DNA from: Acutalibacteraceae bacterium
GTDB taxonomy: Bacteria; Bacillota; Clostridia; Oscillospirales; Acutalibacteraceae
Direction of reading: 5' to 3'
NCBI GenBank assembly: GCA_036308615.1
Contig: JAXJVI010000099.1
Location: forward strand, 1 to 39,748
DNA: 39,748 bases
Part shown: positions 1-39,748 of the stretch, piece after piece
Layout: the number at the start of each line of letters is the position of its first letter
How positions within the stretch are numbered: position 1 is the first letter of the stretch
Translations under genes and position numbers: made by a program
The notes under the pieces: generated by a model
Database searches by the model: none
The model's input: only the letters and a program-made list of their open reading frames with translations
Told to the model about the DNA's origin: nothing

Positions 1-1067
1 ATATTAAGGTAGGTGTCAAGGTTTGAAAAATAAAGCCCCAGACGCTTTTCCAGCACGGCGAGCATAAGATTTAAGCGGTTGTAATCAAAGCCCGCCGAGG
101 TGCGCCTTGCGTTGCCGAAGCCGGTCGCGGTGACAAGCCCCTGTACCTCGGCTAAAATAGGTCTTGTGCCCTCCATAATGCAGGTAATGCACCCGCCCGA
201 AACATCGCTCATTCTGCCAGACAGCATCATTGCCGACGGATTTTCCACCGCGGTAAGCCCTGTTTCGGTCATTTCAAAAACGCCTATTTCGTTTGTCGAG
301 CCGAAACGATTTTTCATCGCCCTTAAAATTCTGCCCGACTGGTTGCGCTCGCCCTCGAAATACAGCACGGTATCCACAATATGCTCCATAACCTTTGGAC
401 CCGCAATATCGCCGCCCTTATTGACATGGCCGACAATAAATATCGGAATATCAAGGCTTTTGCCCGTTCTAAGGAGCAGATTAGTCGATTCCCTTACCTG
501 CACGATACTGCCGGGGGAAGAGGAGATGTCGCTGTGCTGCATAGTCTGAATGGAGTCGATAATCACAAGCCCCGGCTTTGCGGAATTTATATATTCGCAA
601 ACGGTTTGGACATCGGTCTCGGTCATAACAGACACTCGGTCGCTGTCAACCCCTATTCGCCTTGCTCGTAGCTTTATTTGTATAGCCGATTCCTCGCCCG
701 ATACATAAAGTATGTCGAGCTTGTCCTGCAAAGCGGAGCAGACCTGTAAGAGGATTGTGGATTTGCCGATACCCGGGTCGCCCGACAAAAGCACCACAGA
801 CCCCTTCACAATTCCGCCGCCTAAAACCCTGTCAAGCTCGGAAATGCCGGTTACAAACCTGTGCTCGTCGGCGGCGCTGATTTCGGAAAGCGGTCTTGCC
901 GAAAAGGTGCGGACAGGTCGGGGAGAGCTTACCGCCGCTTTTTGGGGCAGGCGCACATCCTCCTCCATAGTATTCCACGCTCCGCACTCGGTGCATTTGC
1001 CCATCCATTTGGGGCTTTCAAAGCCGCACTCGGTGCATACATATACCGTTTTGCTTTTTCCTGCCAT
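1..1067 (-). CDS. radA: DNA repair protein RadA/Sms (5' part; C-terminus beyond the left window edge)
   Basis: Absent from the ORF track because the frame runs off the window. My reverse-strand translation starts at ATG comp(1065-1067), preceded by GGGAG. It reads MAGKSKTVYVCTECGFESPKWMGKCTECGAWNT (C4 zinc finger), LSGDPGIGKST (Walker A) and RAMKNRFGSTNEIGVFEM (KNRFG motif). The + strand ORFs 100-1166 are antisense shadows. Confidence 0.92.
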   Translation of the reverse strand, partial: MAGKSKTVYVCTECGFESPKWMGKCTECGAWNTMEEDVRLPQKAAVSSPRPVRTFSARPLSEISAADEHRFVTGISELDRVLGGGIVKGSVVLLSGDPGIGKSTILLQVCSALQDKLDILYVSGEESAIQIKLRARRIGVDSDRVSVMTETDVQTVCEYINSAKPGLVIIDSIQTMQHSDISSSPGSIVQVRESTNLLLRTGKSLDIPIFIVGHVNKGGDIAGPKVMEHIVDTVLYFEGERNQSGRILRAMKNRFGSTNEIGVFEMTETGLTAVENPSAMMLSGRMSDVSGGCITCIMEGTRPILAEVQGLVTATGFGNARRTSAGFDYNRLNLMLAVLEKRLGLYFSNLDTYLN

Positions 1068-1083
1068 TTTAATTCTCCCATAT

Positions 1084-1797
1084 TTATAAGTTTTCTTCCG
1101 AATAAAAGTCTACTATTCCGCAAAAAATGGAAAACGCCATTTTCTTCTGGTATTCCTCATCCTTAAGCCGCTTTAGCTCGGCGGAGTTGCTTAAAAACCC
1201 GCATTCCACAAGCACTGCGGGAACGGTGGCGTTATAGAGAAGATAGGTACTGCTGGTCGCTTGCTTGTTGACCCGGGTGTTTTCGGGCTGTAAAAGCTGT
1301 ACAATAGATTTTTGTATGCAGTCGCCAAGCACTTTAGACTCAACATGTTCCGCGCTGTAAAACACCTGGGAGCCGTTTGCCGCCGAGGTTGTAAATTTGT
1401 TAAGGTGAATGCTCACAAAAACCGCGTTCGGGTTATCCTTCATAAGCCCTAAGCGGTTTTTAAGGTCGCTTTTTTTGCGGGTCGCAATCTTGTCGGTCTC
1501 AACATCGTCGGTTGAAACATCGCTTTCTCTGGTCATTATAACTCTAAAGCCGCTTTGCTTTAAGAAATCCTTTAGAGTAAGGGCAATCTTTAAATTTATG
1601 TCCTTTTCGACAGTTCCGTCAGCTGCCACCGCTCCGCCGTCAAACCCGCCGTGGCCTGCGTCAAGTATTATTACCTGCTGTTCCTTTACTGTAGCCCAAG
1701 CTGTTATATATTCATATCCCTTTGCTACCGCGGTGCTGAGTATTGCGAGGCACAAAACAACCGCTAAAATCACCGCAATTTTTCTTTTAAAAATCAC
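1084..1797 (-). CDS. cwlD: N-acetylmuramoyl-L-alanine amidase, CwlD-like
   Basis: 237-aa ORF with a GTG start and GGAG RBS. It has an N-terminal membrane anchor (IAVILAVVLCLAILSTAVA) followed by Amidase_3 signatures VIILDAGHGGFDGGA, VFVSIHLN and VLVECGFLSN. Confidence 0.8.
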   Translation of the reverse strand: MIFKRKIAVILAVVLCLAILSTAVAKGYEYITAWATVKEQQVIILDAGHGGFDGGAVAADGTVEKDINLKIALTLKDFLKQSGFRVIMTRESDVSTDDVETDKIATRKKSDLKNRLGLMKDNPNAVFVSIHLNKFTTSAANGSQVFYSAEHVESKVLGDCIQKSIVQLLQPENTRVNKQATSSTYLLYNATVPAVLVECGFLSNSAELKRLKDEEYQKKMAFSIFCGIVDFYSEENL

Positions 1798-1857
1798 ATT
1801 ATCACTCCAGTCGCTACTGTTTTTAAAATATGATTTTTTAAAGCGAGGTAGAACAAG
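1641..1857. repeat. Left copy of a 217-bp direct repeat (cwlD 5' coding end, RBS and upstream region)
   Basis: Aligns without gaps to 13381-13597 at a constant offset of 11740 bp. 1706-1788 is identical to 13446-13528 (83 bp). There are 4 mismatches in the next 60 bp on the promoter side and 16 mismatches in the 65 bp on the coding side. Confidence 0.95.
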
Positions 1858-2154
1858 ATAAATAATACAGTTAAAACAAAAACCACCGTGAAATGCAACA
1901 CTATTATTATAATCTAATTCCGCACTTTTTTCAATATCAAGAACGCAAAGATTTCTGATTACCTTGTTGATTTTTTCTTTGCGCTCGGCTTCGCTTGAGT
2001 CGGAGAGTACATTTGTTATTACATATTCGGTTTTAATGCTTTCTTGAAAACTGAAAAAAGTTTATGAACATTTTATATGCTGATGAAATTTATTCAAGTC
2101 GGCAAATAAATTTCTTGTGCAACAAACAAATAATCAAGAAAGAAGGAAACAACG

Positions 2155-2655
2155 ATGAAAAAGAAATATCATGTTGTGCTAACACCCGATGAACCCGAAA
2201 TAATTGCGTTCAAAAAATCTCTGCCCCAAGGCGAACTTAGTAAAACGGTTGCCACGATTATGACCGAGTCGCTGAAAGATAAGGTTGCCACAATCCCGAT
2301 GAATTTTGAAATCGAGCCGGTCACCAAAGATGTGCATACAAAAATGTCTCTGCCCGAAGAACTGGTGCAGAGGTTCTGCAAGAAGTTCGGATGTAAGAAA
2401 GGCAACCTCACCACCGCTATAAAATCGGAAATCAAAAAGTGTATTCGGAAGAATTTGTCATTTGAGCCGGACAGATATTTTTCGTCTGCAAAAGTTAACA
2501 GTATCTTCGGTCAAGTCATCAACCGTGTAAGCCAAAAGAAAAATTCTTTGGATGCAGGTGGCGAAAGAAGTAGGTCGATCGAAAAAGAATGGCTTAACGC
2601 ATTTTATGCAATGCAAAAAACCGTAAACGAAAAAAGGAACGAAAACAATGAATGA
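2155..2655 (+). CDS. Hypothetical protein, paralog of the next ORF
   Basis: 166-aa ORF with AGGAAAC RBS-like sequence upstream. It shares a collinear pattern with ORF 2648-3268: hydrophobic strand, acidic patch + II, KSLP, (S/N)KTV, ES, IP, then a basic helix (IKKCIRKN vs IIRRHIQVN). I recognised no known family. Confidence 0.6.
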   Translation: MKKKYHVVLTPDEPEIIAFKKSLPQGELSKTVATIMTESLKDKVATIPMNFEIEPVTKDVHTKMSLPEELVQRFCKKFGCKKGNLTTAIKSEIKKCIRKNLSFEPDRYFSSAKVNSIFGQVINRVSQKKNSLDAGGERSRSIEKEWLNAFYAMQKTVNEKRNENNE

Positions 2656-3268
2656 AAGAATTTTATTTATAAAACTTGAGCCTAAAACCGATGACGATAT
2701 TATCCGTTGGATGAAATCGTTACCGCCCCGAACAGTCAACAAAACTGTGAACGAAATTGTTTTTGCCGAGAGCCGAGATCAGACGGCTCGGATTCCTTAT
2801 AAAATTTCGTACACAAAAGAGGTTGAACCTCTTAGATGCCGACTTATTTTCAGAAGCAAAGCGGCATTGAACCTCTTATCGAAAATCCCCAAGGGCGAAT
2901 ACAAAGCAACATTGGTTAAAATAATCCGCCGCCACATTCAAGTAAACAAAACTCTGCCGCCGGCAACTTTTGAAGTTAACATTAAATATTTATCTATGGC
3001 GGTGGACTGCTTTGTAAAAGCCGTAAAAAGCAAAAGGTGGGAAAGCAAAGGCGTACCCCATAGGTTCGATAAACTTAATTCGTTTTATGAACTCGCATTT
3101 AAAGATTTTTCTAATACTGTTTTTGAATGCTACAAGTCTGTGAATAGAAATCACGGTGACTATAATCTGTATCACCTAAACTGCGAATACATTGTCAATA
3201 AAGCATTCGCCTCTGTGTTCGGAGAGATTTCTGTAACCGCCAATAAAGCTATGAACGAAAATTCGTAA
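2648..3268 (+). CDS. Hypothetical protein, paralog of the previous ORF
   Basis: 206-aa ORF overlapping the previous stop by 8 nt, which suggests translational coupling. The N-terminal ~100 aa are collinear with ORF 2155-2655. Its 3' end abuts the truncated nagA remnant. Confidence 0.6.
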   Translation: MNERILFIKLEPKTDDDIIRWMKSLPPRTVNKTVNEIVFAESRDQTARIPYKISYTKEVEPLRCRLIFRSKAALNLLSKIPKGEYKATLVKIIRRHIQVNKTLPPATFEVNIKYLSMAVDCFVKAVKSKRWESKGVPHRFDKLNSFYELAFKDFSNTVFECYKSVNRNHGDYNLYHLNCEYIVNKAFASVFGEISVTANKAMNENS

Positions 3269-4141
3269 GCGTCAAAAGTGATTGACACTACCTCTTCCAA
3301 AGAAACCCGCTCTTTAATTTATCTCAGCGACAATACTAACGGCATTTCAAATTTCAACGCATCAATCCTCGCCAAACGAGCTCAGAGTGATATTTTGAAT
3401 CTGTGGATGAAAAATAGGACATAAATGTACCAGCTTAGGTTGCCAGTACAACCGGTTTTGAAATATGAAATCCGTCACATATCAGTTGTGCGTAAATATG
3501 CTTTTCAAAAGCCGCACCTATAGGTCCGGGATTACGGTGGTGTAGCGGCGGCATAGCATTATAGGTGTGAGTAAGGCAGTTTGCACCGCATTCTATTGCC
3601 TTAATTGCAGTTTCATAATCGCAATCGGTATGCCCAATAGAGACAACACATTCGGGTGACACCGCTTTAATAAATTCCATACTGCCCGAACACTCCGGGG
3701 AAATAGTAATCATTTTAACATTTTTAAAACGCTCGAAATCCTTTACCGATGGGTTTTTAATATACTTTTCATTCTGTGCACCTTTGTGTTTTGGTGAAAT
3801 GTACGGTCCCTCAAAATGGAATCCCAAAATATTTGCACCCGCAAAATCGGTTTTGGCATTTGTCACTTTTTCGAGCACATCATATCCCATAATCATAGTA
3901 GTCGGAAAAAAGATGTTGTACCGTGTTCGGCGTAAAATTTGCACATCGGCTCAAAATCAGCGTCCATCGTGTCCATACCAATACAACCGTGTGTATGAAC
4001 ATCAATAAGTCCGGGAATAAGCCGTTTACCGCCTGCGTCAATATCTCCGTTATTTCGGTTACTTTCAACCGAAACTATTTTACCGCCGTTTATAACTACA
4101 CTTTTCAATTCACCGCTTATTAAAGCGTTATAAATTATCAT
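3269..4141 (-). pseudogene. nagA: N-acetylglucosamine-6-phosphate deacetylase, frameshifted and 3'-degraded
   Basis: The N-terminal ORF 3893-4141 contains LIPGLIDVHTHG and ends ...AEHGTTSFF-RLL*. The NagA sequence continues in another frame as FFPTTMIMGYDVLEKV...GFHFEGPYIS...SIGHTDCDYE. The shift lies in an A6 run at 3906-3911. The second frame stops at 3435, about 235 of the ~380 codons expected. Only degenerate NagA-like fragments (IKERVSLEEVVSITFDA, comp 3269-3319) follow. Confidence 0.85.
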
Positions 4142-4150
4142 TTTTACACC

Positions 4151-4861
4151 TTATTTCTCGCTGTAGATTACCGTAATATCGGGGTGAAGTTGCAAAATAG
4201 AAGCAGGAATTTCGGGAGTAATTGGACCGTAAAACGCCTTTTCCAAAATATCCCGTTTTGCTTCTCCGCTTGCAATAAGCAGAATTTTCTTTGCCTGCAT
4301 TATGGATACCATACCCATTGTTATCGCACGTTTCGGCACTTCATCTTGGTTTGAAAAAAAGCGGGAATTTGCTTTTATTGTACTTTCGTGAAGTTTAACC
4401 ACGTGAGTACTTTTTACAAAGTATTTGTCGTGTTCGTTAAAGCCGATATGCCCGTCAAGCCCTATTCCCAAAAGTTGCAAATCAATGCCGCCGAGTTTTG
4501 CTATATGCTCGTCATAACGCCTACCCTCTTCCGCCAAATCAACCGCACAGCCATTTGGAACAAAGGTGTTATTTATATCGATATTTATATGCTCAAAGAA
4601 ATTCTTGTTCATAAAGTAGCGGTAACTTTGGTCATTCTTACCGTCAAGTCCCACATATTCGTCCAGATTTACCGAGGTAACCTTACTAAAATCAACATCA
4701 CCCTTATTGTACCATTCAATAAGTTATTTGTAAATGCCAAGCGGTGACGAACCCGTGGCAAGTCCCAAAACGCTGTTCGGCTTTAATATTACCTGTGCCG
4801 AAATAATATTTGCCGCCTGACGGCTTAATTTTTCATAAGTATCAACCGTAATAAATTTCAT
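4151..4861 (-). pseudogene. nagB: Glucosamine-6-phosphate deaminase with an in-frame stop
   Basis: Reverse translation from ATG comp(4859-4861) gives [76 protein letters not shown]... The TAA is at comp(4724-4726). The remainder (ORF 4151-4654) carries GIGLDGHIGFNE. Confidence 0.85.
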
Positions 4862-5973
4862 TTTTCTTTAGCCTTTTCAAATTCACGCAAAACTATACCG
4901 TTCATTTTATCCCAAACTTTTTCCATATCAAAAACCAATTTAAACTGGGTTCTGCATCTGTCAAGATTATGATTTTTACGAGTGGTTTTAAAGTATGTAT
5001 CCCCCTCAAGATAATCGGTCAAAAAGCGCATACCGCACTCAAGGGTCATAAGTTTTGCACCTATCAGCAAGGAGAGTGCCTCTTTTCCGTCCATAGACTC
5101 ACCGCAGGCTTTTATGAAGCCCTCGGTGTAACTTTTAAAGAGTTCTAAGGAGAAATTGACCTTGCTTAAATAGGGTTCGTCCTCCGCACCTGTTGTCGCA
5201 CCGAATCGTATCGAATCGCCGTAATCGTAGGCTCTAAGTCCCGGCATTACGGTATCAAGGTCGATAACGCAAATTGTTTTCCCTGTATTTTTATCAAACA
5301 AACAGTTGTTTAATTTTGTGTCGTTATGGGTAACTCTTAGAGGAATTTCACCCTTTTTCAGCATATCGGTAAGAAGGGACATATCGCTTGTGTGAGCATT
5401 TACGAAGTCAATTTCCTTGCGAACAGACTTTGCTCTGCCGCAAATATCCGCACTAACCGCCTTTTTAAAGGTCTCATAACGCATAGGAGTATTATGAAAA
5501 TTCGGAATTACCTCGTGAAGTTTTTCGGCGGGAAAATCTGCAAGCAGATTCTGAAAATTCCCGAAGGCGTAACCGCAGTTATAAAAATCCTCGGGGCTTT
5601 CGATTTTTTCATAGCAAACAGTATCCTCGATAAAGAGATAACTACGCCATTTTTCGCCGTTTTTGTCGGTATAATAATTTTTTCCATCAACGGTAGGAAC
5701 AAGATTTAAGGTTTCCCTTAAAACATCGCCTCCGTGCTTTACTATTTTTTCCTTTAAAAATTCGGTTACATTTTCAATATTTTCAGTTAATGCATCGGTA
5801 TCGGGAAAAATATTGCTGTTTATCTTTTGCAAGATATACCGTGTTACATTGTTACCGTTTTTACATTCCACCTTGAATGTGGAATTTATATGACCGTTGC
5901 CGTGGGGTAAGACAGAATAAAGCTCACCATCATATTTAAAACTTGATACAACTCGATTTATCTGTTCATTCAT
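4858..5973 (-). CDS. nahK: N-acetylhexosamine 1-kinase-like phosphotransferase (APH fold)
   Basis: 371-aa ORF with HGNGHINSTFKV, YILQKINSNIFPD, catalytic loop LRVTHNDTKLNN, IDLDTVMPG and GDSIRFGA. From memory it resembles Bifidobacterium longum NahK/LnpB end to end. The stop overlaps the nagB start (ATGA). Confidence 0.75.
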   Translation of the reverse strand: MNEQINRVVSSFKYDGELYSVLPHGNGHINSTFKVECKNGNNVTRYILQKINSNIFPDTDALTENIENVTEFLKEKIVKHGGDVLRETLNLVPTVDGKNYYTDKNGEKWRSYLFIEDTVCYEKIESPEDFYNCGYAFGNFQNLLADFPAEKLHEVIPNFHNTPMRYETFKKAVSADICGRAKSVRKEIDFVNAHTSDMSLLTDMLKKGEIPLRVTHNDTKLNNCLFDKNTGKTICVIDLDTVMPGLRAYDYGDSIRFGATTGAEDEPYLSKVNFSLELFKSYTEGFIKACGESMDGKEALSLLIGAKLMTLECGMRFLTDYLEGDTYFKTTRKNHNLDRCRTQFKLVFDMEKVWDKMNGIVLREFEKAKEK

Positions 5974-5999
5974 ATAATTCCTCCGACAAAATTTAAATA

Positions 6000-7277
6000 C
6001 TATTTTTTATCTATATGATAAAGATCTTTTCCGATATCAAGGTTATCAAGAGTGTATTCATTGTCGGCAATATCAACACGCTCTGTCCATCTTCCGGCAG
6101 TAAAATCGGGAATGGCTACAGGGGCACCGCCCAAAGCGATAGAGTCCTCACTCAAAACCGATATACTCATATATGTTGCCGCATCATATACATCAATAGG
6201 AGCATGTGCACCTGTTTTTACTGCGTTTATAAAGGCATAAACGGTAAGGTGGTCGATTCCGCCATGTGCATCGTTTTCGATTTTGCCGCTTTTCCACAGA
6301 GGATGGAGATACTCCTCTTCAAACTTCTCAGCATTACCCCACATAGGTTTCCAGTTAAACTCATTCTTTTGGTGTTCCTCGTTACCGTCAATGAAGATAC
6401 TGTCGTTATCCTCCATATACATTCCCCTAGTTCCGTGAACTTCAAAGCGGCGGGAGTATCCTCTCGGCAGGCAGGTTTCAAGGGTAATGCAAACGGTCTG
6501 TCCACCGGCACAGGTAATAACAGTTGTTACCACATCGCCCTGTGAAAAATCCACCTTTGCAAGAGGATGGTCTTCGCCCTTTGTTTTTACAGTATACTCG
6601 TGCATACCCTTAGCACGGGAAGAAAATGACGAAAGGGTCAAAAACCTATTGCCGTTGTTAATATTGAGCAGTTTAGCAATGGGTCCTATTTCGTGGGTAG
6701 GATAGTTTTCACAGTTGCGGTAGATATAGTTTCTGAGTCGGTAATGACCGTTTTCAAGACCCTCAGTAACTTCCTTACGCAAATCGTGGCAATATGCACC
6801 GTTACAATGCATAATTTCACCAAACACACCCTGCCTTGCCATATTTAAAGCCATAAGTTCACGCTTACCGTAACAACAGTTTTCCATAAACATAAGTTCA
6901 GTACCTGTTTCTTCGTATGTATGAACTAATTTATAGCAGTCGTCTAAAGAATATGCTCCTCCTGCTTCAAGACCTACATATACGCCCGCTTTCATTGCGG
7001 CAACGGCAATCTCAACATGGGCTTCCCAGGAAACAGCAATATACACCGCATCAAGTCCCTCAAGTGACAATAATTCATTGTAGTCAGTTGTGACAAAAGG
7101 TTTTTTAGCACCTGATTCTGAAACTGCATCCGCCGCTTTTTCCGCACGGGCACTTATTACGTCGCAAACCGCAACAATGTCCACACCCTCGTCTTTCATG
7201 GGCATAAATACCCATTTCATCATATTGTAGCCGCGTCCGCCTAAACCGATTACACCGATTTTAACCCGGTCTTTCAT
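6000..7277 (-). CDS. Gfo/Idh/MocA-family NAD-binding oxidoreductase, possibly a GH109-like glycosidase
   Basis: Start chosen at MKDRVKIGVIGLGGRGYN (Rossmann GxGxxG) with an AAGGAG RBS 6 nt upstream. About 425 aa. The size and the hexosamine-gene context fit the NAD-dependent GH109 type, but that is an inference. Confidence 0.6.
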   Translation of the reverse strand: MKDRVKIGVIGLGGRGYNMMKWVFMPMKDEGVDIVAVCDVISARAEKAADAVSESGAKKPFVTTDYNELLSLEGLDAVYIAVSWEAHVEIAVAAMKAGVYVGLEAGGAYSLDDCYKLVHTYEETGTELMFMENCCYGKRELMALNMARQGVFGEIMHCNGAYCHDLRKEVTEGLENGHYRLRNYIYRNCENYPTHEIGPIAKLLNINNGNRFLTLSSFSSRAKGMHEYTVKTKGEDHPLAKVDFSQGDVVTTVITCAGGQTVCITLETCLPRGYSRRFEVHGTRGMYMEDNDSIFIDGNEEHQKNEFNWKPMWGNAEKFEEEYLHPLWKSGKIENDAHGGIDHLTVYAFINAVKTGAHAPIDVYDAATYMSISVLSEDSIALGGAPVAIPDFTAGRWTERVDIADNEYTLDNLDIGKDLYHIDKK

Positions 7278-7451
7278 AACATACTCCTTCGTAAAATAAT
7301 GTTTTTCTTTAATTATAATTAACAAATTTTACTTTTCAACAGAATTCCCGAACAATGTTTAAAATTAAATAATTACTGTCTAAATTCAAACAAAAAGTTG
7401 ATTTTTAGTATCAATATGATATAATTAAATCATAAAAATGGCGGTGGTAAT

Positions 7452-8285
7452 ATGATTTACGATAAAACTGATATATACCAATACAAACCCATCAACAGGT
7501 GCATTTGCATAAAATCAATATTTACCGGCATTGATGCTGATAGAGAAAAAGACTTCGTTTTTGACGGGGAATCCCACGATTTTTGGGAGGTTGTTTTCGT
7601 GTCAAACGGAGAAATCACCGCCACCGCCGACGAACGGATTTATAGTTTAAAGCAGGGTATGTTGCTGTTTCACAAACCAATGGAGTTTCATCGCCTTATA
7701 GCGGACGGTGAAAATTCTTCCCACCTGAAGATTATTTCATTCACGGCAGAGGGCAAACTTATGAAGCGTTTTGAAAAAAGATGCTTTAATCTGAACATTT
7801 CCGAACAGGACACATTTTCCGAAATTGCCGATTATTTCAGAATGGCATGTAATGCTTTTGAAGAGTCGCCCGAAAATTATGATTATCTTGCAAATATGGC
7901 GGCTACGCTGCTTGAAAGTTTCCTGTTAAGACTTAAAGAAAAGAGCGACTACACCCCAAAGCACAGTTCATATAATGAAGAAGTATATTATAGAATAGTG
8001 AAAACAATGAAGGATAACTGTTATAGGCAACTTACCGTAAGTGATATTGCAAATCTGCTTAATATGAGCGCCAGCAACATAAAAAGAGTTTTTGCGCTTT
8101 ACTCGGACATAGGCATTGCAAAATATTTTTTAAATCTCCGTATACGCCGAGCAAAGGAGCTGCTTCAAGAAGGTCTTTCTCCCTATGAGGTTGCCGAAAA
8201 GCTCGGCTTTAAACCCAACTATTTCTACACGGTTTTTAAACGGGAGGTGGGAATTACCCCCAATAAATATGCAAAATCAAATTGA
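7452..8285 (+). CDS. AraC-family transcriptional regulator (cupin-like N-domain + HTH)
   Basis: 277-aa ORF, divergent from the hexosamine genes. The C-terminal AraC HTH includes LTVSDIANLLNMSASNIKRVF and GFKPNYFYTVFKREVGITPNKY. Confidence 0.85.
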   Translation: MIYDKTDIYQYKPINRCICIKSIFTGIDADREKDFVFDGESHDFWEVVFVSNGEITATADERIYSLKQGMLLFHKPMEFHRLIADGENSSHLKIISFTAEGKLMKRFEKRCFNLNISEQDTFSEIADYFRMACNAFEESPENYDYLANMAATLLESFLLRLKEKSDYTPKHSSYNEEVYYRIVKTMKDNCYRQLTVSDIANLLNMSASNIKRVFALYSDIGIAKYFLNLRIRRAKELLQEGLSPYEVAEKLGFKPNYFYTVFKREVGITPNKYAKSN

Positions 8286-8473
8286 TAAGCATAATCTAAT
8301 TCTCTTATTACCGCCGTTAAATTGAATAGGCTATCCTTTTTGCAAGTTCGGATTTTTGCTTAGGATGGATGTTATTGCTTTAACGAATAAGGTAATGATA
8401 ATAAACTAAATAAGACAACTCGTAACAAATATTCTAAAACCACAGGTTGAAAAATTTATTAGATTCAAAGGCC

Positions 8474-8526
8474 GAAATGCCGATAGGATTTTGGGCGAGT
8501 GCCATCGAAAATCCTATCGGCATTTC
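8474..8526. repeat. Perfect 19-bp inverted repeat with a 15-nt loop
   Basis: GAAATGCCGATAGGATTTT (8474-8492) pairs with AAAATCCTATCGGCATTTC (8508-8526). It lies in a 476-bp non-coding gap between convergent genes, and no T-run follows on either strand. Confidence 0.8.
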
Positions 8527-8761
8527 ATCACGCTTCATAAACTGTCCTCCAAAAAATCATTGTAATTATATTTTGTCTCTTTTTTGAATTACTATACTGG
8601 GCGTACAGCATACATTAGGAGAATATAATACAAATAATAAATTAGAGCGTACAGGGGCGGTTCAAGTCTAAATGCTTTTGCTAAGGCGAAAGCAAAGAAG
8701 CGCCCCGATCATATTTGGTTGTTAATTTTATATAGTTGGAAAATTATAGATTGGTTAGGTG

Positions 8762-9673
8762 TTATTTATAAATAATATTTCCTTGACATTCAACATTACC
8801 TTCTATTATCTTGCACTCTACGCTGCCTCCGCAACTAACATCACCTTTGATATTATCACCGCAAGCAACATTATCTCCACAGTTTACAGCACCGTTTATA
8901 TTACAGGCACAAGAAATACTATTTCCGCAATTAACGCCACCGCTAATCGAACCTCCGCAAGAAATATTACCATTAGCGTTTACATCGCCGTTTATATCTC
9001 CTTGACAAGAGACATTGTCTTTACATTCTCTTATATCGCCGTTAATTTGATTACATTCTATTTTGCCGTGACTTACAACATCTCCGTTAATACTCGCATC
9101 ACAGCAAACATTTCCAAAGACCTCAACCTTAAAATATTGACGTGTAGTTTCATTGCAATCGTGAGGAAACCTGATGCTAATGCATTCATTAATATTGTCT
9201 GACTTATCTAAAATTTTTCTGCCTTTCGCAAAAACAACACGTAGCGTATTATCATCCGGCCAAGAGAATTGCGAAGAGCAATCTTCTTTATCTGTAACTT
9301 CATCTTTCAGCAAGTCTATTAAATGTACTGCTTGTTCATAGCCGATATTCAGTTTCCTTTGCAACAATGATGTAGAAACTGTACCGCTTTCTTTTATAAT
9401 TTTCATTGCTTCAGAAAAAACAGCGTCTTTTTTAGTATCGTTAACTCCCTTAGTCACAGACATTCTCGGCTCATTACCAAACAATTCATCTATGCTTATC
9501 TCAAATATATCGGCAAGCTTTGGTATTAAGCTAATATCCGGGCAACACTGTGCCGACTCCCATTTAGATACAGACTGATTGGTTACACCTAATTTGCCGG
9601 CAAGTTCCTCTTGTGTCAAGCCTTGCTTTTTTCTATAAAAACAAATGGTATCATTCAACTTCAAATTATCCAT
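8762..9673 (-). CDS. XRE-HTH protein with FtsK-gamma-like winged helix and a Cys-rich beta-helix-like repeat domain
   Basis: 303-aa ORF. The N-terminus is GLTQEELAGKLGVTNQSVSKWESAQCCPDISLIPKLADIF (XRE HTH). The middle is AVFSEAMKIIKESGTVSTSLLQRKLNIGYEQAVHLIDLLKDE (FtsK gamma pattern S.S.LQR...IGY..A..LID). The C-terminal ~140 aa hold about 16 Cys in short G-D/N-I/V-x-C repeats (bactofilin-like). Confidence 0.75.
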   Translation of the reverse strand: MDNLKLNDTICFYRKKQGLTQEELAGKLGVTNQSVSKWESAQCCPDISLIPKLADIFEISIDELFGNEPRMSVTKGVNDTKKDAVFSEAMKIIKESGTVSTSLLQRKLNIGYEQAVHLIDLLKDEVTDKEDCSSQFSWPDDNTLRVVFAKGRKILDKSDNINECISIRFPHDCNETTRQYFKVEVFGNVCCDASINGDVVSHGKIECNQINGDIRECKDNVSCQGDINGDVNANGNISCGGSISGGVNCGNSISCACNINGAVNCGDNVACGDNIKGDVSCGGSVECKIIEGNVECQGNIIYK

Positions 9674-9859
9674 AATTACACTCCTTTATATTTCTTGTAG
9701 CTACATTTACATTTTAAATGTTATGAGGTTGCAAATCAATAACGCATTTATTGGAATTTTCCAACTCCGAGTTGGATCGGATTTTAACATTATGCCGCCC
9801 ATATGAAATGGACGGCTACTTGTATATTGAATATACCAAGTATTATCTTGCAGTATTAA

Positions 9860-11020
9860 TTAACATACGGTGTCATTCCTATAGGTTTGACGCTTACCTT
9901 TATCGCTACTTTCTAATCGTTCTTTTAATGCGATAAATTCTGCATTATCCTTTAATCCTTCAAAACAATTTTCATTTAAGTTTAATAACAATTGCTCGCA
10001 TAATGTTTTATCAGAGTTTGTTGATACATTTTGAGGATTCCAAGTCAGTTTACTGAAAAAAATAGAATTGTATTTTTGCTCTCCTAAATTAGAAGCGTCA
10101 TCATAGTTTGCTGCGCATTTTTCCGACAGTAATAAATTTTTAACAACTAAATCATTTTCATTTTTTTGACAATAAAGCTTTGCTATCATTAAATAGTATA
10201 CTGATAGTTGGTTGTTGTAGAAATTTTCACTTTCATCATCGTAAAGCATTGTTTTGTTGAGGTTAATTGCAGTATCAAGCATTTTAATTCGTTGGTCAAC
10301 GCTTAATCCTTGCCGTAGTTCCTTATCACAAGCCATTAAATAAAGTATACTGGAACAAAAGTGAAGCATAAATCTCAGATTGTTTTGTTCTTGCTTTAAG
10401 CGTTCAGTTCCAGAATAAATATGGCTCAATAGCATTTCCTTACAAATTAGCATATTCGGCATATCTTCGGCGAGCTTAATAGCCGCTTCTTTTTTGTTCA
10501 TTTTGGGATATTCATAGCAAAGTATTTGTATAGCACTATGCCTGATACCATCAACCGTACAATCTTCTAATATTCTTTCACATAAGGATATTGCTTCTTC
10601 TTTAAATTTGTGCTCTTTGCGATATTCTTGTTGTTCTTTTGTTGCACCGTAAGAAACTAATCCATAAGCAAGATTTAACATCCATTGAAAATTACGTGGA
10701 TACAAATCAAGCACTTTACGCGACAACTCAATTTTTTCTAAAATTTTCCCTTTGCGTCCAAGTTCGTGATACTCTTTTTCGTATCTTCTTAATTCAGCTT
10801 CATTTTCACTTGCTTTTAAATCAAGCAACTCATCCGTACTTACACCAAAAAAGTTTGCCAATTTAGGCAATAGTGTTATGTCCGGCAGAGCCAAACCGTT
10901 CTCCCATTTGCTAACTGCTTGATAGGAGATATTAAGGTAATCCGCTAACTTTTCTTGGGTTACATCCTGAGATTTACGCAGTTCCTTTATTTTTTCGCCA
11001 ATCTTTAACATAGCATTCAC
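9860..11020 (-). CDS. XRE-HTH regulator with helical-repeat (TPR-like) C-domain, RNPP-like architecture
   Basis: 386-aa ORF. The N-terminus is VTQEKLADYLNISYQAVSKWENGLALPDITLLPKLANFF. The remainder is predicted all-helical and repeat-like. Confidence 0.75.
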   Translation of the reverse strand: MNAMLKIGEKIKELRKSQDVTQEKLADYLNISYQAVSKWENGLALPDITLLPKLANFFGVSTDELLDLKASENEAELRRYEKEYHELGRKGKILEKIELSRKVLDLYPRNFQWMLNLAYGLVSYGATKEQQEYRKEHKFKEEAISLCERILEDCTVDGIRHSAIQILCYEYPKMNKKEAAIKLAEDMPNMLICKEMLLSHIYSGTERLKQEQNNLRFMLHFCSSILYLMACDKELRQGLSVDQRIKMLDTAINLNKTMLYDDESENFYNNQLSVYYLMIAKLYCQKNENDLVVKNLLLSEKCAANYDDASNLGEQKYNSIFFSKLTWNPQNVSTNSDKTLCEQLLLNLNENCFEGLKDNAEFIALKERLESSDKGKRQTYRNDTVC

Positions 11021-11176
11021 TCCAAATATTTATTCAAAAGCGCTTTCTGATTATAGTATAAATCATAGCAGTTCAAATGTGTATAACATAACCGTTTACC
11101 TGTATGCAACCACAGGTTGAGCCGGTGTGTTCTATAAATGCCGTTCACCAAAGCAAACGGCATATTATAATTTAAT

Positions 11177-11593
11177 TTACTTATTCTTTACACAAGTATA
11201 TCTTTTAGCATCAAATTTGACTGTTATATCAACAACAGTAAAACCATGCTTTTTATAAAATCCAATAGCATCGTCATCGGTTTCAGCGATGATTTTACTG
11301 ACCGCAAATTTACTGAAAATGTAATCTATAAGCATACTGCCGATACCTTTTCCCTGATATTCGGGTTTTACGGCAATATCCAGTATTTCGGCGGTTTGCT
11401 CTTTTATTTTAAATACAATAATCCCTTTGTTTTCACCGTTATCCGTATAGGCGTATGCCTTTACTTTGTCGTCTGCTTGATACTTTTCCGCACGGCTTAG
11501 CAACCGCTCGGGAGTTGGGTTAAATACGCTTGGAGCGAGTAAAGAATAAACGCTTTTGTTGCACAAGGATTCTTTTACATCTATAATATTCAT
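11177..11593 (-). CDS. GNAT-family N-acetyltransferase
   Basis: 138-aa ORF with acetyl-CoA motif A: IAVKPEYQGKGIGSMLIDYI ... AIGFYKKHGF. Confidence 0.8.
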   Translation of the reverse strand: MNIIDVKESLCNKSVYSLLAPSVFNPTPERLLSRAEKYQADDKVKAYAYTDNGENKGIIVFKIKEQTAEILDIAVKPEYQGKGIGSMLIDYIFSKFAVSKIIAETDDDAIGFYKKHGFTVVDITVKFDAKRYTCVKNK

Positions 11594-11620
11594 TTAATCT
11601 TTATCCTTTTCAAGGCCCTA

Positions 11621-12040
11621 TTACAAAACATAACTTACAAAAGAACCGGCAATAGTATTATCCGGCATTTTGACAGGGCTGATTGCAAATTTGTTTTTCA
11701 ACCATAGACGATGTGATGGAATATTTCTGATATCGCAGTAAGCACGGACTTGATAGACTTTTTCTTCTTTTGCTATTCCGATAATCTTTTCTATCATTCT
11801 TGAGCCGATACCTTGTGAACGCAAATTGATATTTAAAACTTCAATTACATTAATAAATATTTCGCTTTGCTCTATCGGTGCCGGAATATCTCTTTTGAAT
11901 GCCCATAGAAAACCTATCATATTGTTATCAGTTTCGGCAATTATGAAATAACCGTTTTCACCAATAACATTCTTGGTATATGGATATGTTGTGATAAGTT
12001 GTTGCTTTTCTTTTTCAGTTCCAATTCGTATATTTACCAT
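11621..12040 (-). CDS. GNAT-family N-acetyltransferase
   Basis: 139-aa ORF with LRSQGIGSRMIEKII (Q/RxxGxG/A motif). It sits in tandem with the preceding GNAT. Confidence 0.75.
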   Translation of the reverse strand: MVNIRIGTEKEKQQLITTYPYTKNVIGENGYFIIAETDNNMIGFLWAFKRDIPAPIEQSEIFINVIEVLNINLRSQGIGSRMIEKIIGIAKEEKVYQVRAYCDIRNIPSHRLWLKNKFAISPVKMPDNTIAGSFVSYVL

Positions 12041-12161
12041 TTTTAAAATACTCCTTAATATCTACTACAAACTGATTTCCGCAGCGGGCAAGCTCGCCGA
12101 GGACACGGTCGATACCTTGTTCGGTTTTATAATCATTACTTTTGAAAGACCAAATTCAAAT

Positions 12162-12881
12162 TCAATCCTCACTATATTCATGCGGTTTTGCTTTATAATC
12201 TTTGGTGTGATATTTTTCGTATTTACTGCTTTTCGCATTTTCAAGTTCGGTATCATCACTGTAATCTATCGGTTCGGTACAAATAGCATCATTTAATATC
12301 TTCTCTAAATGTTCATATTCTGAAAACTTATCCAAAGAAGCCATCACCAAAGCATCTCTAAAATATCCTGAACTTTGCGCAATCAACTCTTGGTCGAAAT
12401 AATATCCATAATGCTCGACAAAGAAAGTCATTAGCATAACAACAATTCTTGTGTTGCCTTCCCTGAACGGATGTATCTGCCAAAGTTTGGAAAAATGACG
12501 AGCTATGAGCTTTACAAATTCGTCCTTACTTAAATCCTGCCATTTTATTTTGTTAATTTCTTTCCAAGCGTTATTTAATTCCTTTTCAACACTATCGCAA
12601 TTAGTATACCAAACACTCTTGCCTGCAAGAATATCTTCATGTTTTTGAATATTTATTACTCTAAACTTTCCTGCCCATTCATAAACATCTTCAAATAGTT
12701 TCTTGTGTATGAAAGCAATACCATCGGTTGTAAAGTCTGAAAAATCCGATTGATACATAAGCATCATCTTTGCTCGAGATAATTCAGCTTCTGCTAAATC
12801 AAGTTCTTCATCATCAGTAATATTTAAAATATTTTTTAATACATTGCTGTTATCGTATAAATATATATCATATTTAGACAT
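12162..12881 (-). CDS. Fic-domain protein (putative toxin) with a non-canonical active-site motif
   Basis: Start chosen at MSKYDIYLYDNSNVLKNILNI, comp(12879-12881). The Fic motif is HPFREGNTRIVV, versus canonical HxFx(D/E)GNGRxxR. Confidence 0.8.
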   Translation of the reverse strand: MSKYDIYLYDNSNVLKNILNITDDEELDLAEAELSRAKMMLMYQSDFSDFTTDGIAFIHKKLFEDVYEWAGKFRVINIQKHEDILAGKSVWYTNCDSVEKELNNAWKEINKIKWQDLSKDEFVKLIARHFSKLWQIHPFREGNTRIVVMLMTFFVEHYGYYFDQELIAQSSGYFRDALVMASLDKFSEYEHLEKILNDAICTEPIDYSDDTELENAKSSKYEKYHTKDYKAKPHEYSED

Positions 12882-13077
12882 TTGGCACCTTCTTATGTGC
12901 ATTAACAAGTAATTCTATCATTTGAGAATCCGAAATATTACCCTGCGCCCATTTTTCTGATAGCTCTTTAGCATATGTTGAAATAGGTGCCCCCTCAATG
13001 CTATTTATTGCGTCGGCAATTTTAACAGCTCTTTTTCGCTTTTGAATTTCCACAGGTGACATATTATCCCTCCTCAT
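12874..13077 (-). CDS. VbhA-like antitoxin (Fic inhibitory-glutamate peptide)
   Basis: 67-aa ORF overlapping the Fic start by 8 nt. RKRAVKIADAINSIEGAPIS aligns with the VbhA pattern ...A.AS..LEG..., and the (S/T)xxxE(G/N) spacing is one residue off. Confidence 0.6.
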   Translation of the reverse strand: MRRDNMSPVEIQKRKRAVKIADAINSIEGAPISTYAKELSEKWAQGNISDSQMIELLVNAHKKVPNV

Positions 13078-13091
13078 TATTACTTTATTAT

Positions 13092-13120
13092 ATTATACCT
13101 TTTAGGTAATGTTAAGTCAA
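13092..13120 (-). promoter_or_regulatory. Sigma-A-type promoter for the antitoxin-Fic operon
   Basis: On the minus strand: TTGACT (comp 13115-13120), 17-nt spacer, TATAAT (comp 13092-13097), about 15 nt upstream of the antitoxin start. Confidence 0.6.
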
Positions 13121-13297
13121 TATTGCTTAATTGGAATTTTTGAAAACTATTTCACGCGATTTGACTGATAACAATTAGTATCGTTGCATCACTATAACAT
13201 ACTTAAAGATTTTTTATGAATTTTTAACCCACTTTTAAAAAATAATTAAATTTGTAGGTTAATTTTGTTTTTGCATATTCAGTTGTCGTAAAATGGT

Positions 13298-13324
13298 GAA
13301 AACCCGCATAAACAGCGGGTTTTC
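13298..13324. terminator. 10-bp stem hairpin, terminator-like in both directions
   Basis: GAAAACCCGC-ATAAACA-GCGGGTTTTC. It lies just downstream (minus strand) of the 59-codon cwlD' ORF and upstream of the Fic module. Confidence 0.55.
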
Positions 13325-13359
13325 GGGGTGTTTTATATTGAATTTTCACGGCAGATTTC

Positions 13360-13537
13360 AGACCCAATCTGTAGTATTAACTAACCCGCCGTGACCTGCG
13401 TCAATAATTATTGTCTGCCGTTCGGTTACCGTACCGCCGACTGTGATATATTCATATCCCTTTGCTACCGCGGTGCTGAGTATTGCGAGGCACAAAACAA
13501 CCGCTAAAATCACCGCAATTTTTCTTTTTAAAATCAC
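13360..13537 (-). pseudogene. Displaced 5' fragment of a cwlD-like gene (59 codons)
   Basis: Reverse translation from GTG comp(13535-13537), with the same GGAG RBS as cwlD, gives MILKRKIAVILAVVLCLAILSTAVAKGYEYITVGGTVTERQTIIIDAGHGG-LVNTTDWV*. The amidase body is missing. Confidence 0.85.
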
Positions 13538-13597
13538 ATTATCACTCCAGTCGCTTCTGTTTTAAAAATATGATTTTTGAAGGACGGATAGAACATA
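13381..13597. repeat. Right copy of the 217-bp direct repeat
   Basis: See the left copy at 1641-1857. Confidence 0.95.
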
Positions 13598-13643
13598 TAT
13601 GAATTTTATAATGCGGCGGATATATTGCTTAAAGCTGATTCTA

Positions 13644-14576
13644 TTATAAGAAAATTGCAAACATTACGGGTATTGTAATAATTGAAATCAAATGAGAGAT
13701 TAGTGCCATTGAGGCCCCGGGAGTGGTGTCTCCTCCGTAGGCGGCGGGGAATACCACCGTGTTAAGACCCAGCGGCATAGCGGTGGCGCAAAGTGCCGCG
13801 CGTATAATTGCGTTATCGGTTTTAAGCGCCAATAAAACGAGCATAAACAGAGAGGGGAGGATTATAAGCCGGATAAGCGAGGCCAGGTATACCTTTTTGT
13901 CGCTCGCCAGCTTTTTAAGACTGTAGCCGCCTATAACAAAGCCGGTAAGCAGCATTGCGAGGGGTGACATACAGGCTCCCGCCGAGGAAATCGCAGAGGT
14001 TATGAATTTAGGTAACGGAACCGAACAGAGCCCGCAAACGGCTCCGAGAATTAAGGAAATGAAAATCGGGTTTACAAAGGTTTTAAGGCTCACTTTTCCG
14101 CCCTTATCGCTCGGTATAAGGGAGGCTGTGCCTATAGAATAGACATAAAGGTTAAGGGGAAGGGTGAAAATCATATAATCAAAGAGGATTTTCTCACCGA
14201 AGACGCCGAGCACTACCGCATTGCCCATAAAGCTGAAATTCGCCACCGCGAAGGAATATGTATATATTTTGCGAAGATAGCCGTCCTTAGCAAAGAGCTT
14301 TGCCAAAAAAACACCGATAACAAGTGACACTGCCATTACAGCCGTTCCGTACAGTATGTAAACCGATTTCTGTTTAAAATTTTCCACCGTGCAGTACTTA
14401 TAAAATACCGAGAAAACAAGGCAGGGTACAAAAAGATAGGTTTCAAGCTTGGAAAGCACCGTGGAGCTATCTTTAGGTAAGAGACCTTTTTTGTTTAACA
14501 TAAAGCCCAGCGCCATGAATATAAACAGCACCAGCATTTGATTGAGTGTTGCCGAAAAAACCTGCATAAAAAACAT
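13644..14576 (-). CDS. AEC-family (auxin efflux carrier / malate permease-like) transporter
   Basis: 310-aa polytopic membrane ORF with a typical AEC N-terminus (FSATLNQMLVLFIFMALGFMLNKKGLL). The start may be the MQVF codon 3 codons downstream. Confidence 0.75.
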   Translation of the reverse strand: MFFMQVFSATLNQMLVLFIFMALGFMLNKKGLLPKDSSTVLSKLETYLFVPCLVFSVFYKYCTVENFKQKSVYILYGTAVMAVSLVIGVFLAKLFAKDGYLRKIYTYSFAVANFSFMGNAVVLGVFGEKILFDYMIFTLPLNLYVYSIGTASLIPSDKGGKVSLKTFVNPIFISLILGAVCGLCSVPLPKFITSAISSAGACMSPLAMLLTGFVIGGYSLKKLASDKKVYLASLIRLIILPSLFMLVLLALKTDNAIIRAALCATAMPLGLNTVVFPAAYGGDTTPGASMALISHLISIITIPVMFAIFL

Positions 14577-14712
14577 CCTTATTATTATTTTGTTTGATTA
14601 TAGCACAACACAGATAAGCTTTTCAAGCACATCTATAAAGGTTTTTTAATTTCTTTTCAAAATTCCGGTTGATTATGAAAGAAAATTATAATATAATAGA
14701 TATAATAATGTC

Positions 14713-14742
14713 AGGCGTGACGGGTTCGACTCTCGTCAGCCT
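14713..14742 (+). other. tRNA-like acceptor/T-arm minihelix
   Basis: AGGC(G)TGACGGGTTCGACTCTCGTCAGCCT. The T-arm is ACGGG-TTCGACT-CTCGT with the canonical GTTCGA loop. It stacks on a 6-bp stem AGGCTG/CAGCCT with one bulged G. No D or anticodon arm lies upstream, where the sequence is AT-rich. Confidence 0.5.
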
Positions 14743-14758
14743 AAGGGCGGTGAAGCGT

Positions 14759-16777
14759 ATGGGTATGAAAAAATGGAAGGTCGCGGATTTTGATAAGGCT
14801 CTTGCCAAGGAGCTGGCGGAAGAGTGCGATGTTGACCCGATAATTGCGCTTATCGCCTCGGCAAGGGGATATACCGACCCCGCCGCCCTTGAGGAGTTTT
14901 TATCTGATGAGCCGTATTTTGAAGACCCGAGAAACCTTGCCGATATTGAAAAAGCGGCAGAGATAATAAACTCTGAAATTGAAAAGGGCAATAAAATCGC
15001 GGTTTTCGGGGATTATGACTGCGACGGCGTAACCGCCACCGCAATTATGTACAGCTATCTTTCGGGCAGGGGAGCGGACTGTATTTACTATATACCCGAC
15101 CGCTTTGACGAGGGCTACGGTATGAACTGCGAAGCCGTTAAAAAGCTCAAGGACGGGGGCGTTAGCCTTTTAATTACGGTGGATAACGGCATTGCCTGCC
15201 ATAATGAAATAAAGCTTGCAAGGGATCTTGGGATTTCGGTCGTGGTGACCGACCACCATTTACCGCCCGATACCCTGCCGGATGCCGACGCGGTGGTTGA
15301 CCCGCACAGAGCCGATTGCCCCTCGGAATTCAAGGAAATATGCGGAGCAGAGGTTGCCTTTAAGCTTATATGCGTTATGGAGGACAAGGAGCCCGAGGAG
15401 CTTTTGCCCTATTTCGCCGACCTTTTAAGCGTGGCGGTCTCGGCTGATGTTATGCCCTTGACCCTCGAAAACCGCGCTATTGTAAAATACGGGGTAGAGA
15501 AGCTTAAAACCGCACCCGCGACGGGACTTTCGGCTATTCTTAATGTTGCGGGAATTTCCTCTGATTCGGTAAACGCGGGGAAAATCGCCTTCGGAATTGC
15601 GCCGAGGATTAACGCCGCAGGCAGAATGGGGAGCGCAAAGCGGGCGGTGGAACTGCTCCTTTGCGACAATATGCTCAAAGCACTGGGCATTGCGGGGGAA
15701 ATTGACAACGCAAATGCCGAACGCCAGCGCATAGAAAAGGAAATTTTCGCGCAGGCTGTGGAAATAATTGAGGAAAAGGGCTATAAATACGACCGCGTTA
15801 TCGTTGTGGAGGGTGAAAACTGGCATAACGGCGTGGTGGGAATTGTCGCTTCAAGAATAACCGAGCGGTACGGCTGTCCCTCTGTTGTAATCTCTAAAAA
15901 CGGGGAAAGTGCGAGTGGCTCGGGAAGGAGCATAGAGGGCTTTTCGCTTTATAATGCTATAAAATATGCCTCGGACACTCTAATTAAATTCGGCGGTCAC
16001 GAGCTTGCGGCGGGTGTAAGCCTTAAAACGGAGAATATAGAGAAGTTCAGACAAAAAATCAATGAATACGCGGCTGGGCAGGAATATGTGCCGCCTGTGC
16101 TAAAGCTTGACTGCAGACTTAATCCCTCGGCATTAAGCCTTGACTTAGCGGAGGCTTTAAAGGAATTGGAGCCCTTCGGCCACGGCAACCCGGCCCCGCT
16201 TTTCGGGGTATACGGTGTAACCCTTTCCCGCATTACACCTATTGGCGGAGGTAAGCATCTAAGGCTCCTGTTTTCAAAGGGAAATAATTCCTTTCAGGCT
16301 CTCCTTTTCGGGATGACAAGGGAGCGTTTCTGCTTTGGCGAGGGGGATATTTTAGACGCCGCAGTAACGGTCGATACCAACCTTTATAACGGCGAGATGA
16401 ATCTTTCCGTTCAGATAAAGGCGCTTAGAATGAGCGGTACGGACGATGAGCGGCTGTTCAGGGAAATTGACGGTCTTAACAGCTATATGGCGGGCAAAGA
16501 ATTTGATGTTAATCTTCTGCTCCCGTCAAGAGCGGAAACGGGAATAATATATAAATACATAACTGCGGCACCTGCAACGGAGGAAAGAATCAAATATGTC
16601 CACCTAAACACCGTAGGCTACGCTAAAACCGCAATATCCCTTATGACGCTTACGGAATTAGGGCTTATCATTAAGGATGGCTCGGGAATTTACAAAAGCA
16701 CAGGAACACATACCAAAACCGAGCTTACAAACTCGGCGGTTTACAAAGGCTTACTTGAAAGGAGGGAAACGGTATGA
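14759..16777 (+). CDS. recJ: Single-stranded-DNA-specific exonuclease RecJ
   Basis: DHH motifs VFGDYDCDGVTA, ITVDNG and VVVTDHH, plus the DHHA1 motif GGHELAAG. Start chosen at MGMKKWKV; the upstream 30 codons of the ORF-track call cover the AT-rich leader. Confidence 0.9.
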   Translation: MGMKKWKVADFDKALAKELAEECDVDPIIALIASARGYTDPAALEEFLSDEPYFEDPRNLADIEKAAEIINSEIEKGNKIAVFGDYDCDGVTATAIMYSYLSGRGADCIYYIPDRFDEGYGMNCEAVKKLKDGGVSLLITVDNGIACHNEIKLARDLGISVVVTDHHLPPDTLPDADAVVDPHRADCPSEFKEICGAEVAFKLICVMEDKEPEELLPYFADLLSVAVSADVMPLTLENRAIVKYGVEKLKTAPATGLSAILNVAGISSDSVNAGKIAFGIAPRINAAGRMGSAKRAVELLLCDNMLKALGIAGEIDNANAERQRIEKEIFAQAVEIIEEKGYKYDRVIVVEGENWHNGVVGIVASRITERYGCPSVVISKNGESASGSGRSIEGFSLYNAIKYASDTLIKFGGHELAAGVSLKTENIEKFRQKINEYAAGQEYVPPVLKLDCRLNPSALSLDLAEALKELEPFGHGNPAPLFGVYGVTLSRITPIGGGKHLRLLFSKGNNSFQALLFGMTRERFCFGEGDILDAAVTVDTNLYNGEMNLSVQIKALRMSGTDDERLFREIDGLNSYMAGKEFDVNLLLPSRAETGIIYKYITAAPATEERIKYVHLNTVGYAKTAISLMTLTELGLIIKDGSGIYKSTGTHTKTELTNSAVYKGLLERRETV

Positions 16778-18966
16778 AGCCCGAACAGGAAAGAGATTAT
16801 CAAAAATTATACAAGCAAATGCAGGATTTCGGGGGCAGCTTTAACTATGATTTGGTAAGGCGCGCCTTTGAGTTTTGCGTCTTAAAGCATGAGGGGCAGA
16901 AGCGCTGTACAAACGAGGATTACTATATCCACCCCTTTAATGTGGCGCTTATTATCGTTACTCTCGGAATGGACAGCGAATCTATTGCCGCGGCACTTCT
17001 GCACGATGTTGTAGAGGATACCGACACAACGGTTGAGGACATAAGGCGCGGCTTCGGGGACGATGTGGCTCTGCTTGTGGACGGGGTCACAAAGATAGGA
17101 AGACTTAATTTCACCACCAAGGAGCAGCAGCAGGCGGAAAGCCTTAGAAAAATGCTCATAGCGATGGGTCAGGATATACGGGTTATTATTATTAAGCTGG
17201 CGGACAGACTGCACAATATGCGCACGATTGACGCTATGCCTGAGCAAAAACAGCGTGACAAATCTCTTGAAACGCTGGAAATTTACGCCCCGATTGCCCA
17301 CCGCTTAGGTATTCGCCCCGTAAAAGAGGAGCTTGAAGACCTTGCTATCAAGCACCTTGACCCGGTGGCTTATAAGGAAATTGAAAATTTACTGTCCCAT
17401 CGCAAACAGCACCGCGAGCAGATTTTAAAGGAAATTAAAACCAAAATAGAGGAACGCCTAAAAGAGGCTATGCCGGGCGTAGAAACGGCGTTTCAGAGCA
17501 GAGTTAAGTCAATTCACGGAATATACCGCAAAATGTATGTTCAGGGCAAGGATTTTGATGAGATTTACGATATTTACGCCATTAGAATCATAACCGATAC
17601 GGTGGCGAACTGCTACAACATTCTCGGTATTATGCACGATATGTTCAGACCTATTCCGAATAGGTTTAAGGACTATATTTCAACCCCCAAGCCTAATATG
17701 TACCAGTCGCTTCATACCACGGTTATAAGCCGCGCGGGAATACCCTTTGAAATACAGATCCGCACCTTTGAAATGCACCATACCGCCGAGTTCGGTATCG
17801 CCGCCCATTGGAAATACAAAGAGGGAATAACCGATAACGACAAAAAAATGGAGGACAGGCTCGCCTGGATTAGGCAGATTCTTGATTCTCAGGCGGCGTC
17901 AACCGATGCTTCCGACCTTGTTAGGAGTATTAAGGTAGACCTGTCGCAGGAGGATGTTTTCGCGGTTACCCCGAGGGGCGATGTTATAAATCTGCCTGTA
18001 GGGGCTACGGTTGTGGATTTTGCCTTTGCTATTCACTCGGCTGTAGGCACGAGAATGGTGGGCGCAAAGGTGGACGGCAAGATTGTGCCTATTAACCATC
18101 AGGTTAAAACAGGCGAGGTTATTGAGATTTTAACCACCAATCAGGCGGGCCACGGACCCAGCCGCGACTGGCTTAATATCGCGGTTACCTCTCAGGCGAA
18201 GTCAAAGATCCGTTCATGGTTTAAAAAGGAAAAGCGTACCGAGAATATTGCCGCGGGCAAGCTTGAAATTGAAAAGGAATTCCGCCGCGCGGGTATAGAT
18301 ATGCCCGAAGAGGAGTATGCCGAGTTTGTTGACGAGATAGCTAAAAGGCAGAAATTCACAAACGCAGAGGAGTTTTATGCCGCTATCGGCTACGGCGGGG
18401 TACTGCTTTCAAAAATAATGCCACGCATAAAAGAGGAATATAACAAAAAGCACGCGGCGGCAATGCCGGTTGAAATCACGGCAATACCCGAAAGGAAATC
18501 GACAAAATCCTCCGACGGCGTTATTGTTGACGGCATTGACAACTGCCTTATCAAGCTTTCAAAATGCTGTACTCCTTTGCCGGGGGACGATATAATAGGC
18601 TTTATCACAAGGGGTCACGGGGTTTCCATTCACAAGCGGGATTGCCCGAATGTACCTGTTAATATCGCCGATTCTCCCGAGCCCGAGCGTTGGATTCCCG
18701 CCCATTGGGACGGCACAAAAACCGATTCCTTTATATCGACCCTTCAAATCGCGGCTATCGACCGTGACGGAATTTTGCTTGATGTTATGAACGCGGTTTA
18801 CAATATGCGGGTTACCGCCCACAGCGTTACCGCCCGGCCTACAAAGAGCGGCAACTGTATTGTGGTGCTTACAATCTCGGTGGAGAGTGTGGAGCACTTA
18901 AAGAGCATTATTTCACGCCTTGAAAAGCTAAAGGGCGTGTTCAGTATTGAAAGGATAAATCAGTAA
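16774..18966 (+). CDS. relA: Bifunctional (p)ppGpp synthetase/hydrolase RelA/SpoT family
   Basis: 730 aa. HD domain (HDVVEDT), synthetase region (YISTPKPNMYQSLHTTV, FEIQIRT), and TGS and ACT domains at the C-terminus. ATGA overlap with recJ. Confidence 0.95.
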   Translation: MKPEQERDYQKLYKQMQDFGGSFNYDLVRRAFEFCVLKHEGQKRCTNEDYYIHPFNVALIIVTLGMDSESIAAALLHDVVEDTDTTVEDIRRGFGDDVALLVDGVTKIGRLNFTTKEQQQAESLRKMLIAMGQDIRVIIIKLADRLHNMRTIDAMPEQKQRDKSLETLEIYAPIAHRLGIRPVKEELEDLAIKHLDPVAYKEIENLLSHRKQHREQILKEIKTKIEERLKEAMPGVETAFQSRVKSIHGIYRKMYVQGKDFDEIYDIYAIRIITDTVANCYNILGIMHDMFRPIPNRFKDYISTPKPNMYQSLHTTVISRAGIPFEIQIRTFEMHHTAEFGIAAHWKYKEGITDNDKKMEDRLAWIRQILDSQAASTDASDLVRSIKVDLSQEDVFAVTPRGDVINLPVGATVVDFAFAIHSAVGTRMVGAKVDGKIVPINHQVKTGEVIEILTTNQAGHGPSRDWLNIAVTSQAKSKIRSWFKKEKRTENIAAGKLEIEKEFRRAGIDMPEEEYAEFVDEIAKRQKFTNAEEFYAAIGYGGVLLSKIMPRIKEEYNKKHAAAMPVEITAIPERKSTKSSDGVIVDGIDNCLIKLSKCCTPLPGDDIIGFITRGHGVSIHKRDCPNVPVNIADSPEPERWIPAHWDGTKTDSFISTLQIAAIDRDGILLDVMNAVYNMRVTAHSVTARPTKSGNCIVVLTISVESVEHLKSIISRLEKLKGVFSIERINQ

Positions 18967-19424
18967 TGAAGGCTGTAATTCAAAGGGTGGAGAGCGCGGC
19001 TGTTAAGGTGGACGGGAAGATTGTAGGCTCTTGCGGCGGGGGATATGTGATTCTTTTCGGAGCCGCCCAATGTGATACCGAGTATGAAGCCGAGCTGCTT
19101 GCGAGGAAAACGGTTAATCTCCGCGTTTTTTGTGATGAAAATGATAAAATGAATAAGTCTTTGCTTGATGTAGACGGCGAGATTTTAGCCGTTTCCCAGT
19201 TCACCCTTTGCGCCGATGTTAAAAAGGGCAACCGCCCCTCGTTTATCGGCGCGTTAGAGCCGCAAAGGGCTGAACAGCTTTATGATTATTATTGCGAAAA
19301 GCTTAAAGAGCTTGGCGTAAAGCGGGTTGAAAAGGGGATTTTCGGCGCGGATATGAAGGTTGAGCTTATAAACGACGGGCCTGTGACTATACTTTTTGAC
19401 ACGGATATATGGAGCAAAAAATGA
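18966..19424 (+). CDS. dtd: D-aminoacyl-tRNA deacylase
   Basis: 152 aa: MKAVIQRV...ILAVSQFTL...GNRPSF...NDGPVT. Canonical position after relA. Confidence 0.92.
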   Translation: MKAVIQRVESAAVKVDGKIVGSCGGGYVILFGAAQCDTEYEAELLARKTVNLRVFCDENDKMNKSLLDVDGEILAVSQFTLCADVKKGNRPSFIGALEPQRAEQLYDYYCEKLKELGVKRVEKGIFGADMKVELINDGPVTILFDTDIWSKK

Positions 19425-20032
19425 AAATCAAAACCTTGCATTTAGGACTTATAAAAACAAACTGCTACCTGCTTTCGACCGAAAGGGCGGCGGTTGTAAT
19501 AGACCCTGGCTTTGTAAGACCGGGAACGCTTGATTTTTTTAACGCAAACGCCGATAAAGAAAGGCTTATTCTTCTTACCCACGCCCATTTTGACCATATC
19601 GGCGGGGCGGAGGCTTTGCGCGAAAAAACCGGCGTCAAAATAGGAATAGGTGAGGGAGACGCGGAGGGACTTTCCGATACCGCGCTTAACCTATCCGATA
19701 TGTTCCACGCGCATATATCGCCCTTTAAGCCTGATTTTACCTATAAAAACGGCGATATAATAACAGTAGGGGATATTGAACTTAAGGTTATAAGTACGCC
19801 GGGGCATACCGTAGGCGGTGTTTCCTATCTTACGGGGGACTGCCTTTTTTCCGGTGATACATTGTTTGAAAATTCCATAGGCCGTACAGATTTTCCCGGC
19901 GGCGACTTAAAGGTGCTTCAGCGCTCGGTAAAAAAGCTTATGGCTCTTCCGCCCCTAACTAAGGTTTATCCCGGTCACGGCTATTCCACGACTATTGCGA
20001 GAGAAAAAGAAAACAATATGTTTGTACGGTGA
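19421..20032 (+). CDS. MBL-fold metallo-hydrolase (glyoxalase II-like)
   Basis: LTHAHFDHIGG motif. Start chosen at MKIKTLHLG (ATGA overlap with the dtd stop). Confidence 0.85.
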   Translation: MKIKTLHLGLIKTNCYLLSTERAAVVIDPGFVRPGTLDFFNANADKERLILLTHAHFDHIGGAEALREKTGVKIGIGEGDAEGLSDTALNLSDMFHAHISPFKPDFTYKNGDIITVGDIELKVISTPGHTVGGVSYLTGDCLFSGDTLFENSIGRTDFPGGDLKVLQRSVKKLMALPPLTKVYPGHGYSTTIAREKENNMFVR

Positions 20033-20036
20033 GAAA

Positions 20037-21518
20037 ATGAAGCTTTGCCTTATAAATCATTCATATAAATATGAGCTTGAAAAGCTTATAAGAATTTTTT
20101 TGCCCTTTGAAAAGATTGAGTTTTGCGAACGGGAAGAAAGGGAGGATCGCGCTTCAATAACCTCGCTTTTAAAGGGTGAAAAAGAAACTCGGCTTTCGGC
20201 TGAGCTTTTAATCGATAAAAAAAGCTTTAAATTTTCCGAAACCCTTTCAAACGAAAACACAGACTATGATAATGAATGCGAACGGCTTTTGGCGGTAGCT
20301 CTTTATAACTGCTTTGTTGCCGCCTCGGGCTATATCCCCGAGTGGGGAATACTTACGGGGGTTCGTCCTGCAAAGCTTTTCTCCCGCCTGTCTGCCGCTA
20401 ACGGCAGGGCTTCGGCGGAGGAATGGTTTAAAAAGGGGCTTATGGTAAGCGATAACAAAATTTCCCTTTGCAGGGAGACGGTGGAAAGCGAGAACAGAAT
20501 TACCGCCCTTTCCTCTCCCGATTCCTACAGTCTTTATATTTCCGTACCCTTTTGCCCTACAAGGTGCGCCTATTGCTCCTTTGTATCCCACTCGATAGAG
20601 CAGGCAAAGGGCTTGATACCCGACTATATAAGGCTTTTAAAGGAGGAATTAAGGCTTACCGCCGAAATTGCAAAAAAGCTTAATTTAAGACTTGAAACGG
20701 TATATATCGGCGGGGGGACTCCCACCGCTCTTACCGCAGACCAAATAGGCGAAATTATGACGGCGGTTAAAGCCTGTTTTGACCTGTCCCGCTTGCGGGA
20801 ATACACGGTTGAGGCGGGCAGACCCGATACCGTGACAAGGGAAAAGCTCGATACAATAAAGAGTCTCGGGGCGACCAGAATCAGCATAAATCCCCAGACT
20901 ATGAACGATGAGGTGCTTAAGAATATAGGCAGACGCCACACAGCCGAGGAGACCGAAAAGGCATTTTTGCTTGCGAGGGAATGCGGATTTGACAATATTA
21001 ATACCGATTTAATTGCGGGACTTCACGGTGATACATTTGAAAGCTTTAAAGAGACTGTCAGTCGGGTGTTGGCGCTTGAGCCTGAAAGCGTGACGGTTCA
21101 TTCACTTTCTATGAAACGATCCTCTACCCTTAATGTAAACGGACTGTTCCCCGAGGCTAAAATGGGCGAGGAAGCGGCAAAAATGGTGAACTTTGCCCGG
21201 GAAACCCTCACGGAAAAGGGGATTTTTCCGTGTTATATGTATAGGCAGAGCAAGACCGTGGGTAATCTTGAAAATGTAGGCTATGCTAAAAGGGGCAGGG
21301 AGTGCCTTTACAATGTTTACACAATGGACGAAACCCATACGGTTTTAGCCTGCGGCGCGTCGGCGGTTACTAAGCTCAGAGAGCCGAACGGGCCGTATAT
21401 TGAAAGAATATTTAACTATAAATACCCGTATGAATATATAAGCCGCTTTAATGAGCTGGCGGTGAGAAAGGACGGTGTTTTAAGGTTTTATGAAAAATAC
21501 CCTGCAAACAATAAATGA
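20037..21518 (+). CDS. hemZ: Radical SAM coproporphyrinogen-dehydrogenase-like protein (HemZ type)
   Basis: Start at MKLCLINHSYKYELEKL after a GGTGAG RBS. CPTRCAYCSF (CxxxCxxC) cluster motif. HemN-like length. Confidence 0.75.
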   Translation: MKLCLINHSYKYELEKLIRIFLPFEKIEFCEREEREDRASITSLLKGEKETRLSAELLIDKKSFKFSETLSNENTDYDNECERLLAVALYNCFVAASGYIPEWGILTGVRPAKLFSRLSAANGRASAEEWFKKGLMVSDNKISLCRETVESENRITALSSPDSYSLYISVPFCPTRCAYCSFVSHSIEQAKGLIPDYIRLLKEELRLTAEIAKKLNLRLETVYIGGGTPTALTADQIGEIMTAVKACFDLSRLREYTVEAGRPDTVTREKLDTIKSLGATRISINPQTMNDEVLKNIGRRHTAEETEKAFLLARECGFDNINTDLIAGLHGDTFESFKETVSRVLALEPESVTVHSLSMKRSSTLNVNGLFPEAKMGEEAAKMVNFARETLTEKGIFPCYMYRQSKTVGNLENVGYAKRGRECLYNVYTMDETHTVLACGASAVTKLREPNGPYIERIFNYKYPYEYISRFNELAVRKDGVLRFYEKYPANNK

Positions 21519-22422
21519 TTTGGCGCTTAATAATCCGAAGGAGCTGGTGTCCCGTGCCGAAGGGCATTACGAAGGCGAGCTTGCCGAAATTGCCGCTAGA
21601 ATAGCCGATGACGACGATATAAAGATCGTGGCGTTAGCGGGCCCCTCGGCGTCGGGAAAAACCACAACGGCGCATATACTTTGCGAAAAGCTGAGAAGCC
21701 TGGGGGAAGAAATCGAGATAATATCTCTTGACGATTTTTATTTACCTGTGGATAAGCTTCCCGTATCAGAAGACGGCACTAAAGACATTGAATCGGTAAA
21801 CGCGCTTGATATTAAGCTTTTGAACAAATGCTTTAGCGAGATTATAGAAACCGGTAGGACGGTACTGCCAAAATTTAACTTTTCCGAAAAAAAGCGTATT
21901 TTAGAGGCGCGCAGTATCGATGTTTCGAGAAAAGGGATAGCGATAGTAGAAGGGCTTCACGCGCTGAATCCGCTTATAACCGATTTAGTGCCGCGAAAGA
22001 ATATATTTAAGGCGTATATCAGCGTAAACCGCGGCATTGAAAACGGGGACGGCAGTAAGCTTTTGTCAAGCAAGCAAATAAGGCTTATAAGGCGGGTGCT
22101 CCGCGACCGAACCTTCAGAGGAACTCCCGTGAGTGAGACCCTCTCCCTTTGGAAGGGGGTTGTTGAGGGGGAGGAAAAGTATCTTTACTGCTTCAAGGAT
22201 AGCGCCGACGCGCAGATTAAAACCCTGCATATATATGAGCCCTGCCTTTACAGAAACGAGTTTTTAAAGCTCACGGACGAGGTAAAAGAGGGCACACCCT
22301 TTAAAGACTATTTTTTAAAAACGGCTAAGGCTATCGAACAATTTGTCCCGATCGATATATCGCTTTTGCCCCCCGATTCCCTTATTACGGAATTTGTGGG
22401 AAACGGTAAATATCAGCTTTAG
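21490..22422 (+). CDS. Uridine kinase/phosphoribulokinase-family P-loop ATPase
   Basis: 310 aa. Walker A is LAGPSASGKTT. Overlaps the hemZ 3' end by 29 nt. Confidence 0.7.
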   Translation: MKNTLQTINDLALNNPKELVSRAEGHYEGELAEIAARIADDDDIKIVALAGPSASGKTTTAHILCEKLRSLGEEIEIISLDDFYLPVDKLPVSEDGTKDIESVNALDIKLLNKCFSEIIETGRTVLPKFNFSEKKRILEARSIDVSRKGIAIVEGLHALNPLITDLVPRKNIFKAYISVNRGIENGDGSKLLSSKQIRLIRRVLRDRTFRGTPVSETLSLWKGVVEGEEKYLYCFKDSADAQIKTLHIYEPCLYRNEFLKLTDEVKEGTPFKDYFLKTAKAIEQFVPIDISLLPPDSLITEFVGNGKYQL

Positions 22423-22480
22423 GCATACTTGAAATGTTCATAAAAATATGATAGAATAAGAAAAAACGGAGGTTTTAACA

Positions 22481-22870
22481 ATGGATTTTTTTGACGATAT
22501 GCTAAATAAGGCTAAAGACGCGATTGATGTTGCCTCTAAGAAGACGGGCGAGGTTGTGAACACTCAAAAGCAGAAATTCGATGTAGCTTCTCTCGAAAGC
22601 AAAAGAGCAAAGGATTTTGCGGTTTTGGGCGAGATTTATTACAATAAAATCAAGGACGGAGAGGCTGCAGACGAAAACATAAGCGAGCTTGTGCTGTCCA
22701 TAAAGGAAAAAAGCGAGAAGATCGATATGCTTAAGGCGGAGATTAACAACGCGAAAAATAAACGCATCTGCCCTAAGTGCGGGGCGTCAATCGACCAAAT
22801 CTCAAATTATTGCAGCGCCTGCGGCGAAAAGCTTTTTTACGACAGCGAAGAGGACAAGACAGAGGAATAA
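22481..22870 (+). CDS. Zinc-ribbon domain protein with N-terminal coiled coil
   Basis: 129 aa with GGAGG RBS. C-terminal CPKCGASIDQISNYCSACGEKL. Confidence 0.7.
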   Translation: MDFFDDMLNKAKDAIDVASKKTGEVVNTQKQKFDVASLESKRAKDFAVLGEIYYNKIKDGEAADENISELVLSIKEKSEKIDMLKAEINNAKNKRICPKCGASIDQISNYCSACGEKLFYDSEEDKTEE

Positions 22871-22871
22871 C

Positions 22872-22896
22872 GGGCGGTTTTCCGCCCTTTATTTTT
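22872..22896 (+). terminator. Rho-independent terminator
   Basis: GGGCGG-TTTT-CCGCCC followed by TTTATTTTT. Confidence 0.85.
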
Positions 22897-22919
22897 GCTG
22901 AGATTAACGGAGAAAATAT

Positions 22920-23621
22920 ATGGAAAAAAATAAAAAAATCGGCATAATCGTTGCCGACGCAGACGAGTTTGCGCCCCTTGAGGAAAATATCAAAAAAGGC
23001 GAATATACCGAGAGGACTTTTTTAAAAAGAAAAATATTGGAATTTAAAAAAGGGAACGCGGACATTTGCGCTATGCTTTGCGGAATCGGCAAGGTGAACG
23101 CGGCGTCGGGTACCGCCCATTTGATTGATACAGGCTGTGAAATTATACTTAACTACGGGCTTTCGGGCGGAATAAGCGGCATAAGGCGGGGCGAAATTTG
23201 CCTTTGCAATAGGTTTTTGGAACACGATTTTAACCTTACGACAATCGGCTATAAGCCCTGCGAAAAGCCGGGTCAGGAAAGCTTTGTTTATAATTCGGAC
23301 AAGCGCCTTGGCGGTGTTGTAAAATCCCTTTTGCCCGGTATTAAAGAGGGTCTTGCCGCTACAGGCGACTGCTTTGTCTGCGATGAAAAACTTCGCGGCT
23401 TTTTAAAGGAAGATTTCGGCGCTATGTGCTGTGATATGGAGACAGCAGCAATAGCCTATGTATGCGAGTATGCGGGCGTACCCTTTGCCGCGGTGCGCAG
23501 GGTCTCCGATGACGCGGGGGAATCGGCGCTTGAAAGCTACCGTGAAATGAATACTTCGGGGGAGACGGTTTTATCCGATTTTATACTCGAGTGCGCCGAA
23601 AAGGCGGCAAATGAGCTGTGA
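22920..23621 (+). CDS. mtnN: 5'-methylthioadenosine/S-adenosylhomocysteine nucleosidase
   Basis: 233 aa: IGIIVADADEF, LNYGLSGG, CCDMETAAIAYVC (PNP_UDP_1 family pattern). Confidence 0.85.
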   Translation: MEKNKKIGIIVADADEFAPLEENIKKGEYTERTFLKRKILEFKKGNADICAMLCGIGKVNAASGTAHLIDTGCEIILNYGLSGGISGIRRGEICLCNRFLEHDFNLTTIGYKPCEKPGQESFVYNSDKRLGGVVKSLLPGIKEGLAATGDCFVCDEKLRGFLKEDFGAMCCDMETAAIAYVCEYAGVPFAAVRRVSDDAGESALESYREMNTSGETVLSDFILECAEKAANEL

Positions 23622-25305
23622 TATGAAAAACGGAGAAAAGGGCTTTCAGCGGGGCGCCTTTCTGCTTTTGTGCTCGGCGGTTGTTGTAAAGCTTATAGGC
23701 GCGCTTTTTAAAATTCCGCTTTCAAGTAAATACTGCTTGGGCGATTTGGGCTTTGGATATTTTTCCTCCGCCTACGATTTGTTTACGCCTTTTTACGCCC
23801 TTGCTATGGCGGGGCTCCCTGTCGCAGTCTCAAAAACGGTTTCGGAACACTTAGCAAAGGGCAGATACGGCGATGTAAGGCAGACGCTTAAGGTGAGCCG
23901 CAGAGTATATCTCGCGGCGGGGCTTATCTGCTTTTTGTGCCTTGGGGTGTTTATTTATCCCTTTTCAAGGCTCACCGATTCTACGGGAGCGGGAATTTAC
24001 TCCCTTTTAGCAATGACCCCGTCGGTTATTTTTTGCTGTCTTATGTCCTCTTACCGTGGGTATTATCAGGGGCTTAACAATATGCTCCCGACGGCGGTTT
24101 CCGAGCTTTTAGAGGCGCTTTGCAAGCTTGTATTGGGCTTTGGCTTCGGGCTTTTAACAGTTAAAATAACCGGCAATGTTGCTTTCGGCGCGGCGGCGGC
24201 GATTTTCGGAATTACGGTGGGTACGGCGGTATCAACCCTTTATTTAAAGCTTTATCACAAATTCAAGGGGGACGGTATTTCTCCCGATGAATTGTCGGGC
24301 AGTCCGATTAGGGGCAGTAGCAGTTCTGCCGCAAAAGCCCTGGTTTTGATTGCCGTTCCGGTAGCCCTCGCCTCCCTTGCGGGGAATATCACCCTTATCA
24401 TTGACGCGCTTACCGTAAGGCGGCAGTTAGGCGGGCTTGACGAAGGCTCCTTTAATATTATAAGGGAAATGTACGCCTTTTCGGTAGCCGACTACAATAA
24501 AACTGCGGCGGCTCCGATAACAAACGGCGAGCTTTCTGCTCTGCTTTACGGCATAAGGGGAAAGGCGTACACGCTTTTTAATCTGGTTCCAACCCTTACT
24601 GCCGTTATCGGAGTAAGCGCTGTTCCTGTAATTGCGGGACTTAATGCCGAAAAGGATTATAAGGCTTTAAACCGCAATTTAAACTCCGCCTTAAAGCTTG
24701 CCTCCCTTATTTCTTTCCCGGCGGGAGTGGGGCTTTTTGTCGCTTCCGACAGGATAATGGAGCTTTTGTACGACAGCGTCGCCTCGGTCGAAATAGGTGC
24801 GCCTATGTTGGAACTGTTCGGTGCTTCGGCGGTTTTCGCGGGTATAGCTATTCCCTTAACGGGGATTTTGCAGGGCATAGGAAAACAAAAATCGGCGCTT
24901 ATAAATATCGCGGCAGGCGCGGCGGTTAAGCTTATAATAGGGCTGCTCACCGTAGCTGTTCCCGAAATTAATGTTAAGGGGGCGGCTTTCGGCACGCTTG
25001 CCTGCTATGCTGTGATATTTATTTTGCATATTGCCGTTTTGCTTAAATGTAAAGGAATTTCGCTGAATGTTAAAGCCGTGTTTTTAAAACCCCTTGTTGC
25101 CGCATTGCTTTGCGGACTTGTCGCGGGGGCGGTTTTATATATCGGAGACTCGTTTTTTATCACGGTTTCGGCAATTTTCGCCGCGGCGGCGGTATATATA
25201 ATTTTCCTTATTTTGGCAAATACTGTTGATGAAAGCGATTTTAATTCTCTTCCTAAGGCGGAAAAAATCATAAATTTTTGTAAAAAACATAGAATTATAC
25301 GCTGA
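23611..25305 (+). CDS. MOP-superfamily flippase (YabM/SpoVB/MurJ-like polysaccharide biosynthesis protein)
   Basis: 564-aa polytopic membrane protein. Its position upstream of hup-yabO-yabP-yabQ-divIC mirrors Bacillus yabM. Confidence 0.75.
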   Translation: MSCDMKNGEKGFQRGAFLLLCSAVVVKLIGALFKIPLSSKYCLGDLGFGYFSSAYDLFTPFYALAMAGLPVAVSKTVSEHLAKGRYGDVRQTLKVSRRVYLAAGLICFLCLGVFIYPFSRLTDSTGAGIYSLLAMTPSVIFCCLMSSYRGYYQGLNNMLPTAVSELLEALCKLVLGFGFGLLTVKITGNVAFGAAAAIFGITVGTAVSTLYLKLYHKFKGDGISPDELSGSPIRGSSSSAAKALVLIAVPVALASLAGNITLIIDALTVRRQLGGLDEGSFNIIREMYAFSVADYNKTAAAPITNGELSALLYGIRGKAYTLFNLVPTLTAVIGVSAVPVIAGLNAEKDYKALNRNLNSALKLASLISFPAGVGLFVASDRIMELLYDSVASVEIGAPMLELFGASAVFAGIAIPLTGILQGIGKQKSALINIAAGAAVKLIIGLLTVAVPEINVKGAAFGTLACYAVIFILHIAVLLKCKGISLNVKAVFLKPLVAALLCGLVAGAVLYIGDSFFITVSAIFAAAAVYIIFLILANTVDESDFNSLPKAEKIINFCKKHRIIR

Positions 25306-25484
25306 TTTTCCGCTTTAAAAAAGTGTTTTTTATGTTTTTTTACAGAAAATTTAAAATATATACGAAAATAGATTGATTTTTTCTTAAAAGTATGGTAAAA
25401 ATATATAGTACAGGCTTAAGTCTGTATATTTAATCTTTCTAACGGAGTTATTCGTTGAAAAAAATAATTTTGGAGGTTTTTAAA

Positions 25485-25760
25485 ATGAACAAAACAGAGT
25501 TAGTAGCAGCTATGGCTGATAAGGCCGGTCTTTCTAAGAAGGACGCAGAAAAGGCTCTCGTTGCTTTTCTTGACACCGTTACAGACGAGTTAAAGAAGGG
25601 CGAGAAGGTTCAGCTCGTAGGCTTCGGTACCTTTGAGGTTCGTGAGCGCGGGGAAAGAACAGGTATCAACCCCCAGACTAAGCAGACCATTAAGATTGCC
25701 GCTTCCAAGAATCCGGTATTCAAGGCAGGAAAGGCTCTTAAGGATACAGTTTCCAAATAA
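25485..25760 (+). CDS. hup: DNA-binding protein HU
   Basis: [25 protein letters not shown]...[28 protein letters not shown]. Confidence 0.95.
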
Positions 25761-25775
25761 TTTACTTAAATTCGT

Positions 25776-25804
25776 GAGCCGTCCGTAAGGGCGGCTCTAT
25801 CTTT
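25776..25804 (+). terminator. Rho-independent terminator after hup
   Basis: GAGCCGTCC-GTAA-GGGCGGCTC followed by TATCTTT. Confidence 0.7.
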
Positions 25805-25815
25805 AGGAGAAGAAA

Positions 25816-26058
25816 ATGCGACTTGATAAATATTTAAAGGTTTCGAGAATAATTAAAAGGCGTACGGTCGCGAACGAGGCGTGCGACGCGGGCAGAGTTA
25901 CGGTAAACGGCAAGCAGGCGCGGGCTTCCTATGATGTCAAGGTGGGGGATATTATCGAAATATCCTTCGGCGCCAGAGATTTTAAAGCGGAGGTCACCTC
26001 GGTGGCGGAGACCGTCAAAAAGGACGACGCGGCGGGACTTTATAAAGTTATTTCTTAA
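25816..26058 (+). CDS. S4-domain RNA-binding protein (YabO/Hsp15-like)
   Basis: 80 aa: MRLDKYLKVSRIIKRRTVANEACDAGRVTVNG. Confidence 0.85.
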   Translation: MRLDKYLKVSRIIKRRTVANEACDAGRVTVNGKQARASYDVKVGDIIEISFGARDFKAEVTSVAETVKKDDAAGLYKVIS

Positions 26059-26107
26059 AAGATACAGCGTAATAAAACACCTTTCTTTTAAATATATTTA
26101 ATTAGAG

Positions 26108-26386
26108 GTGTTGGCTGTGGAAGAAAATGTGCGCTTAAATCATAATATAATAGTTGAGGACCGCAAAAAAATGACCCTTACGGGGGTAAAGGATGTTCTT
26201 TCCTTTGACGAGGAGACCGTGGTGCTTGATACCTCCCTCGGAAGGCTTACAGTAAAGGGCTCGGGATTGCATATAGTAAATTTCGATACCAAAAGCGGCG
26301 ACCTTTCGGCAGAGGGGCGACTTTACGCCCTTGTATACACCTCGGAGGAGAAAAGCGGCGGTGTATTTTCCCGTATTTTCAGGTGA
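26108..26386 (+). CDS. yabP: Sporulation protein YabP
   Basis: 92 aa: LTLTGVKDVLSFDEETVVLDTSLGRLTVKGSGLHI. The start may be the GTG at 26117. Confidence 0.85.
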   Translation: MLAVEENVRLNHNIIVEDRKKMTLTGVKDVLSFDEETVVLDTSLGRLTVKGSGLHIVNFDTKSGDLSAEGRLYALVYTSEEKSGGVFSRIFR

Positions 26387-26389
26387 GCT

Positions 26390-26848
26390 ATGTGGGAAAT
26401 AGATAACCTTTCTCAACTGCTCGGCTTTTTATATTCCGCCGCCTTGGGCGGCATTTACTGTATTGTTTACGATTTTCTGCGTGTGTTAAGAAAAGAAATT
26501 AAATTCGGTACAGCCGCGGTTTTTGTTTCGGATATTTTATATTCCCTTTTTTGCGCCGTCATCTGCTTTTGCTTTTTGCTTTCGGTAACGGGAGGTCAGC
26601 CCCGCGCCTTTGTTTTTGCCGGAGCGGCAGCCGGCTTTGCGGCAACAAGGCTTACGGTTTCACGCATTTTGTTTTTTGTACTTTCCAAAGCGTTAAGGGC
26701 AATACAGCTTATTTTTAAACAGATTTTGGCGCTTTTAAGCCGATTTTTCACCGTGATTACAGCGCAAACGGAGCTTTTGAGCAAAAAAGTTAAAAAAATA
26801 TGCGGTTTAACCTTAAATACTTTAAAAAAACACTTGAAAAAGAAGTAG
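26390..26848 (+). CDS. yabQ: Spore cortex biosynthesis protein YabQ
   Basis: 152-aa membrane protein immediately after yabP. Confidence 0.8.
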   Translation: MWEIDNLSQLLGFLYSAALGGIYCIVYDFLRVLRKEIKFGTAAVFVSDILYSLFCAVICFCFLLSVTGGQPRAFVFAGAAAGFAATRLTVSRILFFVLSKALRAIQLIFKQILALLSRFFTVITAQTELLSKKVKKICGLTLNTLKKHLKKK

Positions 26849-26902
26849 TATTTGTTGTATACTAAAACCTAATAAAGGATTAGTCTGCGAAGACGCATTT
26901 TT

Positions 26903-27208
26903 ATGGAGCGCCGAGTTATGAAAAAGAAAAACAGAAAGAACAAAAGCGTTTTACTGCGGGTCTTGATTTTGGGCGTCTGCATTTATATGATAGCCACCCT
27001 TTCAGGACTTTGGAGTACCCTTAATCAGAGCCGTAAGGAGCTTGAAACCCTAAAGGCGGAGTACGCCGAGGAGCAAAACGATATCGAAGAGCTTCGCGCA
27101 ATGCTGGAGGACGGCTCGCAGTCACAAATTATCGAAAAAGCGGCAAGAGAAAGACTGGGCTACATCTATCCTGACGAGCAGGTTTTTATAGATATTTCAG
27201 GCAATTAA
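26903..27208 (+). CDS. divIC: Septum formation initiator (DivIC/FtsB family)
   Basis: 101 aa with one TM segment (VLLRVLILGVCIYMIATL) followed by a coiled coil. Conserved gene order. Confidence 0.8.
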   Translation: MERRVMKKKNRKNKSVLLRVLILGVCIYMIATLSGLWSTLNQSRKELETLKAEYAEEQNDIEELRAMLEDGSQSQIIEKAARERLGYIYPDEQVFIDISGN

Positions 27209-27233
27209 TTTTTGAGGAGGACACAAAGCTTAT

Positions 27234-27680
27234 ATGGAGCTTACTGTTGGACAGATCGTTGAGGGAAAAATCACCGGTATCACAAATTTCGGAGTCTTTG
27301 CGGACATAGGCGACGGTAAATCGGGAATGGTACATATTTCTGAGGTGGCGCGCACCTATGTAAACGACATTAATGAATTTGTTAAAATCGGCGACGTCGT
27401 TAAAATGAAGGTGCTTAATATCGGGGAGGACGGTAAAATAAGCCTCAGTATTAAGCGGGCGCTTGAACCGGAGAAAGCGGCGTCCAAAGAGCGCCGTGAA
27501 AGGCGCAGCTACTCTCAGCCGAAGATAGACGGCTCCTATACCTGGATGCCCAAGAAGGAAGAGCCACAGAGCTTTGAGGAAATGATGAACCGCTTTAAGC
27601 AGACCAGCGATGAAAAGTTTTCGGACTTAAAGCGCAAAAATCCCGAAGCAAGGCGCACTAAGCGGGGAGCGGCAAAATAA
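27234..27680 (+). CDS. S1-domain RNA-binding protein (YabR-like)
   Basis: GQIVEGKITGITNFGVFADIGDGKSGMVHISEV, followed by a basic tail. Confidence 0.85.
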   Translation: MELTVGQIVEGKITGITNFGVFADIGDGKSGMVHISEVARTYVNDINEFVKIGDVVKMKVLNIGEDGKISLSIKRALEPEKAASKERRERRSYSQPKIDGSYTWMPKKEEPQSFEEMMNRFKQTSDEKFSDLKRKNPEARRTKRGAAK

Positions 27681-27750
27681 GATTTTATGTAAGGCGGATT
27701 TTGCCCTTAGGCGATTTCTGCCTTTAAAATTATTTAATTCAGGAGAAAAA

Positions 27751-28596
27751 ATGTTACGAGAAATATCAGTTGAAAAAATAACCGAAACAGTAAGCGAGCT
27801 TTGTATAAGGGCTAATAAAAAGCTCCCACCGGATATTGAGGAAAAAATAACCCTTTGCGAGGGGTGCGAGACAAACGCCTTAGCCAAAAGCGTGCTTTAC
27901 GACCTTAAAAGAAACATCGCGGCGGCAAATGAATATGATTTGCCTATTTGCCAGGATACGGGAATGGCGGTGGTCTTTCTCCGAATCGGGCAGGATGTGC
28001 ATTTTACCGGCGGCAGTCTTTACAAGGCGGTAAACGAGGGTGTAAGACAGGGCTACGAAAAGGGACTTCTGCGCAAATCTGTTGTGGGCGATCCGCTTAA
28101 CAGGGTCAACACGAACGACAATACCCCCGCGGTTATCCACACCGTGATTACCGAGGGTGATAAGGTTAAAATAACCGTTGCGCCAAAAGGCTTCGGAAGC
28201 GAGAATATGAGCGGCGTTAAAATGCTCACCCCCTTTGACGGCAGAGCGGGTGTGGTAAACGCGGTGCTTGAAATTGTAAAGAAGGCTTCAAACAATCCCT
28301 GCCCGCCTATGGTTGTAGGAGTGGGTATAGGGGGCGATTTCGAGCAATGCGCCCTGCTTTCAAAGCTTGCCCTTTGCAGAAGCACCGACAGGCGCAATCC
28401 CGACCCCTTTTATAAGGAGCTTGAGGACGAGCTGTTAGAAAAGATTAATCAGCTTGATATAGGCCCCCAGGGCTTCGGCGGCAAAACCACCGCTTTAGCC
28501 GTAAATATAGAGACCGCGCCTACCCATATAGCGGGACTCCCGGTGGCGGTTAATATTGGCTGTCATGTTACACGGCACGCCTCGGAGGTTATTTAA
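27751..28596 (+). CDS. Fe-S type hydro-lyase alpha subunit (class I fumarate hydratase / tartrate dehydratase alpha)
   Basis: 281 aa: LPICQDTGMAVVF, GVGIGGDFE. Confidence 0.85.
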   Translation: MLREISVEKITETVSELCIRANKKLPPDIEEKITLCEGCETNALAKSVLYDLKRNIAAANEYDLPICQDTGMAVVFLRIGQDVHFTGGSLYKAVNEGVRQGYEKGLLRKSVVGDPLNRVNTNDNTPAVIHTVITEGDKVKITVAPKGFGSENMSGVKMLTPFDGRAGVVNAVLEIVKKASNNPCPPMVVGVGIGGDFEQCALLSKLALCRSTDRRNPDPFYKELEDELLEKINQLDIGPQGFGGKTTALAVNIETAPTHIAGLPVAVNIGCHVTRHASEVI

Positions 28597-29726
28597 TGGA
28601 ACAGATAAATTTAATAGCCCCCTGTCTTTTCGGGACGGAGAGTATCGCGGCGGACGAGTTTCGGCGTATGGGCTTTACCGATGTTGTAACCGAAAACGGC
28701 AGGGTAAAGCTATCGGGGGACTTTAATATGCTTGCCCGCGCTAATATCTGCTCCCGCTTTGCGGAGCGCATTTTAATCAATGTGGGGGAGTTCTACGCAT
28801 CCACCTTTACCGAGCTGTTTGACGGCGTAAAGGGACTTCGCTGGGAGGATTATATAGGCAAGGACGATGCCTTCCCCGTAAACGGCTGGAGCATAGATTC
28901 TTTTCTCCACAGCATACCCGACTGCCAGTCGATTATTAAAAAAGCTATTGTCGAGCGGTTAAAGCTTAAATACTCGGTATCCCGGTTTGCCGAGACAGGG
29001 CCGGAATATAAAATAAGGTTTTCAATTCATAAAAACAGCGTTACAATGATGATAGACACCTCGGGTGAGGGACTGCATAAGCGGGGCTACAGGCGCAATT
29101 CCAATGCCGCCCCCTTAAAGGAAACCCTTGCGGCTTCAATGTGCGATTTAGCGCGAATCTATCCCGATACACAGCTTTTTGACCCCTTTTGCGGAAGCGG
29201 AACCTTGCTTATAGAGGCGGCGCTTATGGCGACTAAAACCGCCCCCGGCTTAAGGCGGTTTTTTGCGGCGGAGCGTTTCGGCTTTATTCCCGAAAAGGTC
29301 TGGCAGGAGGAAAGAACAAGGGCGCAGGATTTAATTATTCATAATATTGATTTCAGGGCGCAGGGCTTTGATATCGATAAAAACGCGGTGGAATTAACCC
29401 TTGAAAACGCGAAAAAGGCGGGGGTAGCAAAATATGTTAAGGCGGCGGTTGCGGATATTAGGGACTTTACCCCGCCCGAGGAAAGATGCCTTACAATCAC
29501 AAACCCGCCCTACGGCGAGCGGCTTTTGGATGTTAAGGCGGCGGAGGAGCTTTACACCGTAATGGGTAACCGCTTTAAAGAGGGCTTCGGCAGAAAGTAC
29601 TATGTTATAAGCCCCCACGATGAGTTTGAAAAATATTTCGGCAGAACAGCCGACAAACGGCGCAAGCTTTACAACGGTATGATAAAGTGCCAGTTGTTTA
29701 TGTATTTTAAAAATAAGGAGAGGTAA
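28596..29726 (+). CDS. THUMP-domain class I SAM-dependent RNA methyltransferase (RlmL/YpsC-like)
   Basis: 376 aa: DPFCGSGTLLIEAA (SAM motif I), ITNPPYGERL (motif IV). Confidence 0.85.
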   Translation: MEQINLIAPCLFGTESIAADEFRRMGFTDVVTENGRVKLSGDFNMLARANICSRFAERILINVGEFYASTFTELFDGVKGLRWEDYIGKDDAFPVNGWSIDSFLHSIPDCQSIIKKAIVERLKLKYSVSRFAETGPEYKIRFSIHKNSVTMMIDTSGEGLHKRGYRRNSNAAPLKETLAASMCDLARIYPDTQLFDPFCGSGTLLIEAALMATKTAPGLRRFFAAERFGFIPEKVWQEERTRAQDLIIHNIDFRAQGFDIDKNAVELTLENAKKAGVAKYVKAAVADIRDFTPPEERCLTITNPPYGERLLDVKAAEELYTVMGNRFKEGFGRKYYVISPHDEFEKYFGRTADKRRKLYNGMIKCQLFMYFKNKER

Positions 29727-29728
29727 AA

Positions 29729-30154
29729 ATGTCAAAGAAAAAGGGAATAATCGCGGAATTTAAGGAGTTTATCTCAAGAGGAAATGTAATCGATCTTGCG
29801 GTCGGCGTTGTAATGGGCAGTGCTTTTACGGCTATCGTAACCTCCCTTGTAAACGACATTATAATGCCGGCAATCGGAGTGCTTTTCGGAGGAATAGATT
29901 TCACTTCTTTAAGGCTTGTAATCCGTGAGGCGACCGAAACCACCGAGGAGGCGGCTATCGGCTACGGCAACTTTATTCAGTGCGTGGTTAATTTCCTGCT
30001 TATTTCAATGGTTATCTTCCTTGTTATCAAGGGTATGAACGCCTTTAAGCGCAAGAAAGAAGAAATTGTCGAGGAAGCAAAGCCCGCAGAGCCCAGCGAA
30101 GAGGTACTGCTCCTGCGCGAAATCCGGGATTCGCTTAAAAACTCAAAGGAATAA
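29729..30154 (+). CDS. mscL: Large-conductance mechanosensitive channel
   Basis: 141 aa: FKEFISRGNVIDLAVGVVMGSAFTAIVTSLVNDIIMP. Confidence 0.95.
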   Translation: MSKKKGIIAEFKEFISRGNVIDLAVGVVMGSAFTAIVTSLVNDIIMPAIGVLFGGIDFTSLRLVIREATETTEEAAIGYGNFIQCVVNFLLISMVIFLVIKGMNAFKRKKEEIVEEAKPAEPSEEVLLLREIRDSLKNSKE

Positions 30155-30158
30155 AACA

Positions 30159-30202
30159 GAGGACGGTCTGTGTCTTAAGAGAGAGGACAGAGAGCCGTCC
30201 TC
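30159..30202. repeat. Long imperfect hairpin with GAGGACGG / CCGTCCTC base (degenerate member of the GGGACGG repeat family)
   Basis: GAGGACGGTCTGTGTC (30159-30174) pairs with GACAGAGAGCCGTCCTC (30186-30202). No T-run follows. Confidence 0.75.
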
Positions 30203-30263
30203 GTTCATCTATTAGATGAAATATTCAATGGAATAATAATTTTTTATGTTTAAGGAGATTGTT

Positions 30264-31166
30264 ATGAAAAAGATCTTGGTTTTAGGCGGCACAACCTTTG
30301 TTAGCAAATATGTGGCGGATTATTTTGTTAATCGTGAATATGAAGTTTATGTACTTAACAGGAATACAAAACCGCAGGTTAAAGGTGTAAAACTAATCAC
30401 GGGAGATAGACATAACTTAGGTGATATATTAAAGGGTATACATTTTGATATTGTGGCAGATATAACAGCTTATGATGCACAGGACATTATTGACTTATAT
30501 AATGCAATTGATTCCTTTGAGCAGTATATTATGATAAGTTCAAGTGCAGTGTACCCGGAGTACGGTGTACAACCGTTTCTTGAAGAGTCTGAGAAAAATA
30601 TAAACAAATTTTGGGGTAGCTATGGAACCAATAAGCTTTATGCGGAAAATGCTTTATTGGAGAGAGTTCCCGATGCATATATTTTGAGACCGCCGTATTT
30701 ATACGGACCTATGAATAATGTTTATAGAGAGGCATTTGTGTTTGATTGCGCTAAGGCGGACAGAAAATTTTATTTGCCGAAAGACGGAGCAATGAAAATA
30801 CAACTATTTCATGTCAGGGACTTATGTAAGTTGATGGAAGTGATTATTGTTGATAAACCGTCTGAGCATATTCTGAATGTGGGAAATTCCGAAGCAATAT
30901 CTATAAAAGATTGGGTTATAAAGTGTTATGCTTGTTTTGATAAAGTTCCGGCGTTTGTGAATGTTTATGGTGATATAGAGCAGAGAAATTATTTCAGTTT
31001 TTATAACTATGAATACTATTTAGATGTACAGCGTCAACATAAAATATATTCAGATACAATTTCTTTAGAAGAAGGGCTAAAAGAATCGGCAGAGTGGTAT
31101 CTTGCAAATGAAACAGAAGTAAATAAGAAACCGTATTTTGATTATATTGATACGAATTTGGTTTAA
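30264..31166 (+). CDS. NAD-dependent epimerase/dehydratase family protein
   Basis: Start at MKKILVLGGTTFVSKYV with an AAGGAG RBS. The Rossmann fold has a Gly-rich loop, and YGTNKLYAE fits the YxxxK catalytic motif. A hand count of one 60-nt line gives about 28% G+C. Confidence 0.8.
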   Translation: MKKILVLGGTTFVSKYVADYFVNREYEVYVLNRNTKPQVKGVKLITGDRHNLGDILKGIHFDIVADITAYDAQDIIDLYNAIDSFEQYIMISSSAVYPEYGVQPFLEESEKNINKFWGSYGTNKLYAENALLERVPDAYILRPPYLYGPMNNVYREAFVFDCAKADRKFYLPKDGAMKIQLFHVRDLCKLMEVIIVDKPSEHILNVGNSEAISIKDWVIKCYACFDKVPAFVNVYGDIEQRNYFSFYNYEYYLDVQRQHKIYSDTISLEEGLKESAEWYLANETEVNKKPYFDYIDTNLV

Positions 31167-31168
31167 GT

Positions 31169-31194
31169 TGGGACAGGTAACCGTCCACTTTTTA
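31169..31194 (+). terminator. Terminator-like hairpin (GGACAGG-TAA-CCGTCC) plus T-run
   Basis: TGGGACAGGTAACCGTCCA followed by CTTTTTA. The stem has two bulges. Confidence 0.5.
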
Positions 31195-31215
31195 TGTCAA
31201 ATTGCATAAACCAAA

Positions 31216-31393
31216 GGCCCCCAAGCCTCACGGGGGCTGTCGCGGCAATGCGCCCCTTGCCTAAAGGGGAGAGGGCCAACCGGTCAGGTTGGCGAGGGGA
31301 TTCCCGTGACTGGAGGATACTTAAGGTGCAGAGAGCCTAATATATCCCTCCACCGCCGTTCGGCGGTCCCCCTCCCTTTAGGCAAGGGAGGCT
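31216..31393. repeat. GC-rich multi-hairpin intergenic element (MITE/REP-like)
   Basis: A chain of short GC hairpins: GCCCCC..GGGGGC, CCCCTT-GCCTA-AAGGGG, CCAACC-GGTCA-GGTTGG, CCGCCG-TT-CGGCGG, CTCCCTT-TAGGC-AAGGGAG. The arms 31252-31275 and 31368-31392 are inverted copies of each other. Confidence 0.7.
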
Positions 31394-31486
31394 CTTATTT
31401 AAAATGTATTTAATGCAGGACAGGGTTGCTTCAGTTCTCTCTGCCTGCTCTTAGGCAAAAAAGGAACGAAAAAAATTATTTTTATA

Positions 31487-31515
31487 TTGACAAATCGCAA
31501 ATATAGTAATATTAT
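31487..31515 (+). promoter_or_regulatory. Promoter of the FMN-riboswitch leader
   Basis: TTGACA (31487-31492), 17-nt spacer, TATTAT (31510-31515). Confidence 0.6.
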
Positions 31516-31523
31516 ATTAACAT

Positions 31524-31694
31524 AATCTTCAGGGCGGGGTGTGATTCCCCACCGGCGGTAAAGCCCGCGAGCCTTTTTGGTTGATTCGGTGAAACTCCGA
31601 AGCCGACGGTTACAGTCCGGATGAAAGAAGAATGTATATGTATTTGCATTTTTACGCCCTCACTTTCGTGGGGCGTTTCTTCTTTTTCTTTTAA
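31524..31694 (+). promoter_or_regulatory. FMN riboswitch (RFN element) with intrinsic terminator
   Basis: TCTTCAGGGCGGGGTGTGATTCCCCACCGGCGGTAAAGCCCGCGAGC...GGTGAAACTCCGAAGCCGACGGTTACAGTCCGGATGAAAGAAGA matches the RFN consensus. The terminator is ACGCCCTC..GTGGGGCGT plus a T-run (31654-31694). Confidence 0.92.
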
Positions 31695-31724
31695 TTCCCC
31701 TGAAAAAAGAAAGGAAAATGTAAA

Positions 31725-32336
31725 ATGAAAAAACAAAATTTAATCAGAGGTATTGCGGTAAGCGCAGTTATGGGAGCGCTCGGCTTTGTGCTTATGCTCC
31801 TTGAATTTCCGCTGCCCTTTATCATTCCGTCTTTTATCAAGCTTGATTTTTCGGAAATTCCCGCAATAATCACCGCCTTTGCCTTCGGCCCGCAGTACGG
31901 AATATTGGTCTGCCTTATTAAAAATCTGCTCCACCTTTTCGTCACCACCTCGGCGGGTGTGGGAGAGCTTTCAAACTTCCTTTTGGGAGCGGTTTTCACC
32001 GGCGTTGCGGGGCTTATCTATATGAAGCACAAGGACCGCAAGGGAGCACTTGTAGGTGCGCTTGTCGGCTCCTTTGCTATGGCGGCTGTAAGCGTTGTCA
32101 CCAACTACTTTGTGGTTTATCCTGCCTATGTGGTGCTTTACGGTATGCCGATGGAGGCTATTATCGGAATGTATCAGGCTATTTTGCCCGCGTCCGACAC
32201 CCTGTTAAAATCCCTTTTAATCTTCAATCTTCCCTTTACCTTTATTAAGGGTATAATTGACGCCGGCGTTTGCTTTGCGGTTTATAAGAGATTATCCCCG
32301 ATACTAAAGTTCGGATTTAAAAAGCAGAACGGATAA
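31725..32336 (+). CDS. ribU: ECF-transporter S component for riboflavin (RibU/FmnP type)
   Basis: 203-aa membrane protein directly downstream of the FMN riboswitch. Confidence 0.85.
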   Translation: MKKQNLIRGIAVSAVMGALGFVLMLLEFPLPFIIPSFIKLDFSEIPAIITAFAFGPQYGILVCLIKNLLHLFVTTSAGVGELSNFLLGAVFTGVAGLIYMKHKDRKGALVGALVGSFAMAAVSVVTNYFVVYPAYVVLYGMPMEAIIGMYQAILPASDTLLKSLLIFNLPFTFIKGIIDAGVCFAVYKRLSPILKFGFKKQNG

Positions 32337-32345
32337 AATTTCTTA

Positions 32346-32373
32346 TTGACAAACAGAAATAATGTGTTACAAT
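32346..32373 (+). promoter_or_regulatory. Promoter of the S-box leader
   Basis: TTGACA (32346-32351), 16-nt spacer, extended -10 TGTTACAAT (32365-32373). Confidence 0.6.
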
Positions 32374-32396
32374 AGTAACCGTAAAATTAAATATGT

Positions 32397-32533
32397 CCTT
32401 ATCAAGAGCGGCGGAGGGAATCGGCCCTGTGATGCCCGGCAACCTGATGGTTTTATCAAGGTGCTAATTCCGACGGATTATCCGAAAGATGAGGTTTTGT
32501 GCCGCTTGCCTTTCGGTGAGCGGCATTTGTTTT
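32397..32533 (+). promoter_or_regulatory. SAM-I riboswitch (S-box) with intrinsic terminator
   Basis: CCTTATCAAGAGCGGCGGAGGGAATCGGCCCTGTGATGCCCGGCAACC...GGTGCTAATTCCGAC...AGATGAGG matches the S-box consensus. The terminator is TGCCGCT..AGCGGCA plus TTTGTTTT (32500-32533). Confidence 0.92.
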
Positions 32534-32575
32534 CATCAGTATATGTATATAGGACAAATAGGTTCTATTCCTAAT

Positions 32576-32833
32576 GTTGGGGTTTCAACAGTTCTCGCCT
32601 CCCTCTGACGAGGGAGGTGCCGAGGGACGAGGCGGAGGGAGAGAAAAAAGGGACAAAAGCATTAATAAAGCCTTTTTTGACTACCCTCAGTCGCCTATGA
32701 CCCTTAAAAAGTCTCTCCCTCAGTCTGCGATGCAGACAGCCGCTGACGGCGGCGGTCCCCTCTGTCACTTCGTGCCATCTCCCCACACTGTGGGGAGTCA
32801 CCCTCGTCAGAGGGAGCCAAATGAGACCCCAAC
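32576..32833. mobile_element. 258-bp GC-rich MITE-like element with terminal inverted repeats, inside the metK leader
   Basis: Left end: GTTGGGGT...CTCCCTCTGACGAGGG. Right end: CCCTCGTCAGAGGGAG...ACCCCAAC. Internal hairpins include GTCTGC-GATG-CAGAC and TCCCCA-CACTG-TGGGGA. No coding potential beyond a start-less read-through frame. Confidence 0.75.
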
Positions 32834-32876
32834 TTTTGCAAAAGAACCGACAAATAAAAACGGAGGAAAAATAAAA

Positions 32877-34064
32877 ATGTCAAAAATGTTATTTACATCT
32901 GAATCGGTCACCGAGGGTCATCCCGACAAGGTCTGCGACCGTGTTTCGGATGCTGTGTTAGATGCGATACTTGAAAGAGACCCCAATGCCCGTGTTGCCT
33001 GTGAGACCTTCTGCACCACAGGCAGTATCACGGTTATGGGCGAAATTAGCACAAGCTGTCAGGTTGATATTCCGCAGATTGCGCGGGATGTGGTCTGCGA
33101 GATAGGCTATAACAGCCCCGAGGCGGGCTTCGACGGCAACACCTGCGCGGTTATGACGGCTATTGATAAGCAGTCCCCCGATATTGCTATGGGGGTTGAC
33201 AATTCCCTTGAATTTAAGGACGGTCAAGAGGATAGGTACAATCTTAACGGCGCGGGGGATCAGGGTATGATGTTTGGTTACGCCTGTGACGAAACGCCGG
33301 AGCTTATGCCTTTGCCGATTTCCCTTGCGCATAAAATGGCAAAGCGCTTGACCGAGGTCAGAAAAAGCGGGGAGATCGGTTACTTAAGACCCGACGGCAA
33401 AACTCAGGTTACCGTGGAATATGAGGACGGAAAGCCCCAAAGAATAGACGCGGTTGTTGTGTCTTCACAGCACAGCGCCGCGGTTGATTTAGGAACACTT
33501 CGCGCCGATATTTTGGAAAAGGTGATCAAGCCTACAGTTCCCGAAGAGCTGTTTGATGAAAACACAAAGGTTTACATAAACCCGACAGGACGGTTTGTTG
33601 TCGGCGGCCCCGCGGGAGATACGGGACTTACGGGGCGCAAAATAATAGTCGATACCTACGGCGGCTTTGCCCGCCACGGCGGCGGAGCCTTTTCGGGCAA
33701 GGATCCCACAAAGGTTGACCGCAGTGCCGCCTACGCCGCGCGTTATATAGCAAAGAATATCGTAGCGGCGAAAATAGCCTCAAAATGCGAAGTGCAGTTG
33801 GCATACGCGATAGGCGTAGCCCGACCTGTTTCGGTTATGGTAGATACCTTTGGCACGGGTAAATACGATGACGAAAAAATCGCCGAGGCGGTAAAGAAGG
33901 TCTTCGATCTGCGCCCGTCCGCTATTATCGATACCTTAGAGCTTAGGAAACCGATTTACAAACAGCTCTCTGCTTACGGTCATATGGGCAGAACCGACCT
34001 TGATATTCCGTGGGAAAGAACCGACTGCATAGACGAGCTTATTAAGGAATTGAACGAAGGGTAA
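32877..34064 (+). CDS. metK: S-adenosylmethionine synthetase
   Basis: Start at [21 protein letters not shown] after a [36 protein letters not shown]. 395 aa. The ORF-track start at 32574 is a read-through of the MITE. Confidence 0.97.
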
Positions 34065-34133
34065 AGCTTTTAGGTATATGGGTAACAGCACAGAGAACCG
34101 TTGCCCGATTTCCCCATATTAGGAGTTTTTCAA

Positions 34134-35192
34134 ATGAATATTATACACAAAGAGGTAGGCTTTATTGCCGCAGAAAACGGTGTTTCCCGCGCGGGTGAGG
34201 GCGCCTTTGTCCGCTTAAAAGACGGCAGAATAATGCTTGCGTATACAGAATATTATACCGCTAATACCGGTGATGACGCTCCTGCAAATATTGCCGCAGT
34301 ATATTCACGAGATAACGGCGAAAGCTGGGGAAAGCATCGCATACTTCTGGAAAAGGGTGCAGACGATTGCAATATTATGTCAGTAAGCTTTTTGACAGAA
34401 GGCGAAGAATTAATTATTTTTTATTTGAAAAAGTATGTGGTGAACGGTAAAGTGGTTTGTATACCGTTTCTTCGCCGCTCCGGTGACGACGGCGAAAGCT
34501 GGAGCGAAGAACAGCGTATAGGCAAAAGAGACTTGTATTATGTAGTGAACAATGACCGCGTTATAAGGCTGAAAAGTGGAAGAATAATCGTTCCCGCCGC
34601 AATAGTTGACCCATTTACGGGCAGACCGAAAAACGGAGCCGCATTATGTTTTATTACTTCTGATGACAACGGCTATACCTGGACGGAGCAAAAACAGGAG
34701 TTATCGCTCCTGTTTGATAACCGAATGGGGTTAGAAGAGCCGGGACTGTACGAGCATAATGACGGCAGCATATGGTGTTATATACGCACTCATTTAGGCT
34801 GTCAGTATAGCTCGGTTTCTTATGACGGGGGAGAATCCTGGTCGGCGCCTGAACCTATGCCCTTTTTTAGCTCGCCTGCCTCGCCTATGCTTGTGAAAAA
34901 AGTCTGCAACGCAACGGTTGCAATATTTAATCCCATTCCCGGTTACACCTCAAGACCGGGGGAATTATGGGGCAGAACGCCTTACCTTTTGGTAATAAGT
35001 AAAACAGACGCGTATCCGCACAACGGTGAAGGATTTACTGTTAGTTATATGCTTGAAAATGATCGCAGTAACAATTATTGCTACCCTGCCATACTTGATA
35101 ACGGCACAGACTTTCTCATTGCGTATTATCATTCCAACGGAACGGGCTATCCGCTCAACAGTCTGAAAATAGTAAAAGTATACATAAGGTAA
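34134..35192 (+). CDS. BNR/Asp-box repeat protein, sialidase-like beta-propeller, no signal peptide
   Basis: Start at MNIIHKEVGF after an AGGAG RBS. Four Asp-boxes: SRDNGESW, SGDDGESW, SDDNGYTW, SYDGGESW. Confidence 0.8.
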   Translation: MNIIHKEVGFIAAENGVSRAGEGAFVRLKDGRIMLAYTEYYTANTGDDAPANIAAVYSRDNGESWGKHRILLEKGADDCNIMSVSFLTEGEELIIFYLKKYVVNGKVVCIPFLRRSGDDGESWSEEQRIGKRDLYYVVNNDRVIRLKSGRIIVPAAIVDPFTGRPKNGAALCFITSDDNGYTWTEQKQELSLLFDNRMGLEEPGLYEHNDGSIWCYIRTHLGCQYSSVSYDGGESWSAPEPMPFFSSPASPMLVKKVCNATVAIFNPIPGYTSRPGELWGRTPYLLVISKTDAYPHNGEGFTVSYMLENDRSNNYCYPAILDNGTDFLIAYYHSNGTGYPLNSLKIVKVYIR

Positions 35193-35259
35193 TCAAGGGG
35201 ACGGTGTGAAACCACTGAAAAAAGGGCACTGAAAAAGTCAAGGCTTTCGGCGTTGTTTG

Positions 35260-35284
35260 AAGACAGGGGACGGTTCTCTGTCCT
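35260..35284 (+). repeat. Hairpin repeat, type 1 (AAGACAGGGGACGGTTCTCTGTCCT)
   Basis: This 25-mer is identical to 37003-37027 and 37054-37078. It abuts the duplicated metK core exactly. Confidence 0.9.
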
Positions 35285-35373
35285 ACGGTCATATGGGCAG
35301 AACCGACCTTGATATTCCGTGGGAAAGAACCGACTGCATAGATTTGCTTTCTAAAGAATTGACCGACAGGTAA
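35284..35373 (+). pseudogene. Displaced metK 3' end (last 29 codons + stop)
   Basis: 35284-35342 is identical to 33975-34033 (59 bp). The tail encodes ...[12 protein letters not shown], versus ...[12 protein letters not shown] in the intact gene (22 of 31 nt identical). Confidence 0.92.
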
Positions 35374-35402
35374 GCATTTTAAGCCGTCGGGTCATAACAC
35401 AG

Positions 35403-35468
35403 GGGACGGTTAGAAATCGCTGAAATCTCCTTTTTTTCAGTGGCTTCTAACCGTTCCTTATTTTTTTA
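35403..35468 (+). terminator. Long-stem rho-independent terminator (presumed original metK terminator)
   Basis: GGGACGGTTAGAAATCGCTGAAA pairs with TTTCAGTGGCTTCTAACCGTTCC, followed by TTATTTTTTTTAAT. Confidence 0.8.
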
Positions 35469-35477
35469 ATTTTAGTA

Positions 35478-35514
35478 TTGACATTTATTATTAATTGATA
35501 TATAATATCATTAA
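35478..35514 (+). promoter_or_regulatory. Consensus sigma-A promoter overlapped by an AT-rich imperfect palindrome (candidate Fur-family operator)
   Basis: TTGACA (35478-35483), 17-nt spacer, TATAAT (35501-35506). The palindrome is TTAAT(T)GATAT-ATA-ATATCATTAA at 35491-35514. Confidence 0.65.
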
Positions 35515-35540
35515 GACAGGATTGCAGGGATTGAATATAT

Positions 35541-35969
35541 ATGATGAAACGGAAGACAATTCAGCGTTCTTTGGTATTGGACGCTGTGAACAAATTACAT
35601 AATCACGCAACGGCGGACGAGATATACGATGCCGTTATCATTGAACACCCTAATATCAGTAAGGCGACTGTATATAGAAACTTAAATGCTTTATCGGAAA
35701 TGGGAGAAATACGCAAATTGGAAATCCCGGGCGGAGCCGACCGATATGACCACTGTACCCATAATCACTGTCATATAAAATGTGACAAATGCGGCCGCCT
35801 TTTCGATGTGGATATGGATTATATCTCGGGCCTCGAAAATAACATAAGGGACACCCGCGGATTTGATTTTAGAGGCTATGATATTATTTTTCGCGGAACT
35901 TGCCCTGATTGCAAAAAGCATTCGTCATCTCAAAAAGAGAAAGATGTATCACAGAAAAACCGCGACTGA
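35541..35969 (+). CDS. Fur-family metalloregulator (Zur/PerR-like)
   Basis: 142 aa: winged helix ATVYRNLNALSEMGEI, HCTHNHCH, CDKCG...CPDCKK structural Zn site. Confidence 0.85.
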   Translation: MMKRKTIQRSLVLDAVNKLHNHATADEIYDAVIIEHPNISKATVYRNLNALSEMGEIRKLEIPGGADRYDHCTHNHCHIKCDKCGRLFDVDMDYISGLENNIRDTRGFDFRGYDIIFRGTCPDCKKHSSSQKEKDVSQKNRD

Positions 35970-36005
35970 GCGTTTTTCATATAATAAATATTTAGGAGGA
36001 TTGTT

Positions 36006-36572
36006 ATGAGAAGCATTACCAAATTAGATTTGCAGTACGCGCATCGATTTTACGGATTTAAGGGAGAAGCACAATATTTGCATGGACATACCGGTGTTCT
36101 TACCATAGAAGTTGAGGATACCGTCGAGCCGGGCGTAAATATGGTTTTTCCTTGTAATGAAATTCAGAAGACAGCTTGGGAGGTTCTCAAGAACTTTGAC
36201 CATGCATTGATTTTGAGAGAGGACGATCCTCTCCTGCCTGCTATCCTTGATGTTTATGAAAAGCAGGGAATCAAAGCCGGCGCGCCTACCAACAAGATGA
36301 AGGGTCCCGCGTTTAAGACAGAGCTTGCAACGGCTTATCCCGATTGCCGTTTGGTAGTGACCAAGGAAACTATGACGGTTGAAGGTATGATTAAAATCGT
36401 GTACGACCTTCTTAAGGATAAGCTGAATATTGCCAAGCTTACCTTTATAAGCGGCGTAAATGCGGCATCCGAGGAGTTTGAGACAAGAAAAGAAATTGAC
36501 CGCTGTCCTTTGTGCGGCATAGCGCTTAATGAAAAAGGCGTTTGCCCCAAGTGCGGATACAAAAAGAATTAA
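36006..36572 (+). CDS. 6-pyruvoyl-tetrahydropterin synthase/QueD-like protein with C-terminal zinc ribbon
   Basis: YAHRFYGFKGEAQYLHGHTGVLTIEV (His triad pattern H...HGH), NFDHALIL, C-terminal CPLCGIALNEKGVCPKCG. Confidence 0.7.
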   Translation: MRSITKLDLQYAHRFYGFKGEAQYLHGHTGVLTIEVEDTVEPGVNMVFPCNEIQKTAWEVLKNFDHALILREDDPLLPAILDVYEKQGIKAGAPTNKMKGPAFKTELATAYPDCRLVVTKETMTVEGMIKIVYDLLKDKLNIAKLTFISGVNAASEEFETRKEIDRCPLCGIALNEKGVCPKCGYKKN

Positions 36573-36588
36573 ACATTTCCTAATCGTG

Positions 36589-36626
36589 GAGCCAAGAGAA
36601 CCGTCCCCTTGGCTCTTAAAATTTTT
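36589..36626 (+). terminator. Hairpin repeat, type 2, serving as terminator of the QueD-like gene
   Basis: GAGCCAAG-AGAACCGTCCC-CTTGGCTC followed by TTAAAATTTTT. It has the same 11-nt loop (reverse orientation) as the type 1 repeats. Confidence 0.75.
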
Positions 36627-36642
36627 CTTGACACCCCTAAAA

Positions 36643-36963
36643 TCAGTCATCAACGATATCTAAAAATGGCAAGATTATAACTATCTCAAATATTAAAAAT
36701 AACAATAGCAATATTAAAACAATTTTGAATAGATACATTTTTTTTAATATACATAAAATGATTATCGCAGGAACAGATAACAATTTGACAAACCACAAAA
36801 CCCTGCTATATTTAACAGTCAGGTGCTTTTTACAATTGGGGCACTTATGTAAATATCGCCAGTCAAGGAAGAACATTTTTCTCCAGTATGACAATTTAGT
36901 GCCACAGATAGGGCAATAATTATTTTTAATTCCATTTAAATATCTTTTGAATAATCTATTCAT
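36643..36963 (-). CDS. Small zinc-ribbon membrane protein
   Basis: Start at MNRLFKRYL with an AAGGAG RBS. CPICG...CPNCKK, then two hydrophobic segments. Very AT-rich. Confidence 0.6.
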   Translation of the reverse strand: MNRLFKRYLNGIKNNYCPICGTKLSYWRKMFFLDWRYLHKCPNCKKHLTVKYSRVLWFVKLLSVPAIIILCILKKMYLFKIVLILLLLFLIFEIVIILPFLDIVDD

Positions 36964-36989
36964 ATTTTCTCCTTTAAGGTGCATCAAAA

Positions 36990-37197
36990 TAAGACAGGGA
37001 ATAAGACAGGGGACGGTTCTCTGTCCTGATTTGAGGGTAAGACAGGGGACGGTAAGACAGGGGACGGTTCTCTGTCCTGATTTGCGGATAGCGAAGATTA
37101 CGAAAAATTTTTAGAAATATTGAAGAGCCAAGAGAACCGTCCCCTTGTCTCCCTAAGAAATATTGAAGAGCCAAGAGAACCGTCCCCTTGTCTCCCC
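36990..37197. repeat. Composite array of the hairpin repeat: 2 full + 2 partial forward units and 2 reverse 43-bp tandem units
   Basis: Forward units: 36991-37000 (partial), 37003-37033, 37039-37053 (partial), 37054-37085. Reverse tandem 43-mers: 37111-37153 and 37154-37196 (TAAGAAATATTGAAGAGCCAAGAGAACCGTCCCCTTGTCTCCC). Confidence 0.92.
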
Positions 37198-37803
37198 AAC
37201 TGTTTTATGCTTACCGCCCGGAATGTCATAGCGGATTGTTTCCTTAAAGTTCGGAACAAAATCCACAAATATGCCGATTTCTTCTTTAATTTCCCGTTTG
37301 GCGGTCTGTTCCTCGGTTTCAAAGGCTTCCATATGTCCTTTAGGAACGCTGTAGGTTTGCGACCTCCGCTGAAAAAGACATAGAATTTTTATTCCGCCGT
37401 TTTCTCTTTTGAAAACGACTGCACCGCAGGATTTTTGATAAATCGCCTCTATCTCTGTTTTATAATATTGCTCCTGAAAATGCACCTGCTCGGCGATTTC
37501 GTTCTGCGTGAAATTCATGCCCTCCGGAGCCATAACCAGCTTGTCCTCAACATCATTTTCACGGTGAACAATTCCAATGATTTCACCTGTGTATTCAGTC
37601 ACTGGCTTATCCACACCCAGCAAATAAACATCAAGTTCCTCGCCGTCACCACCCAAAATACCCGGAATATATCCGTAGTTAATTTGATAATTTAAGCTAT
37701 AATTTTCTTTCTTATGTACATAACCTATCGGACGATCAATTTCTATCCGCACAGTTTTGCCGAGATAGGATTTTACAAGCGCTTTTCTTTCTTCAAATGT
37801 CAT
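37153..37803 (-). CDS. Inorganic-pyrophosphatase-like domain fused to an Ap4A-hydrolase-like Nudix domain; 3' end replaced by repeat sequence
   Basis: The N-half NYGYIPGILGGDGEELDVYLLG...IIGIVHRENDVEDKLVMAP matches the family I PPase pattern NYGFIP..DGDP.DV. The C-half carries the Nudix box KGHMEAFETEEQTAKREIKEEIG. Homology ends at ...GGKHKTV, and the last 14 codons (GETRGRFSWLFNIS) are encoded by the repeat array. Confidence 0.7.
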   Translation of the reverse strand: MTFEERKALVKSYLGKTVRIEIDRPIGYVHKKENYSLNYQINYGYIPGILGGDGEELDVYLLGVDKPVTEYTGEIIGIVHRENDVEDKLVMAPEGMNFTQNEIAEQVHFQEQYYKTEIEAIYQKSCGAVVFKRENGGIKILCLFQRRSQTYSVPKGHMEAFETEEQTAKREIKEEIGIFVDFVPNFKETIRYDIPGGKHKTVGETRGRFSWLFNIS

Positions 37804-38246
37804 TATAATTTTCCTTTAATTATCGAATTGATTTCATACATAGCAACCTTGTTTGAATCCCACTTTAACAGTTTTCGTGCCTCATCATATGTAAGCCATT
37901 TATATTCAGTATGTTCATTTGATAGCGTAGGCTCTGAATCACACTCAAAGGCAAACGAATATTCGGGGATAACATAAGTGTTTTTGTCCCAATGTTGTCT
38001 TTTGCTTTCAGCAATAACTTCTGCCGGAACATAGGCAATACATGTGAGTTGTTTGATATCTTTCGGCTCAACACCAATTTCTTCTATTGTTTCTCTTTTG
38101 GCAGCTTCAAACTGTGTTTCACCGTTTTCGACACCACCTGCAATAAACTGCCAAATGTTACTGTCTGCTCTGCGAAAAATACAGAACAAGGGTGTGCCAT
38201 CAACAATTCGATACGGTATTGCTAAAATTTGATACGGTTCTCGCAT
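37803..38246 (-). CDS. Nudix hydrolase
   Basis: 147 aa with Nudix box GGVENGETQFEAAKRETIEEIG. TAATG overlap with the downstream gene. Confidence 0.85.
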   Translation of the reverse strand: MREPYQILAIPYRIVDGTPLFCIFRRADSNIWQFIAGGVENGETQFEAAKRETIEEIGVEPKDIKQLTCIAYVPAEVIAESKRQHWDKNTYVIPEYSFAFECDSEPTLSNEHTEYKWLTYDEARKLLKWDSNKVAMYEINSIIKGKL

Positions 38247-38249
38247 TAT

Positions 38250-38609
38250 TTATTCCTCACTATCTATACTTGTTTGCTTTAATTTTTCCAACAAAGCTGT
38301 GACCTTGGGTTCTATATCATTAAGTATAGATTTTGCGTCTTCTGCCGCACATTTAATATCCTCTACACGGCATTCTAAATCATCGGCGGCATCCTCTAAA
38401 TCCTCTAACTCATCAGTAGTGTCAGTGGAAGCGTAACCTATAGGGCAATGGCGGAATTCTGCATTTGCACCATCGCCACTTATTTCAACAGAATTAAGCG
38501 GAGTTTTGTTGAATGTAATATTTAAGCCGTCACCTGAAAATTCAATATTTTCAAGTATTGTCTCTAACTTTTTTATTCTGTTCTCAAGCTCTATGATTTT
38601 ATTTTCCAT
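38250..38609 (-). CDS. Hypothetical acidic coiled-coil protein
   Basis: 119 aa. The ends are heptad-like (IIELENRIKKLETILENI; LLEKLKQ) and the centre is acidic (DELEDLEDAADDLECRVEDIKCAAEDAK). I recognised no family. Confidence 0.55.
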   Translation of the reverse strand: MENKIIELENRIKKLETILENIEFSGDGLNITFNKTPLNSVEISGDGANAEFRHCPIGYASTDTTDELEDLEDAADDLECRVEDIKCAAEDAKSILNDIEPKVTALLEKLKQTSIDSEE

Positions 38610-38622
38610 TCAAATCATCCTT

Positions 38623-39492
38623 TCAATTTTTAACTACCGATTTGCCAAATTGATCAACATAAGCGTTTGCATCATCTAAAATTCTTATAAAATCAGGGTT
38701 ATCCTTTAAACTTGTAAATTCTCTTTCCATAGAAATTAAAAACAATTCAACATATCCTGTTAGTTCACAAAAGCGTGGTGTGTTATCTTCCAATAAATCA
38801 AACAAAGGTGCCGTAAAATGCTTTTGGTTTCTGCTTATATCTGCAGTTGATTTTGTTATTTCAAACAACTTTTTCAAGGTTTCTATTGCAGTTTTTTCAT
38901 CACCCATTTTAAGATACAGTCCTGCACGTTTTAAATAAACGCCATCTAAAATGTGATAAAAATATTGGTAGTTTCCGTCGGGAATAACTAAATTAACAAT
39001 TTTCTCGCAAATATCAAGCATATTAAAATCTTCTTGTGGCATTTCATAAAGTAAATCAAGAAGTTTTTTACTAATGATTTGCTGTTTATGGCGGCGGAGT
39101 GAGTCACCCTTTAGACAAAATTTTAATGCTAAATCTACATTTTGGCATTTATAGGCCTGTTCAATAGCCATATCTTCTAATCCGAGTTTCGAATAAATTC
39201 TAACTATTAATTCTTTCGCTGTTTCTTCATTCGGATTTTCTTTGAGTAGACGCTGAGCATAGTCCATTGCTTTGTGCAAATGTTTATGTTTAGTAATATC
39301 ATCCGTCTCTGCATCTGCCAGCCATTCTTCAGCTATTGCAGCACGAAAGAGAAAGGATTTATCGTAAGGAAATTCTTCTAATCCTTTTATACTTATCTCC
39401 AAGCTTTTGTGAGGGTCATCGCCATTTTTATGAAGGTTTTCCTGCCAAATAGATTCCAGTTCCTTACGGCGTTCGTCAAAGTGTATAGGCAT
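38623..39492 (-). CDS. Helical-repeat (TPR-like) protein related to the C-domain of ORF 9860-11020
   Basis: 289 aa, all-helical. C-terminal FTSLKDNPDFIRIL compares with FEGLKDNAEFIALK in the 386-aa HTH-TPR protein. The start directly abuts the stop of the AraC-HTH ORF. Confidence 0.6.
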   Translation of the reverse strand: MPIHFDERRKELESIWQENLHKNGDDPHKSLEISIKGLEEFPYDKSFLFRAAIAEEWLADAETDDITKHKHLHKAMDYAQRLLKENPNEETAKELIVRIYSKLGLEDMAIEQAYKCQNVDLALKFCLKGDSLRRHKQQIISKKLLDLLYEMPQEDFNMLDICEKIVNLVIPDGNYQYFYHILDGVYLKRAGLYLKMGDEKTAIETLKKLFEITKSTADISRNQKHFTAPLFDLLEDNTPRFCELTGYVELFLISMEREFTSLKDNPDFIRILDDANAYVDQFGKSVVKN

Positions 39493-39748
39493 TTATAATT
39501 CCTCCTTCCGTTTCTGCACCGCCGATTTCCGAAACTCGGCGGGGGTTGTGCCTGTTATTTCTTTGAAAATTCTGTTAAAGTGTTGTACCGTTTTGAATCC
39601 GACCATATTTGCAATATCTTTGATAGGCACTTCGGTAAAAGCGAGTTGTTTTTTTGCAACGGTTATGCGGTATTTCATTAAATACTCTATTGCCGTACAG
39701 CCGAGTTCTTCTTTCATAAGTGCGGTAAGGGTGGTATGGTTTATTCCC
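39493..39748 (-). CDS. AraC-family regulator, C-terminal HTH part (N-terminus beyond the right window edge)
   Basis: The frame is open to the window end. TAIEYLMKYRITVAKKQL...IKDIANMVGFKTVQHFNRIFKEITGTTPAEFRK is the AraC double HTH. Confidence 0.8.
   Translation of the reverse strand, partial: GINHTTLTALMKEELGCTAIEYLMKYRITVAKKQLAFTEVPIKDIANMVGFKTVQHFNRIFKEITGTTPAEFRKSAVQKRKEEL

Follow-up and report, generated by a model that had tools for sequence, protein, structure and literature searches.

The window, i.e. the whole 39.7-kb stretch of DNA that was analysed, opens with the 5' part of radA (1..1068, minus strand), which runs off its end; the gene was recognised from its translation, and in loci L001 and L004 it displays RadA-type Pfam domains. 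Next comes an intact cwlD (1084..1797, minus strand) coding for 237 aa with a membrane anchor and an Amidase_3 domain (PF01520, 3.9e-47). Besides this domain and a hydrophobic N-terminus, the protein has a score of 214.4 bits for TIGR02883 (spore_cwlD), just below the cut-off of 221.55.

The promoter and 5' end of cwlD occur twice. A repeat search of positions 1-16000 returned a single family, a direct repeat bracketing an island (1643-1855 versus 13383-13595, 89% identity, spacing 11740), and a base-by-base comparison found 190 of 217 bases identical between 1641-1857 and its offset copy. The repeat thus measures 213-217 bp, with copies at 1643-1857 and 13383-13597. A block of 83 bp is free of mismatches (1706-1788 = 13446-13528); the differences lie on its two sides, 16 in 1641-1705 and 11 in 1789-1857, four of the latter within the first ~55 bp. 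This agrees with the initial annotation, which had reported the identical core at the same offset, 16 coding-side mismatches and four on the promoter side; only its coding-side edge, 1641, had to be given up, because 1642 is mismatched and the repeat ends at 1643. Both copies hold a GTG start and the membrane anchor and, as also annotated, the left one alone continues into the full 237-aa amidase, the right one being a 59-aa stub (ORF called at 13358-13537, minus strand).

The bracketed island (11.5 kb) has a G+C content of 36.9% (1858-13380), against 49.5% in the left flank and 46.7% in the right one, in line with its earlier description as AT-rich. The native right flank carries a gene for an AEC-family permease (13644..14567, minus strand; Pfam Mem_trans). 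Within the island, Pfam recognised a nagA pseudogene (3435-4141), a nagB (4151-4861) with a stop codon (Q46stop) and a diverged patch, an APH-like kinase (4858-5973), a GH109 gene (6000-7325) and, on the plus strand, an AraC regulator (7452-8285). The genes that follow are on the minus strand and were assigned by Pfam/PHROG matches: an HTH_3/FtsK_gamma protein (8762-9673), an HTH_3 protein of 386 aa (9860-11020), two GNATs (11177-11593 and 11621-12040), a Fic toxin (12162-12908) and a VbhA antitoxin (12874-13077).

The empty site that had been predicted was found in three conspecific contigs (L004, L008 and L009), where the AEC permease directly adjoins cwlD. Over 1179-1788 and 13446-15022, L008 does not differ from the window at any base; read from its sequence, it is exactly what would be expected from a recombination between both repeats within the core. 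The empty sites of the b type (see below) have their own SNPs immediately left of the repeat. Concerning the occupied state, a metagenome contig from another sample (ERZ27298610 k141_937766, = L002/L005) spans both junctions collinearly and without gaps, and several other samples show the island junctions again. Among strains the island hardly varies whereas the flanks differ by 1-2%, which would fit a recent spread, a point that we counted for the best explanation.

Serine recombinase elements split cwlD in related species

We compared 80 species-representative loci, all with cwlD adjacent to radA. In 20 of them cwlD is interrupted at exactly the same codon (HGG/FDGG), with a common junction sequence, TAGTATTGGCTAACTCAGCC/CACGGCGGGTTTGA. 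At 16 of these 20 loci the cwlD 3' part is abutted by a gene for a large serine recombinase (LSR), with Resolvase, Recombinase, Zn_ribbon_recom and DUF4368 domains, itself preceded by a small ORF. The LSR homologs are 73-97% identical; the small ORF, found ahead of the LSR gene in every locus with available sequence and 56-69 aa long, is a candidate directionality factor. These interruptions define a family of LSR integrative elements inserting at CACGGCGGGTT, which encodes HGGF (codons 49-52). Their cargo consists of regulators, toxin-antitoxin pairs and metabolic genes, not of phage genes; no relatives of the elements were found in IMG/VR, and no attP-spanning pattern in IMG/VR or the JGI metagenomes. 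None of the LSR elements could be recovered whole with its two ends: in 20/20 interrupted loci the 5' fragment lies beyond the 10-kb flank. No LSR-bearing copy was seen within the window's own species. In L091 a different element is inserted at the same cwlD site.

The right repeat is the displaced native end of cwlD

The right repeat (13383..13597, minus strand) comprises the displaced native promoter and first 52 codons of cwlD, identical over their full length to the empty-site alleles of L004 and L009. Its parts are an att core (13383-13393), an arm that we call b (13394-13445), the 83-bp core (13446-13528) and a promoter arm p (13529-13597). The native p arm has changes found in no relative.

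After codon 52 of this fragment the window reads GGTCACGGCGGGTT/AGTTAATACTACAG (13382/13383). There the native b-type 5' end is joined to the P' arm of the element attachment site (13355..13382, minus strand; TTAGTTAATACTACAG in gene orientation), an inverted repeat of the P arm, TAGTATTGGCTAA, which adjoins the recombinase in relatives. This is a genuine LSR junction, of B-O-P' type. At the opposite end of the related elements the order is small ORF, LSR gene and a P-O-B' junction with the cwlD 3' part, so that intact family members have the LSR gene, not a cwlD 5' end, beside the P arm. Eight further conspecific 5' stubs with the b arm (P0014-P0021) break off at this HGG codon too, with variant P' arms attached. 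A segment of ~100 bp at the right end of the island is also present in the different element of L091, and a terminator-like hairpin (13297..13325, plus strand) lies close to this end.

The 83-bp core, previously taken for the att site and the integration crossover, loses this role: the site-specific junction is the 11-bp AACCCGCCGTG at 13383-13393. The arms must also be exchanged. The right-copy arm peptide, ITVGGTVTERQ, is the native one, shared with L004, L009 and the eight other displaced fragments. The functional left copy, formerly considered native, has the arm peptide ITAWATVKEQQ and matches the related species L092 by this arm (98%) and by its promoter side (93%).

The left repeat is a mosaic and the recombinase is missing

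At the left repeat, the att core (1643..1653, minus strand; CACGGCGGGTT in gene orientation) is identical to 13383-13393 and belongs to an intact attB-like site at codons 49-52, the position of the element/cwlD junction in the 20 species. B-O-P' (13355-13393) is thus the only hybrid site of the window, ~1643-1653 being attB-like sequence within a complete cwlD. The adjoining coding arm a (ITAWATVKEQQVIIL; 1654..1705, minus strand) is of imported type, 98% identical to L092 and 72% to the conspecific L004, and its informative sites form one F-type block. The 83-bp core, which encodes the membrane anchor (1706..1788, minus strand), is native, 100% identical to the right copy and to L004 and 87% to L092. 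The promoter arm p', with the start codon and codon 3 (1789..1857, minus strand), is again imported, of the clade-consensus type (93% to L092, 91% to L015 and 84% to the native p arm). Compared with L092 and L004, the informative sites along the left copy are foreign-native-foreign, then native. As judged from these alignments, the left repeat is a mosaic of L092-like promoter and coding arms around a core identical to the native right copy. The right repeat being wholly native and the left one foreign-native-foreign, the identical core would represent a gene-conversion or crossover tract. In strain L093 the limits of the core tract differ from those in the window. On its left the imported arm has its limit somewhere between 1648 and 1654, right at the DAGHGG codons, which are conserved universally, so that a site-specific and a homologous join are not distinguishable there. 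Besides, both arm types are natural alleles in related species, and the a arm could therefore be an old native allele.

Beyond p' lies a 21-bp linker, u (1858..1878, minus strand), common to L092 and L015 (86%), then the remnant of a small ORF without start codon (1879..2037, minus strand). It corresponds to the small ORF found ahead of the serine recombinase gene in the related elements: tblastn gives 71% over 51 aa with that of L031 (window 2034-1882), and blastn 77-89% for the region with L015, L016, L031, L035 and L060. The remnant contains a predicted sigma-70-like promoter, TTGAAA-17-TATAAT (1906..1934, minus strand; 11/12 consensus matches), conserved in the alignment. In relatives this promoter is just upstream of the recombinase gene; here it is directed at cwlD. 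The linker is absent from the recombinase-bearing elements, whose homology ends at GCATTTCACGG. It is inside the small ORF, at this same GCATTTCACGG, that the left end of the window's island stops, to be followed by the linker, the cwlD promoter and a complete cwlD 5' end; hence there is neither an LSR nor a further hybrid att site, and cwlD is whole. The proposal that a second 5' end keeps cwlD intact is thus borne out, the left copy being continuous with the full gene. The joint of small ORF, linker, promoter and intact cwlD also occurs in other species (L092, L015, L011 and L012), and small-ORF remnants lie upstream of cwlD in the sister species L011, L012, L013, L015 and L092.

The reported absence of a recombinase was confirmed: in a Pfam-type domain search no island ORF matched a recombinase or transposase family (no Resolvase or Recombinase domain), and five recombinases from related elements gave nothing better than E = 1.1 by tblastn against the whole window. 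The initial annotation had also suggested that the machinery might be encoded by the ORF pair next to the left junction, unkA (2155-2655) and unkB (2648-3268; 2155..3268 together, plus strand). This pair has no recombinase features and accompanies a bona fide serine recombinase in the L060 element; it is present in L099 and L100 too, and unkB has 238 homologs, so that the two are backbone genes conserved in the element family. Neither matches Pfam, PHROG, NCBIfam or PDB entries, and the AF2 model is poor. Of their description as paralogs there remains a weak similarity (35% over 48 aa, E = 1e-5 for a single comparison). A Fic gene is likewise found in the LSR-bearing L060 element.

Discussion

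These data support an accessory island inserted at the 5' end of cwlD, as first annotated. We propose, with a probability of about 0.72, that it is a decayed, immobilised and recombinase-less member of the LSR family that inserts inside cwlD. An LSR element would have entered a native cwlD of the b type; the recombinase end of this element would then have been replaced, unless the element arrived with a pre-formed replacement end. The replacement may have occurred through homologous recombination with DNA carrying the small-ORF/promoter/5'-end joint, and a later gene conversion between the two diverged 5' ends would have made the core identical. Site-specific excision of the island would no longer be possible, and its loss could occur only by RecA-type recombination between the repeats.

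The initial annotation favored a single crossover, Campbell-type or site-specific, with a circular element. In terms of our data, a recombinase-less circle, whose diverged piece of the cwlD 5' end comprises b arm, core and p', would have entered an L008-like, a-type recipient by one Campbell-type homologous crossover in the 83-bp core. L008, which matches the window on both sides of the core, is also the exact pre-insertion site that such an event predicts, and 83 bp of identity is long enough for a RecA-mediated crossover. However, one crossover should leave two two-part hybrids, and we found an all-native right copy and a left copy foreign-native-foreign relative to L092 and L004. Moreover, native L004 and L009 and the stubs on other elements match the right copy at 100% in its b arm and core, the p' arm is 16% diverged, so that the supposed 217-bp fragment must itself be a chimera, and the right copy ends precisely at the LSR crossover used in 20 species. 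We consider this scenario unlikely. Still less probable is a mobilisable satellite devoid of its own recombinase that would rely in trans on the LSR of another, co-resident cwlD element, B-O-P' providing the surrogate 5' end. The imported sequence does extend between the two copies of the 11-bp att core, several different elements occupy this site within the same species, and the LSR is 91-97% conserved across species. Against this, the left junction is intact and attB-like, not P-O-B', which leaves no attL/attR pair to excise, and the window has no LSR. Large serine integrases recombine attP with attB, or attL with attR in the presence of a directionality factor; they are not expected to recombine attL with attB.

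That the occupied state is ancestral in the species, the repeat being an old local duplication and the empty sites deletions, with no site-specific insertion in the lineage, appears very improbable. The small-ORF remnants of the sister species and the private changes of the native p arm would suit it, but the G+C content of the island (37% versus 47-50% in the flanks), its near invariance among strains whose flanks differ by 1-2% and the conserved P' arm at the right boundary do not, and the b-type empty sites, with their own SNPs left of the repeat, are not simple deletions of a window-like chromosome. Finally, the sequences come from metagenome assemblies, in which repeats can be mis-joined; an assembly or binning artefact is nevertheless hardly credible given that contig k141_937766, from another sample, crosses both junctions and that these recur elsewhere.

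The reading as a decayed LSR element invites comparison with known systems. Two gene ends flank phage 21 and e14 in icd of E. coli, where the element has a tyrosine integrase gene of its own and brings a diverged replacement 3' end that belongs to attP. In the window also, two diverged copies of a gene end flank the element: the imported left arm and promoter restore cwlD, and the native right end is left as a stub. Unlike in icd, the 5' end and promoter are replaced, the replacement occupies the place of the lost recombinase and, the window having no integrase, the surrogate end is not part of the attachment site of one; the native mode of the cwlD family, furthermore, is to split the gene. 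The window resembles cryptic or defective prophages and integrase-less islands by the loss of its recombinase, its cargo of pseudogenes (nagA, nagB) and a toxin-antitoxin pair, and by being removable only through homologous recombination between flanking repeats; it differs in that these repeats are not a simple att duplication but two 5' ends of a gene that have diverged and contain a gene-conversion tract.

Sporulation genes are known targets of intervening elements: skin, which lies in sigK of B. subtilis (skinCd in C. difficile), and SPbeta, which lies in spsM, leave the chromosome through the action of the large serine recombinases SpoIVCA or SprA and a directionality factor (PMC4191935, PMC5499854, PMC5025042), gin interrupts gerE of B. 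cereus ATCC 10987 (PMC5595907) and yin yabG of C. botulinum (PMC10747680). Like skin and SPbeta, the related cwlD elements lie inside a sporulation gene acting from the mother-cell side and have short att cores with inverted-repeat arms; as in the sprB-sprA arrangement, an LSR gene lies beside one junction and has a small ORF immediately upstream. The target, cwlD, is different, and we did not find it among the targets given in the papers retrieved on such elements. With gin and yin they share the status of sporulation-gene intervening elements not, or only partly, prophage-like, but they sit in another target gene and another host clade (uncultured Acutalibacteraceae/Oscillospirales), and their recombinase is of another lineage. 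The window copy itself is fixed in place. It keeps from the skin/SPbeta/gin type an element boundary that cuts a sporulation gene within its coding sequence, at an att core that is conserved, and has neither an LSR at the junction nor a target split between attL and attR; without recombinase, with one hybrid att site and an intact target, it cannot work as an excision switch.

CwlD requires its N-terminal membrane domain and acts at mother-cell-derived membranes; it makes the muramic-lactam mark needed by cortex-lytic enzymes and therefore gates spore germination (PMC8496864). The parallel with skin and SPbeta makes it probable that excision of the intact family members in the mother cell restores cwlD, a step that the version in the window would bypass. 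More speculatively, serine-recombinase elements subject to developmental excision may commonly target cwlD in gut Oscillospirales (~1/4 of the sampled species), a target not described before, the window illustrating an escape route in which a portable "promoter plus 5' end" cassette, present in at least 5 species, replaces the recombinase end, permanently repairs the split gene and fixes the cargo island. For the study of islands in general, long flanking "att-like" repeats with an identical core can arise by gene conversion and not necessarily by integration crossovers. The window itself illustrates how such an element is immobilised while its glycan-use and toxin-antitoxin cargo is retained. 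If the broader proposal is true, the few sporulation-gene rearrangements listed so far would be joined by one with a new target and its own new recombinase/att pair, and the germination competence of abundant uncultured gut spore-formers, with an element in cwlD in ~1/4 of the sampled Acutalibacteraceae species, would be tied to site-specific excision.

Results

A repeat search detected one long direct repeat within the first 16 kb (1643-1855 and 13383-13595, spacing 11740 bp). The base-by-base comparison of both copies bears out the gapless 217-bp repeat described in the initial annotation, at an offset of 11740 bp and with a perfectly identical block of 83 bp, the core (1706-1788 = 13446-13528): over 1641-1857, 190 of the 217 positions are identical, with 16 mismatches on the coding side and 11 on the promoter side. 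As position 1642 is mismatched, the run of identity at the coding-side edge is 1643-1653 (AACCCGCCGTG). The left copy belongs to a complete cwlD (1084-1797, minus strand; Amidase_3, 3.9e-47; TIGR02883, 214 bits, just below the cut-off) followed downstream by radA; the right copy amounts to a stub of 59 aa adjoining the gene of an AEC-family permease and recJ. In another sample, an independent contig runs across the two junctions, so that the structure is real and not the assembly artefact initially envisaged.

Between the repeats the G+C content is 36.9%, versus 47-50% in the flanks, in line with the AT-rich accessory island first proposed. This island carries two genes without family match (unkA and unkB, 2155-3268, near its left end), a nagA pseudogene, a nagB with a stop codon, and genes for an APH-like kinase, a GH109 glycosidase, an AraC regulator, two Xre-type regulators, two GNAT acetyltransferases and a Fic/VbhA toxin-antitoxin pair. 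No recombinase was found in it by Pfam or by tblastn, for which five recombinases of related elements served as queries, as the annotation had noticed. nagA (3435-4141) is in two pieces (82 aa and about 153-169 aa) and misses its C-terminal third, in the window and in the conspecific contig L002 alike; it is apparently truncated at the start of the unkA/unkB module. The stop codon of nagB lies at Q46, and the gene sits in a patch (4051-4861) whose divergence from the allele of L001 and L002, both conspecific island-bearing contigs, is about 15% (about 118 substitutions, 0 indels); outside this patch the strains have an essentially identical island. The Xre-type genes (8762-11020) have homologs of 78-92% nucleotide identity in L057 (7511-9881) and L059 (8868-9862), distant species with a CwlD of only about 47% identity, where they lie immediately upstream of cwlD, itself intact; one of the island genes associates HTH_3, FtsK_gamma and Cys/Gly/Asn-rich bactofilin-like repeats, which is unusual. 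A replication origin at the GC-skew minimum near 13 kb was rejected, the skew tracking a switch of gene orientation. Rfam gave no RNA family match in 1-15000 at E<=1; the only gathering hits of the whole window are FMN and SAM riboswitches (31521-31636 and 32396-32495), in the chromosomal part, where a YabQ spore-cortex protein gene also lies (26390-26848).

The host is an uncultured member of the Acutalibacteraceae/Ruminococcaceae, and the CwlD of the closest species representatives is 88-92% identical to that of the window. Among the 80 cwlD loci fetched, 20 are interrupted at one identical place, where TAGTATTGGCTAACTCAGCC meets CACGGCGGGTTTGA within the codons HGG/FDGG; the 3' parts of cwlD are still open. 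The ORF directly upstream of this junction encodes a large serine recombinase (LSR); its domains are Resolvase, Recombinase, Zn_ribbon_recom and DUF4368, and its N-terminal motif is YVRLSSEDR. Its homologs, present in 16 of the 20 interrupted loci, are 73-97% identical, whereas the CwlD of these species is often just 50-75% identical to that of the window, which indicates that the element moves between species. An ORF of 56-69 aa always immediately precedes the LSR gene, and the cargo consists of regulators, toxin-antitoxin pairs and metabolic genes, with no phage genes. IMG/VR contains no relative of the LSR and the phage records no close one (at most about 40% identity to any), and no LSR-bearing copy was seen in the species of the window. 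The second junction was sought in the 20 loci by the pattern of a stub coding for DAGHGG; none occurs within 10 kb, so that no complete LSR-bearing element is delimited. The exact pattern spanning a free attP (P-O-P') is absent from IMG/VR and the JGI metagenomes, and the core 27-mer from the JGI metagenomes.

Two other features of the cwlD loci were noticed. In L025 (700-1040) an internal deletion of the LSR gene has spared the small ORF and a C-terminal LSR remnant, with cwlD still split; this decay, unlike that of the window, would leave cwlD permanently broken. Besides, in comparisons between the species L011-L035 the conservation of CwlD consistently exceeds that of the neighbouring N-terminal 356 aa of RadA (e.g. 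92% versus 74%), which is unexpected; cwlD sequence may be exchanged along with the elements.

The right boundary of the window island is the complementary junction, GGTCACGGCGGGTT joined to AGTTAATACTACAG. The arm found here repeats the LSR-side arm (TAGTATT..CTAA) in inverted orientation, as expected of the two halves of a serine-integrase attP. Eight more conspecific 5' stubs stop at this HGG codon and continue into arms that differ slightly, and the 5' stubs in conspecific contigs are still open; one of the eight, that of contig L091, adjoins a different element, common to the window island only in the last ~100 bp. These varied arms, together with the L091 element, indicate that cwlD is a hot spot in this species too.

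At the left end, a start-less remnant of the small ORF (2034-1882, minus strand) keeps 71% identity over 51 aa, and 77-89% nucleotide identity to several species. A conserved 160-nt block (1886-2045), considered as a known RNA, was negative in Rfam and is this remnant. Homology to the LSR-bearing elements stops at GCATTTCACGG, past which they run into the LSR gene; the window has there a 21-bp linker, a cwlD promoter and a complete cwlD 5' end. The same joint exists in L092, L015, L011 and L012 (the L092 genome being about 92% identical along radA-cwlD): it was thus formed before its arrival on this chromosome, or has spread. The likeness of the joint GCATTTCACGG/TGGTTTTTG to CACGGCGGGTTT is suggestive, and too weak to claim a pseudo-att site of the LSR. 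The remnant also contains a near-consensus sigma-70-type promoter (1906-1934, minus strand), which precedes the LSR gene in relatives. Here it is directed into cwlD, whose start codon lies about 110 nt downstream, and it could thereby allow a non-sporulation transcription of cwlD.

The segments of the left copy were compared with L092 (related species) and L004 (conspecific). Identities are respectively 87% and 25% for the small ORF, 93% and 84% for the promoter arm, 87% and 100% for the core, 98% and 72% for the coding arm, and 88-94% and 98% for the 3' part of cwlD. By informative sites the left copy is foreign at 1789-1860, native at 1720-1768, foreign at 1654-1705 and native from 1648 leftwards; the right copy is native over its whole length. 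Since divergence reaches 16-25% in the arms, and 13-22% over these 83 bp in L092, L015 and L011, the identity of the core is not expected by descent (probability roughly 1e-5 to 1e-8). The core, initially taken for part of a mosaic att-like junction, is not the att site and is best read, from these divergences, as a tract of gene conversion or crossover between the repeats. In a further strain, L093, the left junction is unchanged and the tract has other limits, which supports a continuing exchange. On its left the imported arm ends within invariant codons, where a site-specific and a homologous join look alike.

Exact-protein look-ups among conspecific metagenome contigs located the empty sites that the annotation had advised to search for: the permease gene is directly followed by a full cwlD. 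They are of two kinds. L008 joins the left coding arm of the window (ITAWATVKEQQ) through the core to its right promoter arm; without any difference from the window at 1179-1788 and 13446-15022, it is the exact product of a recombination between the repeats inside the core. L004 and L009 have the right-copy arm (ITVGGTVTERQ) within a complete cwlD. To the right of 13383 neither departs from the window (for L004, across 3 kb); left of the repeat the divergence is about 2%, beginning 40 bp away, so that a simple deletion from a window-like chromosome does not account for them. They resemble the type of chromosome into which the insertion went. The recJ of L008 is about 12% diverged from that of the window (15676-17595) and the 1.6 kb beside cwlD is identical, which marks an abrupt recombination boundary inside the species complex.

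Discussion

The island thus has one LSR-type junction in a native cwlD of the right-copy type; the LSR and the second hybrid site are lost, and an imported promoter and cwlD 5' end stand in their place. The core has been homogenised, and the deletion product fits a recombination within it. The order of events would have been integration, then replacement of the LSR end through homologous recombination, then conversion.

The initial annotation proposed a single crossover, Campbell-type or site-specific, with a circular element carrying a diverged cwlD 5' fragment. A single crossover cannot give a foreign-native-foreign-native left copy with an all-native right copy unless the incoming fragment was already a chimera of native and foreign parts, and we regard the Campbell-type origin as improbable. 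It had also been imagined that unkA/unkB encode the recombinase. We found no recombinase features in them by Pfam, PHROG and NCBIfam; for unkB, PDB sequences searched with a profile yielded noise only (E~0.1), and Foldseek against PDB, with a poor AF2 model as query (pLDDT 65, pTM 0.44), gave nothing below E=1. The pair co-occurs with real LSRs: it is present in the LSR-bearing element of L060 and in other mobile elements, one with a different serine recombinase. In L100 (5073-10591) its companions are a 55-aa ORF and a serine recombinase of another type (502 aa), beside fumarase and SipL genes, which suggests a wider element family with other targets. As for a satellite mobilised in trans, it is unlikely because an attL/attR pair is absent.

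The intact counterparts of this decayed relative of the LSR elements would be excised during sporulation, by analogy with skin, SPbeta, gin and yin (PMC4191935, PMC5499854, PMC5025042, PMC5595907, PMC10747680). The B-O-P' end would consist of the cwlD 5' stub up to HGG and the arm TTA..TAATACTA; excision would rebuild a cwlD reading ...GACGCAGGNCACGGCGGGTTTGACGG, alongside a circular P-O-P' junction. Such an excision is plausible given that the 3' parts of cwlD and the conspecific 5' stubs are open, and that CwlD requires its N-terminal membrane domain and works at mother-cell-derived membranes (PMC8496864).

Full-text literature searches found no paper pairing cwlD with intervening elements or serine recombinases. 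In the window island a system of a known kind is seen in a decayed and fixed variant; its parent LSR family, common in this clade, appears to be an undescribed member of this kind.

Follow-up and report, generated by a model that had tools for sequence, protein, structure and literature searches.

A REP/REPIN-like hairpin family with an invariant 11-nt loop and its likely RAYT partner in an Acutalibacteraceae bacterium

The window analysed here is a stretch of 39,748 nucleotides from contig JAXJVI010000099.1 of an Acutalibacteraceae bacterium. Within it the exact 14-mer GGGGACGGTTCTCT occurs six times, at precisely the positions and on the strands given in the original prediction; none would be expected and none was matched in 100 shuffles, so that the recurrence beyond chance claimed there was upheld. 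In all six copies (A to F, Table 1) the 14-mer makes the loop of a hairpin with covarying stems, and the 11-nt loop GGGACGGTTCT is invariant from A to F. Copies A, C and D are of type 1, GACAG-GGGACGGTTCT-CTGTC, and with a stem of only 5 bp are weak hairpins (-3.7 kcal/mol, z about -1). The type 2 stem, GAGCCAAG/CTTGGCTC, has 8 bp. The three minus-strand copies had all been assigned to this type, which is exact for copy B (DNA fold -8.4 kcal/mol, z -3.7) but not for E and F, where the arm GAGACAAG differs by one substitution from GAGCCAAG and introduces an A.G mismatch (copy E, -5.3 kcal/mol, z -4.0). The three compensatory stem differences between the two types are as described.

Table 1. Hairpin copies, related elements and gene remnants in the window (CM, covariance model).
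Feature	Position	Strand	Remarks
REP copy A, type 1	35262-35282	+	CM match 35251-35293, 37.9 bits, E 1.3e-10
REP copy B, type 2, perfect stem	36589-36615	-	CM 36.5 bits
REP copy C, type 1	37005-37025	+	CM 46.4 bits
REP copy D, type 1	37056-37076	+	CM 43.3 bits
REP copy E, type 2 with one A.G mismatch (GAGACAAG/CTTGGCTC)	37125-37151	-	CM 35.0 bits
REP copy F, same type as E	37168-37194	-	CM 35.5 bits
Partial unit taagacaggggacgg	37038-37052	+	5' arm and first 7 loop bases
RAYT (Y1 transposase) gene relic, codons about 27-41, FADSEDYEKFLEILK	37081-37125	+	45 nt
Duplicated metK 3' end	35284-35373	+	directly after copy A; first 58 nt identical to 33975-34032
Degenerate inverted REP-like pair, one long hairpin	30159-30202	.	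directly 3' of mscL stop codon
Degenerate flipped copy cacagAGAACCGTTGCC	34086-34105	-	after functional metK; CM 34078-34120 E 0.43, weak alone
Half-unit of composite variant GGGGACGGTGTGAAACCACTGAAAAAAGGG	35197-35226	+	5 nt after BNR stop; CM 35182-35230 E 0.64
Inverted dimer of composite variant	35396-35464	+	long hairpin then T-run; CM 35387-35433 E 0.049

The copies lie among and between genes. Copy A is where the BNR insert meets the duplicated tail of metK, copy B separates a convergent PTPS-like gene from a small zinc-ribbon membrane ORF, and the PPase-Nudix ORF takes its final 14 codons and its stop from copy F. Copy C belongs to a 38-nt unit that is tandemly duplicated (37002-37039 and 37053-37090), while copy E opens a tandem pair of 43-nt units; because C/D (period 51 nt) and E/F (period 43 nt) are local duplications, the six copies correspond to about four independent sites. 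A truncated unit like the partial one at 37038-37052 is also present in another locus, L223, and since the junction offsets vary among tandem partial units, they do not define a cleavage site.

Comparison with the sister lineage placed all strong copies at synteny breakpoints, namely where the BNR gene is inserted, where a Fur-PTPS block is inverted and at the relic locus described below, and every local gene-order difference from the sister species has copies. Similarity resumes at 35284, just past copy A, where the metK duplicate begins that diverges from the original after its first 58 nt, and the synteny of the Fur-PTPS block extends to 36586, beside copy B. Synteny with locus L309 stops at 30154, near the degenerate pair at 30159-30202, which forms the left edge of a 1.3-kb insert carrying the epimerase gene. 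In three genomic contexts the BNR ORF was accompanied by a motif copy immediately past its stop codon. The proposal that the hairpins mark accessory-gene junctions is supported by the breakpoints, whereas the role in cassette acquisition that went with it is only a correlation, and REPs in any case tend to lie after genes and at rearrangement points; we infer that RAYT-driven mobilisation may have had a causal part in the rearrangements.

A covariance model was built from 150 distinct copies, and the six window copies scored 35-46 bits against it (E <= 1e-9). The further “degenerate relatives” that had been listed were each weak by this measure, with E from 0.012 to 4.3. The pair at 30159-30202 was matched at 30144-30183 (+, 14.9 bits, E 0.012) and at 30175-30217 (-, 11.2 bits, E 0.24), and folds with -14.5 kcal/mol (z -4.1). 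The flipped copy at 34086-34105 is paralogous to 35395-35413. The half-unit at 35197-35226 is the 3' limit of the DNA that the window has in common with BNR genes of other genomes. The inverted dimer at 35396-35464 (-15.3 kcal/mol, z -6.0) is probably the original metK terminator and has a degenerate counterpart at the orthologous place in locus L309. These last two are real relatives despite their weak scores: they represent a composite variant, GGGACGGTT-GAAACCACTGAAAAAG, that was found again beside RAYT genes elsewhere. The listed relative at 31171-31187, by contrast, was unsupported (CM 31161-31203, E 4.3).

The family is not confined to the 7-kb stretch in which it was noticed. In a wider pattern search, the 19-mer ACAGGGGACGGTTCTCTGT was present at no fewer than 120 loci (at least), with taxon labels, derived from MAGs, of Lachnospiraceae, Oscillospiraceae, Syntrophomonadaceae, Atribacterota and others. 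Among the matches listed there are 69 different stems, mostly of 7-10 bp. The conserved block in the alignment consists of the 11-nt loop and the inner ACAG/CTGT pairs, the conservation of the inner four pairs being partly a search effect because the 19-mer search fixed them. The outer stems covary strongly, and 8 of 10 stem pairs have changes on both sides. Over the 150 distinct copies, pairing was retained in 78.7% of cells as against 64.9% in shuffled and 40-58% in slid controls, both-side changes were seen in 267 cells versus 119 after shuffling, and the covariation score was 0.391 versus 0.159 (0.12-0.15 when slid); 0 of 500 shuffles reached the observed values. The stem covariation to which the original prediction had pointed is present in a far larger set of copies. 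The copies are mainly extragenic, with 27% of 195 inside ORFs of at least 120 aa compared with a background coverage of 82%, and some are found within contigs classed as viral. Pairs no more than 150 nt apart are strongly biased in orientation (+- 28, -+ 0, ++ 7, -- 8). No Rfam family matches the hairpins, and a literature text search for the exact string GGGACGGTTCT returned unrelated primer lists only.

Unbiased clustering of the ORFs around the copies led to a family of Y1 transposases that is directly flanked by the hairpins. The family matches Pfam Y1_Tnp, reaches 79.1 bits with NCBIfam REP_Tyr_transpos (cutoff 80), and is common in Clostridia, other anaerobe phyla also being labelled. 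Its members have 247-257 aa with the motifs N59-H60-x-H62, F98-Q99 and Y119-I-H-x-N-P124, and a C-terminal tail in which HTH_23 was detected in 5 of 11 members (best E 0.001) and HTH_28 with a best E of 0.0025. A reciprocal test was made with 80 transposase genes chosen by protein alone. An upstream copy within 150 nt was present in 60 of 72 genes, 58 of them on the + strand, and a downstream copy in 54 of 78, with 53 on the - strand; 44 of 70 genes had copies on both sides, and hairpin flanks were seen in 62 of 70. Copy density was 5.9 per kb near the gene ends versus 0.19 per kb elsewhere. Upstream, the + hairpin is found 36-38 nt ahead of the ATG and overlaps the -35 box with its 3' arm; downstream, the - hairpin abuts the stop codon. 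This makes a compact hairpin-gene-hairpin unit of ~0.9 kb with its own promoter. With this fixed layout and with stems that covary across genomes, the REP/RAYT-like option of the original prediction was the one that prevailed.

No intact RAYT gene is present in the window, as had been stated, but a 45-nt relic between the + and - copies had been missed. Its translation FADSEDYEKFLEILK is identical at 14 of 15 positions to residues 27-41 of one family member, P0097, and the homologous position is 26 in 107 of 120 members; at the nucleotide level, the 33 nt of 37087-37119 recur without change in the P0097 gene (locus L227), although tblastn alone gave no significant match for the relic (E 0.52). 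The stretch 37002-37197 holds two + copies, the RAYT piece and two - copies, oriented as in intact RAYT units, the + copies preceding the RAYT piece and the - copies following it. Judged from its sequence, this stretch is a decayed RAYT locus.

The explanation that we favour, with a probability of roughly 0.8, is that the hairpins belong to a large REP/REPIN-like palindrome family whose partner is a Y1 (HUH) RAYT of ~250 residues, and that the unit in the window has decayed. What emerges is a REP/REPIN-like system belonging to a group of RAYTs for which published work records no REPs. By analogy with TnpAREP of E. coli and TnpA of IS200/IS605, the RAYT would bind the hairpin as a folded single strand, then cut and rejoin it. 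The determinant of recognition would be the invariant loop together with the inner ACAG/CTGT pairs, and recognition of such a sequence-specific loop by a protein, as originally proposed, is plausible. The E. coli mode of recognition is not simply transferable, because the conserved motif lies in the loop and not in a GTAG-type tetranucleotide at the 5' foot. Through the action of the RAYT, the repeats would multiply and sites prone to recombination would be left behind. Solitary hairpins and “+ then -” pairs are scattered through intergenic DNA. In the window, the unit itself has decayed and the other copies edge segments inserted or inverted relative to the sister lineage.

The hairpin-gene-hairpin unit might instead be a selfish insertion sequence of the IS200/IS605 kind, with the solitary hairpins and +- pairs as its MITE-like deletion derivatives, in place of a domesticated RAYT and its population of REPs. 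The compactness of the unit and its own promoter would suit such an element, as would the copies in viral contigs and the exact 19-mer common to several phylum labels, which suggests horizontal spread; the relic locus would be a deletion intermediate, and among RAYTs, group 1 is described as the closest to insertion sequences, duplicates making up 6.3% and some members being plasmid-borne (Bertels 2017, PMC5581495). IS200/IS605 elements (IS608, ISDra2) also share the Y1 HUH superfamily and non-autonomous palindromic derivatives with the system described here, and their subterminal hairpins are recognised as folded single strands, on which the present hairpins may by analogy rely as well. In those elements, however, the hairpins of both ends share a single strand, the left end is unlike the right, tnpB is commonly adjacent and many identical gene copies occur. 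The flanking hairpins here are inverted (+ upstream, - downstream), and no tnpB-like gene was seen among the recurrent-neighbour clusters. The tyrosine motif is YIHQNP, the Y...NP of class 2 TnpAREP and not the Y...Q of IS200 (PMC6006769, Table 1), and the only PDB match of the enzyme is TnpAREP (4ER8), with the TnpA proteins of IS608 and ISDra2 unmatched. We consider a selfish element unlikely.

A role mainly in RNA, be it mRNA protection, insulation or the binding of a protein to the loop, with the transposase link secondary, is a good deal harder to defend. Copies are mostly 3' of genes and outside ORFs, G-U pairs could extend the stem into the loop on the GGGACGGUUCU strand and not on the complementary one, and many REPs are transcribed, as argued by Di Nocera 2013 (PMC3733652). 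Such a role does not account for the constant, inverted position of the hairpins on either side of the transposase gene; in the window, copies are found on both strands with respect to adjacent genes, and the lack of an Rfam match speaks against it too. Of the other options in the original prediction, intrinsic terminators or terminator-derived palindromes, recurring through convergent sequence constraints, can be set aside almost entirely. Several copies do follow stop codons, and the composite dimer, the only element with a T-run, is terminator-like, but a terminator (a GC-rich stem and short loop ahead of a T-tract) was reported by the scan at none of the six copies, all of which are without a T-tract, one class of copies lies upstream of a gene's promoter, and an invariant 11-nt loop across distant taxa is not a terminator property. 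Equally hard to credit is a reading as attC-like sites, used by a tyrosine recombinase in a cassette system of integron type, even though the recurrence of the BNR ORF with its motif copy is superficially cassette-like. In attC the R''-L''/L'-R' boxes of the stem, with their extrahelical bases, are conserved and the centre is variable, the opposite of these hairpins; no integrase was found in the window, in agreement with the original prediction, or among the recurrent neighbours, where the Y1 HUH enzyme is found.

The REP/REPIN-RAYT systems of E. coli, Pseudomonas and Stenotrophomonas (“REPtron”) resemble the favoured system in their short extragenic palindromes of many copies, placed after genes and at rearrangement points, in the single Y1 HUH gene flanked by inverted copies, in the orientation bias of dimers and in stems that covary within and between lineages. 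They differ in that GTAG/GTGG is conserved at the 5' foot, where here it is the loop and inner stem; the loop measures 2-5 nt in typical REPs and 11-13 nt here, the present enzyme (~250 aa) carries a tail resembling a helix-turn-helix at its C terminus, the -35 box of its gene is joined to the upstream copy, and the hosts are Clostridia and other anaerobes instead of Proteobacteria. Canonical GTAG-type REPs (Quentin subclasses 2.2, 2.4, 2.5, 2.7 and 2.8) have GTAG/GTGG at 0-2 nt 5' of the stem, and the alignment contains no such conserved 5' tetranucleotide outside the stem. CGTC-tagged REPs, with a terminal CGTC head, a stem of 8-9 bp, a loop of 4-5 nt, a CCA tail and no transposase (Di Nocera 2013, PMC3733652), were rejected as a match: here the only CGTC is the one that the complementary strand has within the loop, which is 11 nt long, and a transposase is associated.

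The enzyme appears to match, by published motifs (PMC6006769, Table 1), the RAYTs known as TIRYT of the TIRtrons (PMC3733652), subclass 2.1 (Quentin 2018, PMC6006769) and group 1 (Bertels 2017, PMC5581495), which correspond to one another. The signature of subclass 2.1 comprises NHxH, “FQ” instead of “WQ”, Y[IV]HxNP, a median of ~238 aa and a C-terminal HTH_23/HTH_28-like tail (PMC6006769). Group 1 RAYTs have been reported in Clostridia (PMC5581495), and these three papers neither name a Clostridial example nor give the present motif. The inverted repeats flanking many TIRYT genes have GGGGWSAS in common (PMC3733652), with which GGGGACGG agrees at 7 of 8 positions (G for A at position 7). Like the hairpins here, certain TIR families occur scattered in dimeric or clustered form. 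For subclass 2.1 genes, neither automatic nor manual search had revealed adjacent REP-like structures (Quentin 2018, PMC6006769), whereas the genes described here have clear flanking hairpins with covarying stems, in 62 of 70 cases.

The hairpins of the window belong to a structured, sequence-specific repeat that occurs in fixed pairing with the gene of a Y1 HUH enzyme and follows rules of polarity. When the window was searched again, the 14-mer GGGGACGGTTCTCT was recovered at exactly the six positions, and on the strands, given in the original prediction, and it did not occur in any of 100 shuffles. Read in place, each occurrence consists of the loop GGGACGGTTCT and the closing pair of a hairpin (copies A to F; see the table), and the covariance model of the hairpin, R1, scored the six copies at 35-46 bits. 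The two stem types differ by three compensatory changes, as had been described from the sequence. Copies E and F were considered as recombinant hybrids of the two types, an idea that was rejected, their stem being that of copy B with one substitution, which gives the A.G mismatch. Copies C and D form a tandem duplication of 51 nt, and copies E and F one of 43 nt. None of the six looked like a terminator in a scan of the window, so that the proposed terminator origin was wrong, and an Rfam search of the window found no known RNA family at the hairpins, returning FMN and SAM riboswitches only.

Coordinates of the hairpins, their weaker relatives and neighbouring features in the window (E, E-value with R1; sister, sister lineage)
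Feature	Position	Strand	Description
Copy A	35262-35282	+	5-bp stem GACAG/CTGTC
Copy B	36589-36615	-	perfect 8-bp stem GAGCCAAG/CTTGGCTC
Copy C	37005-37025	+	5-bp stem GACAG/CTGTC
Copy D	37056-37076	+	5-bp stem GACAG/CTGTC
Copy E	37125-37151	-	stem GAGACAAG/CTTGGCTC, A.G mismatch
Copy F	37168-37194	-	stem GAGACAAG/CTTGGCTC, A.G mismatch
Truncated unit	37038-37052		taagacaggggacgg
RAYT relic	37081-37125	+	translates to FADSEDYEKFLEILK
R1 match	30144-30183		E 0.012
R1 match	35387-35433		E 0.049
R1 match	30175-30217		E 0.24
R1 match	34078-34120		E 0.43
R1 match	35182-35230		E 0.64
R1 match	31161-31203		E 4.3
Segment	30155-31456		absent in sister, where mscL runs directly into the FMN riboswitch region; holds a degenerate dimer (left edge), epimerase gene and unrelated repeat
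Segment	34067-35283		absent in sister; carries BNR gene and copy A
Second metK 3′ end	35284 onwards		first 58 nt identical to 33975-34032, then divergent
Fur-PTPS block	35466-36586		inverted in sister, 6.4 kb from metK, beyond gltBD
FMN riboswitch	31521-31636		before ECF/RibU-like transporter gene; well above Rfam gathering score, ordinary
SAM riboswitch	32396-32495		before metK; well above Rfam gathering score, ordinary
GC-rich repeat	31207-31440		3′ of epimerase gene
GC-rich repeat	32561-32848		between SAM riboswitch and metK start
Direct repeat, 213 nt	1643-1855, 13383-13595		89% identity, 11.7 kb apart; unrelated to the hairpin family

A chance origin of the six copies, or their purely local duplication, which the original prediction had named as the rival outcome, was rejected on the strength of the shuffles and of matches elsewhere: a database search found the 19-mer ACAGGGGACGGTTCTCTGT in at least 120 loci among one-genome-per-species contigs, the chance expectation being about 4 in 596 Gb by a hand estimate. 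These loci are labelled Lachnospiraceae, Blautia, Oscillospiraceae, Acutalibacteraceae, Eubacterium, Syntrophomonadaceae, Peptococcaceae, Atribacterota, Flexilinea and one Desulfovibrio MAG, and since the labels come from MAGs, single odd taxa may be contamination. In viral contigs most matches to the 14-mer were dismissed as chance; at about 10 loci they lie in genuine hairpins, with the same loop between different complementary arms (for example TTGTCAGG/CCTGACAA and GGGGACAAG/CTTGTCCCC). A variant with the same core (the conserved loop motif) inside GGAAC/GTTCC arms and with extra unpaired bases was seen in the phage or prophage contig L014 (1782-1920 and 3618-3660), listed with the viral contig L007; there, three 39-nt units stand in tandem with an inverted copy after them, all intergenic, and eight copies of a similar variant are present in L083.

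The 19-mer search itself fixed four inner pairs; outside these, the arms at the at least 120 loci comprise 69 different sequences that are still complementary, mostly over 7-10 bp. The covariance model that had been suggested was built, and the stems do covary over 150 distinct copies (alignment A1, counted over a 10-bp stem): 78.7% of the cells pair, compared with 64.9% after shuffling and 40-58% with the partner slid, 267 cells are changed on both sides versus 119 after shuffling, and the covariation score of 0.391 (shuffled, 0.159) was reached by none of 500 shuffles. This signal is located in pairs 5-8 counted from the loop, and the conservation of the inner pairs is due in part to the search by which the copies were found. 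The copies are mainly extragenic, 27% lying within ORFs of at least 120 aa against a background of 82%.

All ORFs in these loci were clustered without prior assumption, and one recurrent cluster emerged, a protein of ~250 aa starting MPRxARKKSxSGIYHIMLRGIN, whose gene is directly flanked by hairpins in four loci (L116, L193, L204 and L225). The protein matches Pfam Y1_Tnp, scores 79.1 bits with the NCBIfam equivalog "REP-associated tyrosine transposase" (RAYT; cutoff 80), and has the E. coli enzyme TnpAREP (4ER8) as its sole match among solved structures; the enzyme family numbers 1,196 clusters at 50% identity with E <= 1e-30. In the reciprocal test, 80 RAYT genes from metagenomes, picked by protein alone, were searched with R1. 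An upstream hairpin was present within 150 nt of 60 of the 72 genes with enough upstream DNA, in 58 cases on the strand of the gene and at a modal distance of 36-38 nt before the ATG, and a downstream hairpin, starting a few bases from the stop codon, at 54 of 78, all except one on the opposite strand (53). At least one flanking hairpin was found for 62 of 70 genes, and the density of R1 matches was 5.9 per kb near gene ends versus 0.19 per kb elsewhere. The full unit reads: 5′ arm, GGGACGGTTCT, 3′ arm running into TTGACA, 17 nt, TATAAT, AGGTGA, ATG, gene, stop codon and inverted hairpin. This fixed layout at RAYT genes outside the window bears out the REP/RAYT-like reading. Neighbouring copies within 150 nt of each other follow the order + then - in 28 pairs and - then + in none, which is the polarity around the RAYT gene, and such pairs therefore look like units minus the gene. 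At the RAYT loci L228-L307 the upstream copies are mostly GGTTCT-[G/A]TGT, with a broken closing pair and a 13-nt loop, and the downstream and dispersed copies GGTTCT-CTGT, a difference that may be an asymmetry of left and right ends.

The window was said to hold no RAYT, and a tblastn search of it indeed found no intact gene; a 15-aa relic is nevertheless present. The relic alone is not significant (E 0.52), and it was the discovery of a close family member, P0097, that made it convincing; residues 27-41 of P0097 (FVDSEDYEKFLEILK) are identical to it at 14 of 15 positions. The best match of the relic falls at the same place in 107 of 120 family members in a protein search, and 37087-37119 shares 33 nt of unbroken identity with the P0097 gene, which lies in a full unit (+ hairpins, promoter, gene, - hairpin) in L227. 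To the left of the relic stand the + copies C and D, to its right the - copies E and F. This is the expected polarity, and 37002-37197 is thus the remnant of a RAYT locus. An ORF for an inorganic pyrophosphatase-Nudix fusion (37153-37803, -) owes its last 14 codons and stop to copy F and matches only positions 5-80 of 134 of the Nudix profile; the gene was therefore probably truncated at its 3′ end at this locus. Exact look-ups of the MetK and BNR proteins gave no match, and that of the PTPS protein led to one 1.7-kb Logan contig, equal to 35284-37032. The duplicated metK tail and the tandem REP units account for its ends, so that it carries no information on copy number across the genome. Hairpins of this family can serve as a marker of repeat-driven assembly breaks in MAGs of gut and rumen Clostridia, as well as of spurious small ORFs (with peptides such as GTVLCP, EPSPCL and RTVP).

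The degenerate relatives that had been proposed all match R1 weakly. Two of them, 35197-35226 and 35396-35464, hold as members of a composite variant, GGGACGGTT(C)-GAAACCACTGAAAAAG, and one, 31171-31187, was not counted as a member of the family. The composite variant also adjoins RAYT genes in five loci (L230, L243, L255, L262 and L267); in L243 it folds into a hairpin whose loop is the core and whose stem measures 16 bp. At 35396-35464 it forms an inverted dimer that has a T-run (-15.3 kcal/mol, z -6.0) and is probably the terminator that metK originally had, and a degenerate counterpart at the same place 3′ of metK in the sister lineage indicates that such relics outlast speciation. The stretch 30159-30202 comprises two inverted degenerate units that fold as a single long hairpin (-14.5 kcal/mol, z -4.1). 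Flipped cores (34094, and after the BNR gene in L317) need no special mechanism, since the stems are palindromic and an inverted hairpin reads the same except for its loop.

REPs accumulate after genes and mark rearrangement points. The window was aligned at 88-93% to a sister lineage with a 93% identical MetK (contigs L309-L314), and each of the strong sites, namely copy A, copy B and the cluster C-F, was found at a difference in gene order, the Fur-PTPS block ending 2 nt short of copy B; the sister loci lack strong hairpins altogether. The claim that the hairpins mark accessory-gene junctions therefore stands as a positional fact; as a mechanism it is unproven, the association with breakpoints being a correlation. 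One way in which the hairpins could act, together with the RAYT, is in the shuffling of promoterless gene cassettes as single strands, with crossover in the conserved loop core at the 3′ end of each cassette. The BNR/sialidase-like gene is found in three unrelated contexts at ~90% DNA identity (34121-35222; L315 7988-9095; L317 3482-4533), the common DNA being 34121-35222 only, i.e., the ORF with ~16 nt upstream and ~30 nt downstream; in all three the core motif lies within ~10 nt 3′ of the stop codon, where similarity ends, and a related motif also lies upstream in the two contexts outside the window. We consider the shuffling reading improbable. If it were true, an HUH enzyme would excise and reinsert REP-bounded genes, with an integron-like outcome by a different chemistry, and the largest RAYT group, for which we know of no function, would gain a partner repeat and a role. 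The hairpins offer a tractable case for distinguishing repeats that merely mark rearrangement points from repeats that take part in them.

Several other features were observed. The 3′ end of metK is duplicated (33975-34064 and 35284-35373), the last 10 codons diverging after the 58 identical nt, with the BNR gene and copy A in between; the arrangement resembles what a single-crossover (Campbell-type) integration, or illegitimate recombination assisted by homology, would leave behind. The GC-rich repeat of ~230-310 nt, unrelated to the hairpins, has the look of a mobile, MITE-like element: its place and orientation differ in the sister lineage, where it lies between the FMN riboswitch and a ribU-like gene (L309 6829-7137), and in the window it gives metK a spurious N-terminal ORF extension of 101 codons (32574-32876). 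In L308 (3265-5058) a 597-aa MetK homologue, with a gene neighbourhood that differs from the window, contains the middle and C-terminal S-AdoMet synthetase domains twice.

By analogy with TnpAREP and IS200/IS605 TnpA, the RAYT would bind the folded single strand of the hairpin and would cut and rejoin that strand, which could explain the spread of the repeat. Since the conserved determinant is the loop and inner stem, not a 5′ tetranucleotide, recognition (of the loop rather than the foot) probably differs in detail from that of E. coli TnpAREP, and the C-terminal HTH-like tail is a candidate reader of this element. Speculatively, the overlap of the upstream copy with the -35 box of the RAYT promoter suggests autoregulation. 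The tandem partial units join at many offsets (1-33 nt, with no preferred value), so that no cleavage site could be deduced from them.

The enzyme fits the signature published for subclass 2.1 (Quentin et al. 2018, PMC6006769, Table 1), having NHxH, FQ and YIHxNP, a length of ~250 aa and an HTH_23/HTH_28-like C-terminal tail. This subclass equals group 1 in Bertels et al. 2017 (PMC5581495), a group reported there from Clostridia and with flanking 16-mers that are only moderately frequent. The subclass has also been equated with the TIRYT/TIRtron elements (Di Nocera et al. 2013, PMC3733652), in which GGGGWSAS is often shared by the inverted repeats at the flanks; the motif here, GGGGACGG, fits at 7 of 8 positions. 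The main survey of the family reported no partner repeats for subclass 2.1 (PMC6006769). The hairpins fall outside the definitions of GTAG-type and CGTC-type REPs, of IS200/IS605 ends and of integron attC sites, so that the attC-like reading of the original prediction was wrong. The kind of system is already known; the Clostridial repeat itself, a hairpin motif with covarying stems, an invariant 11-nt loop, promoter fusion and strict + then - pairing, was not found in the literature searched. Although a specialist would expect partner repeats for a RAYT-like gene, none had been reported for the largest group; the element that would be recognised is an unusual one. The Clostridial branch of group 1 (subclass 2.1), the largest group of REP-type tyrosine transposases, now has a clear partner, a hairpin with an invariant 11-nt loop that is placed at both gene ends and fused to the promoter, and with it a concrete candidate substrate for biochemical work on an unstudied group of enzymes.

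Follow-up and report, generated by a model that had tools for sequence, protein, structure and literature searches.

The metK locus and its insert

The window, as we call the whole 39,748-nt stretch of DNA analysed here (contig JAXJVI010000099.1 of assembly GCA_036308615.1), comes from an uncultured Acutalibacteraceae-like gut Clostridia species complex and carries a 1.3-kb insert in the tail of the essential gene metK. The last 29 codons of this gene are present twice, around one BNR/sialidase-like gene. The direct repeat spans 128 nt (33975-34102 versus 35284-35411, 81% identity, offset 1309 nt), its first 59 nt being identical in both copies (33975-34033 = 35284-35342), and the two 31-nt metK tails, counted on the window sequence, mismatch at 9 of 31 positions. 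The intact metK ends in tail A, of the ELIKELNEG type; the displaced copy, a promoterless metK 3' fragment, ends in tail B and is the only one followed by a strong terminator hairpin. A preliminary description of this DNA had reported the duplicated gene end, the identical core, the diverged tails, the difference in type between attached and displaced ends, and the terminator after the displaced copy only, and all of this was confirmed. The features of the locus are as follows.

32346-32373, plus strand: near-consensus promoter ahead of the S-box aptamer (promoter and terminator scan)
32396-32495, plus strand: SAM (S-box) riboswitch aptamer (Rfam RF00162, 83 bits)
32499-32526, plus strand: terminator-like hairpin of the S-box control region (promoter and terminator scan)
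32877-34064, plus strand: metK, 395 aa (TIGR01034, 591 bits; informative-site scan)
33975-34102, plus strand: left repeat copy, with the 59-nt core (33975-34033), the A-type tail (34034-34064) and the post-stop A region
34087-34112, minus strand: degenerate inverted REP copy (motif at 34092-34105, 2 mismatches; 77% complementary to 35259-35284)
34134-35192, plus strand: BNR cargo gene, 352 aa (Pfam; PDB relatives)
35196-35226, plus strand: left-arm-only copy of a terminator-type hairpin (84% identical to 35401-35425; 83% complementary to 35429-35457)
35259-35284, plus strand: REP copy forming the illegitimate right junction (...GGTTCTCTGTCC joined to TACGG)
35284-35411, plus strand: right repeat copy, with the 29 codons, the B-type tail, the stop codon (35371-35373) and the post-stop B region
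35403-35468, plus strand: intrinsic terminator of the B-type metK end (fold -15.3 kcal/mol, z = -5.25)
35478-36612, plus strand: fur/perR-PTPS(QueD-like) module, with consensus promoter 35478-35506, fur-family gene 35541-35969, PTPS gene 36006-36572 and bounding REP 36588-36612 (domain searches, lineage comparison, promoter scan)

metK is controlled by the S-box region (32396-32526), and so, probably, is the downstream BNR gene. The latter is a promoterless passenger, probably transcribed by read-through from the S-box-controlled metK promoter, and its transcript would probably end at the old metK terminator. The insertion has thus probably put a sialidase-family gene under S-box (SAM) control.

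The cargo is one gene, as had been described, whose product matched PF13088 (BNR_2; E = 5.6e-25), carries four Asp-boxes (SRDNGESW, SGDDGESW, SDDNGYTW, SYDGGESW) and lacks a hydrophobic stretch at its N-terminus. Its closest solved relatives in the PDB were NanC, anhydrosialidase and IT-sialidase, with weak E-values (1e-9 to 1e-7). The protein is predicted to be a cytoplasmic member of the BNR_2/GH33-like sialidase family. The gene of a 58%-identical homologue clusters with those encoding a NanA-like lyase, a GlcNAc 2-epimerase-like protein and a GDSL esterase, and this neighbourhood suggests sialic-acid-related metabolism. The BNR gene was also found in three other contexts (84-90% nucleotide identity), all of them sharing only 34121-35222, that is, from the RBS to about 30 nt beyond the stop codon; this is the roaming DNA unit, and the metK ends and the supposed att are absent there. 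The hairpin at 35196-35226 is part of the homology with contig L018 and moves along with the BNR gene.

The unit recalls an integron cassette in that a hairpin follows a single ORF without promoter and the same gene is present in several contexts. However, the locus has no attC (R''/L''...L'/R' with GTTRRRY), no intI and no array, and the insert lies in the end of a coding gene, with a long duplication. A GTTRRRY/RYYYAAC pair was absent from the sequence as read, whose sole hairpin is the 21-26-nt REP with its weak fold. The integron reading was discarded for want of an attC-like site and of intI.

Empty and filled alleles

The empty site anticipated in the preliminary description, in which metK with tail B is followed by the terminator and fur, was found in five contigs of the same species (L001, L002, L005, L007, L009), whose metK bodies differ from that of the window by 3.0-4.4%. 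The filled structure was present in at least ten metagenome contigs (L011-L017, L113-L115), which come from independent samples and assemblers and represent two lineages about 3% apart whose junctions are identical. The metK insertion is a true presence/absence polymorphism. A duplication or chimera made during assembly, which the preliminary description had named as a possible refutation, might be suspected in a metagenome-type contig with 59-nt repeats that can mislead assemblers; yet the same order and junctions in all those contigs, including the 3%-diverged lineage with its own variants in both copies, leave this explanation practically no likelihood.

The filled alleles lack nothing in comparison with the empty ones: no recipient DNA was lost and 59-128 nt were duplicated instead. 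It is unlikely that the empty alleles are homologous-deletion products of the filled allele, as position 33974 is C in all of them and T in the filled left copy. A tandem duplication with later divergence was also rejected, given that the tails have 9 mismatches in 31 nt beside 59 identical nt and that both are separate natural alleles.

Among 80 loci from GTDB species representatives, a collection in which the closest MetK is 75% identical and the species itself is not included, none had a duplicated metK end. The pattern of the A-type tail gave no match in JGI metagenomes, that of the core matched two contigs there (L108, L109), and a protein search with the MetK C-terminus gave short fragments only. 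Two further contigs, L106 and L107, hold frameshifted genes from error-prone assemblies and are irrelevant here.

Both tails could be assigned to natural alleles. A-type ends occur on full-length MetK proteins (P0164, P0171, P0173, P0180 and others), and L111 and L116 have a plain locus, mscL-ECF-metK(A)-gltB-gltD, without fur, BNR gene or REP. Tail A is the ancestral-type metK end of the species complex and is not foreign; ELIKELN-type endings, which had been expected to identify a donor lineage, are natural gene ends of sister lineages. Tail B together with the terminator, fur and PTPS is 97.9-100% identical between lineages whose metK genes are 13.6% apart, and the fur-PTPS(-RAYT) module differs by at most 1.5% between lineages whose metK differs by 13%; tail B moves together with this recently spread module. 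The fur-PTPS module is missing from L108, L111, L116 and L012, and the fur-PTPS-RAYT module had no match in plasmid, phage or viral collections save distant PTPS genes.

At every informative site from 32933 to 33933 the window metK matches its own species, and it is of the A type from 33974 to the stop codon. In L113, the switch from own type to A type lies between 33909 and 33932, with the A-type GACGCC at 33932/33933. Position 33974 holds the A-type T in both filled lineages versus C in all six B-tail strains. Both switches are upstream of the duplication boundary.

Comparison of the two filled lineages also clarified the origin of the identical core. The repeat copies of L113 share only about 54 nt, retain A- and B-type variants and read GACATT...GACCGCAT/CAGA, and both window copies read GATATT...GACTGCATAGA. 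Because derived changes, including a unique CGC>TGC, are common to both window copies, gene conversion has occurred in the window lineage. The 59-nt core is therefore conserved coding sequence homogenised by gene conversion and not an att-like crossover site.

Some integrative elements target the 3' ends of genes and restore them, such as ICESt1/3 and CIMEs at fda, SCCmec and pseudo-SCC at rlmH/orfX and SGI1 at trmE, and integrase-less derivatives are known. A site-specific cassette of this kind, CIME- or pseudo-SCC-like, would be a 1309-bp element with the metK 3' end in its attP, a 59-bp att core and a tyrosine or serine recombinase encoded elsewhere. The direct repeats that flank the insert, their identical core and a gene end that leaves the target ORF intact, though altered, agree with it, as does a single-gene cargo that occurs in other contexts too. 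However, the metK locus has neither a nearby integrase nor a fixed crossover site, the repeat lengths vary per event, and the surrogate end is one that the species complex itself has as a resident allele. No recombinase domain was detected in the cassette, in the window's other island, at cwlD, or in the scanned window ORFs, in agreement with the preliminary description. The latter had also described an element-supplied end beside the identical core, and the model of a site-specific cassette based on these is not supported: the core is of about 54 nt in L113 and a product of gene conversion in the window, and A-type variants lie outside the repeats, which a 1309-bp cassette recombining at the core would not predict. 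In addition, the other metK duplications, described below, are bounded differently, searches with the cassette gave no hit among plasmids, phages, viral contigs or JGI metagenomes, and a larger element carrying the core and tail A was absent from viral, JGI, plasmid and phage collections. A site-specific origin is very unlikely. For annotators, direct repeats and a restored gene end are on their own no proof of a site-specific integrative element, since an identical core can arise later by gene conversion.

REP hairpins, RAYT and the junctions

The hairpin repeat of the locus belongs to a family with the motif GGGGACGGTTCTCT, which matched the window eight times versus 0.14 expected by chance. 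A REP-associated tyrosine transposase (RAYT) of 250 aa (NCBIfam NF047646, 83.2 bits, cutoff 80) is encoded in sister strains, where it lies between inverted REPs, REP(+)...RAYT...REP(-), in both L003 and L104; the RAYT and its REPs are 99.8% identical between these strains. An over-represented repeat and a RAYT flanked by inverted copies identify the repeat as one of REP-RAYT type. REP/REPIN-RAYT systems have been described (PMC2817692, PMC3116915, PMC3337134), and REPs at rearrangement join-points are represented by the REP-mediated formation of F'128 cited in PMC1428787. The copy number, the RAYT within inverted REPs and the position at rearrangement junctions are shared with those systems. 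The REPs studied here differ in that their stem is short and covarying and their loop, of 11-14 nt, conserved, and in that they delimit gene modules of kilobase size and border on pieces of genes.

At the right end of the insert, a perfect REP motif (35259-35284) forms the junction, and a degenerate inverted copy (34087-34112) is found at the left, both as previously described. The fold of the junction REP is weak (-4.5 kcal/mol, z = -0.9). The junction reads GGTTCTCTGTCC followed by TACGG; the REP consensus goes on as ...TCTCTGTCCTGATTTG (also given as ...TCTCTGTCCTGATT) and metK reads ...CTCTCTGCCTACGG, so that the sequence matches the REP consensus as far as TCTCTGTCCT, and metK from (C)CTACGG onwards. 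The microhomology is exact over CCT and extends to 9 of 10 positions with one indel allowed. In the right copy, the C of CCTAC can come from the REP consensus (..GTCCT..) or from B-type metK, and is thus an ambiguous informative site; an argument that took it as proof of B-type origin from the first base was withdrawn for that reason.

The sister lineages hold at least one further metK-end duplication, with fragments whose starts lie 335 and about 880 nt ahead of the stop codon, at the equivalents of 33741 and 33190. In L104, metK(B end)-fur-PTPS-REP-RAYT-REP adjoins 111 codons of metK that end in an A'-type tail. The homology of the window's left repeat copy to this fragment extends as far as 34114; the first ~190 nt of this ~335-nt repeat are identical between the copies and carry variants of the L104 lineage. 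In L003, the same RAYT-REP adjoins the fragment that starts at the equivalent of 33190. Duplication lengths at metK are thus 59-128 nt, 335 nt and longer. The recurrence of the architecture, which had been suggested from the cwlD island, is borne out by these cases, but not a site-specific crossover, because their breakpoints differ from those of the window.

All three junctions of metK fragments abut a REP. The L003 and L104 junctions have the same REP-side nucleotide (...CCCCTGTGTTA) and different metK-side breakpoints. From hairpin to join there are 1-3 nt at the window REP, in (+) orientation. In L003 and L104, where the REP is in (-) orientation, the distance is 4-14 nt, with filler or with 9 nt duplicated in tandem. 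The plain loci have no REPs, which elsewhere mark the edges of most structural variants. Examples are the end of the fur-PTPS homology (36596-36617), a deletion in L012 joined to the REP at 37053, and the REP pair at 35259 and 37002, spaced 1743 nt apart. A REP-like motif, GGGACGGTT, is found at the stem base of the terminator 35403-35468.

These junctions raise the question of whether the RAYT itself captured the genes. The sister-strain RAYT (HUH/Y1) would cleave REP hairpins to make defined ends and join them to ssDNA in paired regions, here in metK, and REP-bounded modules, including that of the RAYT itself, would be mobilised as non-autonomous units and spread between strains and sister species as integrase-free cassettes. 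The junctions at REPs, with their shared REP-side end in L003 and L104, speak for such an enzyme, as do a RAYT that passes its family model, is bracketed by inverted REPs in both lineages and is nearly identical in them, and a distribution of REPs that follows the structural variants. On the other hand, the window encodes no RAYT; the varying REP orientation, join distance and filler resemble sloppy end-joining and not precise HUH chemistry; Y1 transposition gives no long duplications; the junction hairpin is weak and intergenic DNA accumulates REPs anyway; and the L104 junction could be a secondary deletion of an L003-like one. Long duplications, joins 1-14 nt from the hairpin and filler also set the metK insertions apart from IS200/IS605-type or REPIN-like units. 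We consider this capture improbable, and it is just as doubtful that fur-PTPS-RAYT, the BNR gene and perhaps the other 1.3-kb single-gene inserts of the window are modules spread by RAYT, with the gene-end duplications as their footprints. If true, it would be the first evidence of a RAYT/REP system moving genes and not only REPINs; to our knowledge, gene movement by RAYTs has never been demonstrated.

Proposed formation of the insertion-duplication

The evidence favours, with fair probability, the reading of the structure as an integrase-free insertion-duplication scar, resembling the products of homology-facilitated illegitimate recombination (HFIR), and not as a self-integrating element. 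In the summary given in PMC3240628, HFIR is a process of naturally transformable bacteria (Acinetobacter, S. pneumoniae, P. stutzeri) that uses 3-10 bp of microhomology and classically yields an insertion with a deletion, not a duplication. At metK, as in HFIR, there are one homologous anchor, with the exchange on one side (33933-33974 in the window, 33909-33932 in L113), one microhomology junction on the other, no recombinase or att, and inserts of about 1 kb. Unlike in HFIR, no recipient deletion accompanies the insertion, the metK join falls within the anchor or at its edge, resulting in a duplication, and the illegitimate partner is repeatedly a REP hairpin.

As regards the order of events, the resident haplotype and the enzymology of the join, we infer the following course. 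The metK 3' end is the last homology before a variable region in which strains exchange alternative downstream haplotypes. The filled allele is haplotype A, metK(A-type end)-post-stop A-BNR gene-REP, joined to haplotype B, which starts 88 nt ahead of the metK(B) stop codon and continues with terminator, fur and PTPS. A RecA-type homologous exchange would have taken place in the metK 3' end; with the BNR haplotype as the incoming DNA it falls just upstream of 33974, with the fur module as the incoming DNA downstream. An illegitimate microhomology join would have linked the 3' flank of the REP hairpin to the interior of metK (TCTCTG(T)CCT to ACGG) and, being inside the anchor, would have duplicated the gene end rather than deleted it, possibly by ligation of the donor end to a displaced resident strand cut within a D-loop. 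Gene conversion afterwards homogenised the copies in the window lineage, giving the 59-nt identical core. It speaks against this course that the postulated precursor, metK(A)-BNR-REP followed by non-B sequence, was absent among the contigs retrieved. A part of the RAYT in making the REP-side end is possible.

Gene ends can also be duplicated by circles. In E. coli experiments with lacZ ends, gene-end duplications of 109-950 bp arose without a site-specific enzyme through partial degradation, recircularisation and a single crossover, and were the main product of single-arm DNA (PMC3240628). A Campbell-type origin of this kind would require that a linear or excised metK A-end-BNR-REP fragment was circularised by an illegitimate REP-to-metK join, again without a site-specific enzyme, and that a RecA-dependent single crossover in the 54-59-nt core of a B-type chromosome duplicated the homologous segment. 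The topology, with direct repeats around foreign DNA and a spacing of 1309 nt, exactly matches such an insertion-duplication, a gene end of ~100-950 bp is likewise directly duplicated in the E. coli products, and the ~190-nt identity with lineage variants in L104 agrees with a circle having recombined with a chromosome of its own lineage. However, this origin needs pure recipient DNA to the left of the repeat, where donor-type variants are found (the A-type T at 33974 and, in L113, GACGCC at 33932/33933), although an unsampled recipient or a later exchange could also have placed them there. Moreover, 54-59 nt of homology is a poor RecA substrate. The metK case also differs from the experimental ones in being a natural population polymorphism with a very short identical stretch. 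The circle that the preliminary description had proposed to look for, together with other contexts of the cassette, was not seen: the two candidates, L016 (1310 nt) and L017 (1309 nt), are k=31 unitigs covering 34004-35313, that is, the unique part plus 30 nt of the repeat at each end. The BNR unit alone was recovered elsewhere. We regard the Campbell-type origin as rather unlikely.

Known integrase-free processes, either HFIR or the single crossover of recircularised DNA (PMC3240628), suffice to account for the structure, for which the preliminary description had suggested a possibly undescribed integration route. In the favoured, HFIR-like reading, the homologous anchor is the 3' end of metK itself, whose duplication keeps the gene intact. 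The locus provides a nucleotide-level view of how single genes and small modules are added beside an essential core gene in natural gut populations without an integrase. Homology-plus-illegitimate events have been well studied in the laboratory, and we know of few natural examples resolved so closely.

The illegitimate joins recur at REPs, which random breakage does not obviously predict and which speaks against the HFIR-like reading. The REP-side nucleotide common to L003 and L104 may point to an end made by an enzyme, and the repeated use of the REPs of a RAYT offers a testable lead on RAYT function, a long-standing question.

Structure and distribution of the duplicated metK end

The duplication of the metK 3' end was borne out by sequence reading and by a repeat finder, which gave a 128-nt direct repeat (33975-34102 and 35284-35411; 81% identity) with starts 1309 nt apart. 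The initial 59 nt (the core) are identical in both copies and the following 31 nt differ at 9 positions. Two genes lie at or between the copies:

32877-34064: metK (TIGR01034, 591 bits)
34134-35192: BNR gene, the sole gene between the repeats, encoding a 352-aa BNR_2 protein

The BNR_2 match and the translation agreed with the preliminary description of a single BNR/sialidase-like cargo lacking a signal peptide, as the protein has four Asp-boxes and an N-terminus that is not signal-like. Its best solved relatives were NanC, anhydrosialidase and IT-sialidase, with weak E-values. A fur/perR-family gene and then a PTPS/QueD-like gene are located 3' of the repeat. As had been proposed, only the second, displaced copy precedes a strong terminator (35403-35468; -15.3 kcal/mol, z = -5.25). 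Consensus promoters were identified before the SAM riboswitch (32346-32373) and before fur (35478-35506), none in the metK-BNR intergenic region; therefore, the BNR gene is probably transcribed by read-through from metK.

Contigs of the same species were found by exact-protein look-ups. Five of them (L001, L002, L005, L007 and L009) have the expected empty site, metK-terminator-fur, with the same metK end as the displaced fragment (tail B). Filled sites were found in L011-L015, at least 99% identical to the window, and in a second filled lineage, L113-L115, which matches the window at about 97% identity across 32849-36596 and has identical junctions but not two other insertions present in the window. 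Metagenomes with the filled allele include SRR24599646, ERZ27298610 and ERZ28595205. Since the metK bodies of the empty sites differ from that of the window by 3.0-4.4% and from one another by 2.4-4.4%, filled and empty contigs belong to one species. The source is an uncultured Acutalibacteraceae-like Clostridia bacterium; MetK identity with the nearest species representative is just 75%, and one MetK cluster member is named Acutalibacteraceae. The short contigs L016 (1310 nt) and L017 (1309 nt) were rejected as circles, their span (34004-35313) corresponding to k=31 unitigs bounded by the repeat.

The search for the cassette elsewhere gave the BNR gene, at 84-90% nucleotide identity and without metK-derived flanks, in three other contexts:

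L020-L022: sugar operon, following a SIS gene
L018 and L019: between hypothetical and pectate-lyase-like genes, with a stub of the SIS gene seen in L020-L022
L110: after a tRNA gene

Homology with these loci, from which the REP motif (a short hairpin repeat) is absent, is confined to 34120/34130-35181/35222. With three other contexts and only the BNR segment shared, this gene is a frequent passenger, and the metK-derived flanks belong to the window locus alone. A 58%-identical homologue sits in a sialic-acid-type cluster. In L018 (5738-5828 and 7080-7104), from another organism, a stub of the SIS gene that precedes BNR in L020 (3300-3400) lies upstream of the BNR gene. Direct repeats of 25 nt (CCAAACCGCTGAAAAAGTCGAGCAA; 84% identity, spacing 1276 nt) flank this gene, and their motif recurs after the BNR gene in the window (35210-35245); they may be a cassette boundary.

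Origin of the two metK tails

The MetK sequence cluster contains natural full-length proteins ending in ...DELIKELN(K), together with hybrid tails. An A-type metK, that is, with the end of the intact window gene (tail A), heads the plain locus mscL-ECF-metK-gltB-gltD in L111 (8% from the window) and L116 (of the 13% lineage), where fur, PTPS, BNR and REPs are all absent; hence, the ancestral-type end of the species complex is A-type. The ELIKELNEG tail had been considered the mark of a foreign donor, but it is a resident allele, a natural metK end in sister lineages.

Across all lineages that possess them, tail B, its terminator, fur and PTPS show 97.9-100% identity, including L104 and L109, whose metK and flanks diverge by 9-14%. 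L111, L116 and L108, where a metN-like gene follows metK, have no fur-PTPS module, and the filled L012 has lost it secondarily. This near-identity among diverged lineages and the absence from others assign tail B to a recently spread fur-PTPS module. The module (35385-36612; L001-L009, L104, L109, L113) differs by 0-1.5% versus up to 13.8% for metK, which fits a recent cross-lineage sweep of the two genes; its homology stops at the REP 36596-36617, whose orientation differs among strains.

The core is no att site. In L113, identity between the copies is limited to the ~54 nt from TACGG to GACCGCA, after which the left copy reads CATAGAC (A-type) and the right one CACAGAT (B-type). Both window copies read GATATT...GACTGCATAGA, the right one also holding the A-type T, and a CGC>TGC change (Arg>Cys) found only in the window's strain group is shared by the functional metK end (34020-34022) and the displaced fragment (35329-35331). 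Such derived changes common to the two copies indicate that the repeats underwent gene conversion after the insertion, and the shared Arg>Cys change is an instance of concerted evolution across the 59-nt repeat. In the right copy, the initial C of CCTAC possibly comes from the REP consensus (...TCTCTGTCCTGATT) and the earliest unambiguous B-type site is 34030.

Classification covered the 68 sites at which natural A-type genes (L111, L112) differ from the five empties. In the window, metK is of its own-species type over 32933-33933 and of A-type beginning at 33974; in L113 the switch occurs between 33909 and 33932. Both switches are outside the duplicated segment (left edge 33973-33975), and position 33974 is C in 6/6 B-tail strains of the species and T in all A-tail copies. 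A-type sites beyond the repeat would not be expected if a 1309-bp unit had recombined at the core. These variants, with the C versus T at 33974, also speak against an origin of the empties from the filled allele by simple deletion.

Insertion of the cassette by a site-specific integrase is disfavoured by the resident origin of tail A, the lack of a common crossover point, and the absence of cassette copies from plasmid, phage or viral collections. In addition, no recombinase is present: as had been claimed, none was found among the ORFs of the cassette or, by Pfam, among those enclosed in the cwlD island. The latter is the other gene-end-duplicating insertion of the window, and its repeat of the cwlD 5' end (1643-1855 and 13383-13595; 213 nt, 89%) around an 11.7-kb island was likewise recovered. 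Its ORFs encode a GH109 glycosidase, an APH-type kinase, nagA/nagB-like fragments, AraC and XRE regulators, GNATs and Fic. A motif scan of the window revealed no REP near the island edges.

REP-associated joins at metK

The right junction of the BNR segment is a copy of a repeat family with motif GGGGACGGTTCTCT, which has 8 matches in the window, all within 30.1-37.2 kb, against 0.14 expected by chance. REP flanks read ...CTGTGTTA / ...CTCTGTCC. Thus, the hairpin repeat reported at the right junction, and its degenerate inverted copy at the left one, both stand, but the junction copy is just a weak hairpin. REP copies at 37002 and 37053 read GACAGGGGACGGTTCTCTGTCCTGATTTG, metK reads CAGCTCTCTGCCTACGGTCAT and the junction reads GGACGGTTCTCTGTCCTACGGTCAT, so that REP and metK overlap by CCT exactly, or by TCTCTG(T)CCT allowing one indel. 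This is the same kind of microhomology as the 3-10 bp reported for illegitimate joins in homology-facilitated illegitimate recombination (HFIR; PMC3240628).

Other metK fragments are associated with a 250-aa Y1 protein, which passes the NCBIfam model of REP-associated tyrosine transposases (RAYT; 83.2 bits, cutoff 80). Its gene is flanked by REP(+) and REP(-):

L104, 7221-7973 (region 7120-8000): RAYT gene
L003, region 2538-3379: RAYT gene

L104/L105, of the 13% lineage, are organized as metK(B end)-terminator-fur-PTPS-REP(+)x2-Y1-REP(-), followed by a 9-nt tandem filler, a 111-codon metK fragment ending ...RINELIKELTGR* and an A'-type post-stop region, with 84.7% identity to window 33739-34114. 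Over their first ~190 nt the two L104 copies do not differ, and this stretch has variants of that lineage. In L003/L004, fur-PTPS-metallophosphatase-REP(+) is followed by the same Y1 gene (99.8% identical), REP(-) and a metK fragment starting at the equivalent of 33190 (28/30 nt, unmatched by chance in shuffled sequences); the contig stops there. Therefore, the downstream REP of the RAYT gene adjoins fragments with different breakpoints, equivalent to 33741 (L104) and 33190 (L003), and a REP adjoins each of the fragments starting 88, 335 and ~880 nt before the stop. Since a secondary deletion at an L003-like junction might have produced that of L104, at least two, and probably three, independent duplication events took place.

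The repeat family thus qualifies as a REP-RAYT system (PMC2817692, PMC3116915). A catalytic role of RAYT in producing the REP-side end is suggested by the recurrence of joins at REPs and by the common REP-side end, ...CCCCTGTGTTA, of the L003 and L104 junctions; however, the variable orientation and spacing and the filler sequences are more like sloppy end-joining.

Proposed recombination and other rearrangements

The simplest account would be one homologous exchange and one illegitimate REP-to-metK join, HFIR-like, between the haplotypes metK(A)-BNR-REP and metK(B)-terminator-fur-PTPS. Either could be the incoming DNA: the fur module is favoured because it has been spreading recently and A-type ends are ancestral, the BNR haplotype because of the diversity among the sampled empties. 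If the join fell within the paired anchor, for example by ligation of a donor end to the resident strand displaced and cut in the D-loop, the outcome would be a duplicated gene end and no deletion, and survivors would be limited to products with an intact metK. The chief competing model, single crossover of a recircularised fragment, has a direct experimental precedent in gene-end duplications of 109-950 bp (PMC3240628); nevertheless, it needs extra assumptions for the A-type sites outside the repeat.

The metK locus works in the manner of HFIR or of an insertion-duplication. It is probably a variant of known recombination processes and not the possibly undescribed integration route that had been put forward. 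Its resemblance to integrase-less att-flanked elements (CIMEs, pseudo-SCC) is superficial, as it failed their defining tests. Even so, a recurrent, REP-associated and integrase-free stacking of modules behind an essential gene is more than an ordinary finding.

Several further rearrangements were observed. A 288-bp insertion (32561-32848) separates the S-box riboswitch terminator from the metK start codon; missing from all empties, L113 and L104, it contains a perfect 16-nt inverted repeat (32599-32614 and 32801-32816) and G+C-rich CCCTCAGTC-type repeats. Resembling a MITE-type element within the riboswitch-controlled leader, the insertion fuses an upstream ORF to metK, so that gene callers give a 496-aa MetK. 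Another 1.3-kb single-gene insertion (30155-31470), with a low-GC (31-37%) NAD-dependent epimerase gene (30246-31166), begins right after the mscL stop and the REP-like terminator hairpin of mscL; it is missing from L104, L111 and L113, and the G+C-rich repeats after it are also found in L108.

A direct REP(+) pair (35259-35284 and 37002-37027; 24/26 nt identical, 1743 nt apart) brackets the metK fragment, terminator, fur, PTPS, a REP(-) and a 114-aa ORF, and this segment could itself be a REP-to-REP recombination unit. The filled L012 (3400-3460) is without fur, PTPS and this 114-aa zinc-ribbon ORF; there, a REP copy directly follows the metK terminator and the fur promoter -35 box (window 35485 joined to 37053). 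The 3' end (37153-37200) of a 216-aa pyrophosphatase/NUDIX-like ORF (37153-37803, minus strand) runs into tandem REPs (37131-37187), so its last ~15 codons are REP-encoded, and it may be another gene truncated at a REP. Finally, gltB-gltD is on the minus strand 3' of PTPS in the window's species (L001, L113) and forward, immediately after metK, in the sister lineages L104, L111 and L116, which points to an inversion with one end at the metK hotspot.
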